A DNA stretch of 58,839 nt from a candidate division WOR-3 bacterium. Lineage in GTDB: Bacteria; SDB-A. A model generated the notes under the pieces. It was not told where the DNA came from. It was given only the letters and a program-made list of their open reading frames with translations, and made no database searches. The stretch spans positions 1 through 58,839 of the forward strand of contig JAFGSQ010000015.1 in the NCBI GenBank assembly GCA_016934535.1. Reading direction: 5' to 3'. The stretch's first letter is position 1, and each line of letters opens with the position of its first letter. Below, one piece after another: positions 1 to 58,839 of this stretch. A program made the translations under genes and the position numbers.

Positions 1-12
1 AAAATTATGAAA

Positions 13-85
13 GCCGGTGTAGCTCAGCTGGTAGAGCAGCGCATTCGTAATGCGCGGGTAGGCGGTTCGAATCCGCCCATCGGCT
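13..85 (+). tRNA. tRNA-Thr(CGT)
   Basis: Cloverleaf: acceptor GCCGGTG/CATCGGC, D arm GCTC..GAGC, anticodon arm GCGCA-TTCGTAA-TGCGC, T arm GGCGG-TTCGAAT-CCGCC; CCA not encoded. Confidence 0.96.
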
Positions 86-93
86 TTGTATTT

Positions 94-1662
94 ATGTTTC
101 TCCTTTTGGTTTTGTCGGCACTGAACCCTGTTAGAGGCTCCGTACCCGGGGTCGAATTCGGAATACTCGATGAGTCTGTCATGGCAAATTCCGACGGATC
201 CGCGTCTCCCGGTGAAAAAGTATTGCTGCTGTTCTCAATTCACGACCCGAACTTTCCCTGTGACAGTGTCCTTCCTCTTCCCGGGCAAGGGTATACGACG
301 CACAATTTCAGATTTGACAGGTTAAGACAAAGAGGAAATTTGGAATTTTCGGTGCTGTCTGAATTGGTTCCGGACACTTCTGTCAGGATAAGAATAATAG
401 CTTTCGGGAACAGGAAACAAGACACTTTGATTTTCAAAGTTCCGGTAGTATTTCCGGTTGACAGCATAAAAACAGAAACCGCGCCGAAAACAGTTTTGAT
501 AAAGCTTTATCATCAATCTTTCATTGAGCATAAATTTCAAAGGATAGTGCGAATCAGGAGGTTTCCGGACCTCTGGGACACTTCCGTTCTTGCATCATAT
601 TTTGACACTAACGCGCTTTTTGCAAGGTTTGAGAACATTGAACCCGGTCTTTATTCCGTCGAAATTATTTTAAATGCTTACTCATCCACAACGAATCTAA
701 AAAATCCGGTCTCCTTCTTTTTTGTGTCAAACGGACACAAATACGATTATGTCCTGCTGACCGACATAGGCGATCAGCAGTCCGGGATGGGGAATTCTAT
801 GGAGCTTTCTCTGCTGATAAATGAATCCTCCGAACTCGGTTGCCGGCAGAGTGAAAACACCTTGGGAAACGCCGTCATTCTTCCTTTTTCCTTTGCCACA
901 GAAGATGTATGGAAGAAACTTTGCGAACCCGCAGCGATTCTTTTCGTGAAAGCCGGTGAAAATGCCGTCATGACGAACGAATTGTCTTCCAGAATAAGCG
1001 ATTTTGCCGAAATGCGCCCGGTTATCCTTCTTGGATCTACGACTTTGAAAGCGTTCGTATCGGAAGATCTCAATTCGTTCAGGGAATTCCCTTTTTTATC
1101 GTCTGATTTGACCGAAAACCTCGGCGTCAGCGGCAATTTGTGCGGTGTGTTAGATTTGAAAGAATACTTTTCCGCCAGTTTGGTGCTTACATGCGAAGCT
1201 AATGAAACTTTGCTGTGCGCAACTGATGTTCCAATAGTCGTAAAATCCGGTAATTATTACATCGTTTTTCCTCAATATCATACTTGTACCGACTTGTATC
1301 CTTCGATAGTCGACAATATCCTGGCGTATCTTTCATCCGGGAATCATCAGTTAGTTACGATTTTGGATTCAATGCCGGTTGAGATAAAAAACGTTTATCC
1401 GAATCCTGTCGGGGCATCGGGAGCATCTTTTCTACTGGAGGCTCGCAGTTCCGGAACCATCAAACTTTTCATAGCAGATGTCACGGGAAGAGAAGTTACT
1501 ACTGTCTTTGAAGGACGAATAGAACCGGGACAACACATCTATTTCTGGAACGCCAGGGACAGGTCCGGTTCTCCTCTTCCAAAAGGTCTTTATTTCGCCA
1601 CCGGAGTTTTTACGTCAGGCGGCGAAATATTCCAGACAACTCATAAAATCACATTGTTCTAA
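94..1662 (+). CDS. Secreted protein with C-terminal T9SS/FlgD-Ig-like domain
   Basis: Track ORF 7..1662 begins inside the tRNA; in-frame ATG at 94 gives hydrophobic leader MFLLLVLSAL; C-terminus VYPNP...IADVTGREV...WNARDRSGSPLPKGLYF. Confidence 0.75.
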   Translation: MFLLLVLSALNPVRGSVPGVEFGILDESVMANSDGSASPGEKVLLLFSIHDPNFPCDSVLPLPGQGYTTHNFRFDRLRQRGNLEFSVLSELVPDTSVRIRIIAFGNRKQDTLIFKVPVVFPVDSIKTETAPKTVLIKLYHQSFIEHKFQRIVRIRRFPDLWDTSVLASYFDTNALFARFENIEPGLYSVEIILNAYSSTTNLKNPVSFFFVSNGHKYDYVLLTDIGDQQSGMGNSMELSLLINESSELGCRQSENTLGNAVILPFSFATEDVWKKLCEPAAILFVKAGENAVMTNELSSRISDFAEMRPVILLGSTTLKAFVSEDLNSFREFPFLSSDLTENLGVSGNLCGVLDLKEYFSASLVLTCEANETLLCATDVPIVVKSGNYYIVFPQYHTCTDLYPSIVDNILAYLSSGNHQLVTILDSMPVEIKNVYPNPVGASGASFLLEARSSGTIKLFIADVTGREVTTVFEGRIEPGQHIYFWNARDRSGSPLPKGLYFATGVFTSGGEIFQTTHKITLF

Positions 1663-2520
1663 ATGAGCGAAAGACTGCCACTTTGGCTCAGGAAAAAAGG
1701 CCTTCTTTCTGAACCAGCCATGATGACATCACGGATAATCGGGGAAAAAAAATTGAACACAGTTTGCAGGGAAGCGAAATGTCCAAACAGGCACGAATGC
1801 TATTCACAAAAAACAGCAACTTTTATGATATTGGGAAGAACATGCACGAGAAAATGTGCTTTCTGTGGGGTGGACAAAGGCGCAGGGGAAGAACCGGATA
1901 ATTCTGAACCGTATCGAGTGGCTCAGGCGGCAAATGCTCTCGCTATCGATTATTCGGTCGTGACTTCGGTTACGAGAGACGATTTGCCAGACGGAGGGTC
2001 GTGTTTGTTCGCACAAACAGTCTCAGAACTGAGAAAGACGGTAGAAAACTGCAAAGTTGAAGTATTGATACCGGATTTCATGGGATCCGGTGAATGTTTA
2101 GACAATATTTATTCGGTTTCTCCGGACGTAATAAACCATAATATAGAGACGGTCCCTTCCCTCTACGAAAAGATTAGACCGCTTGCAGACTATAAACGTT
2201 CCCTTAAAATTCTCAGGGATGCAAAAAATTCCGGTTTTATAACAAAAACCGGTCTCATAGTCGGTCTTGGCGAGACATTGGAAGAGATAAAAGCAGTTTT
2301 TGAAGAACTTGCTTCTTCGAAAATAGATATTTTAACAGTAGGTCAATACATGAGACCTTCCTATAAAAATATTCCCGTCAGCCGTTATCTTGACCCTGAT
2401 GAATTCGTTTTAATGGAACAATTGGCCGTAAAAATGGGGATAAATGTAGTTGTGTCAGGCCCTTTGGTAAGAAGTTCATACAGAGCGAAAGAGTGTTTTG
2501 AGAAAACCCGAAATATCTGA
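1663..2520 (+). CDS. lipA: Lipoyl synthase
   Basis: CREAKCPNRHEC auxiliary cluster motif, CTRKCAFC radical SAM motif, C-terminal VRSSY. Confidence 0.97.
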   Translation: MSERLPLWLRKKGLLSEPAMMTSRIIGEKKLNTVCREAKCPNRHECYSQKTATFMILGRTCTRKCAFCGVDKGAGEEPDNSEPYRVAQAANALAIDYSVVTSVTRDDLPDGGSCLFAQTVSELRKTVENCKVEVLIPDFMGSGECLDNIYSVSPDVINHNIETVPSLYEKIRPLADYKRSLKILRDAKNSGFITKTGLIVGLGETLEEIKAVFEELASSKIDILTVGQYMRPSYKNIPVSRYLDPDEFVLMEQLAVKMGINVVVSGPLVRSSYRAKECFEKTRNI

Positions 2521-3313
2521 CATCGCCTTGTCTAGCATGATTTCAATGCCGGGAGATCTGTTCGCTTTTCTCGAAGCAGTTTCCATGACTGGTTTCCGAA
2601 AAATTGAAATAAGAGTTGAATTGACTCATTGGGACTACGACGACATCGGGATTATTAATAAAGTTGAAAATTTCTGCCGTAAAAAAAGCATAGATGTTGT
2701 TTCGCTTCACTCACCCATGTCCGCTTTGATAAGTTCTCCCGACGAATACGAAAGAGTCAAATCGCTGAGAGAAATTGAAAAAACAGTTTTAATCGCGAAC
2801 AGGCTCGGTGCATCTTTTGTTGTCGTCCACGCAGACACTTTAAACTCTTTTGACAGAAATTCAAAAACCGAAGCGCTGAATAAATCGCTTGAAGAGCTTT
2901 CGGAATTTTCGTCGAGATGGGGAGCGTGCCCTCTCATTGAGAATCTGATGCCTCCCAGACTGGCCAGTGAACCTGGAGAGATTCTATCCTATCTGGATAT
3001 AATGAAACAGGGAAGCGGAATATGTCTCGATTTAGGTCATCTCAGGATTTCAGGGGTGGACTTTAATTCTCTGTCAAAGAATTTTCTTTCCTGCGTCAAA
3101 TCAGTTCATTTGAACGACAACGACGGACTAAGAGACCGGCATTACCTTCCGGGAAGTGGAGACGCACCCGGACACTCGAAAGAGGACATCGTGAATTTTC
3201 TGGACGCAGAAATCGAATGTGTCGTCGAGGCGTCAAAAAGCGTAAATTCGGAGCTGAGTTTGGAAGATTTGCTGTTATTTGTCGAAAAGAGAATTGGCGG
3301 ACTGATCGCCTGA
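2498..3313 (+). CDS. Sugar phosphate isomerase/epimerase (xylose isomerase-like TIM barrel)
   Basis: SLHSP, VVVH, IENL, CLDLGH, VHLNDNDG..DRH.LPG motifs. Confidence 0.82.
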   Translation: MRKPEISDIALSSMISMPGDLFAFLEAVSMTGFRKIEIRVELTHWDYDDIGIINKVENFCRKKSIDVVSLHSPMSALISSPDEYERVKSLREIEKTVLIANRLGASFVVVHADTLNSFDRNSKTEALNKSLEELSEFSSRWGACPLIENLMPPRLASEPGEILSYLDIMKQGSGICLDLGHLRISGVDFNSLSKNFLSCVKSVHLNDNDGLRDRHYLPGSGDAPGHSKEDIVNFLDAEIECVVEASKSVNSELSLEDLLLFVEKRIGGLIA

Positions 3314-4753
3314 AAAAATTTTGTCTTTCATCCTTTCCTGCTCAACAATTATTAGTTCGTTTTCCGTTATACCGCCGGGGTATGATTTTGAAAAGCACGC
3401 GTCGCAAAAATTTTCAGACGAGATGATTTCAGGATTGATCTCGGAAATCCCTCTTCTCAGGCCGTCTACTGAAAGGTAAAATAATTTATCAGCGCCAATG
3501 AATTTACAGACTTCTTCCACCGATTTTTCGTTTGCAATCAGTTCTCCTTTTGTCTGCATGTCTATTCCGTAAATGCACGGATATCTTATGGGCGGGGAAG
3601 TTGAAGCGAAGATTATTTCGGCGGCCTGAGCCTCCCTGACGAGGGATATAATTTTTCTTGAAGTCACGCCGCGGACAATGCTGTCATCTACCAGAATTAT
3701 CCTTTTGCCTTTGATCTCGGATTTTATCGGATTGAGCTTGTGCCTGAGCGAATAATCTCTCTTGACTGAATCGGGCATTATGAAAGTGCGCCAGATGTAT
3801 CTGTTTTTTATCAATCCTTCCTTGAAAGGTATTTGCATATTTTCAGCAATGGCGAGTGCTGCAGTCCTGGCGGTGTCGGGAACCGGTATTACCGCGTCTG
3901 CTGTGACATTTTCGGTCAGCATCTGTGATGCCAGTTCTGCACCGATTCTGTACCTCGCTTCGTAAACCGAAACGCCTTCAATTACAGAATCAGGACGAGC
4001 GAAATAAACCCATTCGAAAATGCATGGCCTGTATTCTTTATGTAAAAGCGTTTTTCTGGCTATTTCCCTTGTCATCTCTGCCACCCATATTATTTCTCCC
4101 GGTTTTACCTCGTCTATGAAGTCGAACTCCAGAACGTCTGAGACGACTGTTTCCGAAGAAAACAGAACGTCTCCGCCTTTTTTTGCAAAAAACAGAGGTT
4201 TAATGCCATGCGGATCTTTGAATGCGAACATGCCCATGTTGGCTATATAACCTACAACGGAATATCCGCCCTTTACTTTTTCCATGACCTCTTTCGCAGA
4301 ATCAAAAACAGCCTGACTGCTGAATTTCGGGTGCTTTTTCAGCGATTCGGCAAACACGTTGAGTATTATCTCAACGTCGGACGATGTGTTTACGTGTATC
4401 CTGGAAGATTTCAGGTTTTCCTTCAAATCTTTATAGTTGGCTACGTTGCCGTTGTGAACCATGACAATACCGTAAGGGGAATTGATATAAAGAGGCTGGG
4501 CATCTTCATTCGATCCGGATCCTATTGTAGGATAACGGACGTGACCCAATCCGATATTACCTGTCAGTCTCTTTATGTTTTTTTCCTTGAAAACGTCTCT
4601 GACAAGAGCGTTGCCTTTTTTGATGTGGAATATTTTCCCGTCATATGTTACCGCTCCGGCCGCATCCTGGCCTCTGTGCTGAATTGCTAACAAAGCGTCA
4701 ATGATCCGCGTTATGCAGTCGTCTTTTGCCATCAGTCCTACTACGCCGCACAT
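3275..4753 (-). CDS. purF: Amidophosphoribosyltransferase
   Basis: N-terminal MCGVVG, QHRGQDAAG, GHVRY, HNGN, VDDSIVRG PRPP site, YGIDM. Confidence 0.97.
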   Translation of the reverse strand: MCGVVGLMAKDDCITRIIDALLAIQHRGQDAAGAVTYDGKIFHIKKGNALVRDVFKEKNIKRLTGNIGLGHVRYPTIGSGSNEDAQPLYINSPYGIVMVHNGNVANYKDLKENLKSSRIHVNTSSDVEIILNVFAESLKKHPKFSSQAVFDSAKEVMEKVKGGYSVVGYIANMGMFAFKDPHGIKPLFFAKKGGDVLFSSETVVSDVLEFDFIDEVKPGEIIWVAEMTREIARKTLLHKEYRPCIFEWVYFARPDSVIEGVSVYEARYRIGAELASQMLTENVTADAVIPVPDTARTAALAIAENMQIPFKEGLIKNRYIWRTFIMPDSVKRDYSLRHKLNPIKSEIKGKRIILVDDSIVRGVTSRKIISLVREAQAAEIIFASTSPPIRYPCIYGIDMQTKGELIANEKSVEEVCKFIGADKLFYLSVDGLRRGISEINPEIISSENFCDACFSKSYPGGITENELIIVEQERMKDKIFSGDQSANSLFDK

Positions 4754-4754
4754 A

Positions 4755-5681
4755 TTATTTTAAAATTTCCCCTTTCCTGATTCTTGAGCCGTTGACAAAA
4801 TCCGTTCCCGTCATTTCTTTTTTAGACGGAGGTTTCACTCTCTTTATAACCAGTGATCCGGCTATTGTTTTGATTACGAGAGGTTTTACGCTGATAACAG
4901 ACGAAACAGGCGCGTTTTCGGAGAGACAGTCTCTTTCGTTCGCCAGATCGGTTTCGAGGAGCTGTATGCATTTGTCCCTGAAAAAAAAACAGGCAGTGGG
5001 CTTGGGGTGAAGAGCCCTGCATTTGTCTACTATGCTTTTAGCTGTCATTTCCCAATGCACTTTACGGTCGTCTTCCGTCACTGCTTTTGCCCATGAGGCT
5101 TGATCTTCATCCTGTGGTTTCGCATTTTCAAGATAGAATTCAAGGTTACCGAAAACTTCTTTAACCATAAAGGAGGCTAAAACAGCGAGACGTAACTTAA
5201 GCGTGAGATCATCGTCTGTGTCTTCTAACGGCGTTTTTCGCTGAAGAATTATGTCTCCGGAATCAATCTTGCCGCTGAGCTTGTGCAGAGTAACACCTGT
5301 CTCGGTTTCTCCGTTCATAATCGCTCTCGCAACTGGCGCCATTCCTCTGTATTTGGGCAGAAGTGACGGGTGAACATTGATGCCGCCGAATTTCGGTATT
5401 TCAGCTATCGCAGCAGGTATCTTTTTACCGAAAGAAGCGACGAGAAATACATCGGGGTATTCATTTCCGGCGAATTCCAAGGCTTCCTGACTTTCGAGAT
5501 TGTCGCATTCCAAACAGGGGAGGCCTTCCTTCCGCGCCCATTCGGCGAGTTGAGATGAGTTTGTGGATAGCCCTCGTCCGGCTTTTCGTCTTCCAATTGT
5601 AAAAACCGAATCAACTACATTTTTCGATTTTCGCGCGAATGCGCAGCTGAATTCGTCCGATCCGAAAAGCATCGTTTTCAA
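4755..5681 (-). CDS. fmt: Methionyl-tRNA formyltransferase
   Basis: FGSDEF, GRG, INVHPSLLPKYRG.AP, GETETGVT, C-terminal KKEMTG.DF.NG. Confidence 0.93.
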   Translation of the reverse strand: MKTMLFGSDEFSCAFARKSKNVVDSVFTIGRRKAGRGLSTNSSQLAEWARKEGLPCLECDNLESQEALEFAGNEYPDVFLVASFGKKIPAAIAEIPKFGGINVHPSLLPKYRGMAPVARAIMNGETETGVTLHKLSGKIDSGDIILQRKTPLEDTDDDLTLKLRLAVLASFMVKEVFGNLEFYLENAKPQDEDQASWAKAVTEDDRKVHWEMTAKSIVDKCRALHPKPTACFFFRDKCIQLLETDLANERDCLSENAPVSSVISVKPLVIKTIAGSLVIKRVKPPSKKEMTGTDFVNGSRIRKGEILK

Positions 5682-6043
5682 GAGGTCTTCTCTTCCTCCG
5701 TTTGATTTAATATTTTCACTATGGAGCCTCTTTCAACGTCGACGTCGGTTTTTTCGGCGATTTTAAGCACGACGATGTTCCCCTTGATGGTCTTGACTAT
5801 CCCGTAAAATCCTCCGGTTGTGAGGACTTTGTCGTCCTTTTGAAGATTTTCGAGCAATTTCTGATGCTGTTTTCTTTTTTTGCTTTCCGGATAAATGAGG
5901 AGGAAATAGAAAATGACGAAAATAAGAATGAAAGGAAGGAAAGAAATCAAAGTGCCGAGAGGATTTGAGCTTTGATTCTGACCTGATGAAGCGGTTTCCT
6001 GAGAACAGCTCTGCGCTAAATGCAACAATCTCAAAATAATCAA
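5678..6043 (-). CDS. yajC: Preprotein translocase subunit YajC
   Basis: IFYFLLIYP..K..K.H..L..L.K.DKV.T.GG.YG.V; GGAGG SD before TTG. Confidence 0.93.
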   Translation of the reverse strand: MIILRLLHLAQSCSQETASSGQNQSSNPLGTLISFLPFILIFVIFYFLLIYPESKKRKQHQKLLENLQKDDKVLTTGGFYGIVKTIKGNIVVLKIAEKTDVDVERGSIVKILNQTEEEKTS

Positions 6044-6200
6044 TCCGACCTCCTGAAGTTTACATGATGTTCGAAAAATATACCGGTCATTAATGAAGAA
6101 TTTTCATTTATCAACCGCAGAAAGCAATGTTATCATGTATGCGTTATTCAATCAACACGGCATTATATAAATTAATTCACTCATGAACTGAGGAGAAGAA

Positions 6201-6905
6201 ATGAAGGTTTCGCAGGCTGTATTATTATTTTGTCTTTGCGTTTCGTTCTCATGCACTTTCCGCGGATCGGACGAGGATCTAAGAGAGCCGGGAAATTTGG
6301 CCGGTTCTTACATGGCTTATGGCGAGGATTACGAGATCGAGACATTTTTAGCAGAGATGGAAAAGGATGTTTTCAAGGTCAGCCAGGGAGAAGGCATCGC
6401 CGGGATGGGATTGAAAGAAGGGGAACTCTTGTTTCTGGCTGTCAGGGGCGACAGCAGTTTCGCGGCTGGAATTTATCTGATCGGCAGAAAATCAGTCGAC
6501 GGAATCTGGACGTCCGGAAATTCGATCATTTATTCGGAAAGGCTTTCGAAATCGGGATTTCCCGATGAAGATCAGAAATATTTTGAAAGCGACAACGAAA
6601 TCGAAAGCGCGGTTTATAAACTGACAATACCTTCGAACGAAGATTCTGTAGAAACTCTGATGCTAATCGAACCGACTGGGAAAAACACGTTCGACGTCCT
6701 GCTGGAAAGCGAAAATTCTGTCGTTACAGGCGTCGGTATTTCTGCAGAGAAATATTTATGCATCTGTTATTTTGACTCCATTCTTGATACCTGGGGAATT
6801 GTGTTTTTTGAAATTACAACAGGAGATACTATGAGGGGGAAAATCTCTTTGTACGGAGAATGGAAACCCTCGTCAGTATACGGAGAAAAACTGACTGTAG
6901 AATGA
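6201..6905 (+). CDS. Hypothetical lipoprotein with two similar beta-rich halves
   Basis: GAGGAG SD; signal peptide with lipobox-like SFSC; internal repeat visible. Confidence 0.6.
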   Translation: MKVSQAVLLFCLCVSFSCTFRGSDEDLREPGNLAGSYMAYGEDYEIETFLAEMEKDVFKVSQGEGIAGMGLKEGELLFLAVRGDSSFAAGIYLIGRKSVDGIWTSGNSIIYSERLSKSGFPDEDQKYFESDNEIESAVYKLTIPSNEDSVETLMLIEPTGKNTFDVLLESENSVVTGVGISAEKYLCICYFDSILDTWGIVFFEITTGDTMRGKISLYGEWKPSSVYGEKLTVE

Positions 6906-6967
6906 AAGACCTGTTGTGATCGGTCAGTATTTGCGGTGCCGATGTTGCCAGGGGCGGCAATTTCCTT

Positions 6968-9241
6968 TCACATCAGATGATACGCAATAATAAAACCTGC
7001 GACGACTACACTGACCATGCTCATCAGTTTTATGAGAATGTTCAGGCTCGGTCCCGCTGTGTCTTTGAAAGGGTCTCCGACCGTGTCACCGACGACAGCG
7101 GCTTTGTGAGCGTCAGAACCCTTGCCGCCTAGATTTCCTTCTTCGATATATTTTTTGGCGTTGTCCCAGGCGCCTCCGGAATTCGCCATAAAGATAGCGA
7201 GTGTGAATCCGGTAATAAGACTGCCGACCAGAAGACCTATGACTCCGGCGACACCGAGAACGAGGCCTGTCGCGATGGGAGTTATTATGGCGAGAAGCGA
7301 AGGAAAAATCATTTCCCTCTGGGCGCCTTTTGTGGAGATTTGGACACAGGAAGCGTAGTCCGGGTTTTCAGTGCCTTCGAGTATGCCTTTTTTCTCGCTG
7401 AACTGCTTTCTGACCTCCTTGACCATGGACTGCGCGGCTCTTCCTACAGCCTTCATAGTCAGGGCTGAGAAAACGAATGGAAGCATAGCGCCAAGAAAGG
7501 CTCCGACCAGCACTATCGGGTTCATGAGATTGACACCGAAGTAATTCATGAAATCACAAAACGTTGCCGAGACCGTCTGAACTGATCCCTGCCCCATCTC
7601 CAGGATGGTGTGACCGGCTCTGAGCAGTGAAACCCTGATTTCTTCGACGTATGCGGCTATGAGCGCCAATGCAGTCAAAGCCGCAGAGCCTATGGCAAAG
7701 CCTTTTCCGGTCGCGGCTGTCGTGTTTCCGAGGGCGTCGAGAATGTTTGTCCTGTTTCTTACCTCCGGCGGGAGACCGCTCATTTGAGCGTTTCCTCCTG
7801 CGTTGTCGGCTATCGGTCCGTAAGCATCCGTGGCGAGGGTTATTCCGAGGGTTGAAAGCATTCCAACAGCTGCAAATCCAATACCGTAGAGACCGAAAGC
7901 TGCTGATTGGAAACCTCCCGAAAGCCAGTACGAAAAAAGCGTCGCAGCGGAAACGGAGATTACCGGGACGAAAGTGGAAAGCATCCCGGTCCCTATCCCT
8001 TCGATTATAAGTGTTGCGGATCCGGTGGTCGCTTGTCTTGCTATGTTCTGAGTCGGTTTGTAATCCGAAGAGGTGAAATATTCTGTAGATTTGCCGATTA
8101 TTATTCCTGTGAGAAGGCCTGAAATCATGGAGCCCCATACGCCCGGCCATTTGCCTATTATATTTCCGAGGAATCCTGAGGTGAAATCAGTCGTCAGGAC
8201 AGGTTTGAGGACAAAGTAACAGACAATTAGGGAAAACAACGCAATCAAAACCGAACTTGTGTTTACTCCGAGGCCAAGCGAATTGAGCAGCTGTTTCTGG
8301 GTGGCGCCTTCTTTTGTTTTGACGGCGTAGATACCTATGACTGAAAGAAAAGCTCCTATCCCGGCAATTATCATCGGAGCGATGACGAGAAGGAACTGTC
8401 CGTGACCGAGGCTCGCTCCAGCCGCCGCTCCCAATGCTGCGGTCGCCAGAATGCTTCCGCAGTAACTTTCGTACAGGTCGGCTCCCATCCCCGCTACGTC
8501 TCCGACGTTGTCTCCGACATTGTCTGCGATGACCGCAGGATTCCTCGGATCGTCTTCCGGTATGTTCTGTTCGATTTTCCCGACGAGATCTGCTCCGACG
8601 TCTGCGGCTTTTGTGAATATTCCACCGCCTACTCTCGCGAAAAGCGCTTGAGAAGAGGCTCCTATTCCGAAGCTGAGCATTGTTACTGTTATCTCATTGA
8701 GGTCAGTTATACCGACTAACAGCCTGAGAACTATAAACCATAATGATATATCGAGCAGTCCAAGTCCGACAACAGTAAGACCCATTACCGCGCCTGAGCG
8801 GAAAGCCACTTTTAGGGCGCCGTCCAGGTTTTCTCTGGCTTTGTTTGCGGTTCTCGAACTCGCGAGAGTGGCTGTGTTCATTCCGATAAAACCCGCCAAT
8901 CCCGAAAAAAATCCTCCCGAAAGAAAAGCGAAGGGAACCCAGAGTGACTGGACTTTCAGTACGAACGCCAGAAACATGAAAAAAATGAACGCAAAGAAGA
9001 AAAAAACGGCCACTATTTTATATTGCTGTCTCATATACGCTAGGGCTCCGACTCTGACATGATTGGCGATGTCGCGCATAGTTTGATTGCCGGGATCTGT
9101 CTTCATTATCCTTTTGTAGAAAACGAAAGCGAAAATAAGAGCCGTCACGGCTCCTACGGGAGCTATCCAGAACAGGTTATCAACAGGTTTTTCAAAAGCT
9201 ATCAGCGCATAAGTAACGAGCAATGCACTCATCGAATTCAC
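6968..9241 (-). CDS. hppA: Membrane-integral cation-translocating pyrophosphatase, K+-dependent type
   Basis: [36 protein letters not shown] (Ala = K+-dependent), [11 protein letters not shown]; true start may be ATG 9232 given SD position. Confidence 0.96.
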
Positions 9242-9954
9242 CTCCGTTCAGATTCAAACGCAGTTAGATGTTCCTTTGCCCCTTCAGCGAGGATGACTAT
9301 GTCCGAACAGGAATCACCGTGTCCGCCGGAGGCAATTATTTCACAATGAAGGTTGTACAAAATTTTAATGGCATCCGTTTCTGTTATTATTTTTGCGCCC
9401 CTTACAGGAAAAAGACGCGCTTTTATTCCTTCGCACATGTCTATTTCTCCGCCGTTCAGGGCTTCGCAAGCCCGGTCGACAGACGGGATGAGTTTTCTAG
9501 AACTGACAGGCATTATCAGATTGACTGATCTTGCTATTACCTGCCCGTAAATTCTTCCTATTGTGCCTCCGAGATCTCCCCCGACGAGAATTCCGGCATT
9601 CCCTTTGCTGTCTATCGCGTTGGCGCCTTTCAGAAAAACGTCTCTCGATGTCATCTCGGGAAGCACGTCGAGGTAATTTCTGTCTGATTTTTCACCTTTG
9701 AATAAAATCAGTGGTTTCAATCTTTTTTCCACGGGAGTTACAGAGAGCGTGTGGTTCTCTATGATGCCGGCCGAATAATTCACCGGGTCGTAGGATTCCC
9801 CGGTGATTCTTGAGGCAATAAAGGAATTGGTTGTTCCGTTTCCGATAACCAGGAAGCCCTCTTCAAGAGCTCTTTTGGTTTCAGTCAAAGCGAGAACGGC
9901 TTTTGAAATCAGTCTCGTAGACCTTTCGGGGGATAAAACAAAAACACCTTTCAC
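9238..9954 (-). CDS. Conserved hypothetical protein, possibly NagB/RpiA/CoA-transferase-like fold
   Basis: GNGTTN and KGANAID..GNAG....GGTIG motifs; start moved to GTG 9954, which overlaps the alr stop (GTGA). Confidence 0.5.
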   Translation of the reverse strand: MKGVFVLSPERSTRLISKAVLALTETKRALEEGFLVIGNGTTNSFIASRITGESYDPVNYSAGIIENHTLSVTPVEKRLKPLILFKGEKSDRNYLDVLPEMTSRDVFLKGANAIDSKGNAGILVGGDLGGTIGRIYGQVIARSVNLIMPVSSRKLIPSVDRACEALNGGEIDMCEGIKARLFPVRGAKIITETDAIKILYNLHCEIIASGGHGDSCSDIVILAEGAKEHLTAFESERR

Positions 9955-11093
9955 ACTACCTGCCTTTTGATGAGCGGGTTGATTCTCGTTAAAATTTCGT
10001 AGTTTATCGTTCCGCATAAAGACGCGATGGTTTCTGCGGATATGATTTCAGAACCCTGTCTGCCGAGGAGAACTGCTTCGTCCTCAAGTTTCACCCCTTC
10101 TATGCCGGTGACGTCGATAATGACGACGTTCATGCAGACTCTGCCCCTAACAGGGGCTCTTTTTCCCCTGACGAGAACCCAGCCGATGTTGGAAAGTGAT
10201 CTGTCATATCCATCGTAGTATCCAACAGGCAGATAAGCGAGTTTTGTTCTCGAGGCGGTCTTGTATGTGCATCCGTATCCGACAAAACTGCCCGCAGGAA
10301 CCGTCTTTATCTGCGAAATAAGGGTTTTCCAGCGCATTACCGGCTTGAGATCGAGTGATTTTCCCGACATTTTCGCCGACAGCAAGGTTTCTTTTGAAGG
10401 CCATATACCGTATAGAGAAATGCCGATTCTGGCAAGATCGTTGTATGTTTTCGGGAAAAGAATAGCGGCGGCAGAACAAGCCGTGTGAAGCTGAACCCGG
10501 CCCCTGATTATTTTCCTGATTTTTCTCGTCAATTCCCCGAAAACTTTGATCTGGCTTATGGCAAACTCGTGTTCTGTCGTGTCTTCGATGTTGGCAAAAT
10601 GCGTCGAAAGACCTTTCACTTCCATTCCGCCGAGGGAAACTGATAGACTTGCGGCTTTGAGGGCTTTTTCATCCGTAAAGCCCTGCCTGTTCGTTCCGGT
10701 TTCAAGTTTAAGATGAATTTTCGATTGCTTGCCCAGCCTCACGGCCGCGCGTGAAACGGCTCTAATGGTCTCTGAATTGAAGACGGTCATTTCGATATCA
10801 TTTTCGACGGCTTCAGGAATATCTTTTAGCGCTACGTAACCTAGACAGATTATTCGGGATTCCGGGGAAATTTTTCGGGCGAGAATCGCTTCCTCTAAAA
10901 AAGACACGCAGAAAGTTTTGACATTTCGCCTTACGCAGATTTCCATCACTTCTTTGAAGCCGTGGCCGTAAGCGTTCGATTTAATGACGGGGGCAAACTC
11001 GGTTTTTTCACCGAGCAGATTCCTGAATATCGATACGTTGTTGGACAGATTCTTTTCGCTTATTTCAACCTTACTTAGGGAGCTTGCTTTCAT
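9951..11093 (-). CDS. alr: Alanine racemase
   Basis: VIKSNAYGHG PLP-lysine motif, HLKLETG.NRQG, GYYDG, GRVCM, TINYE. Confidence 0.96.
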   Translation of the reverse strand: MKASSLSKVEISEKNLSNNVSIFRNLLGEKTEFAPVIKSNAYGHGFKEVMEICVRRNVKTFCVSFLEEAILARKISPESRIICLGYVALKDIPEAVENDIEMTVFNSETIRAVSRAAVRLGKQSKIHLKLETGTNRQGFTDEKALKAASLSVSLGGMEVKGLSTHFANIEDTTEHEFAISQIKVFGELTRKIRKIIRGRVQLHTACSAAAILFPKTYNDLARIGISLYGIWPSKETLLSAKMSGKSLDLKPVMRWKTLISQIKTVPAGSFVGYGCTYKTASRTKLAYLPVGYYDGYDRSLSNIGWVLVRGKRAPVRGRVCMNVVIIDVTGIEGVKLEDEAVLLGRQGSEIISAETIASLCGTINYEILTRINPLIKRQVV

Positions 11094-11997
11094 TGAATCC
11101 TTCCGGTTCGGTGTGAATTAGTACTTCTCTTACGGACGGAACCGAGTCTTTAATTAAATCCTTCAGTTTGTGGCTTATCCTGTGAGACAGATAAAGCGAA
11201 ATGTTCGGGTCCATTCTCACGTGCATGTCGATCCAGAATTCCTGCCCAAGAGTCCTCACTTTCGGAGTCTCGACGGATTTGATTTCGGGTATCCGGGAAG
11301 CAATTTCCTTTATCGATTTCAGAAGGCTGTCCGGAGGCGATTTGTCCATCAGGTCGTCGAAGCCTTTTACAGTTATGTCGATCCCGATTTTTCCTATTAT
11401 AAGAAGTATGACTATGGATCCCAGCATGTCAGCGTAGCCTTTGGTTTGAGGCAAAATGAAACTTAGCGAGATTGAAACAAAAGCGACCATTGAAGAATAA
11501 GCGTCTGATCTATGGTGCCAAGCGTTAGCCTTGAGAGTCAGGCTTTTTTCCTGAACGGCGCATTTTAGGGATTTCCTGTATAGAAATTCTTTAACGGGTA
11601 TAGTCGCGAGCGCCCAAAAAATCAGCAATATTTTTATGAGAGGAGAAAGCACAACGGGATTTCCTGAAAAAAAATCGCGAAAAGTTTCAAAAACCATCAA
11701 GACGACAGCTATTATGAGTATCACGCCTACGACGAATGATGAAAAATTCTCTATCCTTCTGTGTCCGTAAGGATGAGAAGAGTCTTCGGGTTTTTTTGAG
11801 AATTTCAGCGTGAAAATAGTTATGAAATCGGTTATAAGGTCGGAAAGCGAATGAAAACCGTCGCTCGTCAGTGTCATGTTGGATGCGTATATCCCGAAGA
11901 ATATCTTGCCCGTGGCCAACACGAGATTTGAAATTACAGATGTAACCATTATTGAGGAACTGTTCATCACGGAATTATAGAATCTAACATTTTTCAT
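11071..11997 (-). CDS. Cation diffusion facilitator family transporter (FieF-like)
   Basis: DGFHSLSD, HPYGH.RIE, AWHHRSD, C-terminal IHTEP. Confidence 0.92.
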   Translation of the reverse strand: MKNVRFYNSVMNSSSIMVTSVISNLVLATGKIFFGIYASNMTLTSDGFHSLSDLITDFITIFTLKFSKKPEDSSHPYGHRRIENFSSFVVGVILIIAVVLMVFETFRDFFSGNPVVLSPLIKILLIFWALATIPVKEFLYRKSLKCAVQEKSLTLKANAWHHRSDAYSSMVAFVSISLSFILPQTKGYADMLGSIVILLIIGKIGIDITVKGFDDLMDKSPPDSLLKSIKEIASRIPEIKSVETPKVRTLGQEFWIDMHVRMDPNISLYLSHRISHKLKDLIKDSVPSVREVLIHTEPEGFNESKLPK

Positions 11998-12003
11998 AGC
12001 AAG

Positions 12004-12031
12004 TTGACTTTCACCGAATAATAAATAAAAT
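12004..12031 (+). promoter_or_regulatory. Putative sigma70-type promoter of the L,D-transpeptidase gene
   Basis: TTGACT (12004-12009), 16 nt spacer, TAAAAT (12026-12031); ATG follows 7 nt later. Confidence 0.5.
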
Positions 12032-12038
12032 AGACCTT

Positions 12039-12773
12039 ATGAAAAACATAAAAAACATTACTATAACGATTCTGGCCGTCCTGGTCGTTCTCGAAGCATC
12101 CATGATCTTTTTTCAGTACAGGAAAACGACGCACTCGGTCGAAAGAGCAGCCTATTTTGAAGGCAAAAGAGACAGTTTGAATTATGTGATATCGGGTTTT
12201 GTCGGTTCATTTTCAAATCTTGAATATCTTGTTGAGAATCTCGAACTTGAAAATCAATCTCTAAAGACTGACGAATATTACATGATTATAAATTTAAGCC
12301 GACAGCATTTCTGGATAAAAAAACGGGACAAGATCATCTGGGAAGGTTCGTGTGCTACGGGAGTCGGAGAAGTCACCAGAGCAGGGGAAAAATTCAGTTT
12401 TCACACTCCCGTCGGCGAAAGGAGAATACTCGCCAAAAAAACGGAACCCTACTGGATTAGACCTAATTGGTTCTGGAAAGAGCAGGGACTTGCCGTGCCT
12501 CACGACAGCGAGTGGATAGTGATACCCGACACTTTGAATTTTCAGCAGTCAATAGTGTTTTACGACAGCCTGCCGGAAGAGGAAAAACTCATGGTAAGAG
12601 CCGTTCCCGGGGCTCTTGGAAATTACGCTCTCAATCTCGGCGACGGAATTTTAATTCACAAAGGACAAATAGGCAGGGGAGTCTATTCTCACGGGTGTAT
12701 TAGACTTAAGGAAGATGACCTCGAAGTCGCAGACAGCCTTCTGCCGATAGGCGCATCGGTTTTCATTTTTTAA
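12039..12773 (+). CDS. L,D-transpeptidase (YkuD family) with N-terminal membrane anchor
   Basis: CATG...FHTPVG, LG.YALNL, IHKG, catalytic SHGCIRL. Confidence 0.9.
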   Translation: MKNIKNITITILAVLVVLEASMIFFQYRKTTHSVERAAYFEGKRDSLNYVISGFVGSFSNLEYLVENLELENQSLKTDEYYMIINLSRQHFWIKKRDKIIWEGSCATGVGEVTRAGEKFSFHTPVGERRILAKKTEPYWIRPNWFWKEQGLAVPHDSEWIVIPDTLNFQQSIVFYDSLPEEEKLMVRAVPGALGNYALNLGDGILIHKGQIGRGVYSHGCIRLKEDDLEVADSLLPIGASVFIF

Positions 12774-12874
12774 TCTTTGCTTGATTCAAAAGATTTATTC
12801 GACAGGAGCATGAAATACAGGCCCTTTTAAGGACGAGTAGGCAGTTTTTTCTCCCGGCGCTGTCCGGAGTCTTA

Positions 12875-14353
12875 TTGTTTCTCAGTTTTCCGCCCGCTGG
12901 TTTGGGTTTATTGATGCTTGTAGCCATGGTTCCTCTGTTGATATCAGTTTACGGGAAAAAAAATCATTCGTTCCTGAAAGGATTTTTGACAGGACTGATA
13001 TTTTATTCTCTTCTTCTTTCCTGGATAACCGAACTTTCAATAACCGGCCACGTTAAAATATTTCTTTACGTTGGTTACATTGTATTATGTTTTTATCTTT
13101 CAATTTATACAGGTCTTTATGCATATTTTTTGTCGAGAGCAAAAAATCCCTTTCATTTCGTTCTTTTGTCGTCTTTTCTTTGGACTGCTTTCGAATTCAT
13201 CCGGTCGCAGACTTCTCAGGTCGGATTCCCGTGGGGGATGACGGCTTATTCTCTCGCGAGAAATCCTCTGCTGATACAGATCACTTCTGTAGGCGGAATT
13301 TATCTTCTGGTGATGTGGCTGGCCTCTGTAAATTCTCTCACCGCAATGATTTTTTTGAAAAAAAAATATGCTTCCCTGTTTTTCACTCTGATTTTGCTTG
13401 TCAATCTTGTATTCGGAACTCTTTCAATGAAAAATCATGACGGCGAAGAAGACTGGATACTGGTCTCCGTCATTCAACCCAACGTGTCTCAGGATCTGAA
13501 AGGGAGTGAAGACGAAAAGGCCAGGATGCGTAGGACGGAAATCATCATGGATTTTGTTTCCCGTTCTTTTAACCTGTTCGACGGAGACATCGTCATAATG
13601 CCAGAGACGAGTTGGCCCTGGCCTGTTAAGTCTATATGTCCGGCTATGTTTCCGAATTCAATGCCCCTCTCAGATTCAGCGAAAACCTACGGAAAAGCCG
13701 TTTTGGTAGGGGCTCAGGACTTGGTCGGATTCAGAGACTATTACAGACCGACGAATTCTGTTTTTTTGATCGACGGTCGGGGTAGTGTCATAGCAAGACA
13801 CGATAAAATATATCTGGTCCCGTTCGGCGAGCATCTGCCTTTTGACGACGTCTTTCCTTTCATCACCTCTCTCAATTTAGGTCAGAGTGATTATCTGCCG
13901 GGAAAAAATGAACTTCTTCCCTGCATTGACGGAGTCTGTTTTGGAGCAGGCATTTGCTACGAGTCGGCTTTTGAGGATTACTACAGAGGTCTCGTTGAAA
14001 AAGGCGCGAACTTCATAGTAAATGTCACTGACGACCAATGGTTCGGCCACTCGGCTGGTCCCAGACAGCACGCCGACATGTTCATATTGAGAGCAGTCGA
14101 AAACAGAATGTGGGGAGTTAGATGCGCCAACAAAGGAGTATCTTATATTGTCGATCCTCAAGGAAGAATAATCGCTTCAACCGAACCGGACACTCCTGAC
14201 ATCCTTTTCGGCAGAGTCGGAGTCAGAACAGTGAAGAGTCCTTATACAGCAGTTGTAGGCGGCAAAGTAGGAATTATTTCAGTATTATGTTCTTTTGTCT
14301 ACGCCATTGTTTTTTTAATAAAAAAAAGGAGATATAAATGTATGAAGTCGTAA
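12875..14353 (+). CDS. lnt: Apolipoprotein N-acyltransferase
   Basis: GFPW, IQPN, MPET, K.YLVPFGEH.P, ICYE, RAVEN; true start probably further upstream (see findings). Confidence 0.94.
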   Translation: MFLSFPPAGLGLLMLVAMVPLLISVYGKKNHSFLKGFLTGLIFYSLLLSWITELSITGHVKIFLYVGYIVLCFYLSIYTGLYAYFLSRAKNPFHFVLLSSFLWTAFEFIRSQTSQVGFPWGMTAYSLARNPLLIQITSVGGIYLLVMWLASVNSLTAMIFLKKKYASLFFTLILLVNLVFGTLSMKNHDGEEDWILVSVIQPNVSQDLKGSEDEKARMRRTEIIMDFVSRSFNLFDGDIVIMPETSWPWPVKSICPAMFPNSMPLSDSAKTYGKAVLVGAQDLVGFRDYYRPTNSVFLIDGRGSVIARHDKIYLVPFGEHLPFDDVFPFITSLNLGQSDYLPGKNELLPCIDGVCFGAGICYESAFEDYYRGLVEKGANFIVNVTDDQWFGHSAGPRQHADMFILRAVENRMWGVRCANKGVSYIVDPQGRIIASTEPDTPDILFGRVGVRTVKSPYTAVVGGKVGIISVLCSFVYAIVFLIKKRRYKCMKS

Positions 14354-15699
14354 TAATCGGAGGAGGGCCGGGAGGGTATGTTGCGGCACTCGAAAGCGCT
14401 CGAAAGGGTCTCAAGACTGCTCTCGTTGAAGAAAAAAAGGTCGGCGGAGTCTGTCTGAACGTCGGATGCATACCGACAAAAGCGATGCTTTACTGCTCTT
14501 CAGTTCTAACATCGGCCTCGGGCGGAAAAAGATACGGCCTCGCGGCGGAAAACATCTCCTTTGACGAGAACGCCGCAGACAGACACAGATCGCTCACTGT
14601 TTCAAAACTCGTTAAAGGAATAGAAAATCTCCTGGCCAATAGAGGCGTAGACATCATCAGGGACACCGCTGTTTCTGTATCAAAAGGAAAAACTGTGTGC
14701 AAAAACAATGTTCTGGAATCGGAAAATATAATCATCGCGACCGGTTCCAGATCCGCCGATATCCCTCCTGCGAGATTTGACGGAGAAAAAATAATTAGTT
14801 CAGACCAGGCAGTCACGGAACAGAGATCGCCAGAGAGCATTCTGGTAGTTGGCGCTGGTGTTATAGGAGTCGAGATGGCGACTTACTGGTCATCTATAGG
14901 CAAGCGCGTAGTGCTCGTTGAAATGCTCGGTTCGATTCTGCCTCTGCTGAAAGATGACAGAGTCAGCGCTGTCATAGCCGAATCCTTGAAAAAGAAAAAA
15001 GCCGTCGTTTTGACCGGAAAATCGCTGGAGAAATGCGAAATTCAAGGGAACATGGTGAAAAGTTTTTTGAGCGGCGGAGATGTAGTTGAGACTGAAAAAG
15101 TTTTGATTGCGACAGGGAGAAAACCTGATTCGGTGATAGCTGACCCGCTGGTTTTTAAAAGGGACTCACGCGGACATATACTGACTGATGATTTGTGCAG
15201 AACGAACATCGATGGAATATGGGCAATAGGAGATGTCGCCGGTGAACCGTATTTGGCGCACAAGGCTTCGCACGAAGCCGAAGTCGCCGTTTCAGCCATG
15301 CTCGGAGAAAAAACTGAAAAGAAGAATTTAGCCGCCGTGCCGTCCTGTGTTTTTTCAGATCCCGAAGTCGCCTCGGTCGGACTCAATCCCCGTGAAGCAG
15401 AAGAAAGGGGCATAACTTGTATATGGGGAGAATTTCCTTTTTCAGCCAACGGAAAGGCCGTATCATCAGGTATGATAGAGGGTTTTGCCCGAATTGTCGC
15501 CAGAAAGGAGGATCACGCTGTTATGGGAGGACAAATTGCAGGAGCCTCTGCGGACCTGCTCATTGGAGAAATATCGCTCGCCGTCAGACTTGGCCTCAGG
15601 TTGGAGGACTTGGCTCGTACGGTTCACGTCCATCCTTCTCTGTGCGAAGTGATCCCGGAAGCTGCAAGGGTCGCGCTCGGTGAACCCCTTCACAGGTGA
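14338..15699 (+). CDS. lpdA: Dihydrolipoyl dehydrogenase
   Basis: GGGPGGYVAA, GGVCLNVGCIPTK redox disulfide, GAGVIGVE, HVHPSLCE. Confidence 0.95.
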   Translation: MYEVVIIGGGPGGYVAALESARKGLKTALVEEKKVGGVCLNVGCIPTKAMLYCSSVLTSASGGKRYGLAAENISFDENAADRHRSLTVSKLVKGIENLLANRGVDIIRDTAVSVSKGKTVCKNNVLESENIIIATGSRSADIPPARFDGEKIISSDQAVTEQRSPESILVVGAGVIGVEMATYWSSIGKRVVLVEMLGSILPLLKDDRVSAVIAESLKKKKAVVLTGKSLEKCEIQGNMVKSFLSGGDVVETEKVLIATGRKPDSVIADPLVFKRDSRGHILTDDLCRTNIDGIWAIGDVAGEPYLAHKASHEAEVAVSAMLGEKTEKKNLAAVPSCVFSDPEVASVGLNPREAEERGITCIWGEFPFSANGKAVSSGMIEGFARIVARKEDHAVMGGQIAGASADLLIGEISLAVRLGLRLEDLARTVHVHPSLCEVIPEAARVALGEPLHR

Positions 15700-15714
15700 A
15701 TTTTTCCTGCCGAT

Positions 15715-16008
15715 TCAGCTCGCGTGGGAAACGGATCTTTTTTCGACAAGGCTTCTTAGAAAGGGGGAAAGATATACTTCTTCGAGGGAATAATGAGCGC
15801 CGAGGTTTTTTATGAATATTGCGACGAGAGACTGCGGACTGTATATTCGGTTTAAAACAATGACAGGTTTGTCATGAACTCTGCAAAAACCGCCTTCACC
15901 GCTTATCCTGTCGTATATGACTTCGACACCGAGCTTGACGGCGATTTCATGGAGGTCTTCAAGGGCCTTGGACCACTTTCTCGTGTTCACTTCGGTTTTT
16001 ACACTCAT
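15715..16008 (-). CDS. Conserved small hypothetical protein
   Basis: 97 aa; L...A.KLGVEV.YD....GGFCRV...VIVLN pattern; fills the gap between lpdA and the next gene. Confidence 0.6.
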   Translation of the reverse strand: MSVKTEVNTRKWSKALEDLHEIAVKLGVEVIYDRISGEGGFCRVHDKPVIVLNRIYSPQSLVAIFIKNLGAHYSLEEVYLSPFLRSLVEKRSVSHAS

Positions 16009-16026
16009 AATTCTGTAATTTTACTA

Positions 16027-17745
16027 TTGATATGCTTTTTTGTCAATATGTTGTGTAGTGAAACTCTTGTTGCAGAACAGATTGTTATCAACGAAGTAAT
16101 GGCTAACCCGAGGGGAAGCGAATCCGTTCAGGGTTCTCCGGGCGACAGGAACGAGTTCATAGAGCTTTTCAACGACTCATCTGATCCTTATGACATCTCA
16201 AAACTTCTGATCAGCGACGGTGACGCGACCGATGTCATAATTGCCTGGAACGACACCTCTTTAATGGCACAGAATGTGATTTGGGGCTCTACAATTCTTC
16301 AACCCGGAAATTTTGCAGTGATTCTCGATCCCGAATACACGGATTCCGGAGATCAGACGTTTTATCAGCCGTACAGATTTGGCGACGGAACTCTTATTGT
16401 GACAGTTGGCAACACGACACTTGGCAACGGGTTGGCTACTTCAGACCCTGTTTTGCTTCTCGATAGCTCGTTGATTGTCATATCAACATACGGAACGCCC
16501 TGGGACAGTCTCGACTCGGTTCCTTTCGACCCAGGAGACGGAGTTTCTTCGGAAAGAATTAATCCTTCGGTGGAAGATTCGGATAGGGCATGGCGCCCTT
16601 CCGCCGATTCCTGTACTCCTGGAAAAATCAACAGTGTTTACTGCGGTAATTTAGTTATAGATCCTGAGTTTATGAGATTTTCTGGAACGACTCCGGGTGA
16701 ACCGTGCACTTTGACTGTTCGTCTTGAAAATCTCGGCTCTGACACTGTTGGCGGGTTTTCCGTTGTTGCATTCCGGACTAAATACATTTTTTATTCAGAC
16801 AGTTTGATCTTTTCAGGAGAAACGGCTTACAGTAGAGACCTTTTTCCCGGGTACGCGGATTCAGTAGCATTGGTATGGCTTGATCCTCCAGCCGGATTGT
16901 TTACTTTGTTTGTCAGGGCATTGGATGCAGAAGCTTCAAAACTTGTCAGATTTGGCCATGTTCCCGGCCAGTTGATAATATCTGAAGTCATGTTCGCCCC
17001 TGATTGTTCGGGTGAATGGATCGAACTCCGTAACAGGTACGACAGGTCTTGCTCTGTTCAGTGCCTTCTCCTGAGCGGAAAAGATACGGCTTTTGCGGAA
17101 ATTATTGTGGATCAGTACGGATATTTAGTCCTTTGTGAAGATTCGGCGTCCTTCAGGACGCAATACACGGCTTTTCAGGGTTTGCTGTTCCAGCCGAAGA
17201 TATGGCCGGTTTTAGGCAATTTTGACGATTCAATCCTGGTTTTAGAGCCCTTGGGAACAAAAATTGACGCTTTAAAGTACTCTTTTACGTCTTGGGAAAG
17301 AGGTTTCAGCCTTGAAAGAGTTTGCGACGAAATTTCTTCTGACGATCCAGGCAATTGGGCGAGATGCGTTTCACCGGCCAAAGCGACCCCGGGCGCGAAA
17401 AATTCCGTTCAGTCAGTTTTACCTGATCTTGAAGGTGCGATATCGGTCACGCCCAATCCGTTCTCTCCTGACGGTGACATGGTGGACGAAAACTGCATAA
17501 TCGCAGTCTCACTAGGGACTTATCCGGAAAATATGAAACTGAAAATTTTTGACATATCCGGTAGTGTTTTGAGAACTTTCGAAAGTTTTATACCTGAAAT
17601 GACCCAGTATTTTATCTGGGACGGCAGGGACGACTCGGGAAATAATTTGCCGCCCGGTATTTATGTTCTGCTTTTGAACGCTAAACTTGCTGACGGCAGA
17701 TCGTTTTCATCCAAATGCACAGTGGTTATCGCCGAAAAACTATGA
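16027..17745 (+). CDS. Lamin-tail-domain protein (2x LTD plus CARDB-like) with C-terminal T9SS/FlgD-Ig-like domain
   Basis: IVINEVMANP...EFIELFN and LIISEVMF...EWIELRN; TPGK.NS and TPGAKNS; PNPFSPDGD...WDGRDDSGNNLPPGIYV; start TTG 16027 or ATG 16048 because track start 15874 overlaps the opposite gene. Confidence 0.85.
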   Translation: MICFFVNMLCSETLVAEQIVINEVMANPRGSESVQGSPGDRNEFIELFNDSSDPYDISKLLISDGDATDVIIAWNDTSLMAQNVIWGSTILQPGNFAVILDPEYTDSGDQTFYQPYRFGDGTLIVTVGNTTLGNGLATSDPVLLLDSSLIVISTYGTPWDSLDSVPFDPGDGVSSERINPSVEDSDRAWRPSADSCTPGKINSVYCGNLVIDPEFMRFSGTTPGEPCTLTVRLENLGSDTVGGFSVVAFRTKYIFYSDSLIFSGETAYSRDLFPGYADSVALVWLDPPAGLFTLFVRALDAEASKLVRFGHVPGQLIISEVMFAPDCSGEWIELRNRYDRSCSVQCLLLSGKDTAFAEIIVDQYGYLVLCEDSASFRTQYTAFQGLLFQPKIWPVLGNFDDSILVLEPLGTKIDALKYSFTSWERGFSLERVCDEISSDDPGNWARCVSPAKATPGAKNSVQSVLPDLEGAISVTPNPFSPDGDMVDENCIIAVSLGTYPENMKLKIFDISGSVLRTFESFIPEMTQYFIWDGRDDSGNNLPPGIYVLLLNAKLADGRSFSSKCTVVIAEKL

Positions 17746-19047
17746 CGAAAGCTTGAGCTCGACGGCGAAGACCGTGCCGTAATCAGGTTTTGAGCTTTCC
17801 ACGTATATTCTTCCTTCGTGCATGGTTTCTATGATTCTTTTAGAAAGCGTCAATCCCATTCCCCAGCCGTATTTTTTTGACGTGTAGCCCAGGTCGAATA
17901 CTTTTGCAGATTGTTTTTTAGTCATACCCTTTCCGTTGTCCGATATTCTGAGAACGGCTTTGCGTTTCTTGTCGTCCGTGCCCAGAGATATCGAAATTTC
18001 TCCGGTGTCTTTGTTCATTGCGTCGAGGGAATTTTTTATTATGTTCTCGATTACCCAGGAAAGAAGCTCTGCATCGCCTGTCACCGGGCAGTTCCCGACA
18101 GGATCGTAGGTGAGATTTACATTGTGTCCGAGGGTAGGCAGTCTTTTGGAAAAATATTCCACCGAATTCCTTACTATCTCGTCGAGGTTTATTGACATCA
18201 TTGTGGGAGACGTCCCTATGCGGCTGAATCTCTTGATTATGTTGTTCATCCTCAAAAGGTCGCGCTGAATGCTGTCCAAACCTTCCTCCAGTGTGGAAGG
18301 ATCTGCCCTGAAAAATTCTATCCATCCCATGATTGAAGAAAAGGGCGTCGCGAGTTGATGGGCGGTCTCTTTGGCCATTATCATCCAGACATTGTCCCTT
18401 TCCCAGTTTCTGGCGATTCTCAGGGATATCAAAAGTGTAAAAAGCAAAGCTATCAGCAGTCCCGTCTGTATCAGCGGCAGAAGGTTTATTGTTTTTAAAA
18501 AAGGCGGATTGCCGTAATGGAGGTAAGCCGCAGTCAGTCGGATTTCGCCGACTTCGACGTAAATCGGTATCGGTTCGTTTATTTTGTCCATTTTTTCGTA
18601 GATTTCAACTATCTCGAGTATGACGGGATTGTCCGTCGCGAAAATGTCTGTGGTGTCAAGTTCTTCGCTCGACACTGCGTCCGGATATATACCTATGTTC
18701 CTCCACGCTCTAGGTTTACCATCCGGTTCCGTTATGACTACAGGGATGGGTATCGAAGCTATGATCCTTTTTCCTTCGAGGAATATCTTTTCGTTGGAAG
18801 GATCCTGAGCGACCTGAGTCGTAAAAAATGTCATGAGTGAAGCGTATCCCTGAGCGACTACTTCTTCTGATTTTTTTATGTCGTTTATGACTTTCTGGGT
18901 CATCACGTAAGAGAGTATTCCGACGCCTGATATGGTTAAAAGGGTTACAAAAAGAACAAATTTGAGCCAGGGGTGTCTGAGATCGAATAAGTTGAAATTG
19001 CCGAGTGATCTCATCGAAGACTGAATTATTTTTTTTATTCTGTGCAT
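17740..19047 (-). CDS. Membrane sensor histidine kinase (no adjacent regulator)
   Basis: Two TM segments; H-box MAKETAHQLATP, N-box ENIIKNSLDA, DNGKG, GYTSKKYGWGMGL. Confidence 0.93.
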   Translation of the reverse strand: MHRIKKIIQSSMRSLGNFNLFDLRHPWLKFVLFVTLLTISGVGILSYVMTQKVINDIKKSEEVVAQGYASLMTFFTTQVAQDPSNEKIFLEGKRIIASIPIPVVITEPDGKPRAWRNIGIYPDAVSSEELDTTDIFATDNPVILEIVEIYEKMDKINEPIPIYVEVGEIRLTAAYLHYGNPPFLKTINLLPLIQTGLLIALLFTLLISLRIARNWERDNVWMIMAKETAHQLATPFSSIMGWIEFFRADPSTLEEGLDSIQRDLLRMNNIIKRFSRIGTSPTMMSINLDEIVRNSVEYFSKRLPTLGHNVNLTYDPVGNCPVTGDAELLSWVIENIIKNSLDAMNKDTGEISISLGTDDKKRKAVLRISDNGKGMTKKQSAKVFDLGYTSKKYGWGMGLTLSKRIIETMHEGRIYVESSKPDYGTVFAVELKLSS

Positions 19048-19114
19048 GTGTTGTTCATTTGTTAAAAAATTTATTATACAACGAATCCGTGTTCTTTATA
19101 AGAGCGCGAATCAG

Positions 19115-21058
19115 TCATGGACCGAGAATTCTTTTCAGTTCCAGAAATCTTTGGTCTTCGGGCCATTTAACCGAAGCTTTCATGAGTTCTCGCTTCGCCT
19201 CCTGAACGTCACCGATCGCCAGAAGCAGGTTGATTGACGCTTCGTATTTATCAGGTGAGTCACTCATCAGTCTCACCGCTTGGGCGGCTTCTTCGAATTC
19301 TCCCGTCAGAATGCAAAGGTGTGCTCTGAGGTAATAAATGTCGTCTTTGTCAGATCCCAGAGCGAGTGCTTTTTCCAGGTCAACAGAAATTTCTTTCGCT
19401 TCTTCCCTTGTTATGTCGGCGCCCAGGCAGATCATGCGGATTTTTGCCCTGTTGAGCCGGTATTGCCAGAAAGAATAATTGGCGTTGAGCGAATCGAGAA
19501 CCGGTAAAAGACGGGGAATATCTTGAGTGGAAAAAAAGAAATTCATCTGGTTTTCCCAGATGACTCTTTGGTGATTCTGAGACGCCGGTTCCGGGTCATA
19601 AATTATTCTGTAAGCTGTTTCGGGAGATTTATCGTCACCGTTAAAAAGGAAATAACAACTTTTAGGAGTGAAAACCGAAGAAAGGGATTTTGTTTTTGAA
19701 GAAGGGAAATATACAAGAGGAAGCGATTTTTCCAGACAGTAATTCATCAGCGCCCCTGCGTCGCAAAGATGACCGGAAATTTCACCAAGAGATTCAATGT
19801 ACCATTTCTCATCGAGGAGATCAGAAAAAATTAATGTCAGGTCTGTCCTTTCTCCTTGAGTAATTTTCGCGTTGAGAAGGAGAAAATACTCGTTGGTGTT
19901 TTCGCAGTACACGACAGAATTTTCCGGGATTTTTTCAAGCATAAAATTCATGTAAGAATGCGCTCCGGATGAGTTTCTTCTCTCGAGCGGAGGGTGATGG
20001 ATTAAAAAATTAAAAATTGCTGTTATTATCAGGAAAAAGCCGGCGAACCGTCTGAATTTAACAAGATCGTCTGAATGTGACGCAGTGTATGAAGCGAAAA
20101 AGTACAGAGGGATCAGATAAGCTTCAAAATCCGGACCTCTCCCTGCGTTTAGTGCGAAAACAAGAAACGCGAGAAAGAGAACCGGAATCGTCAGGGCACA
20201 GGCGCCGTTCTTTTTTAAAATTGAAATAAAACCTGCCGCCCAGAGAATGATTCCGGCGAAAGCTGAATTGAAGAGAAGATTTTTCGAAACAGTGACGACG
20301 GTTGTGAACAGGTTCTTTTGCGCCAGAAAACCTGAAAAGAAATCACCTCTGAATTCTTTCATAGTAAGCATGCCGTAAAAATTTTTGAAGTTCTCAGGAT
20401 TTCCCCAGTCAAGAGGGGGGCCGGCCTGGCTTCTGAAAAAAATAAATAAGTAAATTGAGAAACCCATAGAGAACAGAAAAATGTTTAGAAATAAAAAACG
20501 GACGTTTTTATCCTTGAAAAAGCAAAATGCCGCCGTTACGGGAAATATAATTGCGATAAGTATGCTGGCTCCCGAAAAAAGACCCAGAATGTAGCTGTAA
20601 AGAGCGAATTGCTTTCTGCTGCCGAAAACCAGAGGGAAAAAGCAAAGCCCGGCCGCGAAAAGACAGTACGTTTCTGCAACTGTGGAATAATGGAAAACGG
20701 GCATTGAAAAGCCGAAAATCAACGGAGCGCCAATGCTTGAAAGAAAAGATCTGCCGGAACGGGCCAAAAGAAACGAATAAACAAAAAGAGACAGAGATGA
20801 ATATAAAACGCTTGCAAGCACCACGGATCTTGAAGGGGAAGTGAACGATCCGAAGATAATGACCGAAATCCTTCCCATGATTGAATAAAGAGGATGTCCG
20901 GGGGAGTGAGTTATGGAAAGGGTTCTGGCGACAATGTCCATCTGGGGGGAGTCTTCCCAGAACAAACCCGGACACGAGAAGAAAAAATACGCGGAAACAG
21001 AAATAGCAAAAACAGCAAGAGGAGGAATTAACTCCAGAAAAAATCTTTTTTTACCCAT
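19115..21058 (-). CDS. DUF2723 / TMEM260-like GT-C membrane glycosyltransferase with C-terminal TPR
   Basis: P.LFWEDS, ITHSPGHPLY, AETY, RS...P.LDWGNP motifs; many TM helices. Confidence 0.8.
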   Translation of the reverse strand: MGKKRFFLELIPPLAVFAISVSAYFFFSCPGLFWEDSPQMDIVARTLSITHSPGHPLYSIMGRISVIIFGSFTSPSRSVVLASVLYSSLSLFVYSFLLARSGRSFLSSIGAPLIFGFSMPVFHYSTVAETYCLFAAGLCFFPLVFGSRKQFALYSYILGLFSGASILIAIIFPVTAAFCFFKDKNVRFLFLNIFLFSMGFSIYLFIFFRSQAGPPLDWGNPENFKNFYGMLTMKEFRGDFFSGFLAQKNLFTTVVTVSKNLLFNSAFAGIILWAAGFISILKKNGACALTIPVLFLAFLVFALNAGRGPDFEAYLIPLYFFASYTASHSDDLVKFRRFAGFFLIITAIFNFLIHHPPLERRNSSGAHSYMNFMLEKIPENSVVYCENTNEYFLLLNAKITQGERTDLTLIFSDLLDEKWYIESLGEISGHLCDAGALMNYCLEKSLPLVYFPSSKTKSLSSVFTPKSCYFLFNGDDKSPETAYRIIYDPEPASQNHQRVIWENQMNFFFSTQDIPRLLPVLDSLNANYSFWQYRLNRAKIRMICLGADITREEAKEISVDLEKALALGSDKDDIYYLRAHLCILTGEFEEAAQAVRLMSDSPDKYEASINLLLAIGDVQEAKRELMKASVKWPEDQRFLELKRILGP

Positions 21059-22426
21059 TCAGCCTTTCATCATGTGAAACACGAATTTAACGTCAGATAA
21101 AAAAGAACCGGAGCTGAAAGCGTGACCGCGTCTAATTATGTTGAAAATTTTTTTCGGGTTGAGATAAAATTTTAGGTAAGCTTTTTTGAGCAGTTTTTCA
21201 AGTTCCCCTCCGGAAAAACCAGGCAGTTGAAGATTGGTGTTCTCGTAAAGGCCTTTCTCAGGTTCTCCGCTTAAAAAACCCATTTTCGAATACAATTCGT
21301 TTATTCTTGTTCCTTTATACGGCTGGAGTATGAAAAATTTGGCAAAATGAGCCTTCGACGAAATGGAATGTAATACGTTTTTTTCGACGGTTTCTTTGGT
21401 TTCTCCTGGTAGACCGAAAACGTAAAAAACCCACGTGGTCAGACCATTCTTCGAGGAAAGATATATCGCCTCTTCGTATTTTTGCATGCTGACCGTCTTT
21501 CCTATTGTCCTGTATATGCTCTCCGATGCAGTTTCGATGCCGAAACCGGCGTTGATGAAATTGGCGCTTTTCATGCAAAGAAGCAGGTCTTTGTCTATGT
21601 TTGAAGGTCTGATGCCGTTCATGAAGTAGAATTTTACAGGCAGATTTTTTTTTCTCGTCAGGTAGAGAAAATCCTCGGTCCATTCTCTGTCTCCCGTGAA
21701 ATCGTCGTCAGTTATGTGTATCTCCCTGGCTTTAAATTCCGAAACAAGATATTCGACGAGACATATAGCCCTTTCAGGAGACATTCTTCGGACTTTTCTG
21801 CCCCAGATATTCGGTGTCGAACAAAAAATACAGTTGCCTCCGCATCCTCTGCTGAAAGATACAGGTATGGCGGGAGCGTCACGGGATTCGGGCGGTTTGA
21901 ATCTTTTCCAGTCGCTGACAAGACGGTAATTAGGGAAAGGAAGAGAGTCGAGATCTTCTACCAGAGAAGCGGCCGGTGTTTCTCCGTCTTCAGTCAGCAC
22001 GCCTTCGATTCCGGACAAGTCTGAATTATCTGAAAGCCGGAGGGCTATCTCAACGGCGGCTTTTTCCCCCTCGCCCCTGACTGCGGCTCTTATTCCTTCA
22101 GTTACAGATGACATTCCGTAAGCCGAGGCGTGCGGCCCTCCGAGAATTACGGGCGGACCGTTTAATTTTTTTAAAGTCCTGGAAATGCTGCGTATTCTGG
22201 TGAAAAGAGGAGTTGTGCAGGTTGCAAAAACAGCGAGAGTGTCGTTCCGGGTGAGTTTATGAATTAATTGTTTTTTTTCCGCGAAATCCTCCTGCACGAG
22301 CTCTGTTGTGAATCCCGCATTTTCAAGAGCCGACGACAGAAAAAGGAGCCCGAGATGAGGATAAGGAATCTTTCCGGCGTAGAGCTGTTTTTGAGAAGGC
22401 GACAGAAGAAGAATTTTATTTTTCAT
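21059..22426 (-). CDS. Cobalamin-binding radical SAM protein
   Basis: N-terminal PHLGLLFLSS.L and ILGGPHAS B12-binding region; SRGCGGNCIFC; DDDF; GIET; GLPGET. Confidence 0.9.
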   Translation of the reverse strand: MKNKILLLSPSQKQLYAGKIPYPHLGLLFLSSALENAGFTTELVQEDFAEKKQLIHKLTRNDTLAVFATCTTPLFTRIRSISRTLKKLNGPPVILGGPHASAYGMSSVTEGIRAAVRGEGEKAAVEIALRLSDNSDLSGIEGVLTEDGETPAASLVEDLDSLPFPNYRLVSDWKRFKPPESRDAPAIPVSFSRGCGGNCIFCSTPNIWGRKVRRMSPERAICLVEYLVSEFKAREIHITDDDFTGDREWTEDFLYLTRKKNLPVKFYFMNGIRPSNIDKDLLLCMKSANFINAGFGIETASESIYRTIGKTVSMQKYEEAIYLSSKNGLTTWVFYVFGLPGETKETVEKNVLHSISSKAHFAKFFILQPYKGTRINELYSKMGFLSGEPEKGLYENTNLQLPGFSGGELEKLLKKAYLKFYLNPKKIFNIIRRGHAFSSGSFLSDVKFVFHMMKG

Positions 22427-23253
22427 GCAACCGATAATGGATTGTTTCTGCCTGGAACAGAAGATGTCCGGATTTTTCTGTATTCACCTTTGCCCCTTTC
22501 TTTCAGCGAGCTCAGAGGCAGAAAAGAGATTCCCGCATTTTTGTTTTTACGGAGTATTTTTTCGAAAAAGTATTTGTATTTTATGCCTTCGAGTTCGGCG
22601 TGAGCGCAATATACATCTCCGTCTTTGAATGCAGGATTTATAGATATTTTTGAGACCAGGCATTCGTCGAGAGTGGGAAGAGTCACAGGTATCTGCAGTG
22701 TTTTGAGGCGTGTTCCGTTTTCTGTCAAGGGATAAAAAGGCGCATTTGCCCTGACATCGCTGGCGAATTCGAAGCCGAGGGAATCTTGCATGCGAAGAAG
22801 TTCTACGGACGCTTTCCAGCCGGGAGCTCCGGAAAAAGAGGGTGAAAAACCTGTGGAGGAGATGAATTCATCAATTCCCTGTAACATGCGCTTGAAAAAA
22901 AATTTGGATTTTTCGGTGTTGAAAAATGCTATCCATCTGAAATGCGAATACCCGTGAAGGCCTATTTCGTGTCCATCCGACAGAATGCTCTCGGCTGTTT
23001 TCCTCAAACCGGACGATTGATTTCCAGAAGCCAGGTTGATGTATGAACTTTTGAGCGTAATTATTTTTTCAAGGAAATCTTTTTCTCTGAAAACTCTCAG
23101 GGCCGATACTGCGAAATCGTCAGGTCCGGTCGTAAGAAAGAAAGAAGCCTTCGCACTTTGCCGGGCGAGAGTTTTAAGGATCTCGGGGACACCGGCTTTC
23201 AGGCCGGCTTTGGTGTCGACATCAATCCGAAGGCAGCATATCTTATCATGCAT
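22423..23253 (-). CDS. ArnD-like polysaccharide deacetylase/deformylase
   Basis: LRIDVDT..G...GVP, ASFF..TGPD, HEIGLHG..H..W, APGW, QIPVTLPTLDE, HAELEG. Confidence 0.85.
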   Translation of the reverse strand: MHDKICCLRIDVDTKAGLKAGVPEILKTLARQSAKASFFLTTGPDDFAVSALRVFREKDFLEKIITLKSSYINLASGNQSSGLRKTAESILSDGHEIGLHGYSHFRWIAFFNTEKSKFFFKRMLQGIDEFISSTGFSPSFSGAPGWKASVELLRMQDSLGFEFASDVRANAPFYPLTENGTRLKTLQIPVTLPTLDECLVSKISINPAFKDGDVYCAHAELEGIKYKYFFEKILRKNKNAGISFLPLSSLKERGKGEYRKIRTSSVPGRNNPLSVA

Positions 23254-23260
23254 ATTTCTC

Positions 23261-23334
23261 CGTGCCCGAAAGGACTTGAACCTTCAACCTGCGGATCCGG
23301 AATCCGCCGCTCTATCCTGTTGAGCCACGGGCAC
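23261..23334 (-). tRNA. tRNA-Arg(CCG)
   Basis: Reverse complement folds: acceptor GTGCCCG/CGGGCAC, anticodon arm GCGGA-TTCCGGA-TCCGC, T loop TTCAAGT; CCA not encoded. Confidence 0.95.
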
Positions 23335-23359
23335 GAGTTTATTTCAGGGAAAGATTTAT

Positions 23360-23455
23360 TTACCTGATTTTCTTTTTGTGTCTGTTGAGTCTGCGTTTTT
23401 TCTTGAGTTTATGAGTGCGTATTTTTTGCAGCTTTCTTTTTCTTCCGCAGGGCAA
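23360..23455 (-). CDS. Small basic ribosomal protein bS22 / AURKAIP1-COX24-domain family (31 aa)
   Basis: Not in ORF track; GGAGG SD then TTG; MPCGRKRKLQKIRTHKLKKKRRLNRHKKKIR matches the MPxGKKRKxxKxxTHKRKKRxRxNRHKKK pattern. Confidence 0.85.
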   Translation of the reverse strand: MPCGRKRKLQKIRTHKLKKKRRLNRHKKKIR

Positions 23456-23470
23456 AGTTCCTCCAATCAA

Positions 23471-23761
23471 TCATTTTTTTACTGATTCTTTAATAAATCT
23501 TGCCGGTTTGAATGTAGGCGCCGGATGATCCGGAATGTTCATCATCTGTTTTGTTCTGGGATTTATGGCGCTTCTTCCTTTTCTGCTTTTTACCTTGAAC
23601 ACGCCGAAGCCCCTTATCTCGACTCTTTCGTGTCTTGCTATCGTGCCGACGAGGGCGTCTATGAAGGCATTAACAATAATGCTCGTATCTTTCTTAGGAA
23701 AACCCGTGGATTCTGCCACTTCATTTATAAGATCCATTTTTGTTTTGGTTGTGTCTCTCAT
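23471..23761 (-). CDS. HU/IHF family DNA-binding protein
   Basis: TK.DLI..VA, VEIRGFGVF, R.A.NPRT, P.FKP. Confidence 0.95.
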   Translation of the reverse strand: MRDTTKTKMDLINEVAESTGFPKKDTSIIVNAFIDALVGTIARHERVEIRGFGVFKVKSRKGRSAINPRTKQMMNIPDHPAPTFKPARFIKESVKK

Positions 23762-23793
23762 TTTTGACTCCTTTTCAAAACGTTCCGCGAAGT

Positions 23794-24276
23794 TTACCAG
23801 TTTTCTGTCATCAAAGAAATGAGGATTTTTGAAAAATCTTCATAAGCCAACTTTTTTCCGTCATCTTCAGTTTCATTATATGCAGAATATATGCCGTTTG
23901 CAATAATTACTTTGTCTTTCCAGATAGTGTCATTATCCGTATTGTTTATATAAGTCACGTTTACCGCAATGGATACTTTGTATTGTTCGATTTTCTCGTC
24001 TGATGTATATGAGAAAACCTCGTTAGTGTAAGCTGAGACTTTGAGGTGAAGAACAAGGTCGGAATCTCTTGAATCTGTGAGATGAAGTCGAGAATCTTTT
24101 ATGAAGGCGTTCCTGACAGTTTCGGTGAAGTCCTGTTCTATTCCGTACATTCCGGAAGTGTTGTCGGCCACGGGTATGGATATACTCCCGGATTTCGGAG
24201 GGAAAGTGCCTCCATGGAAAGAGTAAGAAACACAACCGGAAATTAGAAGCGTAAGCAAGAAGTAGTATTTTGACAT
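23794..24276 (-). CDS. lptE: LptE-family LPS assembly lipoprotein
   Basis: Lipobox ISGC, YSF.GG..P....ISIP...N; C-terminal ENW; start at ATG 24276. Confidence 0.78.
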   Translation of the reverse strand: MSKYYFLLTLLISGCVSYSFHGGTFPPKSGSISIPVADNTSGMYGIEQDFTETVRNAFIKDSRLHLTDSRDSDLVLHLKVSAYTNEVFSYTSDEKIEQYKVSIAVNVTYINNTDNDTIWKDKVIIANGIYSAYNETEDDGKKLAYEDFSKILISLMTENW

Positions 24277-24298
24277 TTTTATCATCATCCGTTATTAT
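24270..24298 (+). promoter_or_regulatory. Putative sigma70-type promoter of the thioesterase gene, overlapping the lptE start
   Basis: TTGACA (24270-24275), 17 nt spacer, TATTAT (24293-24298). Confidence 0.45.
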
Positions 24299-24308
24299 CA
24301 TATCTTGT

Positions 24309-24791
24309 ATGAAAAAAGTAAAGAATCCATTTCTTCTTCTAGATAACTACTGCTGTTTTGCTTGTTCTCCTCACAATCCTCACGGACTTCAACTCCAATT
24401 TTACGAAGAAGAAGGCGAAGTATTCGCTCTGTTCGACGCGAAACAGAGGTTCGAAGGATTTCCCGGAATGCTCCATGGAGGAATTGCGGGAACAATCCTG
24501 GACGAAGTGATGTTCTGGGCTTCTTTCGTAAAAATGCAAATTATGACAGTCACAATGTCCATGGAATTAAAATACAAATTACCGGTATCGCTCGACAGGG
24601 AGTATAAGGCCAGAGGAAAAGTCGTCGGAATAAAACGCCGGTCGGTAATTTGTGAATCTTCAATAGAAGACGGCGACAAAACGGTTTACTGCCTGGCCAA
24701 AGGTGTTTATTTTATTCCCGAAAAAAGAAAATTTTCCGATGCCGCCAGAATTGACGTGGATAAAGGGCCTCTTGCCGGATTTTTCAGATAG
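24309..24791 (+). CDS. PaaI family (hotdog fold) thioesterase
   Basis: CFACSPHNPHGLQL.F, G.PG.LHGGI..TILDE; start ATG 24309. Confidence 0.88.
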   Translation: MKKVKNPFLLLDNYCCFACSPHNPHGLQLQFYEEEGEVFALFDAKQRFEGFPGMLHGGIAGTILDEVMFWASFVKMQIMTVTMSMELKYKLPVSLDREYKARGKVVGIKRRSVICESSIEDGDKTVYCLAKGVYFIPEKRKFSDAARIDVDKGPLAGFFR

Positions 24792-24802
24792 CCGTTTCAT
24801 AA

Positions 24803-25417
24803 TTATTCCACATATATTTCTCTTTTTCCCTTCTTCAGCGCTTGAGGGATCATATTTTTCGCTGAGGCGAAAGCTTTCGCGAAAGTTTTTTCGTCTGATT
24901 CGATCAGAGAAAAACGAGACCGTACTTTTTCAGTATAAGAGTCATCCTGGCAGTATATCCTGAATGGTCCGATTAGTTTTTTAAATTCCTCAAACTCTCT
25001 GTAATCGCAAACGATCTCGTAATCGATTACGCTGACGAGCTCTTTGAGGTGTGCGCGGGATACTGCCAGAGAGGCCGCTTTTACATAAGCTCTCGTCAAA
25101 CCTGCCGCGCCGAGTTTTATGCCTCCGAAAATCCTGCTCACGACTATGAGAGTTTCAAAAAGCGATGCCCTCTCTATGCAAGAGAGAATAGGTTTGCCGG
25201 AAGTTCCGGATGGTTCGCCGTCGTCGGAATATTTTTTTTTAGCTCCTGCGATGAATGCGAAAGGATGATGATTGGCGTTTTTAATCGCCGATTTTCGGGC
25301 GGAGAGGATTTTTTTGATGTCTTCGTCACTTTCGACGGGTGTTAGAAAAGCGATGAATCTGCTTTTCTTATCCAGCGTCTCAACCGTCGCCGAAGAAGAA
25401 GGAACGAATTTAGCCAT
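24803..25417 (-). CDS. yigZ: YigZ/IMPACT family protein
   Basis: KKSRFIA, ANHH.FA, SDDGEPSGTSG.P, R.FGGIKLG..GL.RAY. Confidence 0.92.
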   Translation of the reverse strand: MAKFVPSSSATVETLDKKSRFIAFLTPVESDEDIKKILSARKSAIKNANHHPFAFIAGAKKKYSDDGEPSGTSGKPILSCIERASLFETLIVVSRIFGGIKLGAAGLTRAYVKAASLAVSRAHLKELVSVIDYEIVCDYREFEEFKKLIGPFRIYCQDDSYTEKVRSRFSLIESDEKTFAKAFASAKNMIPQALKKGKREIYVE

Positions 25418-25432
25418 GGGTGGAAAATTCAG

Positions 25433-27091
25433 TCACAGGTTTATTTTTTTCAGCGATCTCAACGCCGAGAGAGGAAAAACAGAAGCGAAGATGACAGTCA
25501 ACAAAGCAACTATGGACTGGCAAATTATCAAGAGTCTGATATTGATTGTTCCGCCGAATAAGTAAGTGGTCCTGAAATAATTGTATGCCCACTGGTTCAT
25601 TACAAGTAGTGAAAAAACAAGATAAAACAAACTGATTACGGCTGAAATTATCCCTCCGGCGCCGGCTGAAAGGCGAGAGGGATTTTTTTCCCTGAAGTTA
25701 GGGACCAGTCCGCCGATACCGATATTGATGCCCGTTATACCCCACGCGAACAGAAACACGTTCAAAATACCAATGATTGTAATGAGAGGACCGGTTTTCA
25801 GAAAATAATTGCCAACGGACACGAGCACAAGGCCGATGATCAGAACAGGGACAAGGTTTATGAAATATTTCGTCGTCAAAAAAGTTTTGAGATCTGTGTA
25901 TGTCCGCATTAACCAGAATGAATTGCCTTCAAGGCTTATGGAGGGATACGTAAATCTGACCGATATGGTTACCATGAGATAAGAAACAAAGGCGATGTTT
26001 GCGAAAGCGATGAAGGTCATGAAGACCGGATGACTGACGTTGAAGGATGAGTTTATTATTCCCAGCAGATAAATCACAAGCAGAAGCAGAAGAATCAGAC
26101 TTTGCCCCCACTGTGTTGGTTCCCTGAAAAAAAACAGAAGGTCTTTGTATGCAAGAATTCTTGCTGATCTCAGCATTTTCCCCTTGACAGTCGGAAATCC
26201 CTTGGTCTTCTTTGCGGAGCTGTTCGAAACCGCCGGAATGCTCAAAAAAAGCTTGTTATATCTCAAAGAAGACAATCCGAGCAGGAAAAAACTTCCGGCA
26301 CAATATGCCATCATGGCGCTGAAAGGCTTTACCCATGAGAATCCCGGCATCGCCGATGTTTTCATTGTTTCTGTAAAAAACTCGGATGGAAGCAGCCTGA
26401 AAGCTGGCAGCTCAACGGATTTGATATAATTAAGCACACCCTGCATCGTCGTTATGTCCGGAACTCTGAACAGAACGTTGAATTTGAGAGAAAGATACAG
26501 GATTATCAGAAACGAAAAAGCGGCAAACGCCGAAAAAGTTATTTTCAATCTTGAAAAACTGAGAAAAGCAGGAAAAAGCATGAATATGATGAATATCCCC
26601 AGCGAAGCCGTGATAAGAAGAAAAATGAAAAGGGAGGCTGTCGAAACGGCGTAGTATTTGAAAGATCCGTGATACACCGCTCCATAAGCCGTTATGACGG
26701 GAATATCGACTATGACACTCGCCCATGAAGCGTAAATGATATTCTCGATGAGGCGGGAGAAAAATATCTTTTTCGAATCAAGCGGGAGAGTGAAAAGATA
26801 CTCAACCTCCGGATTCCTGAAGAACGTGGGAATAGATGTAATAATATTGCTTATGATGAGAAAGAAAAAAAAGGACGAGAAAGTCATCGCTATCAGGCGC
26901 GTGATTATGACAGGGCCTATATATTCTTCTACGTAGAGAAATCCGAAAATTCTAGTGAGTAAAACGTAAATCCCGGTATAAAAAACAGTTATGACGATGA
27001 GGAAAGAAACAATTTTCACTATGTTTTGAATCGAGAATCCGAAGACGTCTCTTTTTAACGTTCTCATTTTCAGAAGCAAAAGAGATCTCAT
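25433..27091 (-). CDS. Putative ABC exporter permease
   Basis: About 12 TM segments, E.EYL.TLP, KD...FFREP.QW.Q, SLEG; overlaps the ABC ATPase stop. Confidence 0.82.
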   Translation of the reverse strand: MRSLLLLKMRTLKRDVFGFSIQNIVKIVSFLIVITVFYTGIYVLLTRIFGFLYVEEYIGPVIITRLIAMTFSSFFFFLIISNIITSIPTFFRNPEVEYLFTLPLDSKKIFFSRLIENIIYASWASVIVDIPVITAYGAVYHGSFKYYAVSTASLFIFLLITASLGIFIIFMLFPAFLSFSRLKITFSAFAAFSFLIILYLSLKFNVLFRVPDITTMQGVLNYIKSVELPAFRLLPSEFFTETMKTSAMPGFSWVKPFSAMMAYCAGSFFLLGLSSLRYNKLFLSIPAVSNSSAKKTKGFPTVKGKMLRSARILAYKDLLFFFREPTQWGQSLILLLLLVIYLLGIINSSFNVSHPVFMTFIAFANIAFVSYLMVTISVRFTYPSISLEGNSFWLMRTYTDLKTFLTTKYFINLVPVLIIGLVLVSVGNYFLKTGPLITIIGILNVFLFAWGITGINIGIGGLVPNFREKNPSRLSAGAGGIISAVISLFYLVFSLLVMNQWAYNYFRTTYLFGGTINIRLLIICQSIVALLTVIFASVFPLSALRSLKKINL

Positions 27092-27807
27092 GTCTGTTCG
27101 GCAATCATTTTGAGGAATATTTCCTCGAGGTTGGATTCTTTCTTTGAAGTAAGTTCTTTGGGAGGTCCCTGATATATGAGTTTCCCTTTGTTTATAACGC
27201 CGACCAGATCTGCAATGTCTTCAGCGAGCGGAAGAGTGTGTGTGGAAAGAAACACAATTTTTCCCCTGGAAGCGAAATCCCTGAACAGATCCTTGACCCT
27301 TTTCGCCGAAAGCGGATCAAGTCCGACCATCGGCTCGTCTATTAGAAGAAGATAGGGGTCGTGTATCAAAGAAGAGGCTATGGCAACTCTTTGCTTCATG
27401 CCGTGCGAATAACTTTCGACAAGATTGTCTATCCAATCCCCGAATGCCAAATATTCATCGAGTTCCGCGAATCTTCTGTTGAATTCTTTTCTTTCTATTG
27501 AAAACAGTTCCGAGACGAATTGGAGGAATTCCCTTCCGGTAAGTTTGTCATACAGAAACGGAGTGTCAGGTATGTAACCTATTATTTTCTTTATGCTCAT
27601 GGGTTCTTTCAACAAGTCTGTACCGTTGACTGATATTTCGCCTTCCGTCGGCAGAAGGAGCGTCGCGAGGATTTTTATCGTGGTGGTTTTCCCGGCACCG
27701 TTTGGGCCTATAAAGGCGAAAATCCGTCCTTCGGGGATCACGATGTTCACGCCGTCGACTGCGAGTGTTTTATCGTAGTATTTTTTCAGATTTTTAATTG
27801 CCAGCAT
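27088..27807 (-). CDS. ABC transporter ATP-binding protein
   Basis: GPNGAGKTT, YSHGMKQR, LLIDEP, STH. Confidence 0.95.
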   Translation of the reverse strand: MLAIKNLKKYYDKTLAVDGVNIVIPEGRIFAFIGPNGAGKTTTIKILATLLLPTEGEISVNGTDLLKEPMSIKKIIGYIPDTPFLYDKLTGREFLQFVSELFSIERKEFNRRFAELDEYLAFGDWIDNLVESYSHGMKQRVAIASSLIHDPYLLLIDEPMVGLDPLSAKRVKDLFRDFASRGKIVFLSTHTLPLAEDIADLVGVINKGKLIYQGPPKELTSKKESNLEEIFLKMIAEQT

Positions 27808-27878
27808 TAAAAAATGATATCATAATGGATTAAATTTTCAATCAGGGTTTTCAAAATCAGTTTTTTGCAAGGATAAAC

Positions 27879-28784
27879 ATGGAAGACGTTCTTTTTAAGA
27901 ATCCATTGTCTGATCTCCCATACGATCTTTTGAAATCGACTTCTCTCAGCATCATTGCAAAGATGGTAGTCGAAGGGCTGTTCAGTGGCCTGCACAGAAG
28001 CTGTTACAAAGGATTTTCGGTCGAGTTTTCCCAGCACAGAAAATACTATCCGGGTGACGAGACCAAGAGGATTGACTGGAGGGCTACCTGCCGAAGAGAT
28101 AAAACTGTGGTCAAGGAGTTTGAAGACAGGACTAATCTCCAGGCTTACGTAATTTTGGACGCGTCGGCATCCATGGAATACGGAAGCGGCCAAGTGAAAA
28201 AGTCGACTTACGCGAAAATACTGTGCGCTTCTCTGGTCTATCTTCTGACAAAGCAGAGGGACATGGTCGGTTTTGCTTCATTTTCCGAGAAAATTGACTG
28301 GATAGTCGCTCCGGGAGGCACTTCACATCACGTGAGAAGAGTTTTCGGAATGATAGAACGGACAAAGTTCGAAGGAAAAACCGACGTCGAAAAAATCCTG
28401 TACGAATTGGGCGAGAGGATAAAAAAAAGGAGTCTGATAATAATAATATCGGATCTTCTCGGAGAGAATCCTGATTTCATAAAGCCCTTGAAGGGTTTGA
28501 GGTATAAGAAAAACGAAATCGTACTCTTTTGGGTAAGAGATCCGAAGGAAGTGAGATACGGTTTCAAAAACGATTTCACTCTTTACGATCCTGAACTGGA
28601 CAGGAGAATTTTCGCCGAATACTCGCATACAAAAAAGAAATTTGACGAGAAGATGTCTTCTCTTGAAAAAACGATCTACGAAGAAACGAGCTCGAGCAGT
28701 ATATATTTCATGGACGCAAGAACCGACAGGGACATAAGAAACCTTCTTTTGGAATTCGTTTCCGACAGAAAAAAAATTGTTTGA
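27879..28784 (+). CDS. DUF58 domain protein
   Basis: G.HRS..KG.SVEFSQHR.Y.PGD..KRIDW, VKEFE, LDASASM, ISD. Confidence 0.92.
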   Translation: MEDVLFKNPLSDLPYDLLKSTSLSIIAKMVVEGLFSGLHRSCYKGFSVEFSQHRKYYPGDETKRIDWRATCRRDKTVVKEFEDRTNLQAYVILDASASMEYGSGQVKKSTYAKILCASLVYLLTKQRDMVGFASFSEKIDWIVAPGGTSHHVRRVFGMIERTKFEGKTDVEKILYELGERIKKRSLIIIISDLLGENPDFIKPLKGLRYKKNEIVLFWVRDPKEVRYGFKNDFTLYDPELDRRIFAEYSHTKKKFDEKMSSLEKTIYEETSSSSIYFMDARTDRDIRNLLLEFVSDRKKIV

Positions 28785-28874
28785 GCTGAACCTTTGACGC
28801 AGCCGGCTCACGGCATAAAACGGGATCGGCCGACAACAAACTAAATTGATTATTTTGTGTTTATATGTTAGATA

Positions 28875-30218
28875 ATGATTATGGACGGCAAGATAAGGAT
28901 AATGCTTGCCGAAGACGATCCTCATATGATGAAAGTAATGGGGGACGCTTTCGACGGCAGGAAATATGATGTTGTCAGGGAAGAAAACGGTTCGGAAGCT
29001 TTGAACAGACTTCTCGAAGAGGACTTCCATGTCGCTGTTCTCGACGATCAAATGCCCGGAACGGGCGGCATCAATATATGCAAAAGACTCAGAGAAGAAA
29101 ACAGAAAAAAAAGCCTTCCGATCATACTTCTGACCGCGACAACAGATCCCGCCGAAAGAATCGACGGATACCGTTCAGGCGCGGATGCCTGCCTTTCCAA
29201 ACCTGTTAATAACCAGGAAATGGTTGGGATAATCGAAAATCTTTGCCGTCAGAGATATGACAGCGAATTTATTCTCAGCAACATGAAAGGGTTTGGCGGG
29301 ACAGTCAGCAGTTTTCCGGTTGTTGACCTCCTTCAATTCATGGAGATGGGCGCTAAAACAGGTTCTCTCGAGATAAAAAGTTTTGAAAAAAGCGCCGTTG
29401 TTTATTTTGACAAAGGCGTAATTGTGCATTCCGAATCAGGAAGACTCAGGGGCAGCAACGCAATATATCACATAATAAGCTGGCAGGACGGAACTTTCGT
29501 CTATTCTCCCGACAAAATGCCGGCGGAGGTGACTGTCAGGGAAAACCTGTCACACTTGCTTCTGGAAGGCATCAGGCTTATGGACGAAGAGGCGAGGGAT
29601 AACACGGCCGTAAAAGAACTGACACAGGCTCTTTTACAAGTGGAAACTTCTACCGAATCAAAAGTATTGAAGAAAATGGAAGATCTCTCGAAGAAAATCG
29701 CTCTTGGCGAAAAAAGGATTTTCGAGATACTCGTAATTGACATCTGGAAAGACAGCCGAAAGGAAATGCTCGATTTTTTCATAAGCAGTATTTTGAAATA
29801 TATTGGCAGAGACGTTCAGGTCTCGAAAAAAGACAGCGCCATATCGAGCTTCGCGAAACTCGACGTGATGAAAGATTTTTCAATAGACATCGTAGTAAGC
29901 AGCGGGAAAAGAAAATTCAATCTTCTCTGGCAGGTTTTCCTGGAACAGGCAAACGCTCTCGTTGTTTTTGTCGATCCGACTAATGAAGAAGCAAGAAATG
30001 ACGGAATAGAAATAGCGAGGAGATTCAACAGCTACCGCTCTCAGATACCTTGCGTGATAATTTCTCCGGTCGGGCAAAAAGCGGCAGGTCTTCCTTTTGA
30101 AAATCCAAAATGGTTTGCGGTCCCGGAATACAATCTCATAAACCTCGAAGAGATTTTCCAGTTTATGTTCGATTTCACACAGGAACATTTTCTTGACGAA
30201 ATCGAAATGAGAAGATGA
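28875..30218 (+). CDS. Response regulator: REC + DUF4388 + degenerate small-GTPase-like C-terminal domain
   Basis: AEDD, LDDQMP, LSKP (REC); G.VSSF.VVDLLQF.EM..KTG.L, G.NAIY.IISW.DG.F, LLLEG.R..DE (DUF4388). Confidence 0.85.
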   Translation: MIMDGKIRIMLAEDDPHMMKVMGDAFDGRKYDVVREENGSEALNRLLEEDFHVAVLDDQMPGTGGINICKRLREENRKKSLPIILLTATTDPAERIDGYRSGADACLSKPVNNQEMVGIIENLCRQRYDSEFILSNMKGFGGTVSSFPVVDLLQFMEMGAKTGSLEIKSFEKSAVVYFDKGVIVHSESGRLRGSNAIYHIISWQDGTFVYSPDKMPAEVTVRENLSHLLLEGIRLMDEEARDNTAVKELTQALLQVETSTESKVLKKMEDLSKKIALGEKRIFEILVIDIWKDSRKEMLDFFISSILKYIGRDVQVSKKDSAISSFAKLDVMKDFSIDIVVSSGKRKFNLLWQVFLEQANALVVFVDPTNEEARNDGIEIARRFNSYRSQIPCVIISPVGQKAAGLPFENPKWFAVPEYNLINLEEIFQFMFDFTQEHFLDEIEMRR

Positions 30219-31177
30219 AAAAGATCTATATAATTGCCACCGGCGGTACAATACAGATGAGAAAAGAAACCGGAAAAGGCGTTATACCGGCTTATATAGG
30301 GGAGGACATTCTGAAAAATCTGATTCTGCCGGATGAGAATTTCAAATTGGAATTCGACGAATTTTCAAATGTTCCCAGCCCATGGATAAAACCCGAAGAC
30401 ATGATGAGAATATCGGAAAAAATCAATTCTCTAGCCCTTGAGTGCGACGGTATAGTGATAACGCATGGCACCGACACACTGGAAGAGACGGCTTATTTTT
30501 TATCTTTGACATACGACAAAGATACTCCGGTCGTAATGACTGCGGCTATGCGTGCCCCGCCTGATCTCGGGATTGACGGACCGAGAAATATTCACGATTC
30601 TGTCATGGTCGCACTGGAGAGTTCATCCATCGGCAGGGGGGTCATGGTGGTAATCAACAACAGTGTGTTTTCCCCGAGAGACGTGACAAAAGTCTCCACA
30701 TCAAATCTCGCCGCTTTTACATCGCCTGAATACGGTCTTCTCGGAACCATAGACGAAAAAGTCATATTCTTTTCGAAGAATGTACAAAGAGAAAACATAC
30801 ATGCAAACCGCCCGGTCGGTCCTGTTGATATCATTCCGGCTTATTCAGGAGCGGACACGAGGCTTATCTCGGCATCTGTTGACTCGGGTGCCAAAGGATT
30901 GGTCCTGGAAGCTCTCGGAAGAGGAAACGTGCCTCCAGGCATGCTCGAAGGTATTTTTTACTCCATAAACAAAGGTCTGCCAGTAATTGTCTCCACGAAA
31001 GTTCAAAACGGAAGAGTGGCGGCAACATACGGATATGAAGGCGGCGGCAAACACCTCGCCGGAATGGGGTGTTATTTCGCTGGAAATCTCCGGGCGAACA
31101 AAACGAGGATAAGGCTCATGCTCGCTCTCGGAACTGAGGATAAAGAAATGGGGAGGTATTTTGAAAAATTTGCTTAA
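30215..31177 (+). CDS. ansA: L-asparaginase, cytoplasmic type
   Basis: IATGGTI, THGTDTLEET, VTK..T...AF.S, G.GNVP; no signal peptide. Confidence 0.9.
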   Translation: MKKIYIIATGGTIQMRKETGKGVIPAYIGEDILKNLILPDENFKLEFDEFSNVPSPWIKPEDMMRISEKINSLALECDGIVITHGTDTLEETAYFLSLTYDKDTPVVMTAAMRAPPDLGIDGPRNIHDSVMVALESSSIGRGVMVVINNSVFSPRDVTKVSTSNLAAFTSPEYGLLGTIDEKVIFFSKNVQRENIHANRPVGPVDIIPAYSGADTRLISASVDSGAKGLVLEALGRGNVPPGMLEGIFYSINKGLPVIVSTKVQNGRVAATYGYEGGGKHLAGMGCYFAGNLRANKTRIRLMLALGTEDKEMGRYFEKFA

Positions 31178-32093
31178 AACACTGATTTTATTTTCAGCGC
31201 TGACTGTGGTTTTGTCCGGTCATCTCGCGGCTCTGACTCACACTGTCAAACTTGGTGAAACGCTGACATCTATATCGAGGATGTACGGGATTCCTGTTTC
31301 CCAGATCAAATCAGCCAACAATCTCGCTTCGGACATGATAGTTGAAGGCCAGAGGCTGACTATACCATCCGGTTCTTCGGGAAGCGGAGACCTGTATGTC
31401 GTTAAAAGCGGAGAAACGCTTTCCGGACTCGCTTCGAGATTTCAGACCACAGTTCAGGCGATAAAAAACGCCAACAATCTTTCTTCGGATTTCATAAGAG
31501 AAGGCCAGCGGCTCGTCATCCCGGGAAGATTTCCGCCTCCCAGGCAGGATACTGAACAGCAAAGACCTCCGGTAAACACTAACATAGTCATACCGAACGA
31601 AGAAAAGACCGCCCGTCCGGCCGTGATTGAATTTTCGGCGGTTTCGCCGGAACCTTTGGCACGCATTGCCCAAGAAACCGAAACCGCTGATGTTTACGAG
31701 GAAATTCCGCTATTGTCTGCCGAAAAAACCGAACTCGTTAAATCAATTTTAAACAGTGCGATTTCATATTTGGGCTCACCTTACGTTTACGGAGCCACAG
31801 GAAACGGAGGTTTCGATTGCAGCGGACTCGTTTTCAGGGTTTTTGCCGACAACGGCATCGATTTGCCGAGGACGGTTACTGATATGGAAAGCTCCGGAAT
31901 TGAAGCTCCGAAAGAGGCTCTGATGCCGGGCGATCTTCTTATATTCGACGACCCGAAACATGTGGGTATTTATCTCGGTTCTGGAAGGTTTATTCACTCG
32001 TCATCTTACAGGAACAGGGGAGTTATTATAAGCTCTCTCGAAAGAGAGAGCTATTCTTCCCGCTTTATAAAAGCGCGAAGGGTTGTTTACTGA
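31161..32093 (+). CDS. LysM x2 + NlpC/P60 cell-wall endopeptidase
   Basis: Signal peptide; HTVKLGETL and YVVKSGETL LysM repeats; YLGSPYVYG...FDCSG, HVGIY, FIHSS. Confidence 0.94.
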   Translation: MKNLLKTLILFSALTVVLSGHLAALTHTVKLGETLTSISRMYGIPVSQIKSANNLASDMIVEGQRLTIPSGSSGSGDLYVVKSGETLSGLASRFQTTVQAIKNANNLSSDFIREGQRLVIPGRFPPPRQDTEQQRPPVNTNIVIPNEEKTARPAVIEFSAVSPEPLARIAQETETADVYEEIPLLSAEKTELVKSILNSAISYLGSPYVYGATGNGGFDCSGLVFRVFADNGIDLPRTVTDMESSGIEAPKEALMPGDLLIFDDPKHVGIYLGSGRFIHSSSYRNRGVIISSLERESYSSRFIKARRVVY

Positions 32094-32113
32094 TAAGCAC
32101 TTCGTATGAAATT

Positions 32114-32159
32114 CTGCTGAAATCAATGAGTTGATTTTTGGCAGCAGTAATAATATCAT
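32114..32159 (+). promoter_or_regulatory. Putative sigma70 promoter of the TPR/MotA-ExbD operon with overlapping inverted repeat
   Basis: TTGATT (32131-32136), 17 nt spacer, TATCAT (32154-32159); inverted repeat CTGCTG-AAATCAA-tgag-TTGATTT-ttgg-CAGCAG. Confidence 0.45.
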
Positions 32160-32213
32160 TTGATGGGGGATAAACAACCGATATCTAATCGCATATAGGA
32201 TTCGGAGGACTCT

Positions 32214-33140
32214 ATGAAAAAAATACAGTATTTAATATTGTTTTTTATTGCGGGTACTGCGCTAAACGCGTCGCCTTTTCTTCAGGGCAACTACATCGAT
32301 GTACCGAACGCTTATATAATGCCTCATTCGAGCGTTCAGCTGACATCTATTTTCACAGTTTACGATCAGGATTTCACCACAGCAGGCGCAAATTACGAAA
32401 CTTTTTCGCAGTACATATTCGGGGCTAATCTTTCGGTCGGTTTGTACGACTGGTTTGAAGCGGGAGGAGGTTATCTCGGAACGGATGTTTGGTCGGGTTT
32501 TGTCAAGGCGAGAGTGTTAAGAGAAAGCGAAAAATATCCCGCTTTTGCTGTTGGAATCCAGAACATTTCGTCTCACAAAAAAATGTCCGAATTCGGCAGG
32601 CATTCTCTCGATTATTACGAATCAAGCCAGAATTTCTCGTTTTACGGAGTGGTGACCAAAGACATATCGTATTATTTCCCGAGGATTCCTGTAATTCTGT
32701 CTTTCGGCATCGGAAGCGGCAGATTTCAGGGGGAGAGACCCAGGTCAGAACCTTTGAAGGGCGTTTTCGCCGGCATTGAATTCAGACCGGTGAAAAACCT
32801 GAGATTCATAGGCGACATGGACGGAAAAGACTGGAACCTCGGAACTGTATTCAGGGCCAACGACAACATAGAGCTTCTCATGGCGTGGGTAGAGATCGAA
32901 CAGACATTCGGCGTCAAGTACAGCGTCAGACCTGTTCCCACCGAACAGCAGAAACTAATAATCGGCGTGCAATTCTCATTCGGGCCTTTCTTCGGCAGTA
33001 AAGCTCTTTCCGTCAGACGTCAGAGAGAACTCGAGATAATGAGCAATTACCAGAGAGAGCTCGAAGAGATAAGACGTAAAAGAGAAGAGGCTGAGAGAGA
33101 GCTCGAAAGACTTCGCAGAATCCTGGAAGAAAGCCAGTAA
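32214..33140 (+). CDS. YjbH-like outer-membrane beta-barrel protein with C-terminal coiled coil
   Basis: GGAGG SD; signal peptide; IDVPNAYIMP, KARVLRES..YPAFAVG, Y.V.TK, F.GIE; charged heptad tail. Confidence 0.65.
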   Translation: MKKIQYLILFFIAGTALNASPFLQGNYIDVPNAYIMPHSSVQLTSIFTVYDQDFTTAGANYETFSQYIFGANLSVGLYDWFEAGGGYLGTDVWSGFVKARVLRESEKYPAFAVGIQNISSHKKMSEFGRHSLDYYESSQNFSFYGVVTKDISYYFPRIPVILSFGIGSGRFQGERPRSEPLKGVFAGIEFRPVKNLRFIGDMDGKDWNLGTVFRANDNIELLMAWVEIEQTFGVKYSVRPVPTEQQKLIIGVQFSFGPFFGSKALSVRRQRELEIMSNYQRELEEIRRKREEAERELERLRRILEESQ

Positions 33141-33152
33141 AGGAATTATAAT

Positions 33153-34697
33153 ATGCTTTTTTGTTTGTTCGCTTTCTTTTTTACGGCTCAGGAACAGACT
33201 GTTCCTCTTTCGACGGACGAGATATATGAGGTCACCGATTCTGTTAAGACAGAATTAACTTACGAAAGACAGATTCTCGAAGACCTTTACGCCGAAATCG
33301 AACAACTGAGGATGGCGGTCGAGATTCCGCCTCCAATCAGCTCAGCCGACTCTCTTTATCTTAGAGGAGCTCTCGGTTGGGCAAAAGTCACTTACCAGAA
33401 TATCTACAATCACTTCATGTCACCGGACAGCCTTAAACAAAGAGCCATGTACATGTACTGTGTTATTTCCTATCAGCAGTCGGACTACAAAGAAAGTACG
33501 GAAAAAGCCGAAGAGTTTCTCCAAACTTATCCGGGAAGCTTATTTTCAGACAACGTATATCTGATTTTGTCTCTGTGTCACTTCTCGGTAGCGGATTTCC
33601 AAAAAACGAGGGACTACTGTTCGAGGATTTCGTCTTCTTCTTCCCAGTTTCCTTTCGCCCTCTACATAACGGCGATATCCTATTTCCAGGAAAATAAAAA
33701 CTCCGAAGGCATAAGTATGGCGAAAGAAAAACTCAACGAAATGGCTTTCGGCATATACTCCGGATACATGTCGGACGAATGGAAATCAAGGGCTCTGATG
33801 AGCCTGGCTCAACTGCATTACGAGCTCGGCGAACTCCAGACCTCCTATGAATATTATGAGCTCGCCAAAGACAAAGGTGCGGATCCAAACGCGGCCGATT
33901 TCGGGATTGCATGGATTTACATCAAAGTGGGTCTTCTCGACGAAGCCCTCGAAATAATTGAGAACCTCGAAAGGCGCGAAGACATAGACAAAATGTACAC
34001 GGATGTACAGCTCGCCAAAGCTGCCATTTTAATCCAGCAGGAATCGTACGAAAAAACATTCGATATATATTCAGACATACTTAAAAAGTATTCGAGCAAT
34101 TACAGTTATGAAGACGTCATAAATGCGGCTTACGAAAACGCCTTGTCCTCGATTGTCATGGAAGATGTGGACGCTACAAGGAATCTTGAGACCAGCCTCG
34201 AAAATCTGATCGCCCTTTCGAGAGTTAGAGGCAGGCAAGATGTTGTTGACAGTCTCGAAAAGATAAAATCAAGCCTGAGATTTCAGCAGGAAGTTCTGCA
34301 CTCGATAGGTTTTCAGATAAATCCTGCCGACCAGGCAGACCTGGATGTCCTCAAGCACAACATCACTTTGATGATCCAGGAGGAGAGATCCAAAACCGAA
34401 CTGCTGTTGATGGACATAAATTATCTGGAAACAAAACTGCCGTCCCAGCATCTCGGCGCACTCGACAGTATCAAATACAAGCTGACCGGAATATCACTGA
34501 TGCTGGCCGATATTGAAAACCAAATCGGAGCCCGAGGAGTCACGGAGACTACAAACTGGCTCATTCAGGCGCAATACGGGGCGGGAGTCACTTTTTTCAT
34601 GATGTACAAGGACGTCGAATCGCAGATATCTGAGATCAAATCGAGAATGCAGACGATAAGATACGAAATCGAAGGATCTCAGGGGACGGACAGATAA
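33153..34697 (+). CDS. Exported tetratricopeptide-repeat protein
   Basis: Short hydrophobic leader; TPR-like repeats (FLQTYPGS, ALMSLAQLHYELG, FGIAWIY) and coiled-coil segments. Confidence 0.78.
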   Translation: MLFCLFAFFFTAQEQTVPLSTDEIYEVTDSVKTELTYERQILEDLYAEIEQLRMAVEIPPPISSADSLYLRGALGWAKVTYQNIYNHFMSPDSLKQRAMYMYCVISYQQSDYKESTEKAEEFLQTYPGSLFSDNVYLILSLCHFSVADFQKTRDYCSRISSSSSQFPFALYITAISYFQENKNSEGISMAKEKLNEMAFGIYSGYMSDEWKSRALMSLAQLHYELGELQTSYEYYELAKDKGADPNAADFGIAWIYIKVGLLDEALEIIENLERREDIDKMYTDVQLAKAAILIQQESYEKTFDIYSDILKKYSSNYSYEDVINAAYENALSSIVMEDVDATRNLETSLENLIALSRVRGRQDVVDSLEKIKSSLRFQQEVLHSIGFQINPADQADLDVLKHNITLMIQEERSKTELLLMDINYLETKLPSQHLGALDSIKYKLTGISLMLADIENQIGARGVTETTNWLIQAQYGAGVTFFMMYKDVESQISEIKSRMQTIRYEIEGSQGTDR

Positions 34698-34698
34698 A

Positions 34699-37563
34699 GT
34701 GAGAAAGTATTCGGACTCTGTTTTTCTTCTTTTTATGTCCACTGTTGCGTTTTTCCTGTCATCATGCGGACCCGGACGACTGGATCCCGAACAGGAACTT
34801 CTTCGCCTCGAGAGCGAAAAAAAACAGCTCGAACTTCTTCAGGAAGAATACATGGACGCCACGGCTCTTTATCTTGAGAACCTGCTTTCTTTTTACCCGA
34901 ACAATCCCTTCGGAGCAGATGCCGCCCTGAGGCTTTCCGAAATTTACAGAATAAAATCCAAGAGTGAATACGAGCGAAGGATTGATGAGTGGATGACAGG
35001 CGGATTTTCCGGACTGGAACCATTCCCTGAGTACGGACGCGCCAAAAATATGTACATGCAGGTTATAACTAAATATGAAGGCATAGACACTGTATCGGCC
35101 ATTGAAGCGTATTACGCTCTCGCTTCGATACTTGAAGAAGAGGGCAGTGTTGATTCGGCAAGTATAATGTACAGGAAGCTCGTGGAAAGGTATCCCGGAA
35201 GCGCGAGGGCACCCGCAGCGTGTTTCCGGCTCGGTCTCTATTATTTCAATTTCAGGCACGAAGGGCTCGGAAAAGTGGATCTCGCCATAGATTATTTCGA
35301 CAAAGTCCTCGAATATCCTGACGATCCCAATTACGACAAAGCTGTTTATATGATTGGATGGCTCAACAGGGTTGCCGGACCCGATTCTATCCCCGCTTCA
35401 ATAACCCATTTCCTTTTCCTCCTCGAGATGTCGGCCGAGGAGGGAAGAACGGAACTTGCCGACGAAGCAGTCATGTATCTTGGCTTCGATTTTTCCGAGC
35501 TTCCAAACGGCACTATGAGGCTCCGCAGGGTGCTGACCGTTCTTTCGGAGATGCCAAAAGGCGACGAGATCGTCCTCAAACTCGCCGAGACTTTCAAAGA
35601 AAAGGTGGATTACCAAAAGGCAATTGAAGCGTACAATACTTACCTCGACATGTATCCGAAAAGTCCTGGTGCACCTTTTGTCCTGCGTGATCTGGCATCG
35701 CTTTACGCCGAAGTCGGAGACATGACTCTGGCCGACGCGACAATGGACAGGCTGGTCGAAGATTACGGAAAAGACTGGCAGGTCACTCTTGACAGCACCG
35801 GCGACACCGCGAGAGTGTCTTCCACCGACTCACTCATACGTGAAGCGATGCTTTACACAGCCGGAATACATCACAGAAAAGCCATTCAGGAGGGCACGTA
35901 TGAAGAGTGGTCCACGGCGGCTGAAAGATACGGAAATTTTATAGACCAGTATCCGGATGATCCTGAAGTTTACGGACTTAGATTCGCCCTCGCGGAAGCT
36001 TATTACGAAATGGGAAAATATATTGACGCCGCGAACAATTACACTCGTGTGGCTTTCGACGGGACATACGACACTTTGACCTTGCCGGCCGCCTACGAAG
36101 CGGTGACGTCCTTCAATCAATGGTATTCGCAGGACAGCTCTTCGGACGAGAGACAGGACAGTATGCTCGTCGCGGCTCAAAGGTACATGGGCGTGTGGGA
36201 CGAAAGACCCGGCACTGATATTTCAGATCCTGTCAACATTTCGATGTCAATGGGTAAAATGCTTTACGAGGCCGAAAGATACGAAGAAGCAAAGAACTGG
36301 TACATGAAAGTCATCGATGATTTTCCTTCTTCGGAAGCTTCCGCCTCGGCGTCGGCGATGATCGCCCAGAGCTACTACAATCTTGGAGACCTGTCTTCTT
36401 CTGAAAGCTGGTTCCTCAGAGCCGCCTCACAGTCAAGCGACACGACTTTGTCGAGGCAGGCTGCCCTGATAGCCTTTCAGTCAGCTTCGAATCTTACTGA
36501 GACGGACACTATGAAAGCCGCAACTTTCCTCGAAGTCCACGGCAAGTATTCAGACCGCGAAGAAGGGAAAAAAGCGCTTTTCAACGCCGGAGTCATTTTT
36601 TTCAACGCCGGTTACGAGACCAGAGCCGTTGAAGTTTTCAGATCTTACATTCGGAATTATGACTACCAGGAAGACAGCCTCCTTTATTCGGCGTACATGA
36701 ATCTGGCCAACATCGCCATTTCAAAGGCCGAAAGAGCTGACAGCGCGGGTCTTCAAAGCGGAAACCTCTGGAATGAGGCGGCGAGCGCCCTCGAATCATT
36801 CACCGCGAGATACCCTTCCTCCCAGGGAACCAAAGACGCCGTGTATTGGACTGGCAAATCGTTTTTCGGGGCGAGGAACTTCCAGGGGGCAGAGAATTCG
36901 TTCATGAGAGTTGCCAATGGTACGTCTTTTTCCGAAGAACTCCATTACCAATCTCTTCACAGGCAGGCTTTATCACTGGACAGTCTAGGTTTGAATTCAG
37001 ACGCTGACAATGTCAGAAGAAGGATATTGATGGATTATTTCGAAGGAGGCAGAGCCGCCGGTGTGTCGCCTTCAGAAATTGAAATGGACATGATAGATGT
37101 CGTAGAAATAGATTTTGAGACAATCAAGGGAACTGAACTTTACTGGCCGATTGACAATTCATATCCCCCATACGACGCCGACATGAAGGCTATCGCGGAG
37201 AATCTGACGAGAATAGCCGGCCTCAGAGCAGGGCTTTCGACAATAGCGGCTTTGTTCCTTCTCGGCCAGTGCAATGAAGATTACGCGAGAGCTTTCAGGG
37301 AAGCAGAGTATGACCCTTCGTGGACGGAAGATGAACAAATATATTTTCAGGAACAGCTGGAACAGCAAGCGCTTCCTTATGAAGATGCCGCGGTCCAATT
37401 CTATCTTGCGTCGATGCAGACTGCGGAAAGCAACGGGCTCACTGACAACAGATGGTACCGGGACGCTCAAGAGGCTGTGGAAAATCTTAAAAAATTCAGA
37501 CCGGATTTGTTCCCTGATGAACAAAACTATGATAGCATCGAAGAAGAAACAACTTCGCCTTAG
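34699..37563 (+). CDS. Large TPR lipoprotein, GltD/AgmU-like
   Basis: Lipobox LSSC; many TPR repeats ending YP.S; C-terminus ALFLLGQ..EDYARAF..A..DP..TEDE...F..QLE.QA.PYED.A...Y......A...G...NRW resembles AgmU/GltD. Confidence 0.72.
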   Translation: MRKYSDSVFLLFMSTVAFFLSSCGPGRLDPEQELLRLESEKKQLELLQEEYMDATALYLENLLSFYPNNPFGADAALRLSEIYRIKSKSEYERRIDEWMTGGFSGLEPFPEYGRAKNMYMQVITKYEGIDTVSAIEAYYALASILEEEGSVDSASIMYRKLVERYPGSARAPAACFRLGLYYFNFRHEGLGKVDLAIDYFDKVLEYPDDPNYDKAVYMIGWLNRVAGPDSIPASITHFLFLLEMSAEEGRTELADEAVMYLGFDFSELPNGTMRLRRVLTVLSEMPKGDEIVLKLAETFKEKVDYQKAIEAYNTYLDMYPKSPGAPFVLRDLASLYAEVGDMTLADATMDRLVEDYGKDWQVTLDSTGDTARVSSTDSLIREAMLYTAGIHHRKAIQEGTYEEWSTAAERYGNFIDQYPDDPEVYGLRFALAEAYYEMGKYIDAANNYTRVAFDGTYDTLTLPAAYEAVTSFNQWYSQDSSSDERQDSMLVAAQRYMGVWDERPGTDISDPVNISMSMGKMLYEAERYEEAKNWYMKVIDDFPSSEASASASAMIAQSYYNLGDLSSSESWFLRAASQSSDTTLSRQAALIAFQSASNLTETDTMKAATFLEVHGKYSDREEGKKALFNAGVIFFNAGYETRAVEVFRSYIRNYDYQEDSLLYSAYMNLANIAISKAERADSAGLQSGNLWNEAASALESFTARYPSSQGTKDAVYWTGKSFFGARNFQGAENSFMRVANGTSFSEELHYQSLHRQALSLDSLGLNSDADNVRRRILMDYFEGGRAAGVSPSEIEMDMIDVVEIDFETIKGTELYWPIDNSYPPYDADMKAIAENLTRIAGLRAGLSTIAALFLLGQCNEDYARAFREAEYDPSWTEDEQIYFQEQLEQQALPYEDAAVQFYLASMQTAESNGLTDNRWYRDAQEAVENLKKFRPDLFPDEQNYDSIEEETTSP

Positions 37564-37599
37564 TTATTCAGCCGGCGAAGAGTTTTCGACAGGCGGAAT

Positions 37600-38016
37600 G
37601 TGATGAAAAAAATAATATTTATTTTATTAATGCTCGCCGGAGCCCTCTGCTTTTCGCAGGAGATACCGAGCAGCATCCTTGAGATCGAAGAAATCGAGAT
37701 AAGGGGGACGGCAAGAGAACCTCTGGTCATAAACATCGCGGCAACGGCTAAAATTGATTTCTCGAATTTCATAATTTCGCAGAGTTTTTCGCGCGAGATC
37801 CTGAATCAGGTTTTCCAGGCGAGATCCGAACTCGGAATGATAGGCCGAAGACAGATAACGAGGCCTTATTCCAGGACTTTTCTTTTTTTGGGCGGAGCAG
37901 GAACAGCTGCCGGAGTCTATCTATTGTCGAGGGGTGAAAAATCCAGCGCTTATTTTCTGGCAGCGGGCGGAACATTTCTTCTCACATCCGGAATTTTTTA
38001 TCTGTCTGGCAAGTAA
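37600..38016 (+). CDS. Small exported protein, GltF/CglF-like, with extra C-terminal hydrophobic hairpin
   Basis: Signal peptide; LEIEEIEIRG.AREP.V..I motif; position between TPR and MotA/TolQ genes. Confidence 0.5.
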   Translation: MMKKIIFILLMLAGALCFSQEIPSSILEIEEIEIRGTAREPLVINIAATAKIDFSNFIISQSFSREILNQVFQARSELGMIGRRQITRPYSRTFLFLGGAGTAAGVYLLSRGEKSSAYFLAAGGTFLLTSGIFYLSGK

Positions 38017-38040
38017 TAATATTAAAGGAGGTTGATTCTA

Positions 38041-38661
38041 ATGGCTTTCATCCAGTTTTACAAGAATGGCGGATGGGCTATGCACTTTATCGCTCTTGTA
38101 GCTTTGGTATCACTCGGTTTGATAATCGAAAGGCTTGTTTTCCTGATGAGATCAGGCATAAATGCCGATAATTTCCTGCGCATAGTCACTAAAAAACTCA
38201 GAGACGGTGATTACAATGGGGCGATAAGGCACTGCGACGGAACCGGAAAACCTCTTTCAAAAATTATCGGTGCCGGCCTGAGAAACTACAAAGGCGACGT
38301 GAGGGAGATGCAGAACGCCGTTGATGAAGTTGGTCTCGCTGAAATCCCGAGATTGAACAAGCGCCTGAATTATCTTCCGGTTCTCGCTCAGGTTGCAACG
38401 CTTCTGGGACTTCTGGGAACCATAGCTGGTCTGTTGAAATCTTTCGGCGCTCTTTTGACGGCGAGTGCTTCAACCAGAACTTTAGAGCTTATTCAGGGCA
38501 TATCGGTTGCTCTCAATACAACCTTTTTCGGTTTGCTGGTCGCCATACCCGTTATGCTCTTGCATTCTTTTCTGCAATCCAGGGCAGACGGCATAGTTGA
38601 CGACATTGACGAATACTCGGTCAGGATTATGAATATGCTTCAGGACATAAAGAAGGATTGA
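38041..38661 (+). CDS. MotA/TolQ/ExbB proton channel protein (AglR-like)
   Basis: AAGGAGGT SD supports ATG 38041; GG..M, IIER, TLLGLLGTI.G...SF, GIS.AL.TT..GL.VAIP. Confidence 0.92.
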   Translation: MAFIQFYKNGGWAMHFIALVALVSLGLIIERLVFLMRSGINADNFLRIVTKKLRDGDYNGAIRHCDGTGKPLSKIIGAGLRNYKGDVREMQNAVDEVGLAEIPRLNKRLNYLPVLAQVATLLGLLGTIAGLLKSFGALLTASASTRTLELIQGISVALNTTFFGLLVAIPVMLLHSFLQSRADGIVDDIDEYSVRIMNMLQDIKKD

Positions 38662-38664
38662 CGG

Positions 38665-39342
38665 ATGTCTTACGCCGTATCCAAGGCCGGCCGGAAATAC
38701 AGACATCAGGAGGGGGTCAATGTCACTACGGTGCTCAATCTTTTTATGATACTGATTCCGGCGCTTTTGACGAGTTTTCAAATAGTTCAGACTTCCATCA
38801 TGAATCTGGAACTAGCCGGACTCGGAGCCGTCGAAGGAGAAAGCTATTTGCCTCCTCCCACATATTTCATGACGACTATTCTCGCGAGAACTAAAGACGG
38901 CAGGATAGTTTGTGAATTGTCCAGATACAGATACGTCGGTGGAGAATCCATAGCCGTTGACACTTTGATCGAAAAAACGCGGTTTTTTGAAGGTTGGGAT
39001 CAGGCTGACACTTTTATTGGGCAAAAACTCGACTCGCTTTTTATAGAGGCTAAAAAGGAAGTTACGGTTTTTCTGGACTCGACTCCGGAAGTACTTCTTG
39101 CCCCTAACTGGAGAGAGATAAAAACCGTTCTCAGGGAAAATCCTCAAGAAGGCGCGGTTATAGACAGCGTTGTCAGCAGACTAAACCTTTTCATACTTAT
39201 CTCGGTAGACAGCATAGGAGATGCCGTCAGCGGGGAAAGAGTAAATTTGAATGATCTCGTAAACTTCATGAAGATTTCTCAGAAAAACGGTTTTCAAAAC
39301 AATTACCTTCAGCCTCCTCCCTGGTGGCCTTCAGGATCCTGA
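38665..39342 (+). CDS. ExbD/TolR family protein 1, with enlarged periplasmic domain
   Basis: VNVTTVLNLFMILIP.LL TM segment; C-terminal LVNFM..S...GF.N. Confidence 0.7.
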   Translation: MSYAVSKAGRKYRHQEGVNVTTVLNLFMILIPALLTSFQIVQTSIMNLELAGLGAVEGESYLPPPTYFMTTILARTKDGRIVCELSRYRYVGGESIAVDTLIEKTRFFEGWDQADTFIGQKLDSLFIEAKKEVTVFLDSTPEVLLAPNWREIKTVLRENPQEGAVIDSVVSRLNLFILISVDSIGDAVSGERVNLNDLVNFMKISQKNGFQNNYLQPPPWWPSGS

Positions 39343-39355
39343 AACGGAGAGAACT

Positions 39356-39967
39356 ATGCCAATAGAAACCGACCGGACTTCTGATAAATCGTGGAAATGG
39401 TTTCCCAAACCTCCCACCAAAAGAAAGATGATGTTCAGGAAGTCCATTTCGTCTCTCAAATCATCAAACTCATCCAGGGGACCGGGTTCGGAGAGGCAAA
39501 CTCCAGTCCTTCAACTGACTTCACTCATAGACATGTTCACGATAATTCTAATATTTCTTCTTCTTAATTTTTCGACAGATCCTAATCAGAGCCCTCCTCC
39601 AATGGACGTAAACCTTCCGACCGTCATTTCGGAAGAAGAAATTGAAGAGAAAACTCGTGTGGGTGTAAACGTTGTAACGGCGAACAGTTATTCCATCACG
39701 CTCGATCAGACTTCGATAATCGAATCGGCTGAAAAAATGCCGGCGAAAACAGACACTTTCATAGCTCCGCTTCTCGACAAACTAAGAGAGACTTACGAGA
39801 TCGCTATTCAGACTGCGGAAATAAACCAGATTGACCCTGACTCAGTAAAAGTAATAATCCAGGCCGACAGCCTGGCCAGTTATAATCTGATTACTCAGAT
39901 TGTCAACACCTGCACGATGGCAGGATACAAAAAAGTTTCGGTTATGGTTATAACACCGAAATACTGA
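39356..39967 (+). CDS. ExbD/TolR family protein 2 (AglS-like)
   Basis: LQLTSLIDMFTIILIFLL, V.LP, VIIQAD....Y..I..IV.T...AGY..V. Confidence 0.9.
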   Translation: MPIETDRTSDKSWKWFPKPPTKRKMMFRKSISSLKSSNSSRGPGSERQTPVLQLTSLIDMFTIILIFLLLNFSTDPNQSPPPMDVNLPTVISEEEIEEKTRVGVNVVTANSYSITLDQTSIIESAEKMPAKTDTFIAPLLDKLRETYEIAIQTAEINQIDPDSVKVIIQADSLASYNLITQIVNTCTMAGYKKVSVMVITPKY

Positions 39968-39985
39968 CGGTTTAAAGGGGGAAAA

Positions 39986-41836
39986 ATGGAAGAGATCAAA
40001 CTTGCCGTAGTTGTTCAGCAGCAGGGCAAGCGGAGACATTTCGTCGTCGAGAAAGATCTCATCGCCATAGGAAAGAGCGAGGATTGCGAGATTGTGATAC
40101 AGGAGGACGTTCCCGGGATTTCCGACAAACAAGCTCTTTTCTCATACAACGGCGTGAACAATTCATACGAACTGAGGATCAAGCCGGATGTATTCAGAGG
40201 ATGGATAAAAATCGGCGAAGACGAGGTGTCTGTAAAGGACATAGCACTGCGTGCGAAGGTGAGAAAAGAAGGTGATCAGATAATTCTTCCTCTTGATCCC
40301 GCGAGCAGGGGAAGAATTCAGGTTGGCGGAACAGTAATCGGATACGGTTTTCAGTCTTTTGCCAAACCGCAGGAAAGAAAGACCGAGGGAACCGGTTCCG
40401 CAATTTTAACGGGGTGGGTTGAAATTATTCAGGGTGGCAGGTTGAAAAAGTACCTCGTCAAGAATAACCAGGTTTTTCTTGCGGGCAACACGCCCCGTTC
40501 AGCTGTCCGCGAACCTTCCATAGAAAAAGAACTCAAGCTGTTCTGTTCTTCTGACAAGCGTTACGTTTTGACCCTTGTCCCCGGTTTCAACGGAGTCATT
40601 AACAAGGATGGAGAAAGAATCAGAATTGACGAAGAGTATTTTGTTTCAAACAATATTCTGGAAAAGAAATTCGAACTCGGACCGGGAGACAGAGCCGACC
40701 TCAAATACCTGAACAGCTTCATAGTCAGGCTCGGAGTCAGGGAAGAAGCCGTTCCCAGGGAAGCGGTCAAGTCTCCTCTAAAACCTCCCGAACCGGAAGT
40801 AAAACCCCAGCCAATAGAAAAAGAACGGGGAAAACCGAAATGGGAGAGATTTAACAACAGGCCTCACGACAGGCTCACCATAGGAGAGCACACCAAGGAC
40901 AGAAAGCAATTCGCAATATTCGATTTTACGACCGTGGTTTTCTGGGTCTTCTGGATAATATACTCTTTCACCGTAAGAGTTGAAGCGCTCAATATTAACA
41001 TTGCCACCGCAGAAGAAACATTGAAAAGACTCGAAGAGAGCGATCTTCTCGACGTTTCTATGAGCGAAGACATAGAAAGCCTCAGGCGCGGAACCCTTGG
41101 AATGACTACGACCGGAGAGGGCACTGGAGAAGGAACATCCTCGGGTTCGGGTTCAGGATCCGGAAGCGGAGCGGGATCCGGAAGCGGGGCGGGAGGAGGC
41201 ATCGGCCAGGGCGGGCAGACATCGAGAGTGGCCAGGGGACTGAGAGTTCTCGGCGTCGGATCGGGTCCGATGACCGGACCGATGGGACTCGGCGGCGGAG
41301 ATGCGAGCATTCAGGATCTGTTGGCCGGAGGTGCTTCGTTGTCAGGCGTCTCCGGAGGAGCGGCTTCTGCGGCGGGGGGAGCAGGAGGACTCGGAGGAGG
41401 GGTCACCGGGACAGTTGGAGTCACAGGAGGCACGGAGATATCAACGGGCACTGCGACTGGAGGCGATCTTCAGCATCAGAGAACAGCGGGAGTCAGGGGA
41501 GGGACAATTGCCGACCTGACTGGTTCGGCGGCCACCTCGGGCGCGCGAGACGCCGCGGACGTTCGAAGAGCAATAGTCAGGTACCAGGGAAGGCTCAAAT
41601 ACTTTTACGAGAAGGAACTGGAAGTCAATCCTTCGCTTCAAGGAAAGATCGTCGTCAGAATAACGATTTCGGAAGAAGGCTTCGTGTCGAACGCATCGCT
41701 TGTCAGCAGCACTCTGGGTTTGCCCTCCTTGGAACAGCAGATATTGTCGGCGATAAGCGGATGGTCTTTCGGTCCGATAGATCCGGGAGGCGGATCATTC
41801 ACCTTCACTGTTCCTTTTAATTTTTACAGCCAGTGA
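39986..41836 (+). CDS. GltG/PglI-like protein: two FHA-like domains, TM helix, Gly-rich linker, AgmX/PglI-type TonB-C domain
   Basis: C-terminus DVRRAI.RY.G.LKY.YEKEL..NPSLQGKIVVR.TI...G.V....V.STL....LE..I...I..W.F. Confidence 0.82.
   Translation: MEEIKLAVVVQQQGKRRHFVVEKDLIAIGKSEDCEIVIQEDVPGISDKQALFSYNGVNNSYELRIKPDVFRGWIKIGEDEVSVKDIALRAKVRKEGDQIILPLDPASRGRIQVGGTVIGYGFQSFAKPQERKTEGTGSAILTGWVEIIQGGRLKKYLVKNNQVFLAGNTPRSAVREPSIEKELKLFCSSDKRYVLTLVPGFNGVINKDGERIRIDEEYFVSNNILEKKFELGPGDRADLKYLNSFIVRLGVREEAVPREAVKSPLKPPEPEVKPQPIEKERGKPKWERFNNRPHDRLTIGEHTKDRKQFAIFDFTTVVFWVFWIIYSFTVRVEALNINIATAEETLKRLEESDLLDVSMSEDIESLRRGTLGMTTTGEGTGEGTSSGSGSGSGSGAGSGSGAGGGIGQGGQTSRVARGLRVLGVGSGPMTGPMGLGGGDASIQDLLAGGASLSGVSGGAASAAGGAGGLGGGVTGTVGVTGGTEISTGTATGGDLQHQRTAGVRGGTIADLTGSAATSGARDAADVRRAIVRYQGRLKYFYEKELEVNPSLQGKIVVRITISEEGFVSNASLVSSTLGLPSLEQQILSAISGWSFGPIDPGGGSFTFTVPFNFYSQ
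41100..41530 (+). repeat. Low-complexity Gly/Ser/Thr coding tract including an 18-nt tandem repeat
   Basis: GGATCCGGAAGCGGAGCG / GGATCCGGAAGCGGGGCG at 41156-41191; encodes GSGSGAGSGSGAGGG. Confidence 0.7.
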
Positions 41837-42828
41837 AATCACTGACAATTATACTTTTTTCGGCGATTCTTGTTTTCTTTTCTGTAAAACAGTCGCTGTG
41901 CGCCGTTTTTGTACTCGTCGAACAGGAAGAGCTGGCGATGGAACAAGTGCAGAAATTCATTGATTCTGTTGCCGATCTCGGCGTAGACGGAATAGTCGTG
42001 GATGTTTACAAAGACGGCCGGACTTTGTTCCCTTCCGAATATTTTGAGTTTACGTACACGTACGACGTACTCGATGAGATCATTTACTGCGCCAAAATGA
42101 AAAATCTTCTTGTTTTTTTCAATCTAGATATTTTCAGGATTTGGACTCAATCGCTTTCGCCTTCCGTCCTTTCTCACATCTTTCACAGGCACAAGGATTG
42201 GCTTTTAGCCGACGAAACAGGCAGAAGCATGAGTTCGTATTCTCTCGAAGACCTGAGAGAAAGATTCGGCGTCGAAGGCTATTACGTTTCCCCTTCAAAC
42301 AGGGAGTACGGGTTTCTGATCTATGGACTGATTCAGGAGCTGTCTGAAAAATACTTCTATTCCGGAATTGTTTTATCAGGTGTATCGGTCCCCGGTTCCA
42401 GGTGGTCGTACGATGTTTATACATTAACTGAATTCATGAGAACTAATTATGCAGATCCCAGAGAAGAAGGGCTGTCTGGACTACTCGAGGAAGAATGGAA
42501 CTGCTTCAACGACGGAGCCTCAGAAAATTTCCTGAAAAGGCTTTTGGCTACAGCCGATTTGAAGGGATATGTCGCTTTGAGACTGGAAAAGGGTTTTATG
42601 CCCGCATCACTGATTCAGTCGGATCTCGCGGATATTCTGGTAGCGGATTCAAATTGGGTAACCGCGAAAAATTTTCCGCCTAAAACTCTTTCCGACATGA
42701 TAAAAGAGAGAGGATCTTCTGAATTCATTGTTCTGGACAACGCCAGAGACATTCTGAGAATAATCGGCTACAAGGAAATGATACGAATCGCAATGGATCA
42801 GATCAGGGAAGAGGAGGCCAGAAAATGA
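41833..42828 (+). CDS. Glycosyl hydrolase-like 10 (DUF187/YddW-DigH-like) protein, divergent
   Basis: Signal peptide; G.TLFPS, YDVL..II..A....L, H.DW, YYVSPSN.E; GTG start overlaps the upstream TGA. Confidence 0.65.
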   Translation: MKSLTIILFSAILVFFSVKQSLCAVFVLVEQEELAMEQVQKFIDSVADLGVDGIVVDVYKDGRTLFPSEYFEFTYTYDVLDEIIYCAKMKNLLVFFNLDIFRIWTQSLSPSVLSHIFHRHKDWLLADETGRSMSSYSLEDLRERFGVEGYYVSPSNREYGFLIYGLIQELSEKYFYSGIVLSGVSVPGSRWSYDVYTLTEFMRTNYADPREEGLSGLLEEEWNCFNDGASENFLKRLLATADLKGYVALRLEKGFMPASLIQSDLADILVADSNWVTAKNFPPKTLSDMIKERGSSEFIVLDNARDILRIIGYKEMIRIAMDQIREEEARK

Positions 42829-43198
42829 ATCTCGCGCAGTTCTCGCATCTTTCAACAGAAGTGTGATTTTTTACTCTTTGAAAAACTTCGGCCGGTATTC
42901 TGTTTGAACATCCCACGCAGTATCCTTCTCCCCTGTCTTCTCTCACCGGGACAATTGCTCTCGGGATCAGGTCCTGATTGTATTTCTTCATCAGCCGCTG
43001 ATATTCTTTCATAAGAACAGAAGGGAGTTTTTTAAGCAGTTTTTCTTTCGTGTTTTGAAAATTATTGACTGTGCCTTCGTCGAAACTCATCCCGATTTCC
43101 TTCAGTTTTGAGAGATATCTGTCGTTTGAGAGTTCGCTTATGTAAGTCTCCGCGTTGTCTACGGCGAGAAGGATCTCGAGCTGTTCATTCATTGGCAT
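42803..43198 (-). CDS. C4-type zinc ribbon domain protein (DUF164-like, short)
   Basis: Y.RL....AIVPV....CVGC...IP and CENCARFI. Confidence 0.85.
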   Translation of the reverse strand: MPMNEQLEILLAVDNAETYISELSNDRYLSKLKEIGMSFDEGTVNNFQNTKEKLLKKLPSVLMKEYQRLMKKYNQDLIPRAIVPVREDRGEGYCVGCSNRIPAEVFQRVKNHTSVERCENCARFIFWPPLP

Positions 43199-43631
43199 TT
43201 TTATACTCCTCGACGAATTCGACGAATTGGGCTGCGGTTTTTATTTTTTTCATTATTTTTTTTGTTTTTACTGTTTTAAAAAATCTAGCGAGTTCGCCGA
43301 CGATGTCGGAATATTTTACATATTTTCCCGAAGAGTGAAGGTAATACTCCTGAGTAGGCAATACGAGAAGGTAAACAAAGTTAACGGGTGAAATTGAATT
43401 TTCCATCTGCCAGGGGAAAGGTATGTCTTTTCCCACGGAAATACCCACCGAGACAATAGGAGAAGAAATGAGATTGATTCTGGCGTGCGGAAAGGCGATG
43501 TTTCCTTCCAAAACGAAAGAGTTCATTTTTTCTCTGTCCAAAAGCGCTTTGAGAATAACGCCGTATGGTTCGGCCTTAACGCCTTTGAGCATTTCCGAAT
43601 ACACGCCTTTAGAATTCGCAGACTTTAGCAA
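43185..43631 (-). CDS. PTS EIIA-type (PtsN-like) domain protein
   Basis: LLDREK..S..L...IAFPHAR phospho-His motif; start uncertain (see findings). Confidence 0.8.
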   Translation of the reverse strand: MLKSANSKGVYSEMLKGVKAEPYGVILKALLDREKMNSFVLEGNIAFPHARINLISSPIVSVGISVGKDIPFPWQMENSISPVNFVYLLVLPTQEYYLHSSGKYVKYSDIVGELARFFKTVKTKKIMKKIKTAAQFVEFVEEYKNANE

Positions 43632-43720
43632 AAATACGTTATTTTCATTAATCAGGTGGATGATAAAAAAACCCTTTCTTCATAAACCTTTAATTAAATT
43701 ATATTTTCTTTTTTTTAATG

Positions 43721-44713
43721 TCAATGATTTTCTTTACTTTTATTAAACAAGAGAAGATACAGGAAAAAAGGGGCGCCCAAAAGAGCCGTTACTATTCCGA
43801 CCGGCAGTTCTGCAGGCTGAACGGCTTTTCTGCAGATTACGTCTGCGACTGATAAAAACACGGCACCTGAAAAAAAAGAAGCCGGCAGCATAGTTCTGTA
43901 GTCGTGTCCGGAAATATTCCTTTCTATGTGCGGGATTATTAATCCGACGAATCCAATGGGACCGAAAAAAGCGACGGACCCTGCTACGAACAGGCTCACG
44001 AAAAGAAAAGAATACTTCTGCAGGGACTGGACGTTCACTCCTCTTGAAAAGCTTATTTCGTCTGCGAAATAAAGGCAGTTGTATGAGTTCATTTTTGACG
44101 CGGTGTAAAAAATCAGGGGAACAGAGAAAAGCGCTGTTCCGGCGAGAGTTTTCCAGCTTGAAAAAGCGAGAGATCCGGTCAGCCAGCGGTCCAGAGTTCC
44201 TGCCGAAAAAGGATTCGAAACGAAACGCAAAAACGTTATTGTAGATCCGGCGAAAATGCTTAAAGTTATGCCGGCCAAAACGAGGTCGTGTATCGCAAAG
44301 GTTTTCTTTCTCGTGGACGCAGTATAAATAAAAACAGTAGTGACGGCTGAAAATACAAGAGAAAAGAATATCCCGGAAAAGGCGAGGGAAGATAAATATG
44401 TCGCCGCCAGATAAGCCCCGAGAGCCGACACACTGCTGATTCCGAGAGTGTAGGGCTCTACCAGAGGATTTTTTAAGGTGCTTTGGAGGACGGCTCCTGA
44501 CAGCGAAAGAGCGCCGCCGAGGAAGAATGCAGTCAGGGCTCTCGGGATCCTGTAATTTAGAAATATTTCCCTTAATACTCCCTCCTTTAAAATGTCGCTC
44601 AGTCCTATGTCGACTGAACCTATAAAAGGTGCGGCGGCGAGAACGCCAAATGCAAGTGCGGCGTGCAGAAAAAAGCTGAAAAAAAATTTTTTGCGCGTCA
44701 GTATGGTTTTCAA
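43721..44713 (-). CDS. FecCD/BtuC family ABC permease
   Basis: RIPRAL, Q..LKNPL.EPYTLG.S, GPIGFVGLIIPH, ELPVG.VTA..GAPFF. Confidence 0.93.
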   Translation of the reverse strand: MKTILTRKKFFFSFFLHAALAFGVLAAAPFIGSVDIGLSDILKEGVLREIFLNYRIPRALTAFFLGGALSLSGAVLQSTLKNPLVEPYTLGISSVSALGAYLAATYLSSLAFSGIFFSLVFSAVTTVFIYTASTRKKTFAIHDLVLAGITLSIFAGSTITFLRFVSNPFSAGTLDRWLTGSLAFSSWKTLAGTALFSVPLIFYTASKMNSYNCLYFADEISFSRGVNVQSLQKYSFLFVSLFVAGSVAFFGPIGFVGLIIPHIERNISGHDYRTMLPASFFSGAVFLSVADVICRKAVQPAELPVGIVTALLGAPFFLYLLLFNKSKENH

Positions 44714-45474
44714 CTCGGCCTCGGGAATATTAGAGGGACTCCGTCTTCGTAAACAAGCGCCAATTCTTCGCCGAAAACCGAGCGTACTGTTTTTTCGTCA
44801 ATGATCTCGCGGGGTTTTCCTTTTGCAGCCAATCTTCCCTCTTTGAGGACTACTATTTCGTCGGAATAGACTCCGGCTAAAGTAATGTTGTGACTTGCCA
44901 TGAGGATGGTTGTTCCGCAGTCGGAAAGTCGTCTGAGTTTTCTATATATTTCTATCTGATGGGAAATGTCGAGAGAGGCGGTCGGTTCGTCGAGTGCGAG
45001 GAACACCGCGCTCTGAGCGAGGCTTGCGGCTATCATCGTCCTCTGGCGCTCTCCTCCGCTCAAGGTCTGAAATTTTCTTCCCGCGATATCTGTAAGGCTG
45101 AATTCCTGCATAATCTCCTTTAAAGGCAAGAAGTCTCCTTTACCGGCGAATCCCAAACTTCCGAGCCATGGAAAACGTCCCATGAAAACGGTTTGCTCTA
45201 CGGTGAAAGGAAGTTCATACGCGGTGAACTGAGGCAGGTACGAGATCAGTTTGGATTTTTCACGGGTGGGTATCTTTCCTATGTCGGACCCGAGGAAAAT
45301 CACGTTTCCCTCGTCGGGCCTGGAATAACCGACGGCTATTTTGAGAAGAGTGCTTTTCCCGCTGCCGTTAGGACCTATTAAGGCGGTCAACGAGCCTTTT
45401 TTTACATGAAGATCGATTTCCCGAAGCGAGAAATTCCTGCCGTAGGAAAAACAGGCTCTTTCAATCTTCAGCAT
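44710..45474 (-). CDS. FecE/BtuD family ABC ATP-binding protein
   Basis: GPNGSGKST, LSGGERQR, LDEPT..LD..HQ. Confidence 0.93.
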   Translation of the reverse strand: MLKIERACFSYGRNFSLREIDLHVKKGSLTALIGPNGSGKSTLLKIAVGYSRPDEGNVIFLGSDIGKIPTREKSKLISYLPQFTAYELPFTVEQTVFMGRFPWLGSLGFAGKGDFLPLKEIMQEFSLTDIAGRKFQTLSGGERQRTMIAASLAQSAVFLALDEPTASLDISHQIEIYRKLRRLSDCGTTILMASHNITLAGVYSDEIVVLKEGRLAAKGKPREIIDEKTVRSVFGEELALVYEDGVPLIFPRPS

Positions 45475-46366
45475 GAACGGCTCTTTCGATTATTCGTCTT
45501 ATTAGTTTCGCGGATTCAGGGAAGTCGGGACCCGGAACAAGAATTTTTTCGCTGAAACAAACATGAACGTTTCCGTTTACGATTGCGCTGACGCCGGGAT
45601 AGGAATTTGCCCATCTGCCGGTTATTTCAAGGGAGTCAAAAATTCCAGAACGGCTTGCAGGTCTGAGTTCGATAATGACGTCGGGATCGAGAAGTATAAC
45701 GGCCTCCCTGGAGATTTCGGGATAGAGAACCGGATTGTCTTTCAGGACGTTGTCACCTCCCGCGATAGAGATGATCTCACCGAGAAAAGTTTTTCCGTTA
45801 GCTGACATGAATTTCTCGGGAGATGAGATTTCAGAAGTTATGGCGACGATTACTTTGGGCCGAAACGCGGCGGGACGATACGCTATTTCTTTCACTTCAG
45901 CTCTGATAGAAGAGATGAGGCGTTCGCCTTCTTCACTGCAACCGAGAATTTCCGCTATTTTTTGGACGGCTTCGATTATTCCGGAGGTGTCCTCCACGTT
46001 AAAACCGAAAACCTGGATGGAGTACTGAGAAAGAAAAGTTCTGAATTGTTCGGGATTTCCGGCGACAAAAACTGCGTCAGGTTCGAGGTATGCTATAAGT
46101 TCAAGATTCGGATCAAGTATGCCCCCGACTCTGACGGCTCCGGAACCGGCGAGTTTTTCATCCGACCAGTCGTCTATGCCGATTATATATTTCGAACAGC
46201 CGAGGGAAGCGGTAATTTCGGTCAGATTTGGGCCGAGAATTACGATTTTATCGAATTCCATATCCTCCCGGTATCCGGCGGAATCTTCTTTACATCCGGC
46301 GGCGAACAACAGCGCCAAAACCGAACATAAGCAGGCGTTAAAAAAAGCAAATCTCTTTAGGTTCAC
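45461..46366 (-). CDS. BtuF-like helical-backbone substrate-binding lipoprotein
   Basis: Lipobox AAGC; IV.L.PNLTEI, P.LE.I..L.PD, AGG.N, YP.IS.E.V...DPDVII, PGP. Confidence 0.87.
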   Translation of the reverse strand: MNLKRFAFFNACLCSVLALLFAAGCKEDSAGYREDMEFDKIVILGPNLTEITASLGCSKYIIGIDDWSDEKLAGSGAVRVGGILDPNLELIAYLEPDAVFVAGNPEQFRTFLSQYSIQVFGFNVEDTSGIIEAVQKIAEILGCSEEGERLISSIRAEVKEIAYRPAAFRPKVIVAITSEISSPEKFMSANGKTFLGEIISIAGGDNVLKDNPVLYPEISREAVILLDPDVIIELRPASRSGIFDSLEITGRWANSYPGVSAIVNGNVHVCFSEKILVPGPDFPESAKLIRRIIERAVHAED

Positions 46367-46893
46367 ATCTCTATACCGGTTCTGGCTTCAACGCCGTCCC
46401 GGAAATAATGTTTGACTTCCTCCATGACAGTGACGAGGTGCGCTTTTTCTATGAATTCCCCTGGCGCATATCTTCCGGTGAAAAGCAGTTCTGTGTTTTC
46501 CGGTTTATTTTCTATCAGACCTACAGCTCTTTTCATTTCGATTAGGCCGAAATGAGCGGCGATGTTGATTTCGTCCAGAATGACGAGATCGAATCCGCCT
46601 CTGAAAAGATTTTCTTCGGCCATGTACAAACCGTTTTCCGCTCTTTCGAAATCAGCTTCGGAAGGGGACGTGAGGTCTATAAAATCCTTTCCACCGTAAA
46701 GGTCAAAAAAAATCTGACCCGAAAATTTTTCGAGAGAAGAATGCTCTGAATAACGAAGGCCTTTCAGGAAGTGTCCGATGTAAACTTTAAATCCCGCCCC
46801 CGCAGCTCGAACGGCCAGGCCTATTGCGGCTGTAGTTTTACCTTTGCCGTTTCCCGTGTATATTTGAAAAAGTCCTTTATTTTGTCTGCTCAT
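46363..46893 (-). CDS. cobO: Cob(I)yrinic acid a,c-diamide adenosyltransferase (CobO/BtuR)
   Basis: YTGNGKGKTTAA.G...RA.G.G, FLKG, LVILDEI, TGR.AP, KH.F..G..AR.GIE. Confidence 0.94.
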   Translation of the reverse strand: MSRQNKGLFQIYTGNGKGKTTAAIGLAVRAAGAGFKVYIGHFLKGLRYSEHSSLEKFSGQIFFDLYGGKDFIDLTSPSEADFERAENGLYMAEENLFRGGFDLVILDEINIAAHFGLIEMKRAVGLIENKPENTELLFTGRYAPGEFIEKAHLVTVMEEVKHYFRDGVEARTGIEM

Positions 46894-46909
46894 ATTATTT
46901 TCATCTTCA

Positions 46910-48376
46910 TCATGACGCAGGAACTGCTTCTCGCGTTATACTTCGGTAGAGATTGTGATATTGAAGCACTCTGTGGTCCCAGGAATGATTTTCCCGCATG
47001 CCGTTTTGAAGTATCTTTTTCCACAACTTTTTGTCCCTGTCGAAAAGGGTTATCGCTTTTACGAGCGCGGAAGTGAATTCAATGTCCGAAAAAGGCATGA
47101 ATTTTACTCCGTTGCCTGTTCCGGTAACGGGATCGAAGTTTTTAACCGTATCGTCGAGACCGCCTGTCGCGTGAACGACAGGTAAAGTGCCGTATTGCAG
47201 TGCGAACATCTGGGTCAGGCCGCAAGGTTCGTAACGGCTTGGCACGATAAAAATGTCGGATCCCGCGATTATCTGATGTGAAAGGGGTTCGTCGAAAGCG
47301 TTTATGAATTTGAAATTGTTGTAATGACGGGAAATGGCTTCGAAACTGCTTTCGATTTCAGGGTCCCCGGTTCCGAGTACGATCATCTGAATGTCATTGG
47401 ATAGAATTCCGGGTAAGACCCTGGCGAGCATGTCGTGTCCCTTTTGATGGGCTATTCTCGAAATGGCTCCGATGAGCGGTACTTCGGGATCGGCAATAAA
47501 ATTCATTTTGTTCTGGAGGCTTTTTTTGCAGTTGGTTTTATCATCAATCGCCTCTTCACTGTAATGACAACATAGAAACGGGTCGGACATAGGATTCCAG
47601 AGATTTTCGTCTATGCCGTTCAATATGCCTATCAGTTTATTTCGCTTTTCCTTTAGCAATCCGTCCAAACCGAAGCCGTATTGGGGAGTTTGTATTTCGG
47701 CGGCATATCTCGGGCTGACAGTTGTAAGGACATCCGAATAAATTATGCCGGATTTGATCAAAGACATGTTCGAATAGAACTCGAGACCTTCGGTTGAAGC
47801 AAATTCAGGCGGAAGTCCGGTCAGGTGAAAATTAGACATGGGATAGTTTCCCTGATATCCCAGATTGTGAATAGTGAATACTGTTTTTGCGTCAGCGAGC
47901 TGAGATGGCTTGTAGGCGCCGGATTTTATGAGAGCCGGCACCAGACCTGACTGCCAGTCGTGGCAGTGTATTACATCCACGTTGAAATCAAAGTATTTGG
48001 CCATCTGGACGGAAGCGTTGCAGAAAAATATGAATCTTTCGGCGTTGTCGGGATAATCTACGTTGATTTCATTGTAAAGCTCAGGTCTGTCGAAATACTT
48101 GTCCTGTTCGATGAAGTAAAATCTGACTGAAGAAGAAGTCTCCAGGTGTTTCAGTATTCTGCAGATGACAGTTATACCTCCGCATACGACTTTGAAATCA
48201 TCAGCAAGTATCTCGATGTCGAGTTTTTTTTCTTTTGTGCATCTGTAATAGGGCAGAACCACCCTGACGTCGTGGCCGAGTTTGGAAAGGTGTCTCGACA
48301 AATCGCCGACCATGTCGGCAAGTCCGCCGGTTTTCGAGTAGGGATAGGCTTCCGATGCGATTTTTAGAATGTGCAT
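46910..48376 (-). CDS. glgA: Glycogen synthase
   Basis: SE..P.SKTGGLAD, HCHDWQ, TIHNL.YQG, NGID, PSRYEPCGLTQM; start moved to ATG 48376 (TGATG overlap). Confidence 0.96.
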   Translation of the reverse strand: MHILKIASEAYPYSKTGGLADMVGDLSRHLSKLGHDVRVVLPYYRCTKEKKLDIEILADDFKVVCGGITVICRILKHLETSSSVRFYFIEQDKYFDRPELYNEINVDYPDNAERFIFFCNASVQMAKYFDFNVDVIHCHDWQSGLVPALIKSGAYKPSQLADAKTVFTIHNLGYQGNYPMSNFHLTGLPPEFASTEGLEFYSNMSLIKSGIIYSDVLTTVSPRYAAEIQTPQYGFGLDGLLKEKRNKLIGILNGIDENLWNPMSDPFLCCHYSEEAIDDKTNCKKSLQNKMNFIADPEVPLIGAISRIAHQKGHDMLARVLPGILSNDIQMIVLGTGDPEIESSFEAISRHYNNFKFINAFDEPLSHQIIAGSDIFIVPSRYEPCGLTQMFALQYGTLPVVHATGGLDDTVKNFDPVTGTGNGVKFMPFSDIEFTSALVKAITLFDRDKKLWKKILQNGMRENHSWDHRVLQYHNLYRSITREAVPAS

Positions 48377-48630
48377 CAAGCCTCTGCCTTGCTCTTGGGG
48401 CATGTCTTGCAGGTTGAGTCCTTGGATTTCTCGCACGTGGAGGTTTTTTTGTCCTTGTAATCCGTCTTGTAGAATCCTGACCCTTTGAAAACAAGCCCGA
48501 CTCCGGAGGAGATTATTTTTTTCGCCGTGGATCCGCAAGAAGGGCAAACGGCGTCAGGGGGCGAATTGAAATCTCTGAGAAGCTCGAAGCATTCTCCGCA
48601 TTTTTCGCATTTATATTCGTATATAGGCAT
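48376..48630 (-). CDS. FmdB family zinc ribbon protein
   Basis: MPIYEYKCEKCG..FE, CPSCGS, FKGSGFY.TDY. Confidence 0.93.
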   Translation of the reverse strand: MPIYEYKCEKCGECFELLRDFNSPPDAVCPSCGSTAKKIISSGVGLVFKGSGFYKTDYKDKKTSTCEKSKDSTCKTCPKSKAEA

Positions 48631-48752
48631 AAATACTCCCTTGGAAGGTTTTGTTTATTTCAAGTTCCATCGCCGAAAAGCGGCTAAGGAAACGTATTTT
48701 CTATGATAAGTCAAAAACAGATTTAATAAAAGAAAAAAATGTTTCATAAAAC

Positions 48753-48779
48753 AAAAAAAGGGGGCGAAGCCCCCTTTTT
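48753..48779 (-). terminator. Intrinsic terminator of groESL (bidirectional shape)
   Basis: A7-GGGGGC-GAA-GCCCCC-T5 immediately after the groL stop. Confidence 0.88.
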
Positions 48780-48780
48780 A

Positions 48781-50421
<1,641 letters not shown>

Positions 50422-50433
50422 TTATACCTCCAT

Positions 50434-50727
50434 TTATCCTTGTATTACTGCGAGAATTTCGTCTTCGTTGAGAATTAGAAAATCTTTGTCTTCGACCGAG
50501 ATTTCTGTTCCGGCGTATTTGCCGAAAAGAATGACGTCTCCTTCTTTTACCGGCATGGGATCTTCATCTTTTTTAGTGACCTGGGCGACAGACACTACTT
50601 TGCCTTTCTGGGGCTTTTCTTTTGCCGTGTCGGGAATAATTATCCCACCCTTTTTGACTTCCTGTTCGTCGGTTCTTTCGACGATGACTTTCCTGTTGAC
50701 AGGAACCAACTTAACTGCCATAGACAT
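50434..50727 (-). CDS. groS: Co-chaperonin GroES
   Basis: [28 protein letters not shown]. Confidence 0.97.
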
Positions 50728-50786
50728 GACCTCCTTTAAGTATATTGTTAAGTTGAACTTCGAACTAAAATTGTTCTATATGCTAA

Positions 50787-50814
50787 AAGATATTCGAAAA
50801 AATAGATATGTCAA
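50787..50814 (-). promoter_or_regulatory. Putative sigma70-type promoter of groESL
   Basis: Minus strand TTGACA (50814-50809), 16 nt spacer, TATCTT (50792-50787). Confidence 0.5.
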
Positions 50815-50976
50815 GTTTTGCAATTGCAAAAATAAATTATGCAGTTTTTGCAATAACTCACGAAAAGAGCATGGATTTGCAATTTGCGAAAAATAAACTG
50901 TTATTTATGTTATGACTTTACATATTATTTACTGTAAATAGCGTTAAGGCGATCACAATCGATGATGACAGATTAT

Positions 50977-50992
50977 TGGCGCATTAATTGCT
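50977..50992 (+). promoter_or_regulatory. Sigma54 (-24/-12) promoter 1
   Basis: TGGCGC-ATTAA-TTGCT, GG-N10-GC spacing, about 35 nt upstream of the pilin-like gene. Confidence 0.75.
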
Positions 50993-51026
50993 TTATTTTA
51001 GTTGAAAATTCAATCAGGAGGCTCAA

Positions 51027-51509
51027 ATGAAAAAGAAAATTTTGAAATTTTTTTTAATTGTATTTTTTTTGGCATTATTGGCAGTTGTGACAATATCAGC
51101 AGATATAGTCTTCAACGACGGATTGTTCTTTAAAAATGCCGTCGCTTCGAGTATTTTCAGTGTCAAAAACGCCGAGGACGAGTACATGTCCATAAACCTC
51201 GACAGAACGAGATATCTTGAGTCAATTGTCATTACTAATGCCTACATGGTCCAGAAAGCCGCAGAAGAGTATGCAAGTTATAACGGTGGATATTATCCGG
51301 ATGGATATGCACATTTAAACCTACCATATAGTAGTATAATCAATCCTTTTGATTCGCTAGGCAATTGGATTATTGATGATGTTCAATATGGTGTTGAGGG
51401 AAAAGTAAGTTTTTGCTCTACTTTTGGAACACTGCCGTACACGATTATTGCTGGAGGAAAATACGGAAGAAAAATAATAACTCTCCACAGCTCATACGGC
51501 TCAAATTAG
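51027..51509 (+). CDS. Pilin-head homologue with Sec-type signal/anchor in place of the prepilin N-terminus
   Basis: AGGAGG SD; C-terminal ~100 aa align with the 54385 pilin (ES.V..NA...Q.AAEEY.....G.Y.DG.A.L.LP...I.NPF...YTI..GGK....IITL); no G|FxxxE motif. Confidence 0.75.
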   Translation: MKKKILKFFLIVFFLALLAVVTISADIVFNDGLFFKNAVASSIFSVKNAEDEYMSINLDRTRYLESIVITNAYMVQKAAEEYASYNGGYYPDGYAHLNLPYSSIINPFDSLGNWIIDDVQYGVEGKVSFCSTFGTLPYTIIAGGKYGRKIITLHSSYGSN

Positions 51510-51517
51510 GAGGAAAC

Positions 51518-54040
51518 ATGTCAAAGAAAACATTATTCATATTCATGTTGATTTTCTCTGCTTTGAACTTGTTTTCTCACAGTGCTCTGTTTGAAGCGAG
51601 ATATGATGTTTATGGAGATTCGGATTTTTATCAGGTAAAATATAGAGACATTTGTTTTTTGGTCGAAGATATAGACAATGACCAATTGGCCGATGTGATA
51701 ATGATAAATCCATTATCCGGGAAATTTTTGTTCCTGATAAACCAGGGAAATTACGATTTTTCAAGGCATGAGTTCATTGCTCCAGGAGGAGTGAGGTTCG
51801 CCGATATAGGCGATATAGACGAAGACAATGATCTGGATATTTTATACGTTCCACTTACAAAAAATTATTGGGATACCCCAGACACAATTTTCATATACAA
51901 AAACGACGGAAACTACAATTTCAGTTTTGAATCTTGTATTACTGAATCCTTGACTTTTTTTTGTGGTTTTAAACTTGGCGACCTGGACAATGACGGGGAC
52001 AATGATATTTTTACAATGGTTTACCCAGCTAGATCCTTTATATATAAGAACGATGGGGCAGGTCATTACAATTTTTATGATTCTTTAGTTATAGGAGATT
52101 TTTGGTTATCTCTAATAGATATCGAAATTGCCGATTTAACAAATGATTCTTATGATGATGTTATGTTTTATAATTTCGGTTTGTCTCCAGACGGATTGTT
52201 TGTTTTAAGGAACAACGGGGCTGGATCATTTATTGTTGATTCGTTTTATGAGTTTCCTTTTCCACACATAGATAATGTCATAAAAGTGACCGATGCCGAC
52301 GGTGACGGAGATAACGACGTATTTCTCTATGGATGGGTCACAGACAAGTTGATATACATGATAAACAACGGAAACGGGAAATTCACATCATTGGATTATT
52401 TCGGTTTCGATTTTTTTACACAAAATTTTTATATAACTCCTCTGATGAATGATTTCACGAGGTTTTATTTTACAATGAGATCTGAGCAGGATTATTACAG
52501 CTATAAAAGGAAAGTTTATCTTTTCAAGAATTATCTATTGGATCCGATGACTCTTTTCGATGAATTCGTTTCCTGCGAATTCCCCATGAAGTTAGGAGGA
52601 GGAGATTTCGACGGTGACGGAGACATAGATTACTGCGTCGTAAACTTCAAATCCGGGTTGCTGTCTATAATACAGAACAGAGGAGACGGCAAATTCGTAA
52701 AACCTCCTCAGTATCAGACCGGACTATACCCTCAGAACATCGTAGCCCGTGATTTTAACGGAGACGGGGTAAACGATGTGGCTACAGCCAACGGCGGATC
52801 AGATGACTTCACTGTTCTTTTCAACGACGGACAGGGCGGGTTTTTCAACAGACTTTCATATCAGAGCGATTCTTCCCCCAACGGTATTTGCTCTGGTGAT
52901 TTCGACGGTGACGGGGATCAGGATGTAGCGGTTGCTAATTATTCTTCTGATAATGTAAATATTTTTTCCAACAGCGGATATGGAACATTTTCCTCGGCCG
53001 GTCAATATTCGTTCGGAACAGATCACACAAATCCTTTCGACATAAACTGCGGAGACCTTGACGGTGACGGATATCTGGACCTCGTCGTCTCTCTCCAAGG
53101 AAGTTCTGAGATCTCTCTCCTGACCAACGATGGAAACGGCAATTTTACAGTGGACACATTTTACGGGACCGGACAATCGCCATGTGAGCTGGTGATTGAA
53201 GACTTGAGCGGCGACGGCTTTTTCGACATACTCGTAGTAAACGAGTTTTCAAACACAGTCAGCATATTCACCGGCGACGGGCAGGCAAGGTTTACTTTGG
53301 GGGATTCTCTGACAGGACTCTGTAATCCCACTGGTCTTGTTGTCTGTGATTTTGACGGGGATTCTCTCAAGGACATAGTTGTCTCAAGTGCATATTCCAA
53401 TTCAATACAGGTTTTCAAGAACCTCGGTTCGGGAAATTTCTCAGAATATTTTGAGATTAGAACAGGTTTTGAGCCATGGGGTATAGAATGCGCCGATGTG
53501 GACGCCGACGGGACAAAAGATATTGTCACAGTCAACTTCAAGACTAACAATTTGGCCGTGCATTATGGAAACGGCGACCTGACATTTTCCGAGGCCGAAT
53601 TCTATGGAGTTGACAGTGCCCCCTCCTGTATGGTCTTAGGGGATTTCAACGGAAACGGCGGTGTGGACGTAATAACAGGACATTACACGAGTGACAAGAT
53701 TTCAGTTCTTCTCAGCGAAATAACTACAGGCGTAGGTGAGTCGCCCGGTTACGACAATGGAGACGGCGGCATAAAATTTGAACTGCTCACTCCAAATCTT
53801 TCGCCGGGTAATTTTGATTTAAGGCTGGTTATATCGGGCAATTCCCATGTCACAGTAGAGATATACAATATTCTCGGACAGAAAGTGAAAACGATAGTCG
53901 AAGGAAATCTAACCGCGGGAACACATTTGTTCAGGTGGGAAAGAGACGACGATAAAAATGTGAGGGTTTCTGACGGAGTTTATTTTATCCTGATGAGATC
54001 GGAAAATATAACAGATATAAAGAAGATATCGCTGATCTAA
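51518..54040 (+). CDS. FG-GAP/VCBS-repeat secreted protein with C-terminal T9SS/FlgD-Ig-like domain
   Basis: AGGAGG SD supports ATG 51518; signal peptide; 13 recognisable D.D.DG..D-type repeats; IYNILGQKV...WERDDD...VSDGVYF. Confidence 0.9.
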   Translation: MSKKTLFIFMLIFSALNLFSHSALFEARYDVYGDSDFYQVKYRDICFLVEDIDNDQLADVIMINPLSGKFLFLINQGNYDFSRHEFIAPGGVRFADIGDIDEDNDLDILYVPLTKNYWDTPDTIFIYKNDGNYNFSFESCITESLTFFCGFKLGDLDNDGDNDIFTMVYPARSFIYKNDGAGHYNFYDSLVIGDFWLSLIDIEIADLTNDSYDDVMFYNFGLSPDGLFVLRNNGAGSFIVDSFYEFPFPHIDNVIKVTDADGDGDNDVFLYGWVTDKLIYMINNGNGKFTSLDYFGFDFFTQNFYITPLMNDFTRFYFTMRSEQDYYSYKRKVYLFKNYLLDPMTLFDEFVSCEFPMKLGGGDFDGDGDIDYCVVNFKSGLLSIIQNRGDGKFVKPPQYQTGLYPQNIVARDFNGDGVNDVATANGGSDDFTVLFNDGQGGFFNRLSYQSDSSPNGICSGDFDGDGDQDVAVANYSSDNVNIFSNSGYGTFSSAGQYSFGTDHTNPFDINCGDLDGDGYLDLVVSLQGSSEISLLTNDGNGNFTVDTFYGTGQSPCELVIEDLSGDGFFDILVVNEFSNTVSIFTGDGQARFTLGDSLTGLCNPTGLVVCDFDGDSLKDIVVSSAYSNSIQVFKNLGSGNFSEYFEIRTGFEPWGIECADVDADGTKDIVTVNFKTNNLAVHYGNGDLTFSEAEFYGVDSAPSCMVLGDFNGNGGVDVITGHYTSDKISVLLSEITTGVGESPGYDNGDGGIKFELLTPNLSPGNFDLRLVISGNSHVTVEIYNILGQKVKTIVEGNLTAGTHLFRWERDDDKNVRVSDGVYFILMRSENITDIKKISLI

Positions 54041-54325
54041 AGTGTTTAAAAAACCGCATACCATGATTTTAAACGCCTTTAAAAAAATATTGCAATTTTT
54101 TTACCAAAAGAGTAATATCTACGCTATGAGGAAGGAAAGCGTGTTGAGTTATCACTATGATTATGGTCTTATAAATGAACACCATGAAAACATGTCGCAT
54201 AATTATGAATATTGGAGCAGGCAAAATGCAATAATATGTCCGGTAAATTGCAATATGCGAGAAGAAATTTTTAGTTGTGTATTTCCAAGTGTCGGTAATA
54301 AGCATTTTGTGTATTTAACCAATTA

Positions 54326-54341
54326 TGGCACAAGCATTGCT
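54326..54341 (+). promoter_or_regulatory. Sigma54 (-24/-12) promoter 2
   Basis: TGGCAC-AAGCA-TTGCT, matches consensus, about 45 nt upstream of the pilin. Confidence 0.85.
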
Positions 54342-54384
54342 TGAAAAGCGGTATGAATATAGAATTTAGCAAAGGAGGTTTAGA

Positions 54385-54768
54385 ATGAAGAAAGGATTTT
54401 CACTGATCGAACTGATGGTCGTTGTGGTCATCATCGGCATTCTCGCCGCGATAGCCATACCGAACTTCATCAGACTGAGAGACAGGGCGAAAGAGTCTGA
54501 AGTAAAAGCCAATGCCCACACATGCCAGCTTGCAGCAGAAGAGTATTCAACAACAGCAGATGGAAATTATTGTGATGGTTTTGCTACTTTGACTCTTCCT
54601 TCGAATATCAAGAATCCGTTTGCTGCTGGCGCCGCTGTTGTCGATGATGCTGCTCCGGGAGAGGGAGAAGTTTCATATCAACATGGTGCCTTTGGTGCTT
54701 CAGCATACACAATTGTGGGTGGTGGAAAGGGCGCAGTGCCAATTATTACCCTTTCTCCCGGACAGTAA
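54385..54768 (+). CDS. pilA: Type IV pilin (IVa-type short leader), probable major pilin
   Basis: AAGGAGGT SD; MKKG|FSLIELMVVVVIIGILAAIAIPNF; own promoter and terminator. Confidence 0.92.
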   Translation: MKKGFSLIELMVVVVIIGILAAIAIPNFIRLRDRAKESEVKANAHTCQLAAEEYSTTADGNYCDGFATLTLPSNIKNPFAAGAAVVDDAAPGEGEVSYQHGAFGASAYTIVGGGKGAVPIITLSPGQ

Positions 54769-54781
54769 TCGATCAGTTCAA

Positions 54782-54815
54782 TGAAAAAAGGGGAGATAAA
54801 ATCTCCCCTTTTTTT
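54782..54815 (+). terminator. Intrinsic terminator, copy 1 of a 34-bp direct repeat
   Basis: TGAAAAAAGGGGAGAT-AAA-ATCTCCCCTTTTTTT. Confidence 0.9.
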
Positions 54816-54890
54816 GTTTCTTAAGTACAACCCTTGAATTTTACATTTTATATAATAATCGGTAAAAACGTAATTTACAATTAAAATTGC

Positions 54891-54918
54891 TTGACAAAAG
54901 TTTAGTTTTATATATAAT
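54891..54918 (+). promoter_or_regulatory. Sigma70-type promoter of the low-GC gene
   Basis: TTGACA (54891-54896), 16 nt spacer, TATAAT (54913-54918). Confidence 0.7.
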
Positions 54919-54941
54919 CACGATATGTTAGATTTCATGAA

Positions 54942-54965
54942 CTCTCTCTCTCTCTCTCTCTCTCT
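54942..54965 (+). repeat. (CT)12 microsatellite
   Basis: 24-nt perfect dinucleotide tract followed by hairpin TGCCGT-N10-ACGGCA. Confidence 0.95.
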
Positions 54966-55112
54966 GCCGTTGCGTAGTTTACGGCAATGTTCTATTAAAA
55001 GATATTTAAGGAATTTTTCCATAAAAATATATCCGGTTAAACCAAGAGCTTCCAACCACAAAGTTTATCTACTTCCGTTCAATAATTTATAATTCTAAAT
55101 TTGGAGGTTAAA

Positions 55113-56609
55113 GTGGTTTGGTTTATTTTAATATTAAATCTTTTTAATATTTCTACAAAAGATGCTTGTGTGGGGCTTGATTATTCGTGGTCAATATCAG
55201 GTCAGTATAATTATTTTGGAGGATATAGATGGAACAATGGTTACGCAAGAACTTTTCCAGATCTTGCATACGATATTGATAAATATTTGAATAGTTATAT
55301 TATAACAGGATATACAAGTAGGCCAAGACCAATTAGTCCTGCCTTTCCAAGGAATGGTCTTTACTTAATAGTGAATGCAAGACCTGGTCTTCAAATGAAT
55401 CCTCCAACTATATATCCATATATAGGATTTGATCATGAAAAGTATTATTCTTCTGTTGTATTAGAAAGCGGCCATTTTTTATCAGCAGGTATATATGATT
55501 TTGGAGATGGACAAGGTAGAATTTGTGAAGTAAATGAGAACAACGAACCAACTAGTTTTAATAAGTATCTCATTGATGAGATTAATGAGATAAGTAAAAT
55601 TGAATTTGGTCACGATGATTACTATGTTATTGTTGGTAAAAATTACTATAATGGTCAAATTTGCCTTCTGAAGGATGATTTTCAAGTTAAATACGAGCAA
55701 GATCTGGCTTATAGTACAAATTATTGCACATATGCGTATGATATCGCCGTTTTAAATGACAGTGGGTATATTGTTGTCGGCTCTGGCTCAAGGGCAATAA
55801 TCAAACTGAATTCTGTTTTGGATACAATCTGGACAATATCCGGCGGTGGAAATGCGATCTGCCTTACAAACGACGGTGGATTTGCTGTTACTAGTAATTC
55901 TTCACCACAACCTATTGGTTATATATCAAGATATGATTCATTAGGTCAGATAATTTGGTCAAAAACAGACACTGGAAAGTATTATTTTGATTTGGCTTAC
56001 GATAGTATTATGGCTAAATTCGTCGCAGTCGGGAATGTTGGTTTTGATAGAGACAGCGTATATATTGTATCTTTAGATTCAACAGGTCAAGAAATCGCTT
56101 CTTATACTTTTACAGGAACGAGTAATTCTGGTGAAGAAGTTAGAGCTACATCAGTTTTGAATAATAGCGGCAGTTTTATCATTGTTGGATTTTTATATCA
56201 AATTTCTCCAATAAAACCTTATTATCAGAATGATTCGATGTCTAATGATGTATTTATTTTATCATGGAATTCTAATGAGGATATCGTTCCATTAAATCAT
56301 TTTATTGATCAAAATAAGTTGAATGATATTAAATCTGACAGTACTTTTACTTTCAATGTTTCAATTTTACATGAAAAGGAAATTTTGATTTCGTTTTCTC
56401 TTGAAAATAGCGCAAATGTAAATATTGATATATACAACGTAGTTGGTCAAAAAATTGGCAACATATTCTCAGGAAATATTATCGCCGGCCAACACAATTT
56501 TAGGTATTATCAGAATGCCAATGACTTGAACTTGAGTAAAGGTGTATATTTTGTAAGAATTAAGCTAAATGGTTTACCATATACAAGATCTTTTACTTTA
56601 TTTCACTAG
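55113..56609 (+). CDS. Low-GC secreted beta-repeat protein with C-terminal T9SS/FlgD-Ig-like domain
   Basis: GGAGGT SD supports GTG 55113; repeats such as D.GY.VVG, KLNS..DTIW, RYDSLG..IW; IYNVVGQKI...LSKGVYFVRI. Confidence 0.78.
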   Translation: MVWFILILNLFNISTKDACVGLDYSWSISGQYNYFGGYRWNNGYARTFPDLAYDIDKYLNSYIITGYTSRPRPISPAFPRNGLYLIVNARPGLQMNPPTIYPYIGFDHEKYYSSVVLESGHFLSAGIYDFGDGQGRICEVNENNEPTSFNKYLIDEINEISKIEFGHDDYYVIVGKNYYNGQICLLKDDFQVKYEQDLAYSTNYCTYAYDIAVLNDSGYIVVGSGSRAIIKLNSVLDTIWTISGGGNAICLTNDGGFAVTSNSSPQPIGYISRYDSLGQIIWSKTDTGKYYFDLAYDSIMAKFVAVGNVGFDRDSVYIVSLDSTGQEIASYTFTGTSNSGEEVRATSVLNNSGSFIIVGFLYQISPIKPYYQNDSMSNDVFILSWNSNEDIVPLNHFIDQNKLNDIKSDSTFTFNVSILHEKEILISFSLENSANVNIDIYNVVGQKIGNIFSGNIIAGQHNFRYYQNANDLNLSKGVYFVRIKLNGLPYTRSFTLFH

Positions 56610-56622
56610 TATAAACATCATG

Positions 56623-56656
56623 TGAAAAAAGGGGAGATTTCATCTCCCCTTTTTTT
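56623..56656 (+). terminator. Intrinsic terminator, copy 2 of the 34-bp direct repeat
   Basis: TGAAAAAAGGGGAGAT-TTC-ATCTCCCCTTTTTTT. Confidence 0.9.
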
Positions 56657-56678
56657 ATTTTCGTAGTATAATTTCTCA

Positions 56679-58361
56679 GTGAAAAAAAATATCGTATTTA
56701 TCTTCATTCTTATAATTGTCCCGATAATTCTCTATTTTCAAACTCTAAAGTTCGGATATGTCAACTGGGACGACTCTTATCTACTTGTGGACAATGCGTC
56801 CTTCTTTGAAAAACCTTCAAACATTTTCGCTTCTTTTACAAAAGATTTGTCTCTTTCGACCAATGACCAAAATAAAATATTCTACAGGCCGTTAATGCTC
56901 GTGTCTTACGTCATTGAATACCAGTGGGCAAAAGAAAATCCCCGGTCATATCATTTGACAAATGTCATTTTTCATATAGTTTCGACCCTTTTGCTGTTCT
57001 TTTTCCTCCGGCAGTTGAAAGTTTCTGAAAGGTCAAGTTTTTTTCTGTCCCTGATTTTCTCTGTCCATCCCTTGACGGTCCAGTCCGTGGCGTGGATTCA
57101 GGGCAGGAACGATTCTCTTCTTTTGATTTTTCTCCTTTTGTCGCTTATATCCCTTGAAAAATTGAGAAAAAAATTCTCTTGGCTCATCCTGACTTCACAT
57201 TTTTTGGCATTTTCAGCGGCACTCCTGACAAAGGAATCAGCTCTGTTATTCCCTGCCGTATATCTGGCTTATTTGGCCTTGGTCCAAAAAGAAAAAATTT
57301 TTACGAAAAGAAACGCCCTTTTATCTGCGGGTTGGTTAGCAATTACAACCTTATGGTTTTTCTTCAGAAGTATGGTTATACATTTAGGATTCAGAGGATT
57401 TTACTCGGTTAAAGATATGGCTCTCGGAATTCTAAGTTATTCCGGAAAGCTTGTCTTTCCGTTTGATCTTTCTCCTTACCCTGTACCGGAAAATGTCTTT
57501 CCGATTTACGGTGTGCTTGTCTTGTCATTTATAGTGCTATTGGTTACTTTTAGAAAGATCAGGGATAAAAGTAAATTTTACTTCGGAGCATTATGGTTTC
57601 TGTCGTTGATAGGTGTAACTTTCGCAAGAGGTTTTACGACAGCAAGTTTTATAGAAACGAGAATTTATCCAGCCCTCCCGGGGGTTATGCTGATGATGGC
57701 TGAAATTGATCTCGGAAAAATATTGTCAAAGTATAAGTACGTGTTCTTTTTGTTCTTATTTGTACTTTTTTCTTCGGTCACTTATGTCTATTCGAAGGTT
57801 TACAGGGATCCTCTTTCCCACCAGATATTCGCTGTAAAATCCTCTCCAAACTCGTGGGTGACAAGACACAATCTCGCCCTTGAATATTTGAGAATTGGAA
57901 GGACCGACTTTGCCTACAACCAGATCAAGAGGGCTTATTCACTCAATCCACAGAATTCAACCCTTAATGCAAATTATGCCTTGATTTTGGAAAAGATGGA
58001 AATGACAGACAGCGCTCTTTTTTATTACAAAAAAGCGTTGTCTATAAATCCTCAAAACCTGAACGCTTTTAATAATACGGGGCTTATATATTATAATAAT
58101 GGTGAATACGACAGCGCCCAGAGATATTTTTCAGACGGATTGTTAATTTACTGCGGGGACGCAATCATGCACTTCAATTTGGCTAACACTTTTTTTATGA
58201 AAAAAGAATTCGGGTCTGCTAAAACAGAGTATTTAACGGTCATCGAACTGGATCCAACAAATAAAGAAGCTTTGAAATATTTGAGTTACACTTATAAAGA
58301 ACTCGGTTCAAATGATTCTGCTGAATATTACGAAAAGCTCTTTAATGAATCTTATCCCTGA
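56679..58361 (+). CDS. TMTC-like GT-C membrane glycosyltransferase with C-terminal TPRs
   Basis: NWDD, FYRPL, YHLTNV.FH, F.VHPL...SVAWI.GR.D, KE.A, R.Y; four or more TPR repeats. Confidence 0.85.
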   Translation: MKKNIVFIFILIIVPIILYFQTLKFGYVNWDDSYLLVDNASFFEKPSNIFASFTKDLSLSTNDQNKIFYRPLMLVSYVIEYQWAKENPRSYHLTNVIFHIVSTLLLFFFLRQLKVSERSSFFLSLIFSVHPLTVQSVAWIQGRNDSLLLIFLLLSLISLEKLRKKFSWLILTSHFLAFSAALLTKESALLFPAVYLAYLALVQKEKIFTKRNALLSAGWLAITTLWFFFRSMVIHLGFRGFYSVKDMALGILSYSGKLVFPFDLSPYPVPENVFPIYGVLVLSFIVLLVTFRKIRDKSKFYFGALWFLSLIGVTFARGFTTASFIETRIYPALPGVMLMMAEIDLGKILSKYKYVFFLFLFVLFSSVTYVYSKVYRDPLSHQIFAVKSSPNSWVTRHNLALEYLRIGRTDFAYNQIKRAYSLNPQNSTLNANYALILEKMEMTDSALFYYKKALSINPQNLNAFNNTGLIYYNNGEYDSAQRYFSDGLLIYCGDAIMHFNLANTFFMKKEFGSAKTEYLTVIELDPTNKEALKYLSYTYKELGSNDSAEYYEKLFNESYP

Positions 58362-58393
58362 TATATATTTGCATTTTGCAAAAATAATCTGTC

Positions 58394-58420
58394 GGTTCGC
58401 ATTCTGCGAGCCTTTTTTTT
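58394..58420 (+). terminator. Intrinsic terminator after the TMTC-like gene
   Basis: GGTTCGCA-TTC-TGCGAGCC followed by T8. Confidence 0.8.
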
Positions 58421-58472
58421 CATGTAAATTGCCATATTACACAAAAATGCGACTTATCAAACCAGATTAACT

Positions 58473-58488
58473 TGGAATGAAAATTGCT
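58473..58488 (+). promoter_or_regulatory. Sigma54 (-24/-12) promoter 3
   Basis: TGGAAT-GAAAA-TTGCT, GG-N10-GC spacing, about 35 nt upstream of the pilin. Confidence 0.68.
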
Positions 58489-58522
58489 TATTAAATATCG
58501 GCAATTATTCAAGGAGCTTATT

Positions 58523-58839
58523 ATGAAAAATAAAGGATTTTCCCTAATAGAACTGATGGTTGTCGTCGTAATAATAGGGATTCTTGCCGCCGTTGCGATA
58601 CCGAATTTTGTCAGGCTTCGCGACAGAGCAAAGGAAGCAGAAATAAAATCCAACGCACACACCCTCCACCTTTCCGTGGAAGAATACTCGACATCTGCAG
58701 ACGGATTTTACATAGACGAAGCTAACATGGCGTCTCTGTCAATGCTCGGAAGCCTTAAAAATCCGTTCAATCCCTCTGGAGCGGCTTGGTCGCCGGACGC
58801 TCCCGCCGAAGCAGGGTGCGTAAGCTACGATCACGACGG
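58523..58839 (+). CDS. Type IV pilin paralogue (partial; runs off the window end)
   Basis: Not in ORF track; AAGGAG SD; MKNKG|FSLIELMVVVVIIGILAAVAIPNFVRLRDRAKEAEIKSNAH...EEYST.ADG.Y...KNPF. Confidence 0.92.
   Translation, partial: MKNKGFSLIELMVVVVIIGILAAVAIPNFVRLRDRAKEAEIKSNAHTLHLSVEEYSTSADGFYIDEANMASLSMLGSLKNPFNPSGAAWSPDAPAEAGCVSYDHD

Follow-up and report, generated by a model that had tools for sequence, protein, structure and literature searches.

The Agl/Glt core complex underlies both the gliding and the spore-coat machines of Myxococcus, and its Group B genes are aglR, aglQ, aglS, gltC, gltD, gltE and gltG (Luciano et al. 2011, PMC3169522). That paper describes Glt core clusters in gamma- and betaproteobacteria, Geobacter and Fibrobacter, so that the occurrence of a Glt core outside myxobacteria, singled out in an earlier note on the DNA studied here, had already been described. 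In the published model of the M. xanthus Agl-Glt machine (PMC11761067), an AglR5-AglQ-AglS motor is combined with GltG arranged around GltD, a central TPR pillar, and with GltC lying between GltD and the outer-membrane barrels. The Agl-Nfs machine of the same species combines the Agl motor with a GltC/D/G-type transducer that acts on surface polysaccharide, moving a Wza-exported polymer, and loss of the AglQ Asp (AglQ D28N) paralyses the M. xanthus motor (PMC3858216).

The operon described here occupies positions 32214 to 42828 of the window (the whole stretch of DNA analysed, 58,839 nucleotides), which comes from an uncultured bacterium of a WOR-3-like phylum with six species in three genera; the host genome is rated 100% complete. 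Nine co-oriented, closely spaced ORFs lie on the + strand, as the earlier note had it, with intergenic gaps in order of 12, 1, 36, 15, 3, 13, 18 and -4 bases; the first ORF lies 120 bases from its nearest upstream neighbor, a LysM-NlpC/P60 endopeptidase gene. Three genes upstream lies a response regulator gene whose product has a DUF4388 domain, and genes for a B12/heme-type ABC importer lie downstream on the opposite strand. The operon probably encodes a trans-envelope force transducer driven by the proton motive force and belonging to the Agl/Glt "core complex" class. That class has been known since 2011 and is common outside myxobacteria, and the operon adds one member to it. Like the Group B core clusters of non-gliders (PMC3169522), it gathers in one cluster a MotA/TolQ-like gene, two different TolR-like genes, and genes for a TonB-like protein of the GltG type, a giant TPR protein of the GltD type and one more TPR protein, and at least one of its genes has no homologue in Myxococcales. 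It differs from them in having no GltE, in carrying Asn instead of Asp in the subunit at the AglQ position, in being led by a YjbH-like barrel gene and ended by a GHL10-like gene, and in its small WOR-3-like host phylum.

L014, G004 and G005 have the genes in identical order, and the order is kept across the three genera of the phylum; it is parallel in G104, an unrelated genome of 67% GC, without the hydrolase-like gene; related Glt-like clusters are found in G029 and G034. Conservation within the phylum reaches unrelated flanking genes, so synteny at that level does not by itself define the operon. The Agl/Glt core genes do lie in one conserved cluster, and the outcome that the earlier note had named as adverse to its reading, a gene order not conserved in relatives, is not what these genomes show.

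The protein encoded at 39986..41836 (P616, 616 aa) has a pair of FHA-like domains on the cytoplasmic side, a membrane helix, a 150-residue linker composed to 70% of Gly, Ser, Ala and Thr, and a TonB-like C-terminal domain of the AgmX/PglI type. M. xanthus GltG has the same architecture of paired FHA-type domains, membrane helix, long linker and TonB-like C-terminal domain (PMC11761067), whereas the FHA-like domains of P616 are degenerate. The resemblance of the C-terminus to AgmX/PglI, proposed in the earlier note, is borne out by NCBIfam model NF033768 (78.3 bits, cut-off 40), and the domain aligns to Myxococcota GltG at 98.8% in hhalign. As to the remaining domains proposed for this protein, Pfam gives TonB_C at 25.4 bits, while the FHA match stays below threshold (17.6 bits against 20.7). 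P616 also aligns with FHA-TonB_C proteins, scores 68.9 bits on the GltG equivalog model (below its cut-off of 650) and matches no GltJ model in NCBIfam. Its predicted membrane helix and its TonB-like C-terminal domain of the AgmX/PglI kind place it in the GltG type. A 425-aa GltG paralogue without FHA-like domains is encoded on host contig C50.

The motor genes precede P616. P209 (38032..38661, 209 aa) is the MotA/TolQ gene that the earlier note had recognized (MotA_ExbB, PF01618, 87.9 bits) and would be the proton channel subunit. Its tree places it in a 13-row clade (support 100/98) that also holds the motors from the Glt-like clusters in G029 and G034 as well as Myxococcota MotA-plus-two-TolR trios, a clade labelled "Agl" from gene context in Myxococcota genomes (mostly metagenome-assembled) and from NCBIfam models, not from characterized M. 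xanthus proteins. The host's own ExbB and a third MotA fall outside this clade, and its own TolQ groups with Myxococcota TolQ, apart from P209; the motor is thus separate from canonical TolQ and ExbB, whereas grouping with them was what the earlier note had named as evidence against its proposal. We assign P209 to the AglR lineage of MotA/TolQ homologues, on a clade label drawn from gene context. P203 (39356..39967, 203 aa), with a long cytoplasmic N-terminal tail, matches ExbD (PF02472) at 55.6 bits and aligns by hhalign to the second TolR-like protein of Myxococcota at 97.9% (E 6e-13) versus at most 1.7% to the host's own TolR and ExbD proteins. In the alignment it keeps the conserved membrane-helix Asp, and it is classed as an AglS-type TolR-like subunit.

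Between the two lies P225 (38665..39342, 225 aa), which has a long insertion and gives zero Pfam or NCBIfam matches. It is TolR-like solely by its position, its membrane helix and its alignment to counterparts in other clusters; of the two different ExbD proteins that had been proposed, P203 is thus backed by a family match and P225 is not. P225 keeps the position and topology of an AglQ-type subunit and departs from that type at the proton-binding residue, since it aligns an Asn where M. xanthus AglQ has its essential Asp (D28). Asn-type subunits occupy the AglQ position in G029, G034 and G104 as well, and P225 aligns to these at 95.7% in hhalign; against the Myxococcota AglQ-position proteins the value is 1.7%, with no detectable similarity. 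Asn is found at this site in 9 of the 18 other readable clusters sampled. The M. xanthus machine shares with the predicted motor of this operon a heterodimeric TolR-like plug and a long AglS N-terminal tail (PMC11761067); here only one of the predicted plug subunits carries the Asp.

P954 (34699..37563, 954 aa) was described in the earlier note as a TPR lipoprotein whose C-terminus recalls GltD/AgmU, and both parts of that description hold: it has many TPR matches and an LSSC lipobox, and it aligns by hhalign with a set of 38 Myxococcota GltD sequences at 99.7% (E 2e-25) over 841 columns. The alignment runs almost end to end (65-950 against 150-1200 of 1255), and the corresponding values are 53% for GltC, 36% for GltE and 15% for the host's own YbgF. 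No NCBIfam GltD model turned up in the NCBIfam scans. Of 80 loci, 36 have a P954-type tblastn match on the upstream side of GltG. By these comparisons P954 is classed as GltD, a giant periplasmic TPR protein, with specificity over GltC, GltE and YbgF. The preceding gene encodes a second periplasmic TPR protein, P514 (33153..34697, 514 aa), which resembles GltC in its position and in a weak profile match (26.1 bits on NF033756, cut-off 450). Its six-sequence family aligns to Myxococcota GltC at 96.6-97.1% (E 5e-10 to 6.5e-11) and to GltD at 94.8% also. In G104 the P514- and P954-like proteins are fused in one frame, which argues that the two work together. There is no separate GltE gene in the operon, as had been noticed, and the sole trace is a match at E 0.03 on one TPR of P954; the G029 cluster does have a GltE-like gene (69.1 bits).

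The small exported protein P138 (37600..38016, 138 aa) does have the expected signal peptide, followed by a Gly-rich hydrophobic C-terminus, and received no family assignment in the Pfam and NCBIfam scans. It occupies the GltF position in the cluster and may be a GltF counterpart. A 12-residue motif, E[DE]xx[VI]xGxxxxP, is common to P138, to the small proteins from G029 and G104, and to 26 of 41 Myxococcota GltF sequences. Neither NCBIfam NF033764 nor hhalign matches P138 to GltF/CglF, and a GltF HMM misses it among 9683 ORFs; in the opposite direction, a P138-family HMM run on 5744 ORFs ranks GltF first (E 0.088), with GltF making up 11 of the top 20 rows. Of the GltD, GltF and GltG profile matches whose absence the earlier note had named as damaging, those to GltD and GltG were found and that to GltF was not. 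At the level of sequence, homology of P209, P203, P616 and P954 to parts of the Agl/Glt system is established, and it is for this core that the proposed Agl-Glt-like reading finds support; the operon is a real relative of the core complex behind the two Myxococcus machines.

The operon is led by P308 (32214..33140, 308 aa), with a signal peptide, a predicted outer-membrane beta-barrel of about 12 strands and a periplasmic C-terminal helix (residues 262-307). An AlphaFold2 model from a 60-sequence alignment (pLDDT 85, pTM 0.75) gives 12 strands and the helix, and the PDB matches listed by Foldseek are all outer-membrane barrels, natural or designed, Ail, OmpA, FadL, FapF and a type-9 translocon chain among them. 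P308 is thus predicted to fold as an outer-membrane barrel with a periplasmic helix, and neither the Pfam scan nor the model has a plug domain. The barrel part of the "YjbH-like barrel" that had been proposed stands, and the family match is sub-threshold: YjbH (PF06082) is matched at 16.3 bits against a Pfam cut-off of 24, and 17 of 60 relatives match it at E<=0.01. P308 resembles the YjbH/GfcD-type exopolysaccharide-associated outer-membrane proteins in giving this match, and differs from them in being half the length of the 658-position model and in adding the C-terminal coiled-coil helix; it may be a distant relative. In one relative, P0022, a C-terminal OmpA domain follows the helix. The homologue in G033 passes the YjbH cut-off (26.6 bits), and there the barrel gene and a P514-like TPR gene adjoin Wza-like and Wzc-like genes. 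P308 homologues also occur away from Glt clusters: only one of the four loci outside the phylum with full-length homologues leads a Glt-type cluster. The M. xanthus Agl-Glt machine, in contrast, has GltA/B-type barrels; the earlier note had seen none in this operon, and OMP_myx_plus (TIGR04565) has no match anywhere in the genome at E<=0.001.

The last gene, P331 (41833..42828, 331 aa), encodes an exported, divergent GHL10/GHL6-like protein. The coupling of a cell-wall-hydrolase-like gene to the end of the operon is upheld as to the junction, where its start overlaps the P616 stop by 4 bases, and is weaker as to family and conservation. P331 scores 22.9 bits on GHL10 (PF02638), below the cut-off of 27.9, as does the G004 orthologue (27.0 bits); the G005 and same-genus orthologues have no match at E<=0.01, leaving two of four orthologues with one. 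Every look-alike listed from the ESM Atlas has a GHL family match that includes GHL10. P331 is the fastest-evolving gene of the operon (29-38% identity between genera), and a gene of its type is not among the scanned cluster genes of G104, G029 and G034. We regard it as a lineage-specific, weakly GHL10-like add-on and a putative hydrolase.

The operon has in common with Tol-Pal (TolQRA-TolB-Pal-CpoB) a predicted proton channel of the 5:2 type, a transducer resembling TolA/TonB and envelope-spanning CpoB-like TPR repeats. The operon could be a second, divergent system of that kind serving envelope integrity or cell division, its motor energizing a TolA-like P616 while CpoB-like TPR proteins coordinate peptidoglycan remodelling by the flanking hydrolases. 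The YbgF/CpoB repeat model TIGR02795 does match P954 at 132.7 bits, the best NCBIfam model for P209 is TolQ, and the endopeptidase gene lies close by. E. coli DigH, which the K-12 record calls a divisome-localized glycosyl hydrolase and which is studied in one paper that also deals with Tol-Pal, is moreover a strong GHL10 member (453 bits); P331 is 18% identical to it over 103 aa and itself matches the family poorly. We nevertheless consider this reading improbable. A complete TolQ-TolR-TolA-TolB-Pal-YbgF cluster is present on contig C26, the operon has neither TolB nor Pal, P209 stands apart from the TolQ clade, the P616 C-terminal domain is of another type (1.1% by hhalign against the host's own TolA), and P954 prefers GltD to YbgF. 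A specialized ExbB-ExbD-TonB system energizing uptake through an outer-membrane transporter would fit the parts list (MotA/ExbB, ExbD, TonB_C) and the importer genes downstream, but it is barely credible for an operon without a TonB-dependent receptor, whose barrel has no plug, whose P209 lies outside the clade of the host's ExbB, and whose P616 domain reaches 2.5% against the host's TonB; a TBDR-ExbB-ExbD-ExbD-TonB cluster is also encoded elsewhere in the genome. With both canonical systems present, the operon is an extra machine. Gliding over surfaces, as driven by M. xanthus Agl-Glt, has in its favor the common core and the DUF4388 regulator, and is very unlikely nonetheless: Luciano et al. 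2011 (PMC3169522) make the case that motility is not driven by the core on its own, which is present in non-gliders too, and here no GltA/B-type barrel was found in the genome and no GltE or GltJ match among the operon proteins.

For the Agl/Glt-type force transducer that we favor, protein contacts, stoichiometry and output are inferred from the published M. xanthus model. A pentamer of P209 would surround a heterodimeric plug of P225 and P203, of which P203 alone carries a protonatable Asp. Proton flow would cause a conformational change passed to the membrane helix of P616, whose long, flexible Gly-rich linker would span the peptidoglycan so that its TonB-like end could dock on P954. P954 in turn may be coupled through P514, and perhaps P138, to the barrel P308. 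The most likely output is not gliding but that some component of the outer membrane or cell surface is moved or anchored; as with Agl-Nfs, this could be a surface glycan. Going further, the widespread non-myxobacterial form of the machine might run on a stator with an obligate heterodimer plug, a single Asp on the AglS-type subunit and a fixed Asn on the AglQ type, its ancestral job being to organize or anchor a Wza/Wzc-exported glycan through a YjbH-type barrel. We hold this to be rather unlikely; if true, Myxococcus gliding and spore-coat assembly would be later elaborations of a capsule-handling motor. Besides the Agl-type motor and transducer, the likeness to Agl-Nfs lies in the relative of the P308-P514 pair beside Wza/Wzc-like genes in G033; Agl-Nfs itself differs in its NfsA/B barrels of the OMP_myx_plus type and in NfsE, NfsF and NfsH. 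These G033 neighbors, together with the single Wza-like gene of the host, which is on another contig, make the glycan a candidate link.

The nine-gene operon at 32214-42828 is a genuine and complete Agl/Glt core-type operon, of a kind already defined in 2011. As far as the accessible text of Luciano et al. 2011 (PMC3169522) goes, such clusters comprise GltC, GltD, GltE and GltG, AglR, AglQ and AglS, and one extra gene; they occur in gammaproteobacteria, one betaproteobacterium, Geobacter and Fibrobacter succinogenes, and are held to be unable to drive gliding alone, their function being left open. The accessible portion of Wartel et al. 2013 (PMC3858216) treats the core as a basal transport machinery. 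Among the 20 titles listed by a literature search, none is a later study of core complexes outside Myxococcota. The earlier note had proposed an uncharacterised Agl-Glt variant outside the myxobacteria; the match to the Glt core stands, but the kind itself had been published by Luciano et al. 2011. Points of note in this operon, relative to the core complex, are a single-Asp plug, a missing GltE, a YjbH-like barrel and a lineage-specific GHL10-like gene. Contacts between the proteins, and the output of the machine, are predicted throughout. Nine forward-strand ORFs fill the interval (products P308, P514, P954, P138, P209, P225, P203, P616 and P331 in order, named by length in amino acids), with successive gaps of 12, 1, 36, 15, 3, 13, 18 and -4 bases, which confirms the tight, co-oriented packing first noticed. 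A 120-base gap separates them from the upstream gene and holds a promoter-like site (32131-32159), the only signal beyond shuffled expectation in a promoter and terminator scan.

The Glt assignments draw on Myxococcota reference ORFs from 79 loci, L019-L097 (36 GltC, 38 GltD-like, 43 GltE, 41 GltF and 45 GltG). P616 scores 25.4 bits on the Pfam model TonB_C and 78.3 bits on the NCBIfam AgmX/PglI C-terminal domain model NF033768 (cut-off 40), and 68.9 bits on the GltG equivalog model, below its cut-off of 650. By local hhalign its C-terminal domain matches the 45-sequence GltG set at 98.8% (E 4.6e-17), as opposed to 2.5% for the host's own TonB and 1.1% for its own TolA, so that the AgmX/PglI-like C-terminus proposed for the protein starting at 39986 is borne out. 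The description of P616 as FHA-like, transmembrane, Gly-rich and TonB-C holds for TonB_C and for the linker (residues 370-520, 70% Gly/Ser/Ala/Thr), but the Pfam FHA score is sub-threshold (17.6 vs 20.7 bits). The second cytoplasmic domain aligns to the central FHA region of GltG at 66% (hhalign), and P616 can be aligned along its length with proteins of 640-765 aa that contain FHA, a membrane helix and TonB_C. This is the architecture given for M. xanthus GltG in the accessible part of PMC11761067: two FHA domains, one N-terminal and one central, then a membrane helix, a long disordered stretch wrapped around GltD, and at the C-terminus a TonB-like domain. A word-based homologue search with P616 finds 15 proteins, little of it outside the window's own lineage. 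A genome-wide scan seeded by the P616 alignment yields 337 loci. Myxococcota-type names prevail among the best 80, but this weight is biased, since proteins of that kind dominate the alignment from which the search pattern was derived.

The same TonB-like domain occurs elsewhere. A 425-aa paralogue of P616 in the host genome (L017:6713-7990, contig C50; hhalign 99.3% over 304 columns) shares with P616 an RPHD motif beside its membrane helix, and also has a linker and a C-terminal domain of the AgmX/PglI type. Its N-terminus is acidic and not FHA-like, no motor gene lies nearby, and it is found in all six genomes of the phylum; it could be a GltJ-like second transducer. Small exported proteins with little beyond an AgmX/PglI-type domain are also seen: in the host genome, a 143-codon frame that includes a lipobox (L018:7424-7660, contig C23), and a 132-aa protein directly 3' of GltG in G104, an unrelated 67%-GC genome (L165:14797-15195).

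By Pfam and NCBIfam the lipoprotein P954 carries many TPRs and YbgF-type repeats; TPR matches in P514 are weaker. The P954 family aligns by hhalign to GltD at 99.7% (E 2e-25) over 841 columns, residues 65-950 against 150-1200 of 1255, and to GltC, GltE and the host's own YbgF at 53%, 36% and 15%; P954 is therefore specifically GltD-like, its non-TPR ends included, in agreement with the GltD-like C-terminus suspected for the protein starting at 34699. P514 gives 87.5% to GltC and 77% to GltD with four sequences, and 96.6-97.1% and 94.8% with six. GltC is our best guess for P514 from these alignments, an assignment that is not specific, GltD scoring close. In G104, P514-like and P954-like parts share one 1513-codon frame (L165:5826-10367), an apparent GltC-GltD-type fusion that would support direct contact between the two proteins.

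On a Myxococcales chromosome (L092) the NCBIfam order is GltC, a 1226-aa TPR protein, GltE, CglF/GltF and GltG (CglF is GltF; PMC4488436). NCBIfam identifies no GltE-like gene among the operon proteins, as the earlier note had seen, and P138 and P225 match no family in Pfam or NCBIfam. For the small exported protein, hhalign gives no match between the P138 family and GltF, and a GltF HMM run against 9683 ORFs of the host genome does not retrieve P138. In the reverse search, of 5744 ORFs with a P138-family HMM, GltF ranks first (E 0.088) and fills 11 of the 20 top rows. A motif, E[DE]xx[VI]xGxxxxP, is common to P138 (EEIEIRGTAREP), to the small proteins that take its place in G104 and in G029, a genome outside the phylum (EEMVIRGKIQKP in the latter), and to 26 of 41 Myxococcota GltF; although it occurs only four times in 1.31 million residues of host-genome ORFs, it is a lead only, because it was picked after the sequences had been seen.

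The host genome, of which the window is contig C24, measures 2.23 Mb in 76 contigs and is rated 100% complete. Elsewhere it carries a canonical TolQ-TolR-TolA-TolB-Pal-YbgF cluster and also a TBDR-ExbB-ExbD-ExbD-TonB cluster; the window system is therefore an additional machine and is not the Tol or TonB system of the cell. P209 (MotA_ExbB, 87.9 bits) was placed in a maximum-likelihood tree of 36 MotA/TolQ/ExbB proteins covering the window family, the host's three paralogues, the motors of G029 and G034 (another genome outside the phylum), and Myxococcota rows that are PF01618 matches given loci (30 of 33, five genomes). P209 falls inside a 13-row clade (support 100/98) with the G029 and G034 motors and Myxococcota trios of MotA plus two TolR, one of which (in L021) lies 6 kb from a GltG gene. 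The host's own ExbB and third MotA are excluded from this clade and belong to the next larger group that has support, and its own TolQ groups with Myxococcota TolQ, so the predicted MotA/TolQ gene is real and stands apart from the cell's own TolQ and ExbB. The third MotA/ExbB gene (L015:10792-17767, contig C38) has no adjacent ExbD and adjoins a PorV-like barrel and Por_Secre_tail proteins, a neighbourhood that hints at a type-9-like secretion system in the host lineage.

Of the two different ExbD proteins claimed, P203 is one (55.6 bits in Pfam), but P225 aligns only to its counterparts in G029, G034 and G104 (95.7%, hhalign). Between P203 and the second TolR-like protein of the Myxococcota trios hhalign gives 97.9% (E 6e-13), and both have a long N-terminal tail; between P203 and the TolR and ExbD proteins of the host itself it gives 1.7% at most. 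The membrane-helix position that is Asp in TolR, in ExbD and in the Myxococcota proteins is Asn in all four proteins of the P225 type; in M. xanthus, according to the accessible part of PMC3858216, AglQ D28N loses motility and sporulation. A survey of 20 clusters found with the AglS model (L170-L189) gave 18 readable AglQ-position genes, with Asp in seven, Asn in nine, and Ser and Gly in one each, and the AglS-type Asp is kept in 19 of 19 readable genes. These AglQ-position subunits are of an Asp type, with Myxococcota-like sequence, or an Asn type, with an 'MNL...LIPxLL' helix, apart from the single Ser and Gly cases.

No more than six species genomes, spread over three genera of a single family, make up the host's GTDB phylum. 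The proposed synteny survey found the operon order conserved in all three genera: starting at the response regulator and running through to the ABC transporter, it is identical in a same-genus genome (L014) and in the other two genera (G004 and G005), the unrelated flanks being syntenic too. Identities between genera are 80-82% for P209, 68-75% for P203, 65-66% for P225, 58-59% for P954, 54-55% for P308, P138 and P616, 44% for P514 and 29-38% for P331. The parallel cluster in G104 has a P308 homologue, the P514+P954 frame, a 149-aa motif protein, MotA, two TolR proteins (one of Asn type, one of Asp type), a GltG-like protein of 631 aa and a small TonB_C-like protein; a GHL10-like gene is absent from this cluster. 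Related clusters in G029 and G034 have other leading genes, that of G034 being a GltA/B-type OMP_myx_plus barrel. An AglS-type model (E<=1e-8) has matches in 81 of the 401 genomes sampled, or in 75 of 395 when the phylum is set aside, and in the host genome it matches P203 only.

For the YjbH-like barrel said to lead the operon, the barrel fold is supported by prediction, but P308 scores below the YjbH cut-off (16.3 vs 24 bits). An AlphaFold2 model from a 60-sequence alignment (used in place of an 8-sequence fold with pLDDT 55) has pLDDT 85, 12 strands and a helix at 262-307, and the Foldseek matches listed are all outer-membrane barrels, natural or designed. One relative has an OmpA domain after the helix, which puts the helix on the periplasmic side. 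Relatives at E<=1e-3 number 153 in a 1.84-billion-protein library, 17 of 60 matching YjbH; a word-based search finds six proteins, little of it outside the window's own lineage. P308 shows no similarity to the G034 GltA/B-type barrel or to a 194-aa protein of G029, and the host genome has no OMP_myx_plus barrel. Full-length homologues outside the phylum occupy four loci in 121 genomes searched: G104 has one leading its Glt-like cluster and a second copy elsewhere, the G090 homologue adjoins pyrimidine genes, and that of G033 (L167:4286-10293; YjbH 26.6 bits, C-terminal TPR) is followed 3' by a P514-like TPR protein, a Wza-like gene (Poly_export and SLBB) and a Wzc-like gene (Wzz and a P-loop domain), resembling gfc/yjb-type capsule loci. 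The host genome has one Wza-like gene, on another contig. Given loci both inside and outside Glt clusters, the barrel is a modular add-on that may have a link to polysaccharides.

P331 is exported and is counted in the machine because of its 4-base overlap with the GltG stop and its conservation within the phylum. Its coupling to the operon end was thus rightly noted, but its GHL10 score is sub-threshold (22.9 vs 27.9 bits), and only two of four orthologues match GHL10 at E<=0.01. Its ESM Atlas look-alikes carry GHL families, with GHL10 in every listed row. Against E. coli DigH, which itself scores 453 bits on GHL10, P331 shows 18% identity along 103 residues, and among PDB sequences it finds only alpha-galactosidases at E ~0.6.

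Two well-studied Myxococcus machines are presumed to descend from the core complex. The window adds a compact, complete example from a tiny uncultured phylum, and three testable details: a plug with a natural Asn at the position whose change from Asp to Asn paralyses the motor in M. xanthus, the apparent GltC-GltD-like fusion in another lineage, and a barrel-TPR pair that also adjoins polysaccharide export genes. None of the three changes the class assignment. The host is not manipulable, and progress would therefore need culturable carriers of the same type.

Several neighbours of the operon may be recorded. At 28875-32093, 120 bases upstream, lie genes for a DUF4388 response regulator, an asparaginase and a LysM-NlpC/P60 endopeptidase, with overlaps of 4 and 17 bases between them; the group is syntenic in all genera. 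A 131-aa zinc-ribbon (Zn_ribbon_9) gene on the reverse strand (42803-43198) is convergent with P331, overlapping its 3' end by 26 bases, and is kept in G004 and G005. The region 51413-54768, low in G+C (35-39%), encodes an FG-GAP repeat protein of 875 aa whose end is FlgD_ig-like, and after it a protein of 127 aa that bears a pilin-type N-terminal methylation motif.

Follow-up and report, generated by a model that had tools for sequence, protein, structure and literature searches.

A putatively exported pilin-head paralogue encoded beside an FG-GAP/T9SS gene in a candidate division WOR-3 bacterium

The locus and its genes

The window analysed here, meaning the whole stretch of 58,839 nucleotides, carries a small gene for a protein of 160 amino acids that resembles the head of a type IV pilin. 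The genes of the locus follow in the order glgA, groEL, groES, the 160-aa gene, an FG-GAP/T9SS gene, a pilin gene, a gene for a 502-aa protein with a T9SS domain, a glycosyltransferase gene of the PMT_2/TPR membrane type, and a further pilin gene. The host is an uncultured sediment bacterium. The main features of the locus are:

51016..51021, forward strand: Shine-Dalgarno sequence AGGAGG, 5 nt 5' of the ATG of the 160-aa ORF (direct reading)
51027..51509 (stop included), forward strand: coding sequence of the leaderless pilin-head protein, 160 aa (ORF list, homology, dN/dS)
51518..54040, forward strand: FG-GAP repeat gene, 840-aa product bearing a signal peptide and, at its C-terminus, a T9SS sorting domain (Pfam, NCBIfam)
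54385..54768, forward strand: 127-aa true prepilin beginning MKKGFSLIE, the paralogue nearest to the head (BLASTP, N_methyl, TIGR02532)
58523..58839, forward strand: second true prepilin, at least 105 aa, cut by the window end (N_methyl, TIGR02532)

The 160-aa ORF opens with the ATG at 51027 and closes with the TAG at 51507-51509.

Relationship to the type IV pilins

A sequence-only reading of the window had described this product as a pilin head that aligns with the 54385 pilin and lacks a prepilin site, and both observations held up. BLASTP aligned residues 60-153 of the 160-aa protein with residues 32-123 of the 127-aa pilin (54385-54768), with 43 identities over 95 residues (45%, E 6e-17), and this homology of the head to pilins is much stronger than chance would give. 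No G|F..E prepilin site occurs in the N-terminus, MKKKILKFFLIVFFLALLAVVTISA; where a prepilin would show G at -1, F or M at +1 and E at +5 after a short basic leader, the protein reads MKKKILKFFLIV. Neither N_methyl (PF07963) nor IV_pilin_GFxxxE (Pfam, NCBIfam) matches it, and both neighbouring pilins match, with N_methyl E-values of 1.9e-8 and 1.6e-9. Likewise, TIGR02532 recovers four prepilin sites across the whole genome, none of them in the 160-aa ORF. The protein reaches the cut-off of no family in Pfam or NCBIfam, and no T9SS sorting domain (TIGR04183 / PF18962) was matched in it. Longer or fused forms were not found, in a search in which a blank is weak evidence. Its parts can be delimited as follows:

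51027..51101, forward strand: Sec-type leader, residues 1-25, with MKKK, an 18-residue uncharged run and TISA, followed by conserved D26 (residue rules)
51102..51203, forward strand: new conserved N-terminal segment, residues 26-59, DIVFNDGLFF...YMSINLD, without counterpart in pilins (alignment)
51204..51281, forward strand: helix homologous to alpha1-C, residues 60-85, RTRYLESIVITNAYMVQKAAEEYASY (BLASTP, alignment, AF2 helix 49-85)
51282..51506, forward strand: alpha-beta loop and beta-sheet of the pilin head, residues 86-160 (BLASTP, AF2, structure matches)

The protein is paralogous to the type IV major pilin of its own lineage and has kept alpha1-C and the beta-sheet head. The continuous alpha1 of pilins, in which alpha1-N runs into alpha1-C, is interrupted by a 34-residue insert in all five orthologues. 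As the prepilin-peptidase site and the continuous hydrophobic alpha1-N are lost, neither pilin processing nor the usual helix-bundle polymerisation is possible. The altered N-terminus may represent either replacement of the helix or divergence combined with a 34-residue insertion.

Predicted fold

The AF2 model of the 160-aa protein has a mean pLDDT of 72.6, with values of 80-90 over residues 60-155. It shows helices at residues 2-30 and 49-85, three strands, and a low-confidence stretch between the helices; confidence is poor in the new segment, where pLDDT lies below 50 for residues 31-55. In a VIA-align comparison with 48,161 PDB chains, every one of the first 19 rows was a type IV pilin or pseudopilin (Z 7.1 to 4.7), which agrees with the pilin fold expected for the head. 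The best match was 6xxd_A (Z 7.1, rmsd 2.6, 85 aligned residues), followed by 4d40_A (Z 6.6) and 4noa_A (Z 6.4), and the pilin matches span residues ~49-160. Since these Z values are middling, the true pilin was run as a control. Its model (54385-54768; pLDDT 80.2), which contains a single helix over residues 7-57, retrieved the identical top three chains, with Z values of 6.9, 6.1 and 5.4. As modelled, the head is as pilin-like as that of a real pilin; the Z values are modest, and it is the sequence match that carries the claim.

Foldseek against the PDB gave no match at E <=0.001, the best being again the pilin 6xxd_A (E 0.44), and the ESM Atlas returned unnamed clusters only (top score 0.88) and no lead. 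A profile of the orthologue alignment, searched against PDB sequences at E <=1, found no head chain. Its matches were N-terminal pilin helices only, including geopilin domain 1 of 6vk9, because true pilins were included in the alignment.

The conserved 34-residue segment

The sequence-only reading had proposed a Sec-type leader followed by a spacer of ~35 residues. The leader was upheld, but the supposed spacer is a highly conserved segment of 34 residues rather than a loose linker. Among the four full-length orthologues, 21 of its 34 residues are invariant, as are 21 of the 26 residues of alpha1-C, compared with 3 of 25 in the leader and 19 of 75 in the remaining head. The new segment and alpha1-C are the best-conserved parts of the protein, and dN/dS over the alignment columns that cover them (31-90) is only 0.06-0.13. 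An HMM of residues 26-59 found nothing in the whole genome beyond the 160-aa protein, the next best match having an E-value of 0.32. A beta-hairpin around its NDG may be guessed at.

The leader: cleaved signal or membrane anchor

The leaders were judged by residue rules, that is, by the charge of the n-region, the length of the uncharged run, and the residues at positions -1 and -3. All five orthologues begin with MKK and have leaders of 22-28 aa, with A, A, G, A and A at position -1 and I, I, V, F and F at position -3. The uncharged runs comprise 18, 21, 15, 18 and 15 residues, the shorter ones containing Gly or Pro, and the best 19-residue Kyte-Doolittle mean is 2.9. A lipobox cysteine was not found: the leaders of G000 (the source genome), P0002, P0004 and P0005 contain no Cys, and the sole Cys of the P0003 leader, C5, lies ahead of the hydrophobic run.

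Cleaved signal peptides typically show a variable leader that ends abruptly at an invariant mature start. F at -3 is poor for signal peptidase I. The sharp change from the variable leader to invariant D26 fits a cleaved Sec signal. Cleavage by signal peptidase I after A25, which would release a soluble periplasmic protein of 135 residues, is considered quite probable from these residue patterns.

Because the uncharged run extends over 18-21 residues in G000 and P0002 and F stands at -3 in two of the five orthologues, an uncleaved anchor also has to be weighed. It would make the product a membrane-tethered pilin mimic with the topology of an unassembled pilin, which would act on the pilus machine independently of the FG-GAP protein and might take the place of pilins where they dock on the alignment complex, or modulate assembly. 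The Kyte-Doolittle mean of 2.9, the single helix which AF2 draws over residues 2-30, and the promoter type common to the 160-aa gene and the pilins would suit such a mimic. However, the run is just 15-18 residues long and contains glycines or a proline in three of the five orthologues, which is short for a stable anchor. Moreover, conservation begins at D26, leaving the leader as the least conserved part (3/25), which fits a discarded signal better, and the strict coupling to the FG-GAP gene would be left unexplained. A tethered mimic is hence thought unlikely.

Orthologues and selection

At E <=0.001, a search of 5.8 billion proteins yielded five sequences, query included, and HMMER over 1.84 billion representatives gave no additional orthologue cluster. 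These are five species-level orthologues, four of them intact; besides the query they are:

P0002: orthologue, 163 aa, 67% identity to the query, intact
P0003: orthologue, 161 aa, 57% identity, NCBI 'hypothetical protein JW890_07785 [candidate division WOR-3 bacterium]', identical to the gene of genome G003
P0004: orthologue, 155 aa, 53% identity to the query, intact
P0005: orthologue, 126 aa, the gene of genome G004 cut by a stop codon

All five follow a common plan of MKK, hydrophobic leader, D-x-x-FNDGLFF, 34-residue segment, alpha1-C, and head. The leader type is kept throughout and a normal prepilin leader occurs in 0/5, so that recent decay of a prepilin, listed in the sequence-only reading among the refuting outcomes, does not apply. 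A scan of genome contigs for orthologues found only the locus L006, which lies on contig C5 of G004 and has a gene order identical to that of the window. The sole metagenome locus from a scan with the orthologue alignment, L040, was rejected as an unrelated ORF with a glycine-rich repeat and a chance GDIVFNDGL; from its sequence this ORF reads as bactofilin-like.

Nei-Gojobori dN/dS values among the three genomes with DNA were 0.175, 0.100 and 0.136, which are rough since dS is near saturation. The gene is under purifying selection, in line with the earlier impression that it is no pseudogene. In the G004 orthologue, an in-frame TAG occupies codon 127, where the near-identical P0002 has Ser, and the truncated G004-type product is recorded on 14 contigs. 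The break must be recent, as the sequence 3' of the TAG still matches intact P0002 (93% over the head). It implies that the last head strands are dispensable, or that the gene is on its way out in that species.

This stop codon, the very small family of five sequences, and the lack of the gene in the congeneric genome G002 (100% complete) could be taken to indicate a decaying duplicate, i.e., a pilin copy that has shed its prepilin site and is turning into a pseudogene. Such decay would hardly be compatible with dN/dS values of 0.10-0.18 between three species, even with dS near saturation, or with a best-conserved part that pilins do not possess. Furthermore, the promoter, Shine-Dalgarno sequence and 8-nt coupling are kept in 3/3 genomes, and four of the five orthologues are intact, the break in G004 being recent. 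Decay is accordingly rated very improbable.

Promoter and regulation

A sigma54 promoter and a strong Shine-Dalgarno sequence had also been noted from the sequence alone; the AGGAGG is present at 51016-51021, and the sigma54-type box at 50977-50991 proved to be conserved in the orthologues. The regulatory elements are:

50977..50991, forward strand: sigma54-type -24/-12 element TGGCGC-N5-TTGC, 35 nt before the ATG (pattern match, conserved in orthologues)
54326..54340, forward strand: sigma54-type box of the neighbouring pilin gene (pattern match)
50878..50889, forward strand: repeat TGCAATTTGCGA, a candidate enhancer for activator binding located 99 nt 5' of the -24 box

The pattern TGGCRYNNNNNTTGC (TGGCRY-N5-TTGC) has two matches in the 58.8-kb window, one before the 160-aa gene and one before the pilin, against a chance expectation of 0.29; two or more matches occurred in 4 of 100 shuffles. 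Across the whole 2.23-Mb genome there are 13 matches. The box lies 30-35 nt before the ATG at 3/3 orthologous loci (G000, G003, G004), and it also precedes all five neighbouring pilin genes examined. The genome encodes rpoN, a prepilin peptidase, a secretin and PilB/PilT-type ATPases, together with six full-length sigma54 activator genes, two of which are located on contig C55 beside pilus ATPase genes; minor pilins are encoded on contig C25.

For the candidate enhancer, a first pattern was dropped as it matched a single site. The pattern YGCRDTHTGCRW (YGCR-N3-TGCR) has five matches in the window against 0.91 expected, a number reached in none of 100 shuffles, although this count is post hoc because the motif was derived from these same regions. 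Four of the five matches, at 50878, 54249, 58370 and 58398, lie 75-100 nt upstream of three sigma54-type boxes. Two metatranscriptome runs of the same study gave matches only to the conserved pilin N-terminus, on contigs of other organisms.

The FG-GAP/T9SS partner gene

The 840-aa protein matches FG-GAP_3 in 12 stretches (E 2.8e-65) and FlgD_ig (E 7.4e-7), and scores 28 bits with TIGR04183 against a cut-off of 23. SprA-like and PorV-like T9SS genes are present in the genome, making a T9SS in the host plausible. The ATG of the FG-GAP gene, at 51518, lies 8 nt past the stop of the 160-aa gene, as had been pointed out before. This gap, with a Shine-Dalgarno sequence that overlaps the upstream stop codon, is kept in 3/3 genomes and makes the FG-GAP gene a translationally coupled and probably co-transcribed partner.

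The GTDB phylum of the host comprises six genomes (the source genome G000 and G001-G005). Full-length matches of the 160-aa protein occur in G000, G003 and G004, and full-length matches of the FG-GAP protein are found in the same three, with 74% and 60% identity. Both genes are absent from G001, G002 and G005; in G002, a pilin follows directly after groES. This co-occurrence is based on six genomes that are related to one another, and corresponds to roughly a single gain or loss. In a wastewater run, a diverged contig with the same 160-aa/FG-GAP arrangement was observed. Co-folding of FG-GAP residues 21-760 with residues 26-160 of the 160-aa protein gave a score of 0.00 and a mark of 0.32, values that speak neither in favour of binding nor against it.

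Origin and other leaderless pilin heads

A maximum-likelihood tree built from 117 head domains groups the four orthologues in a single clade (99/98), nested within a 100/99 clade that includes the lineage's own prepilins; the inner branch order of the latter is not resolved. The heads of the 160-aa family are 35-46% identical to the pilins of its genus. At the nucleotide level, the 160-aa head and the neighbouring pilin share 45-51% identity with a longest identical run of 12 nt. Gene conversion between the two was considered and ruled out by this low identity and the lack of a long run; the copy must be old, with no recent conversion.

These values also bear on the suggestion, made in the sequence-only reading next to putative roles as adaptor or chaperone, of a phage decoy, in which a released pilin head would soak up pilus-binding phages, predators or other pilus ligands. 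Only the resemblance of the head to pilin speaks for it. A decoy would be expected to track the pilin surface closely, and identities of 35-46% without recent conversion show no such tracking. Moreover, Sec export reaches the periplasm only and the protein has neither a T9SS domain nor a lipobox, and no PADLOC or PHROG match was obtained for it or its neighbours. The suggestion was abandoned as scarcely credible.

The sequence-only reading overlooked that the 160-aa protein is one of several leaderless pilin heads, some of them in this genome and others elsewhere. Two more in the genome carry lipoprotein leaders, one on contig C37 (277 aa, E 1.5e-13) and the other on C64 (E 1.2e-5). Among 19 representative matches found with HMMER, two were orthologue clusters and two true prepilins; the other 15 read as a lipobox leader followed by 1-5 tandem copies of alpha1-C plus head. 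One protein of this tandem type, P0014, matched 46 clusters at E <=1e-5, nearly all 'hypothetical' and without Pfam family, and including three true prepilins. None of nine leaderless-head proteins scanned reached a Pfam family cut-off. The head tree places the 160-aa family apart from both the C37 type (100/100) and the tandem type (100/98), giving three separate clades, which suggests that leaderless heads arose repeatedly. Like the 160-aa family, the C37/C64 proteins and the unannotated tandem-head lipoproteins, which come from many metagenomes, combine head and alpha1-C with an ordinary export leader in place of a prepilin leader. They differ in having a lipobox and often tandem heads, and in having neither the DIVFNDGLFF segment nor a known FG-GAP neighbour.

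Interpretation

The feature is real and its structural reading as a leaderless pilin head is correct; a role together with the FG-GAP protein is what we infer from the locus. The gene represents a genuine but rare re-use of a pilus part. The favoured reading, to which a probability of roughly 0.6 is given, is that of a pilin paralogue which is exported, does not polymerise and acts together with the FG-GAP protein. Sec would export the 160-aa protein, and signal peptidase I would cut it after A25 unless the leader stays as an anchor. The 160-aa and FG-GAP proteins would be made in a fixed ratio while pilins are made, and the former would bind the latter, the likely contact being the new segment and the exposed face of alpha1-C. 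The support for such binding is genomic only. Counting against this reading, G002, a complete genome of the same genus, lives without the gene pair, and the G004 orthologue is truncated.

Two versions of the favoured reading can be envisaged. In the first, the 160-aa protein would escort the FG-GAP protein across a periplasm rich in pilin heads or, as a variant, mask a pilin-binding site on it during that passage. In the second, it would link the propeller protein at the surface with the pilus system. T9SS cargo is delivered to the cell exterior and a Sec-only protein remains in the periplasm, so that contact between the two may be transient.

A more specific proposal is a dedicated coupler of two envelope machines, which would bind the FG-GAP protein in the periplasm via the new segment and either hand the T9SS adhesin to the pilus or block early pilin binding. 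This proposal is speculative and judged rather doubtful. If true, no such link between T9SS cargo and type IV pili would have been described before, and the protein would also be one case of a general, recurrent route from pilin heads to free binding modules. Likewise, were the FG-GAP/T9SS link real, two secretion and motility machines of unculturable candidate phyla would be joined.

More broadly, a pilin head was duplicated here and stripped of its processing and polymerisation parts; it gained an ordinary export signal and a new conserved segment, and stayed under pilin-type regulation next to a surface propeller protein. Pilins are usually viewed as fibre subunits only. Taken together with the lipoprotein types, the present family points to the pilin head as a binding module that can be re-used in the periplasm or at the surface and is overlooked by current annotation.

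Comparison with known systems

A word search of the open-access literature found no description of a pilin-head paralogue with Sec export whose gene is paired with one for an FG-GAP/T9SS protein, nor of tandem-head lipoproteins. The closest relatives are the lineage's type IV major pilins, with PilA4 of Thermus thermophilus (PDB 6XXD) nearest in structure. The 160-aa protein shares with these pilins a homologous alpha1-C and beta-sheet head, and its gene shares the sigma54 promoter type of the lineage's pilins. Unlike true pilins, it has no G-1/F+1/E+5 site and no N-methylation motif, and a 34-residue segment precedes alpha1-C. It belongs to none of the three systems compared below, PilA-C, ArlF/ArlG and PilK-PilY1.

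In Geobacter sulfurreducens, GSU1497/PilA-C (Spc) is a pilin head with its own signal peptide (PMC5174107), which combines with the 61-aa PilA-N into a heterodimeric pilus subunit (PMC11046646). The likeness, drawn from description, lies in a separate pilin-derived head with an ordinary signal peptide beside pilin genes. This precedent (PMC5174107, PMC11046646) would allow the present protein to be a split-pilin head, exported to join a helix-only pilin as a two-chain subunit. However, no short helix-only pilin was found, the four ORFs with prepilin sites in the genome being 119-162 aa long. The pilins adjacent to the 160-aa gene are full length, with no helix-only pilin of ~60 aa among them, and both pilins of the locus carry their own heads. 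In addition, the protein retains alpha1-C, a part of PilA-N in the Geobacter system, and its neighbour is an FG-GAP gene and not a short pilin. A split-pilin arrangement is consequently given very little credence. In Geobacter the separate head is a product of fission whose partner is a 61-aa helix-only pilin, whereas full-length pilins persist here; the present gene further differs in its kept alpha1-C, its added segment and its FG-GAP/T9SS partner gene.

Archaeal ArlF/ArlG (FlaF/FlaG) offer a second parallel, as archaellin duplicates that became a non-filament stator (PMC8667602), which the membrane-tethered mimic weighed above would resemble. They too descend from a filament subunit by duplication, gave up the filament role and acquired a new one beside the machine (PMC8667602, PMC4425475). 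They differ in being archaeal, with a beta-sandwich head and an uncleaved membrane helix, and the comparison is an analogy only; FlaF (4p94_B) in Foldseek, at E 4.5, was not significant.

A third system suggests how a pilin head might hold a propeller. In PMC13533445, a PilK head is described that holds the PilC/PilY1 propeller adhesin by beta-strand addition, and by analogy PilK-PilC/PilY1 may serve as a model for possible binding between the pilin head and the FG-GAP propeller. PilK differs in being a true prepilin that is incorporated at the tip of the fibre, and PilY1 is without the T9SS domain that the FG-GAP protein carries.

Upstream repeat and other reading frames of the window

The two pilin genes and the gene of the leaderless head, the pilin-head protein with a Sec-type leader, feature a common motif 5' of their sigma54-type boxes. 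Copies of this repeat, YGCR-N3-TGCR, lie 75–100 nt upstream of all three such boxes in the window:

50878-50889, repeat copy
54249-54260, repeat copy
58370-58381, repeat copy
58398-58409, repeat copy

The window holds five matches against 0.91 expected, an excess to be read with the motif having been taken from these same regions. The repeat could be the site bound by one activator governing the pilins together with the leaderless head.

Other reading frames of note in the window are the following:

54042-54344, 100-aa ORF with a GTG start, downstream of the FG-GAP gene and ahead of the pilin
55101-56609, protein with a T9SS-type C-terminal domain (Por_Secre_tail / FlgD_ig)
7-1659, second protein with such a domain
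56679-58361, membrane protein of 560 aa carrying PMT_2 and TPR domains, encoded in the interval that separates the pilin genes

The GTG ORF overlaps both the sigma54 box and the upstream repeat of the pilin, and is probably not a real gene. The 502-aa T9SS-type-domain protein directly follows the pilin and is kept in L006, a locus of another genome of the phylum (G004), as is the PMT_2/TPR protein. The latter is a candidate pilin glycosyltransferase.

The orthologous locus

L006 shows synteny to the window, whose genus it is assigned to in the genome set. It corresponds to contig CAYNIW010000005.1, whose bin is labelled uncultured Desulfuromonadaceae bacterium; this label looks wrong. The leaderless head has its orthologue there:

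L006:8001-8483 (G004:C5), orthologue whose codon 127 is an in-frame TAG

The TAG allele is fixed or common rather than a one-off assembly error, because the same 126-aa product is on record for 14 contigs.

Pilin heads on lipoprotein leaders

Two further pilin-head proteins, these with lipoprotein leaders, are encoded in the window's own genome, and the prepilin site is absent from both:

G000:C37:8660-9490 (L017:985-1818)
G000:C64:15381-15773, (-)

Orthologues of the C37 type occur in G004 (L020) and in G001 (L016), the latter representing another genus. Additionally, a metagenomic lipoprotein family carries 1–5 tandem pilin heads (P0006-P0009, P0011-P0021, P0023-P0054), with no Pfam domain in the family. 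Its members are mostly annotated as 'hypothetical', one being named FlaG/FlaF by JGI, and a single 27.5-kb contig holds three paralogues.
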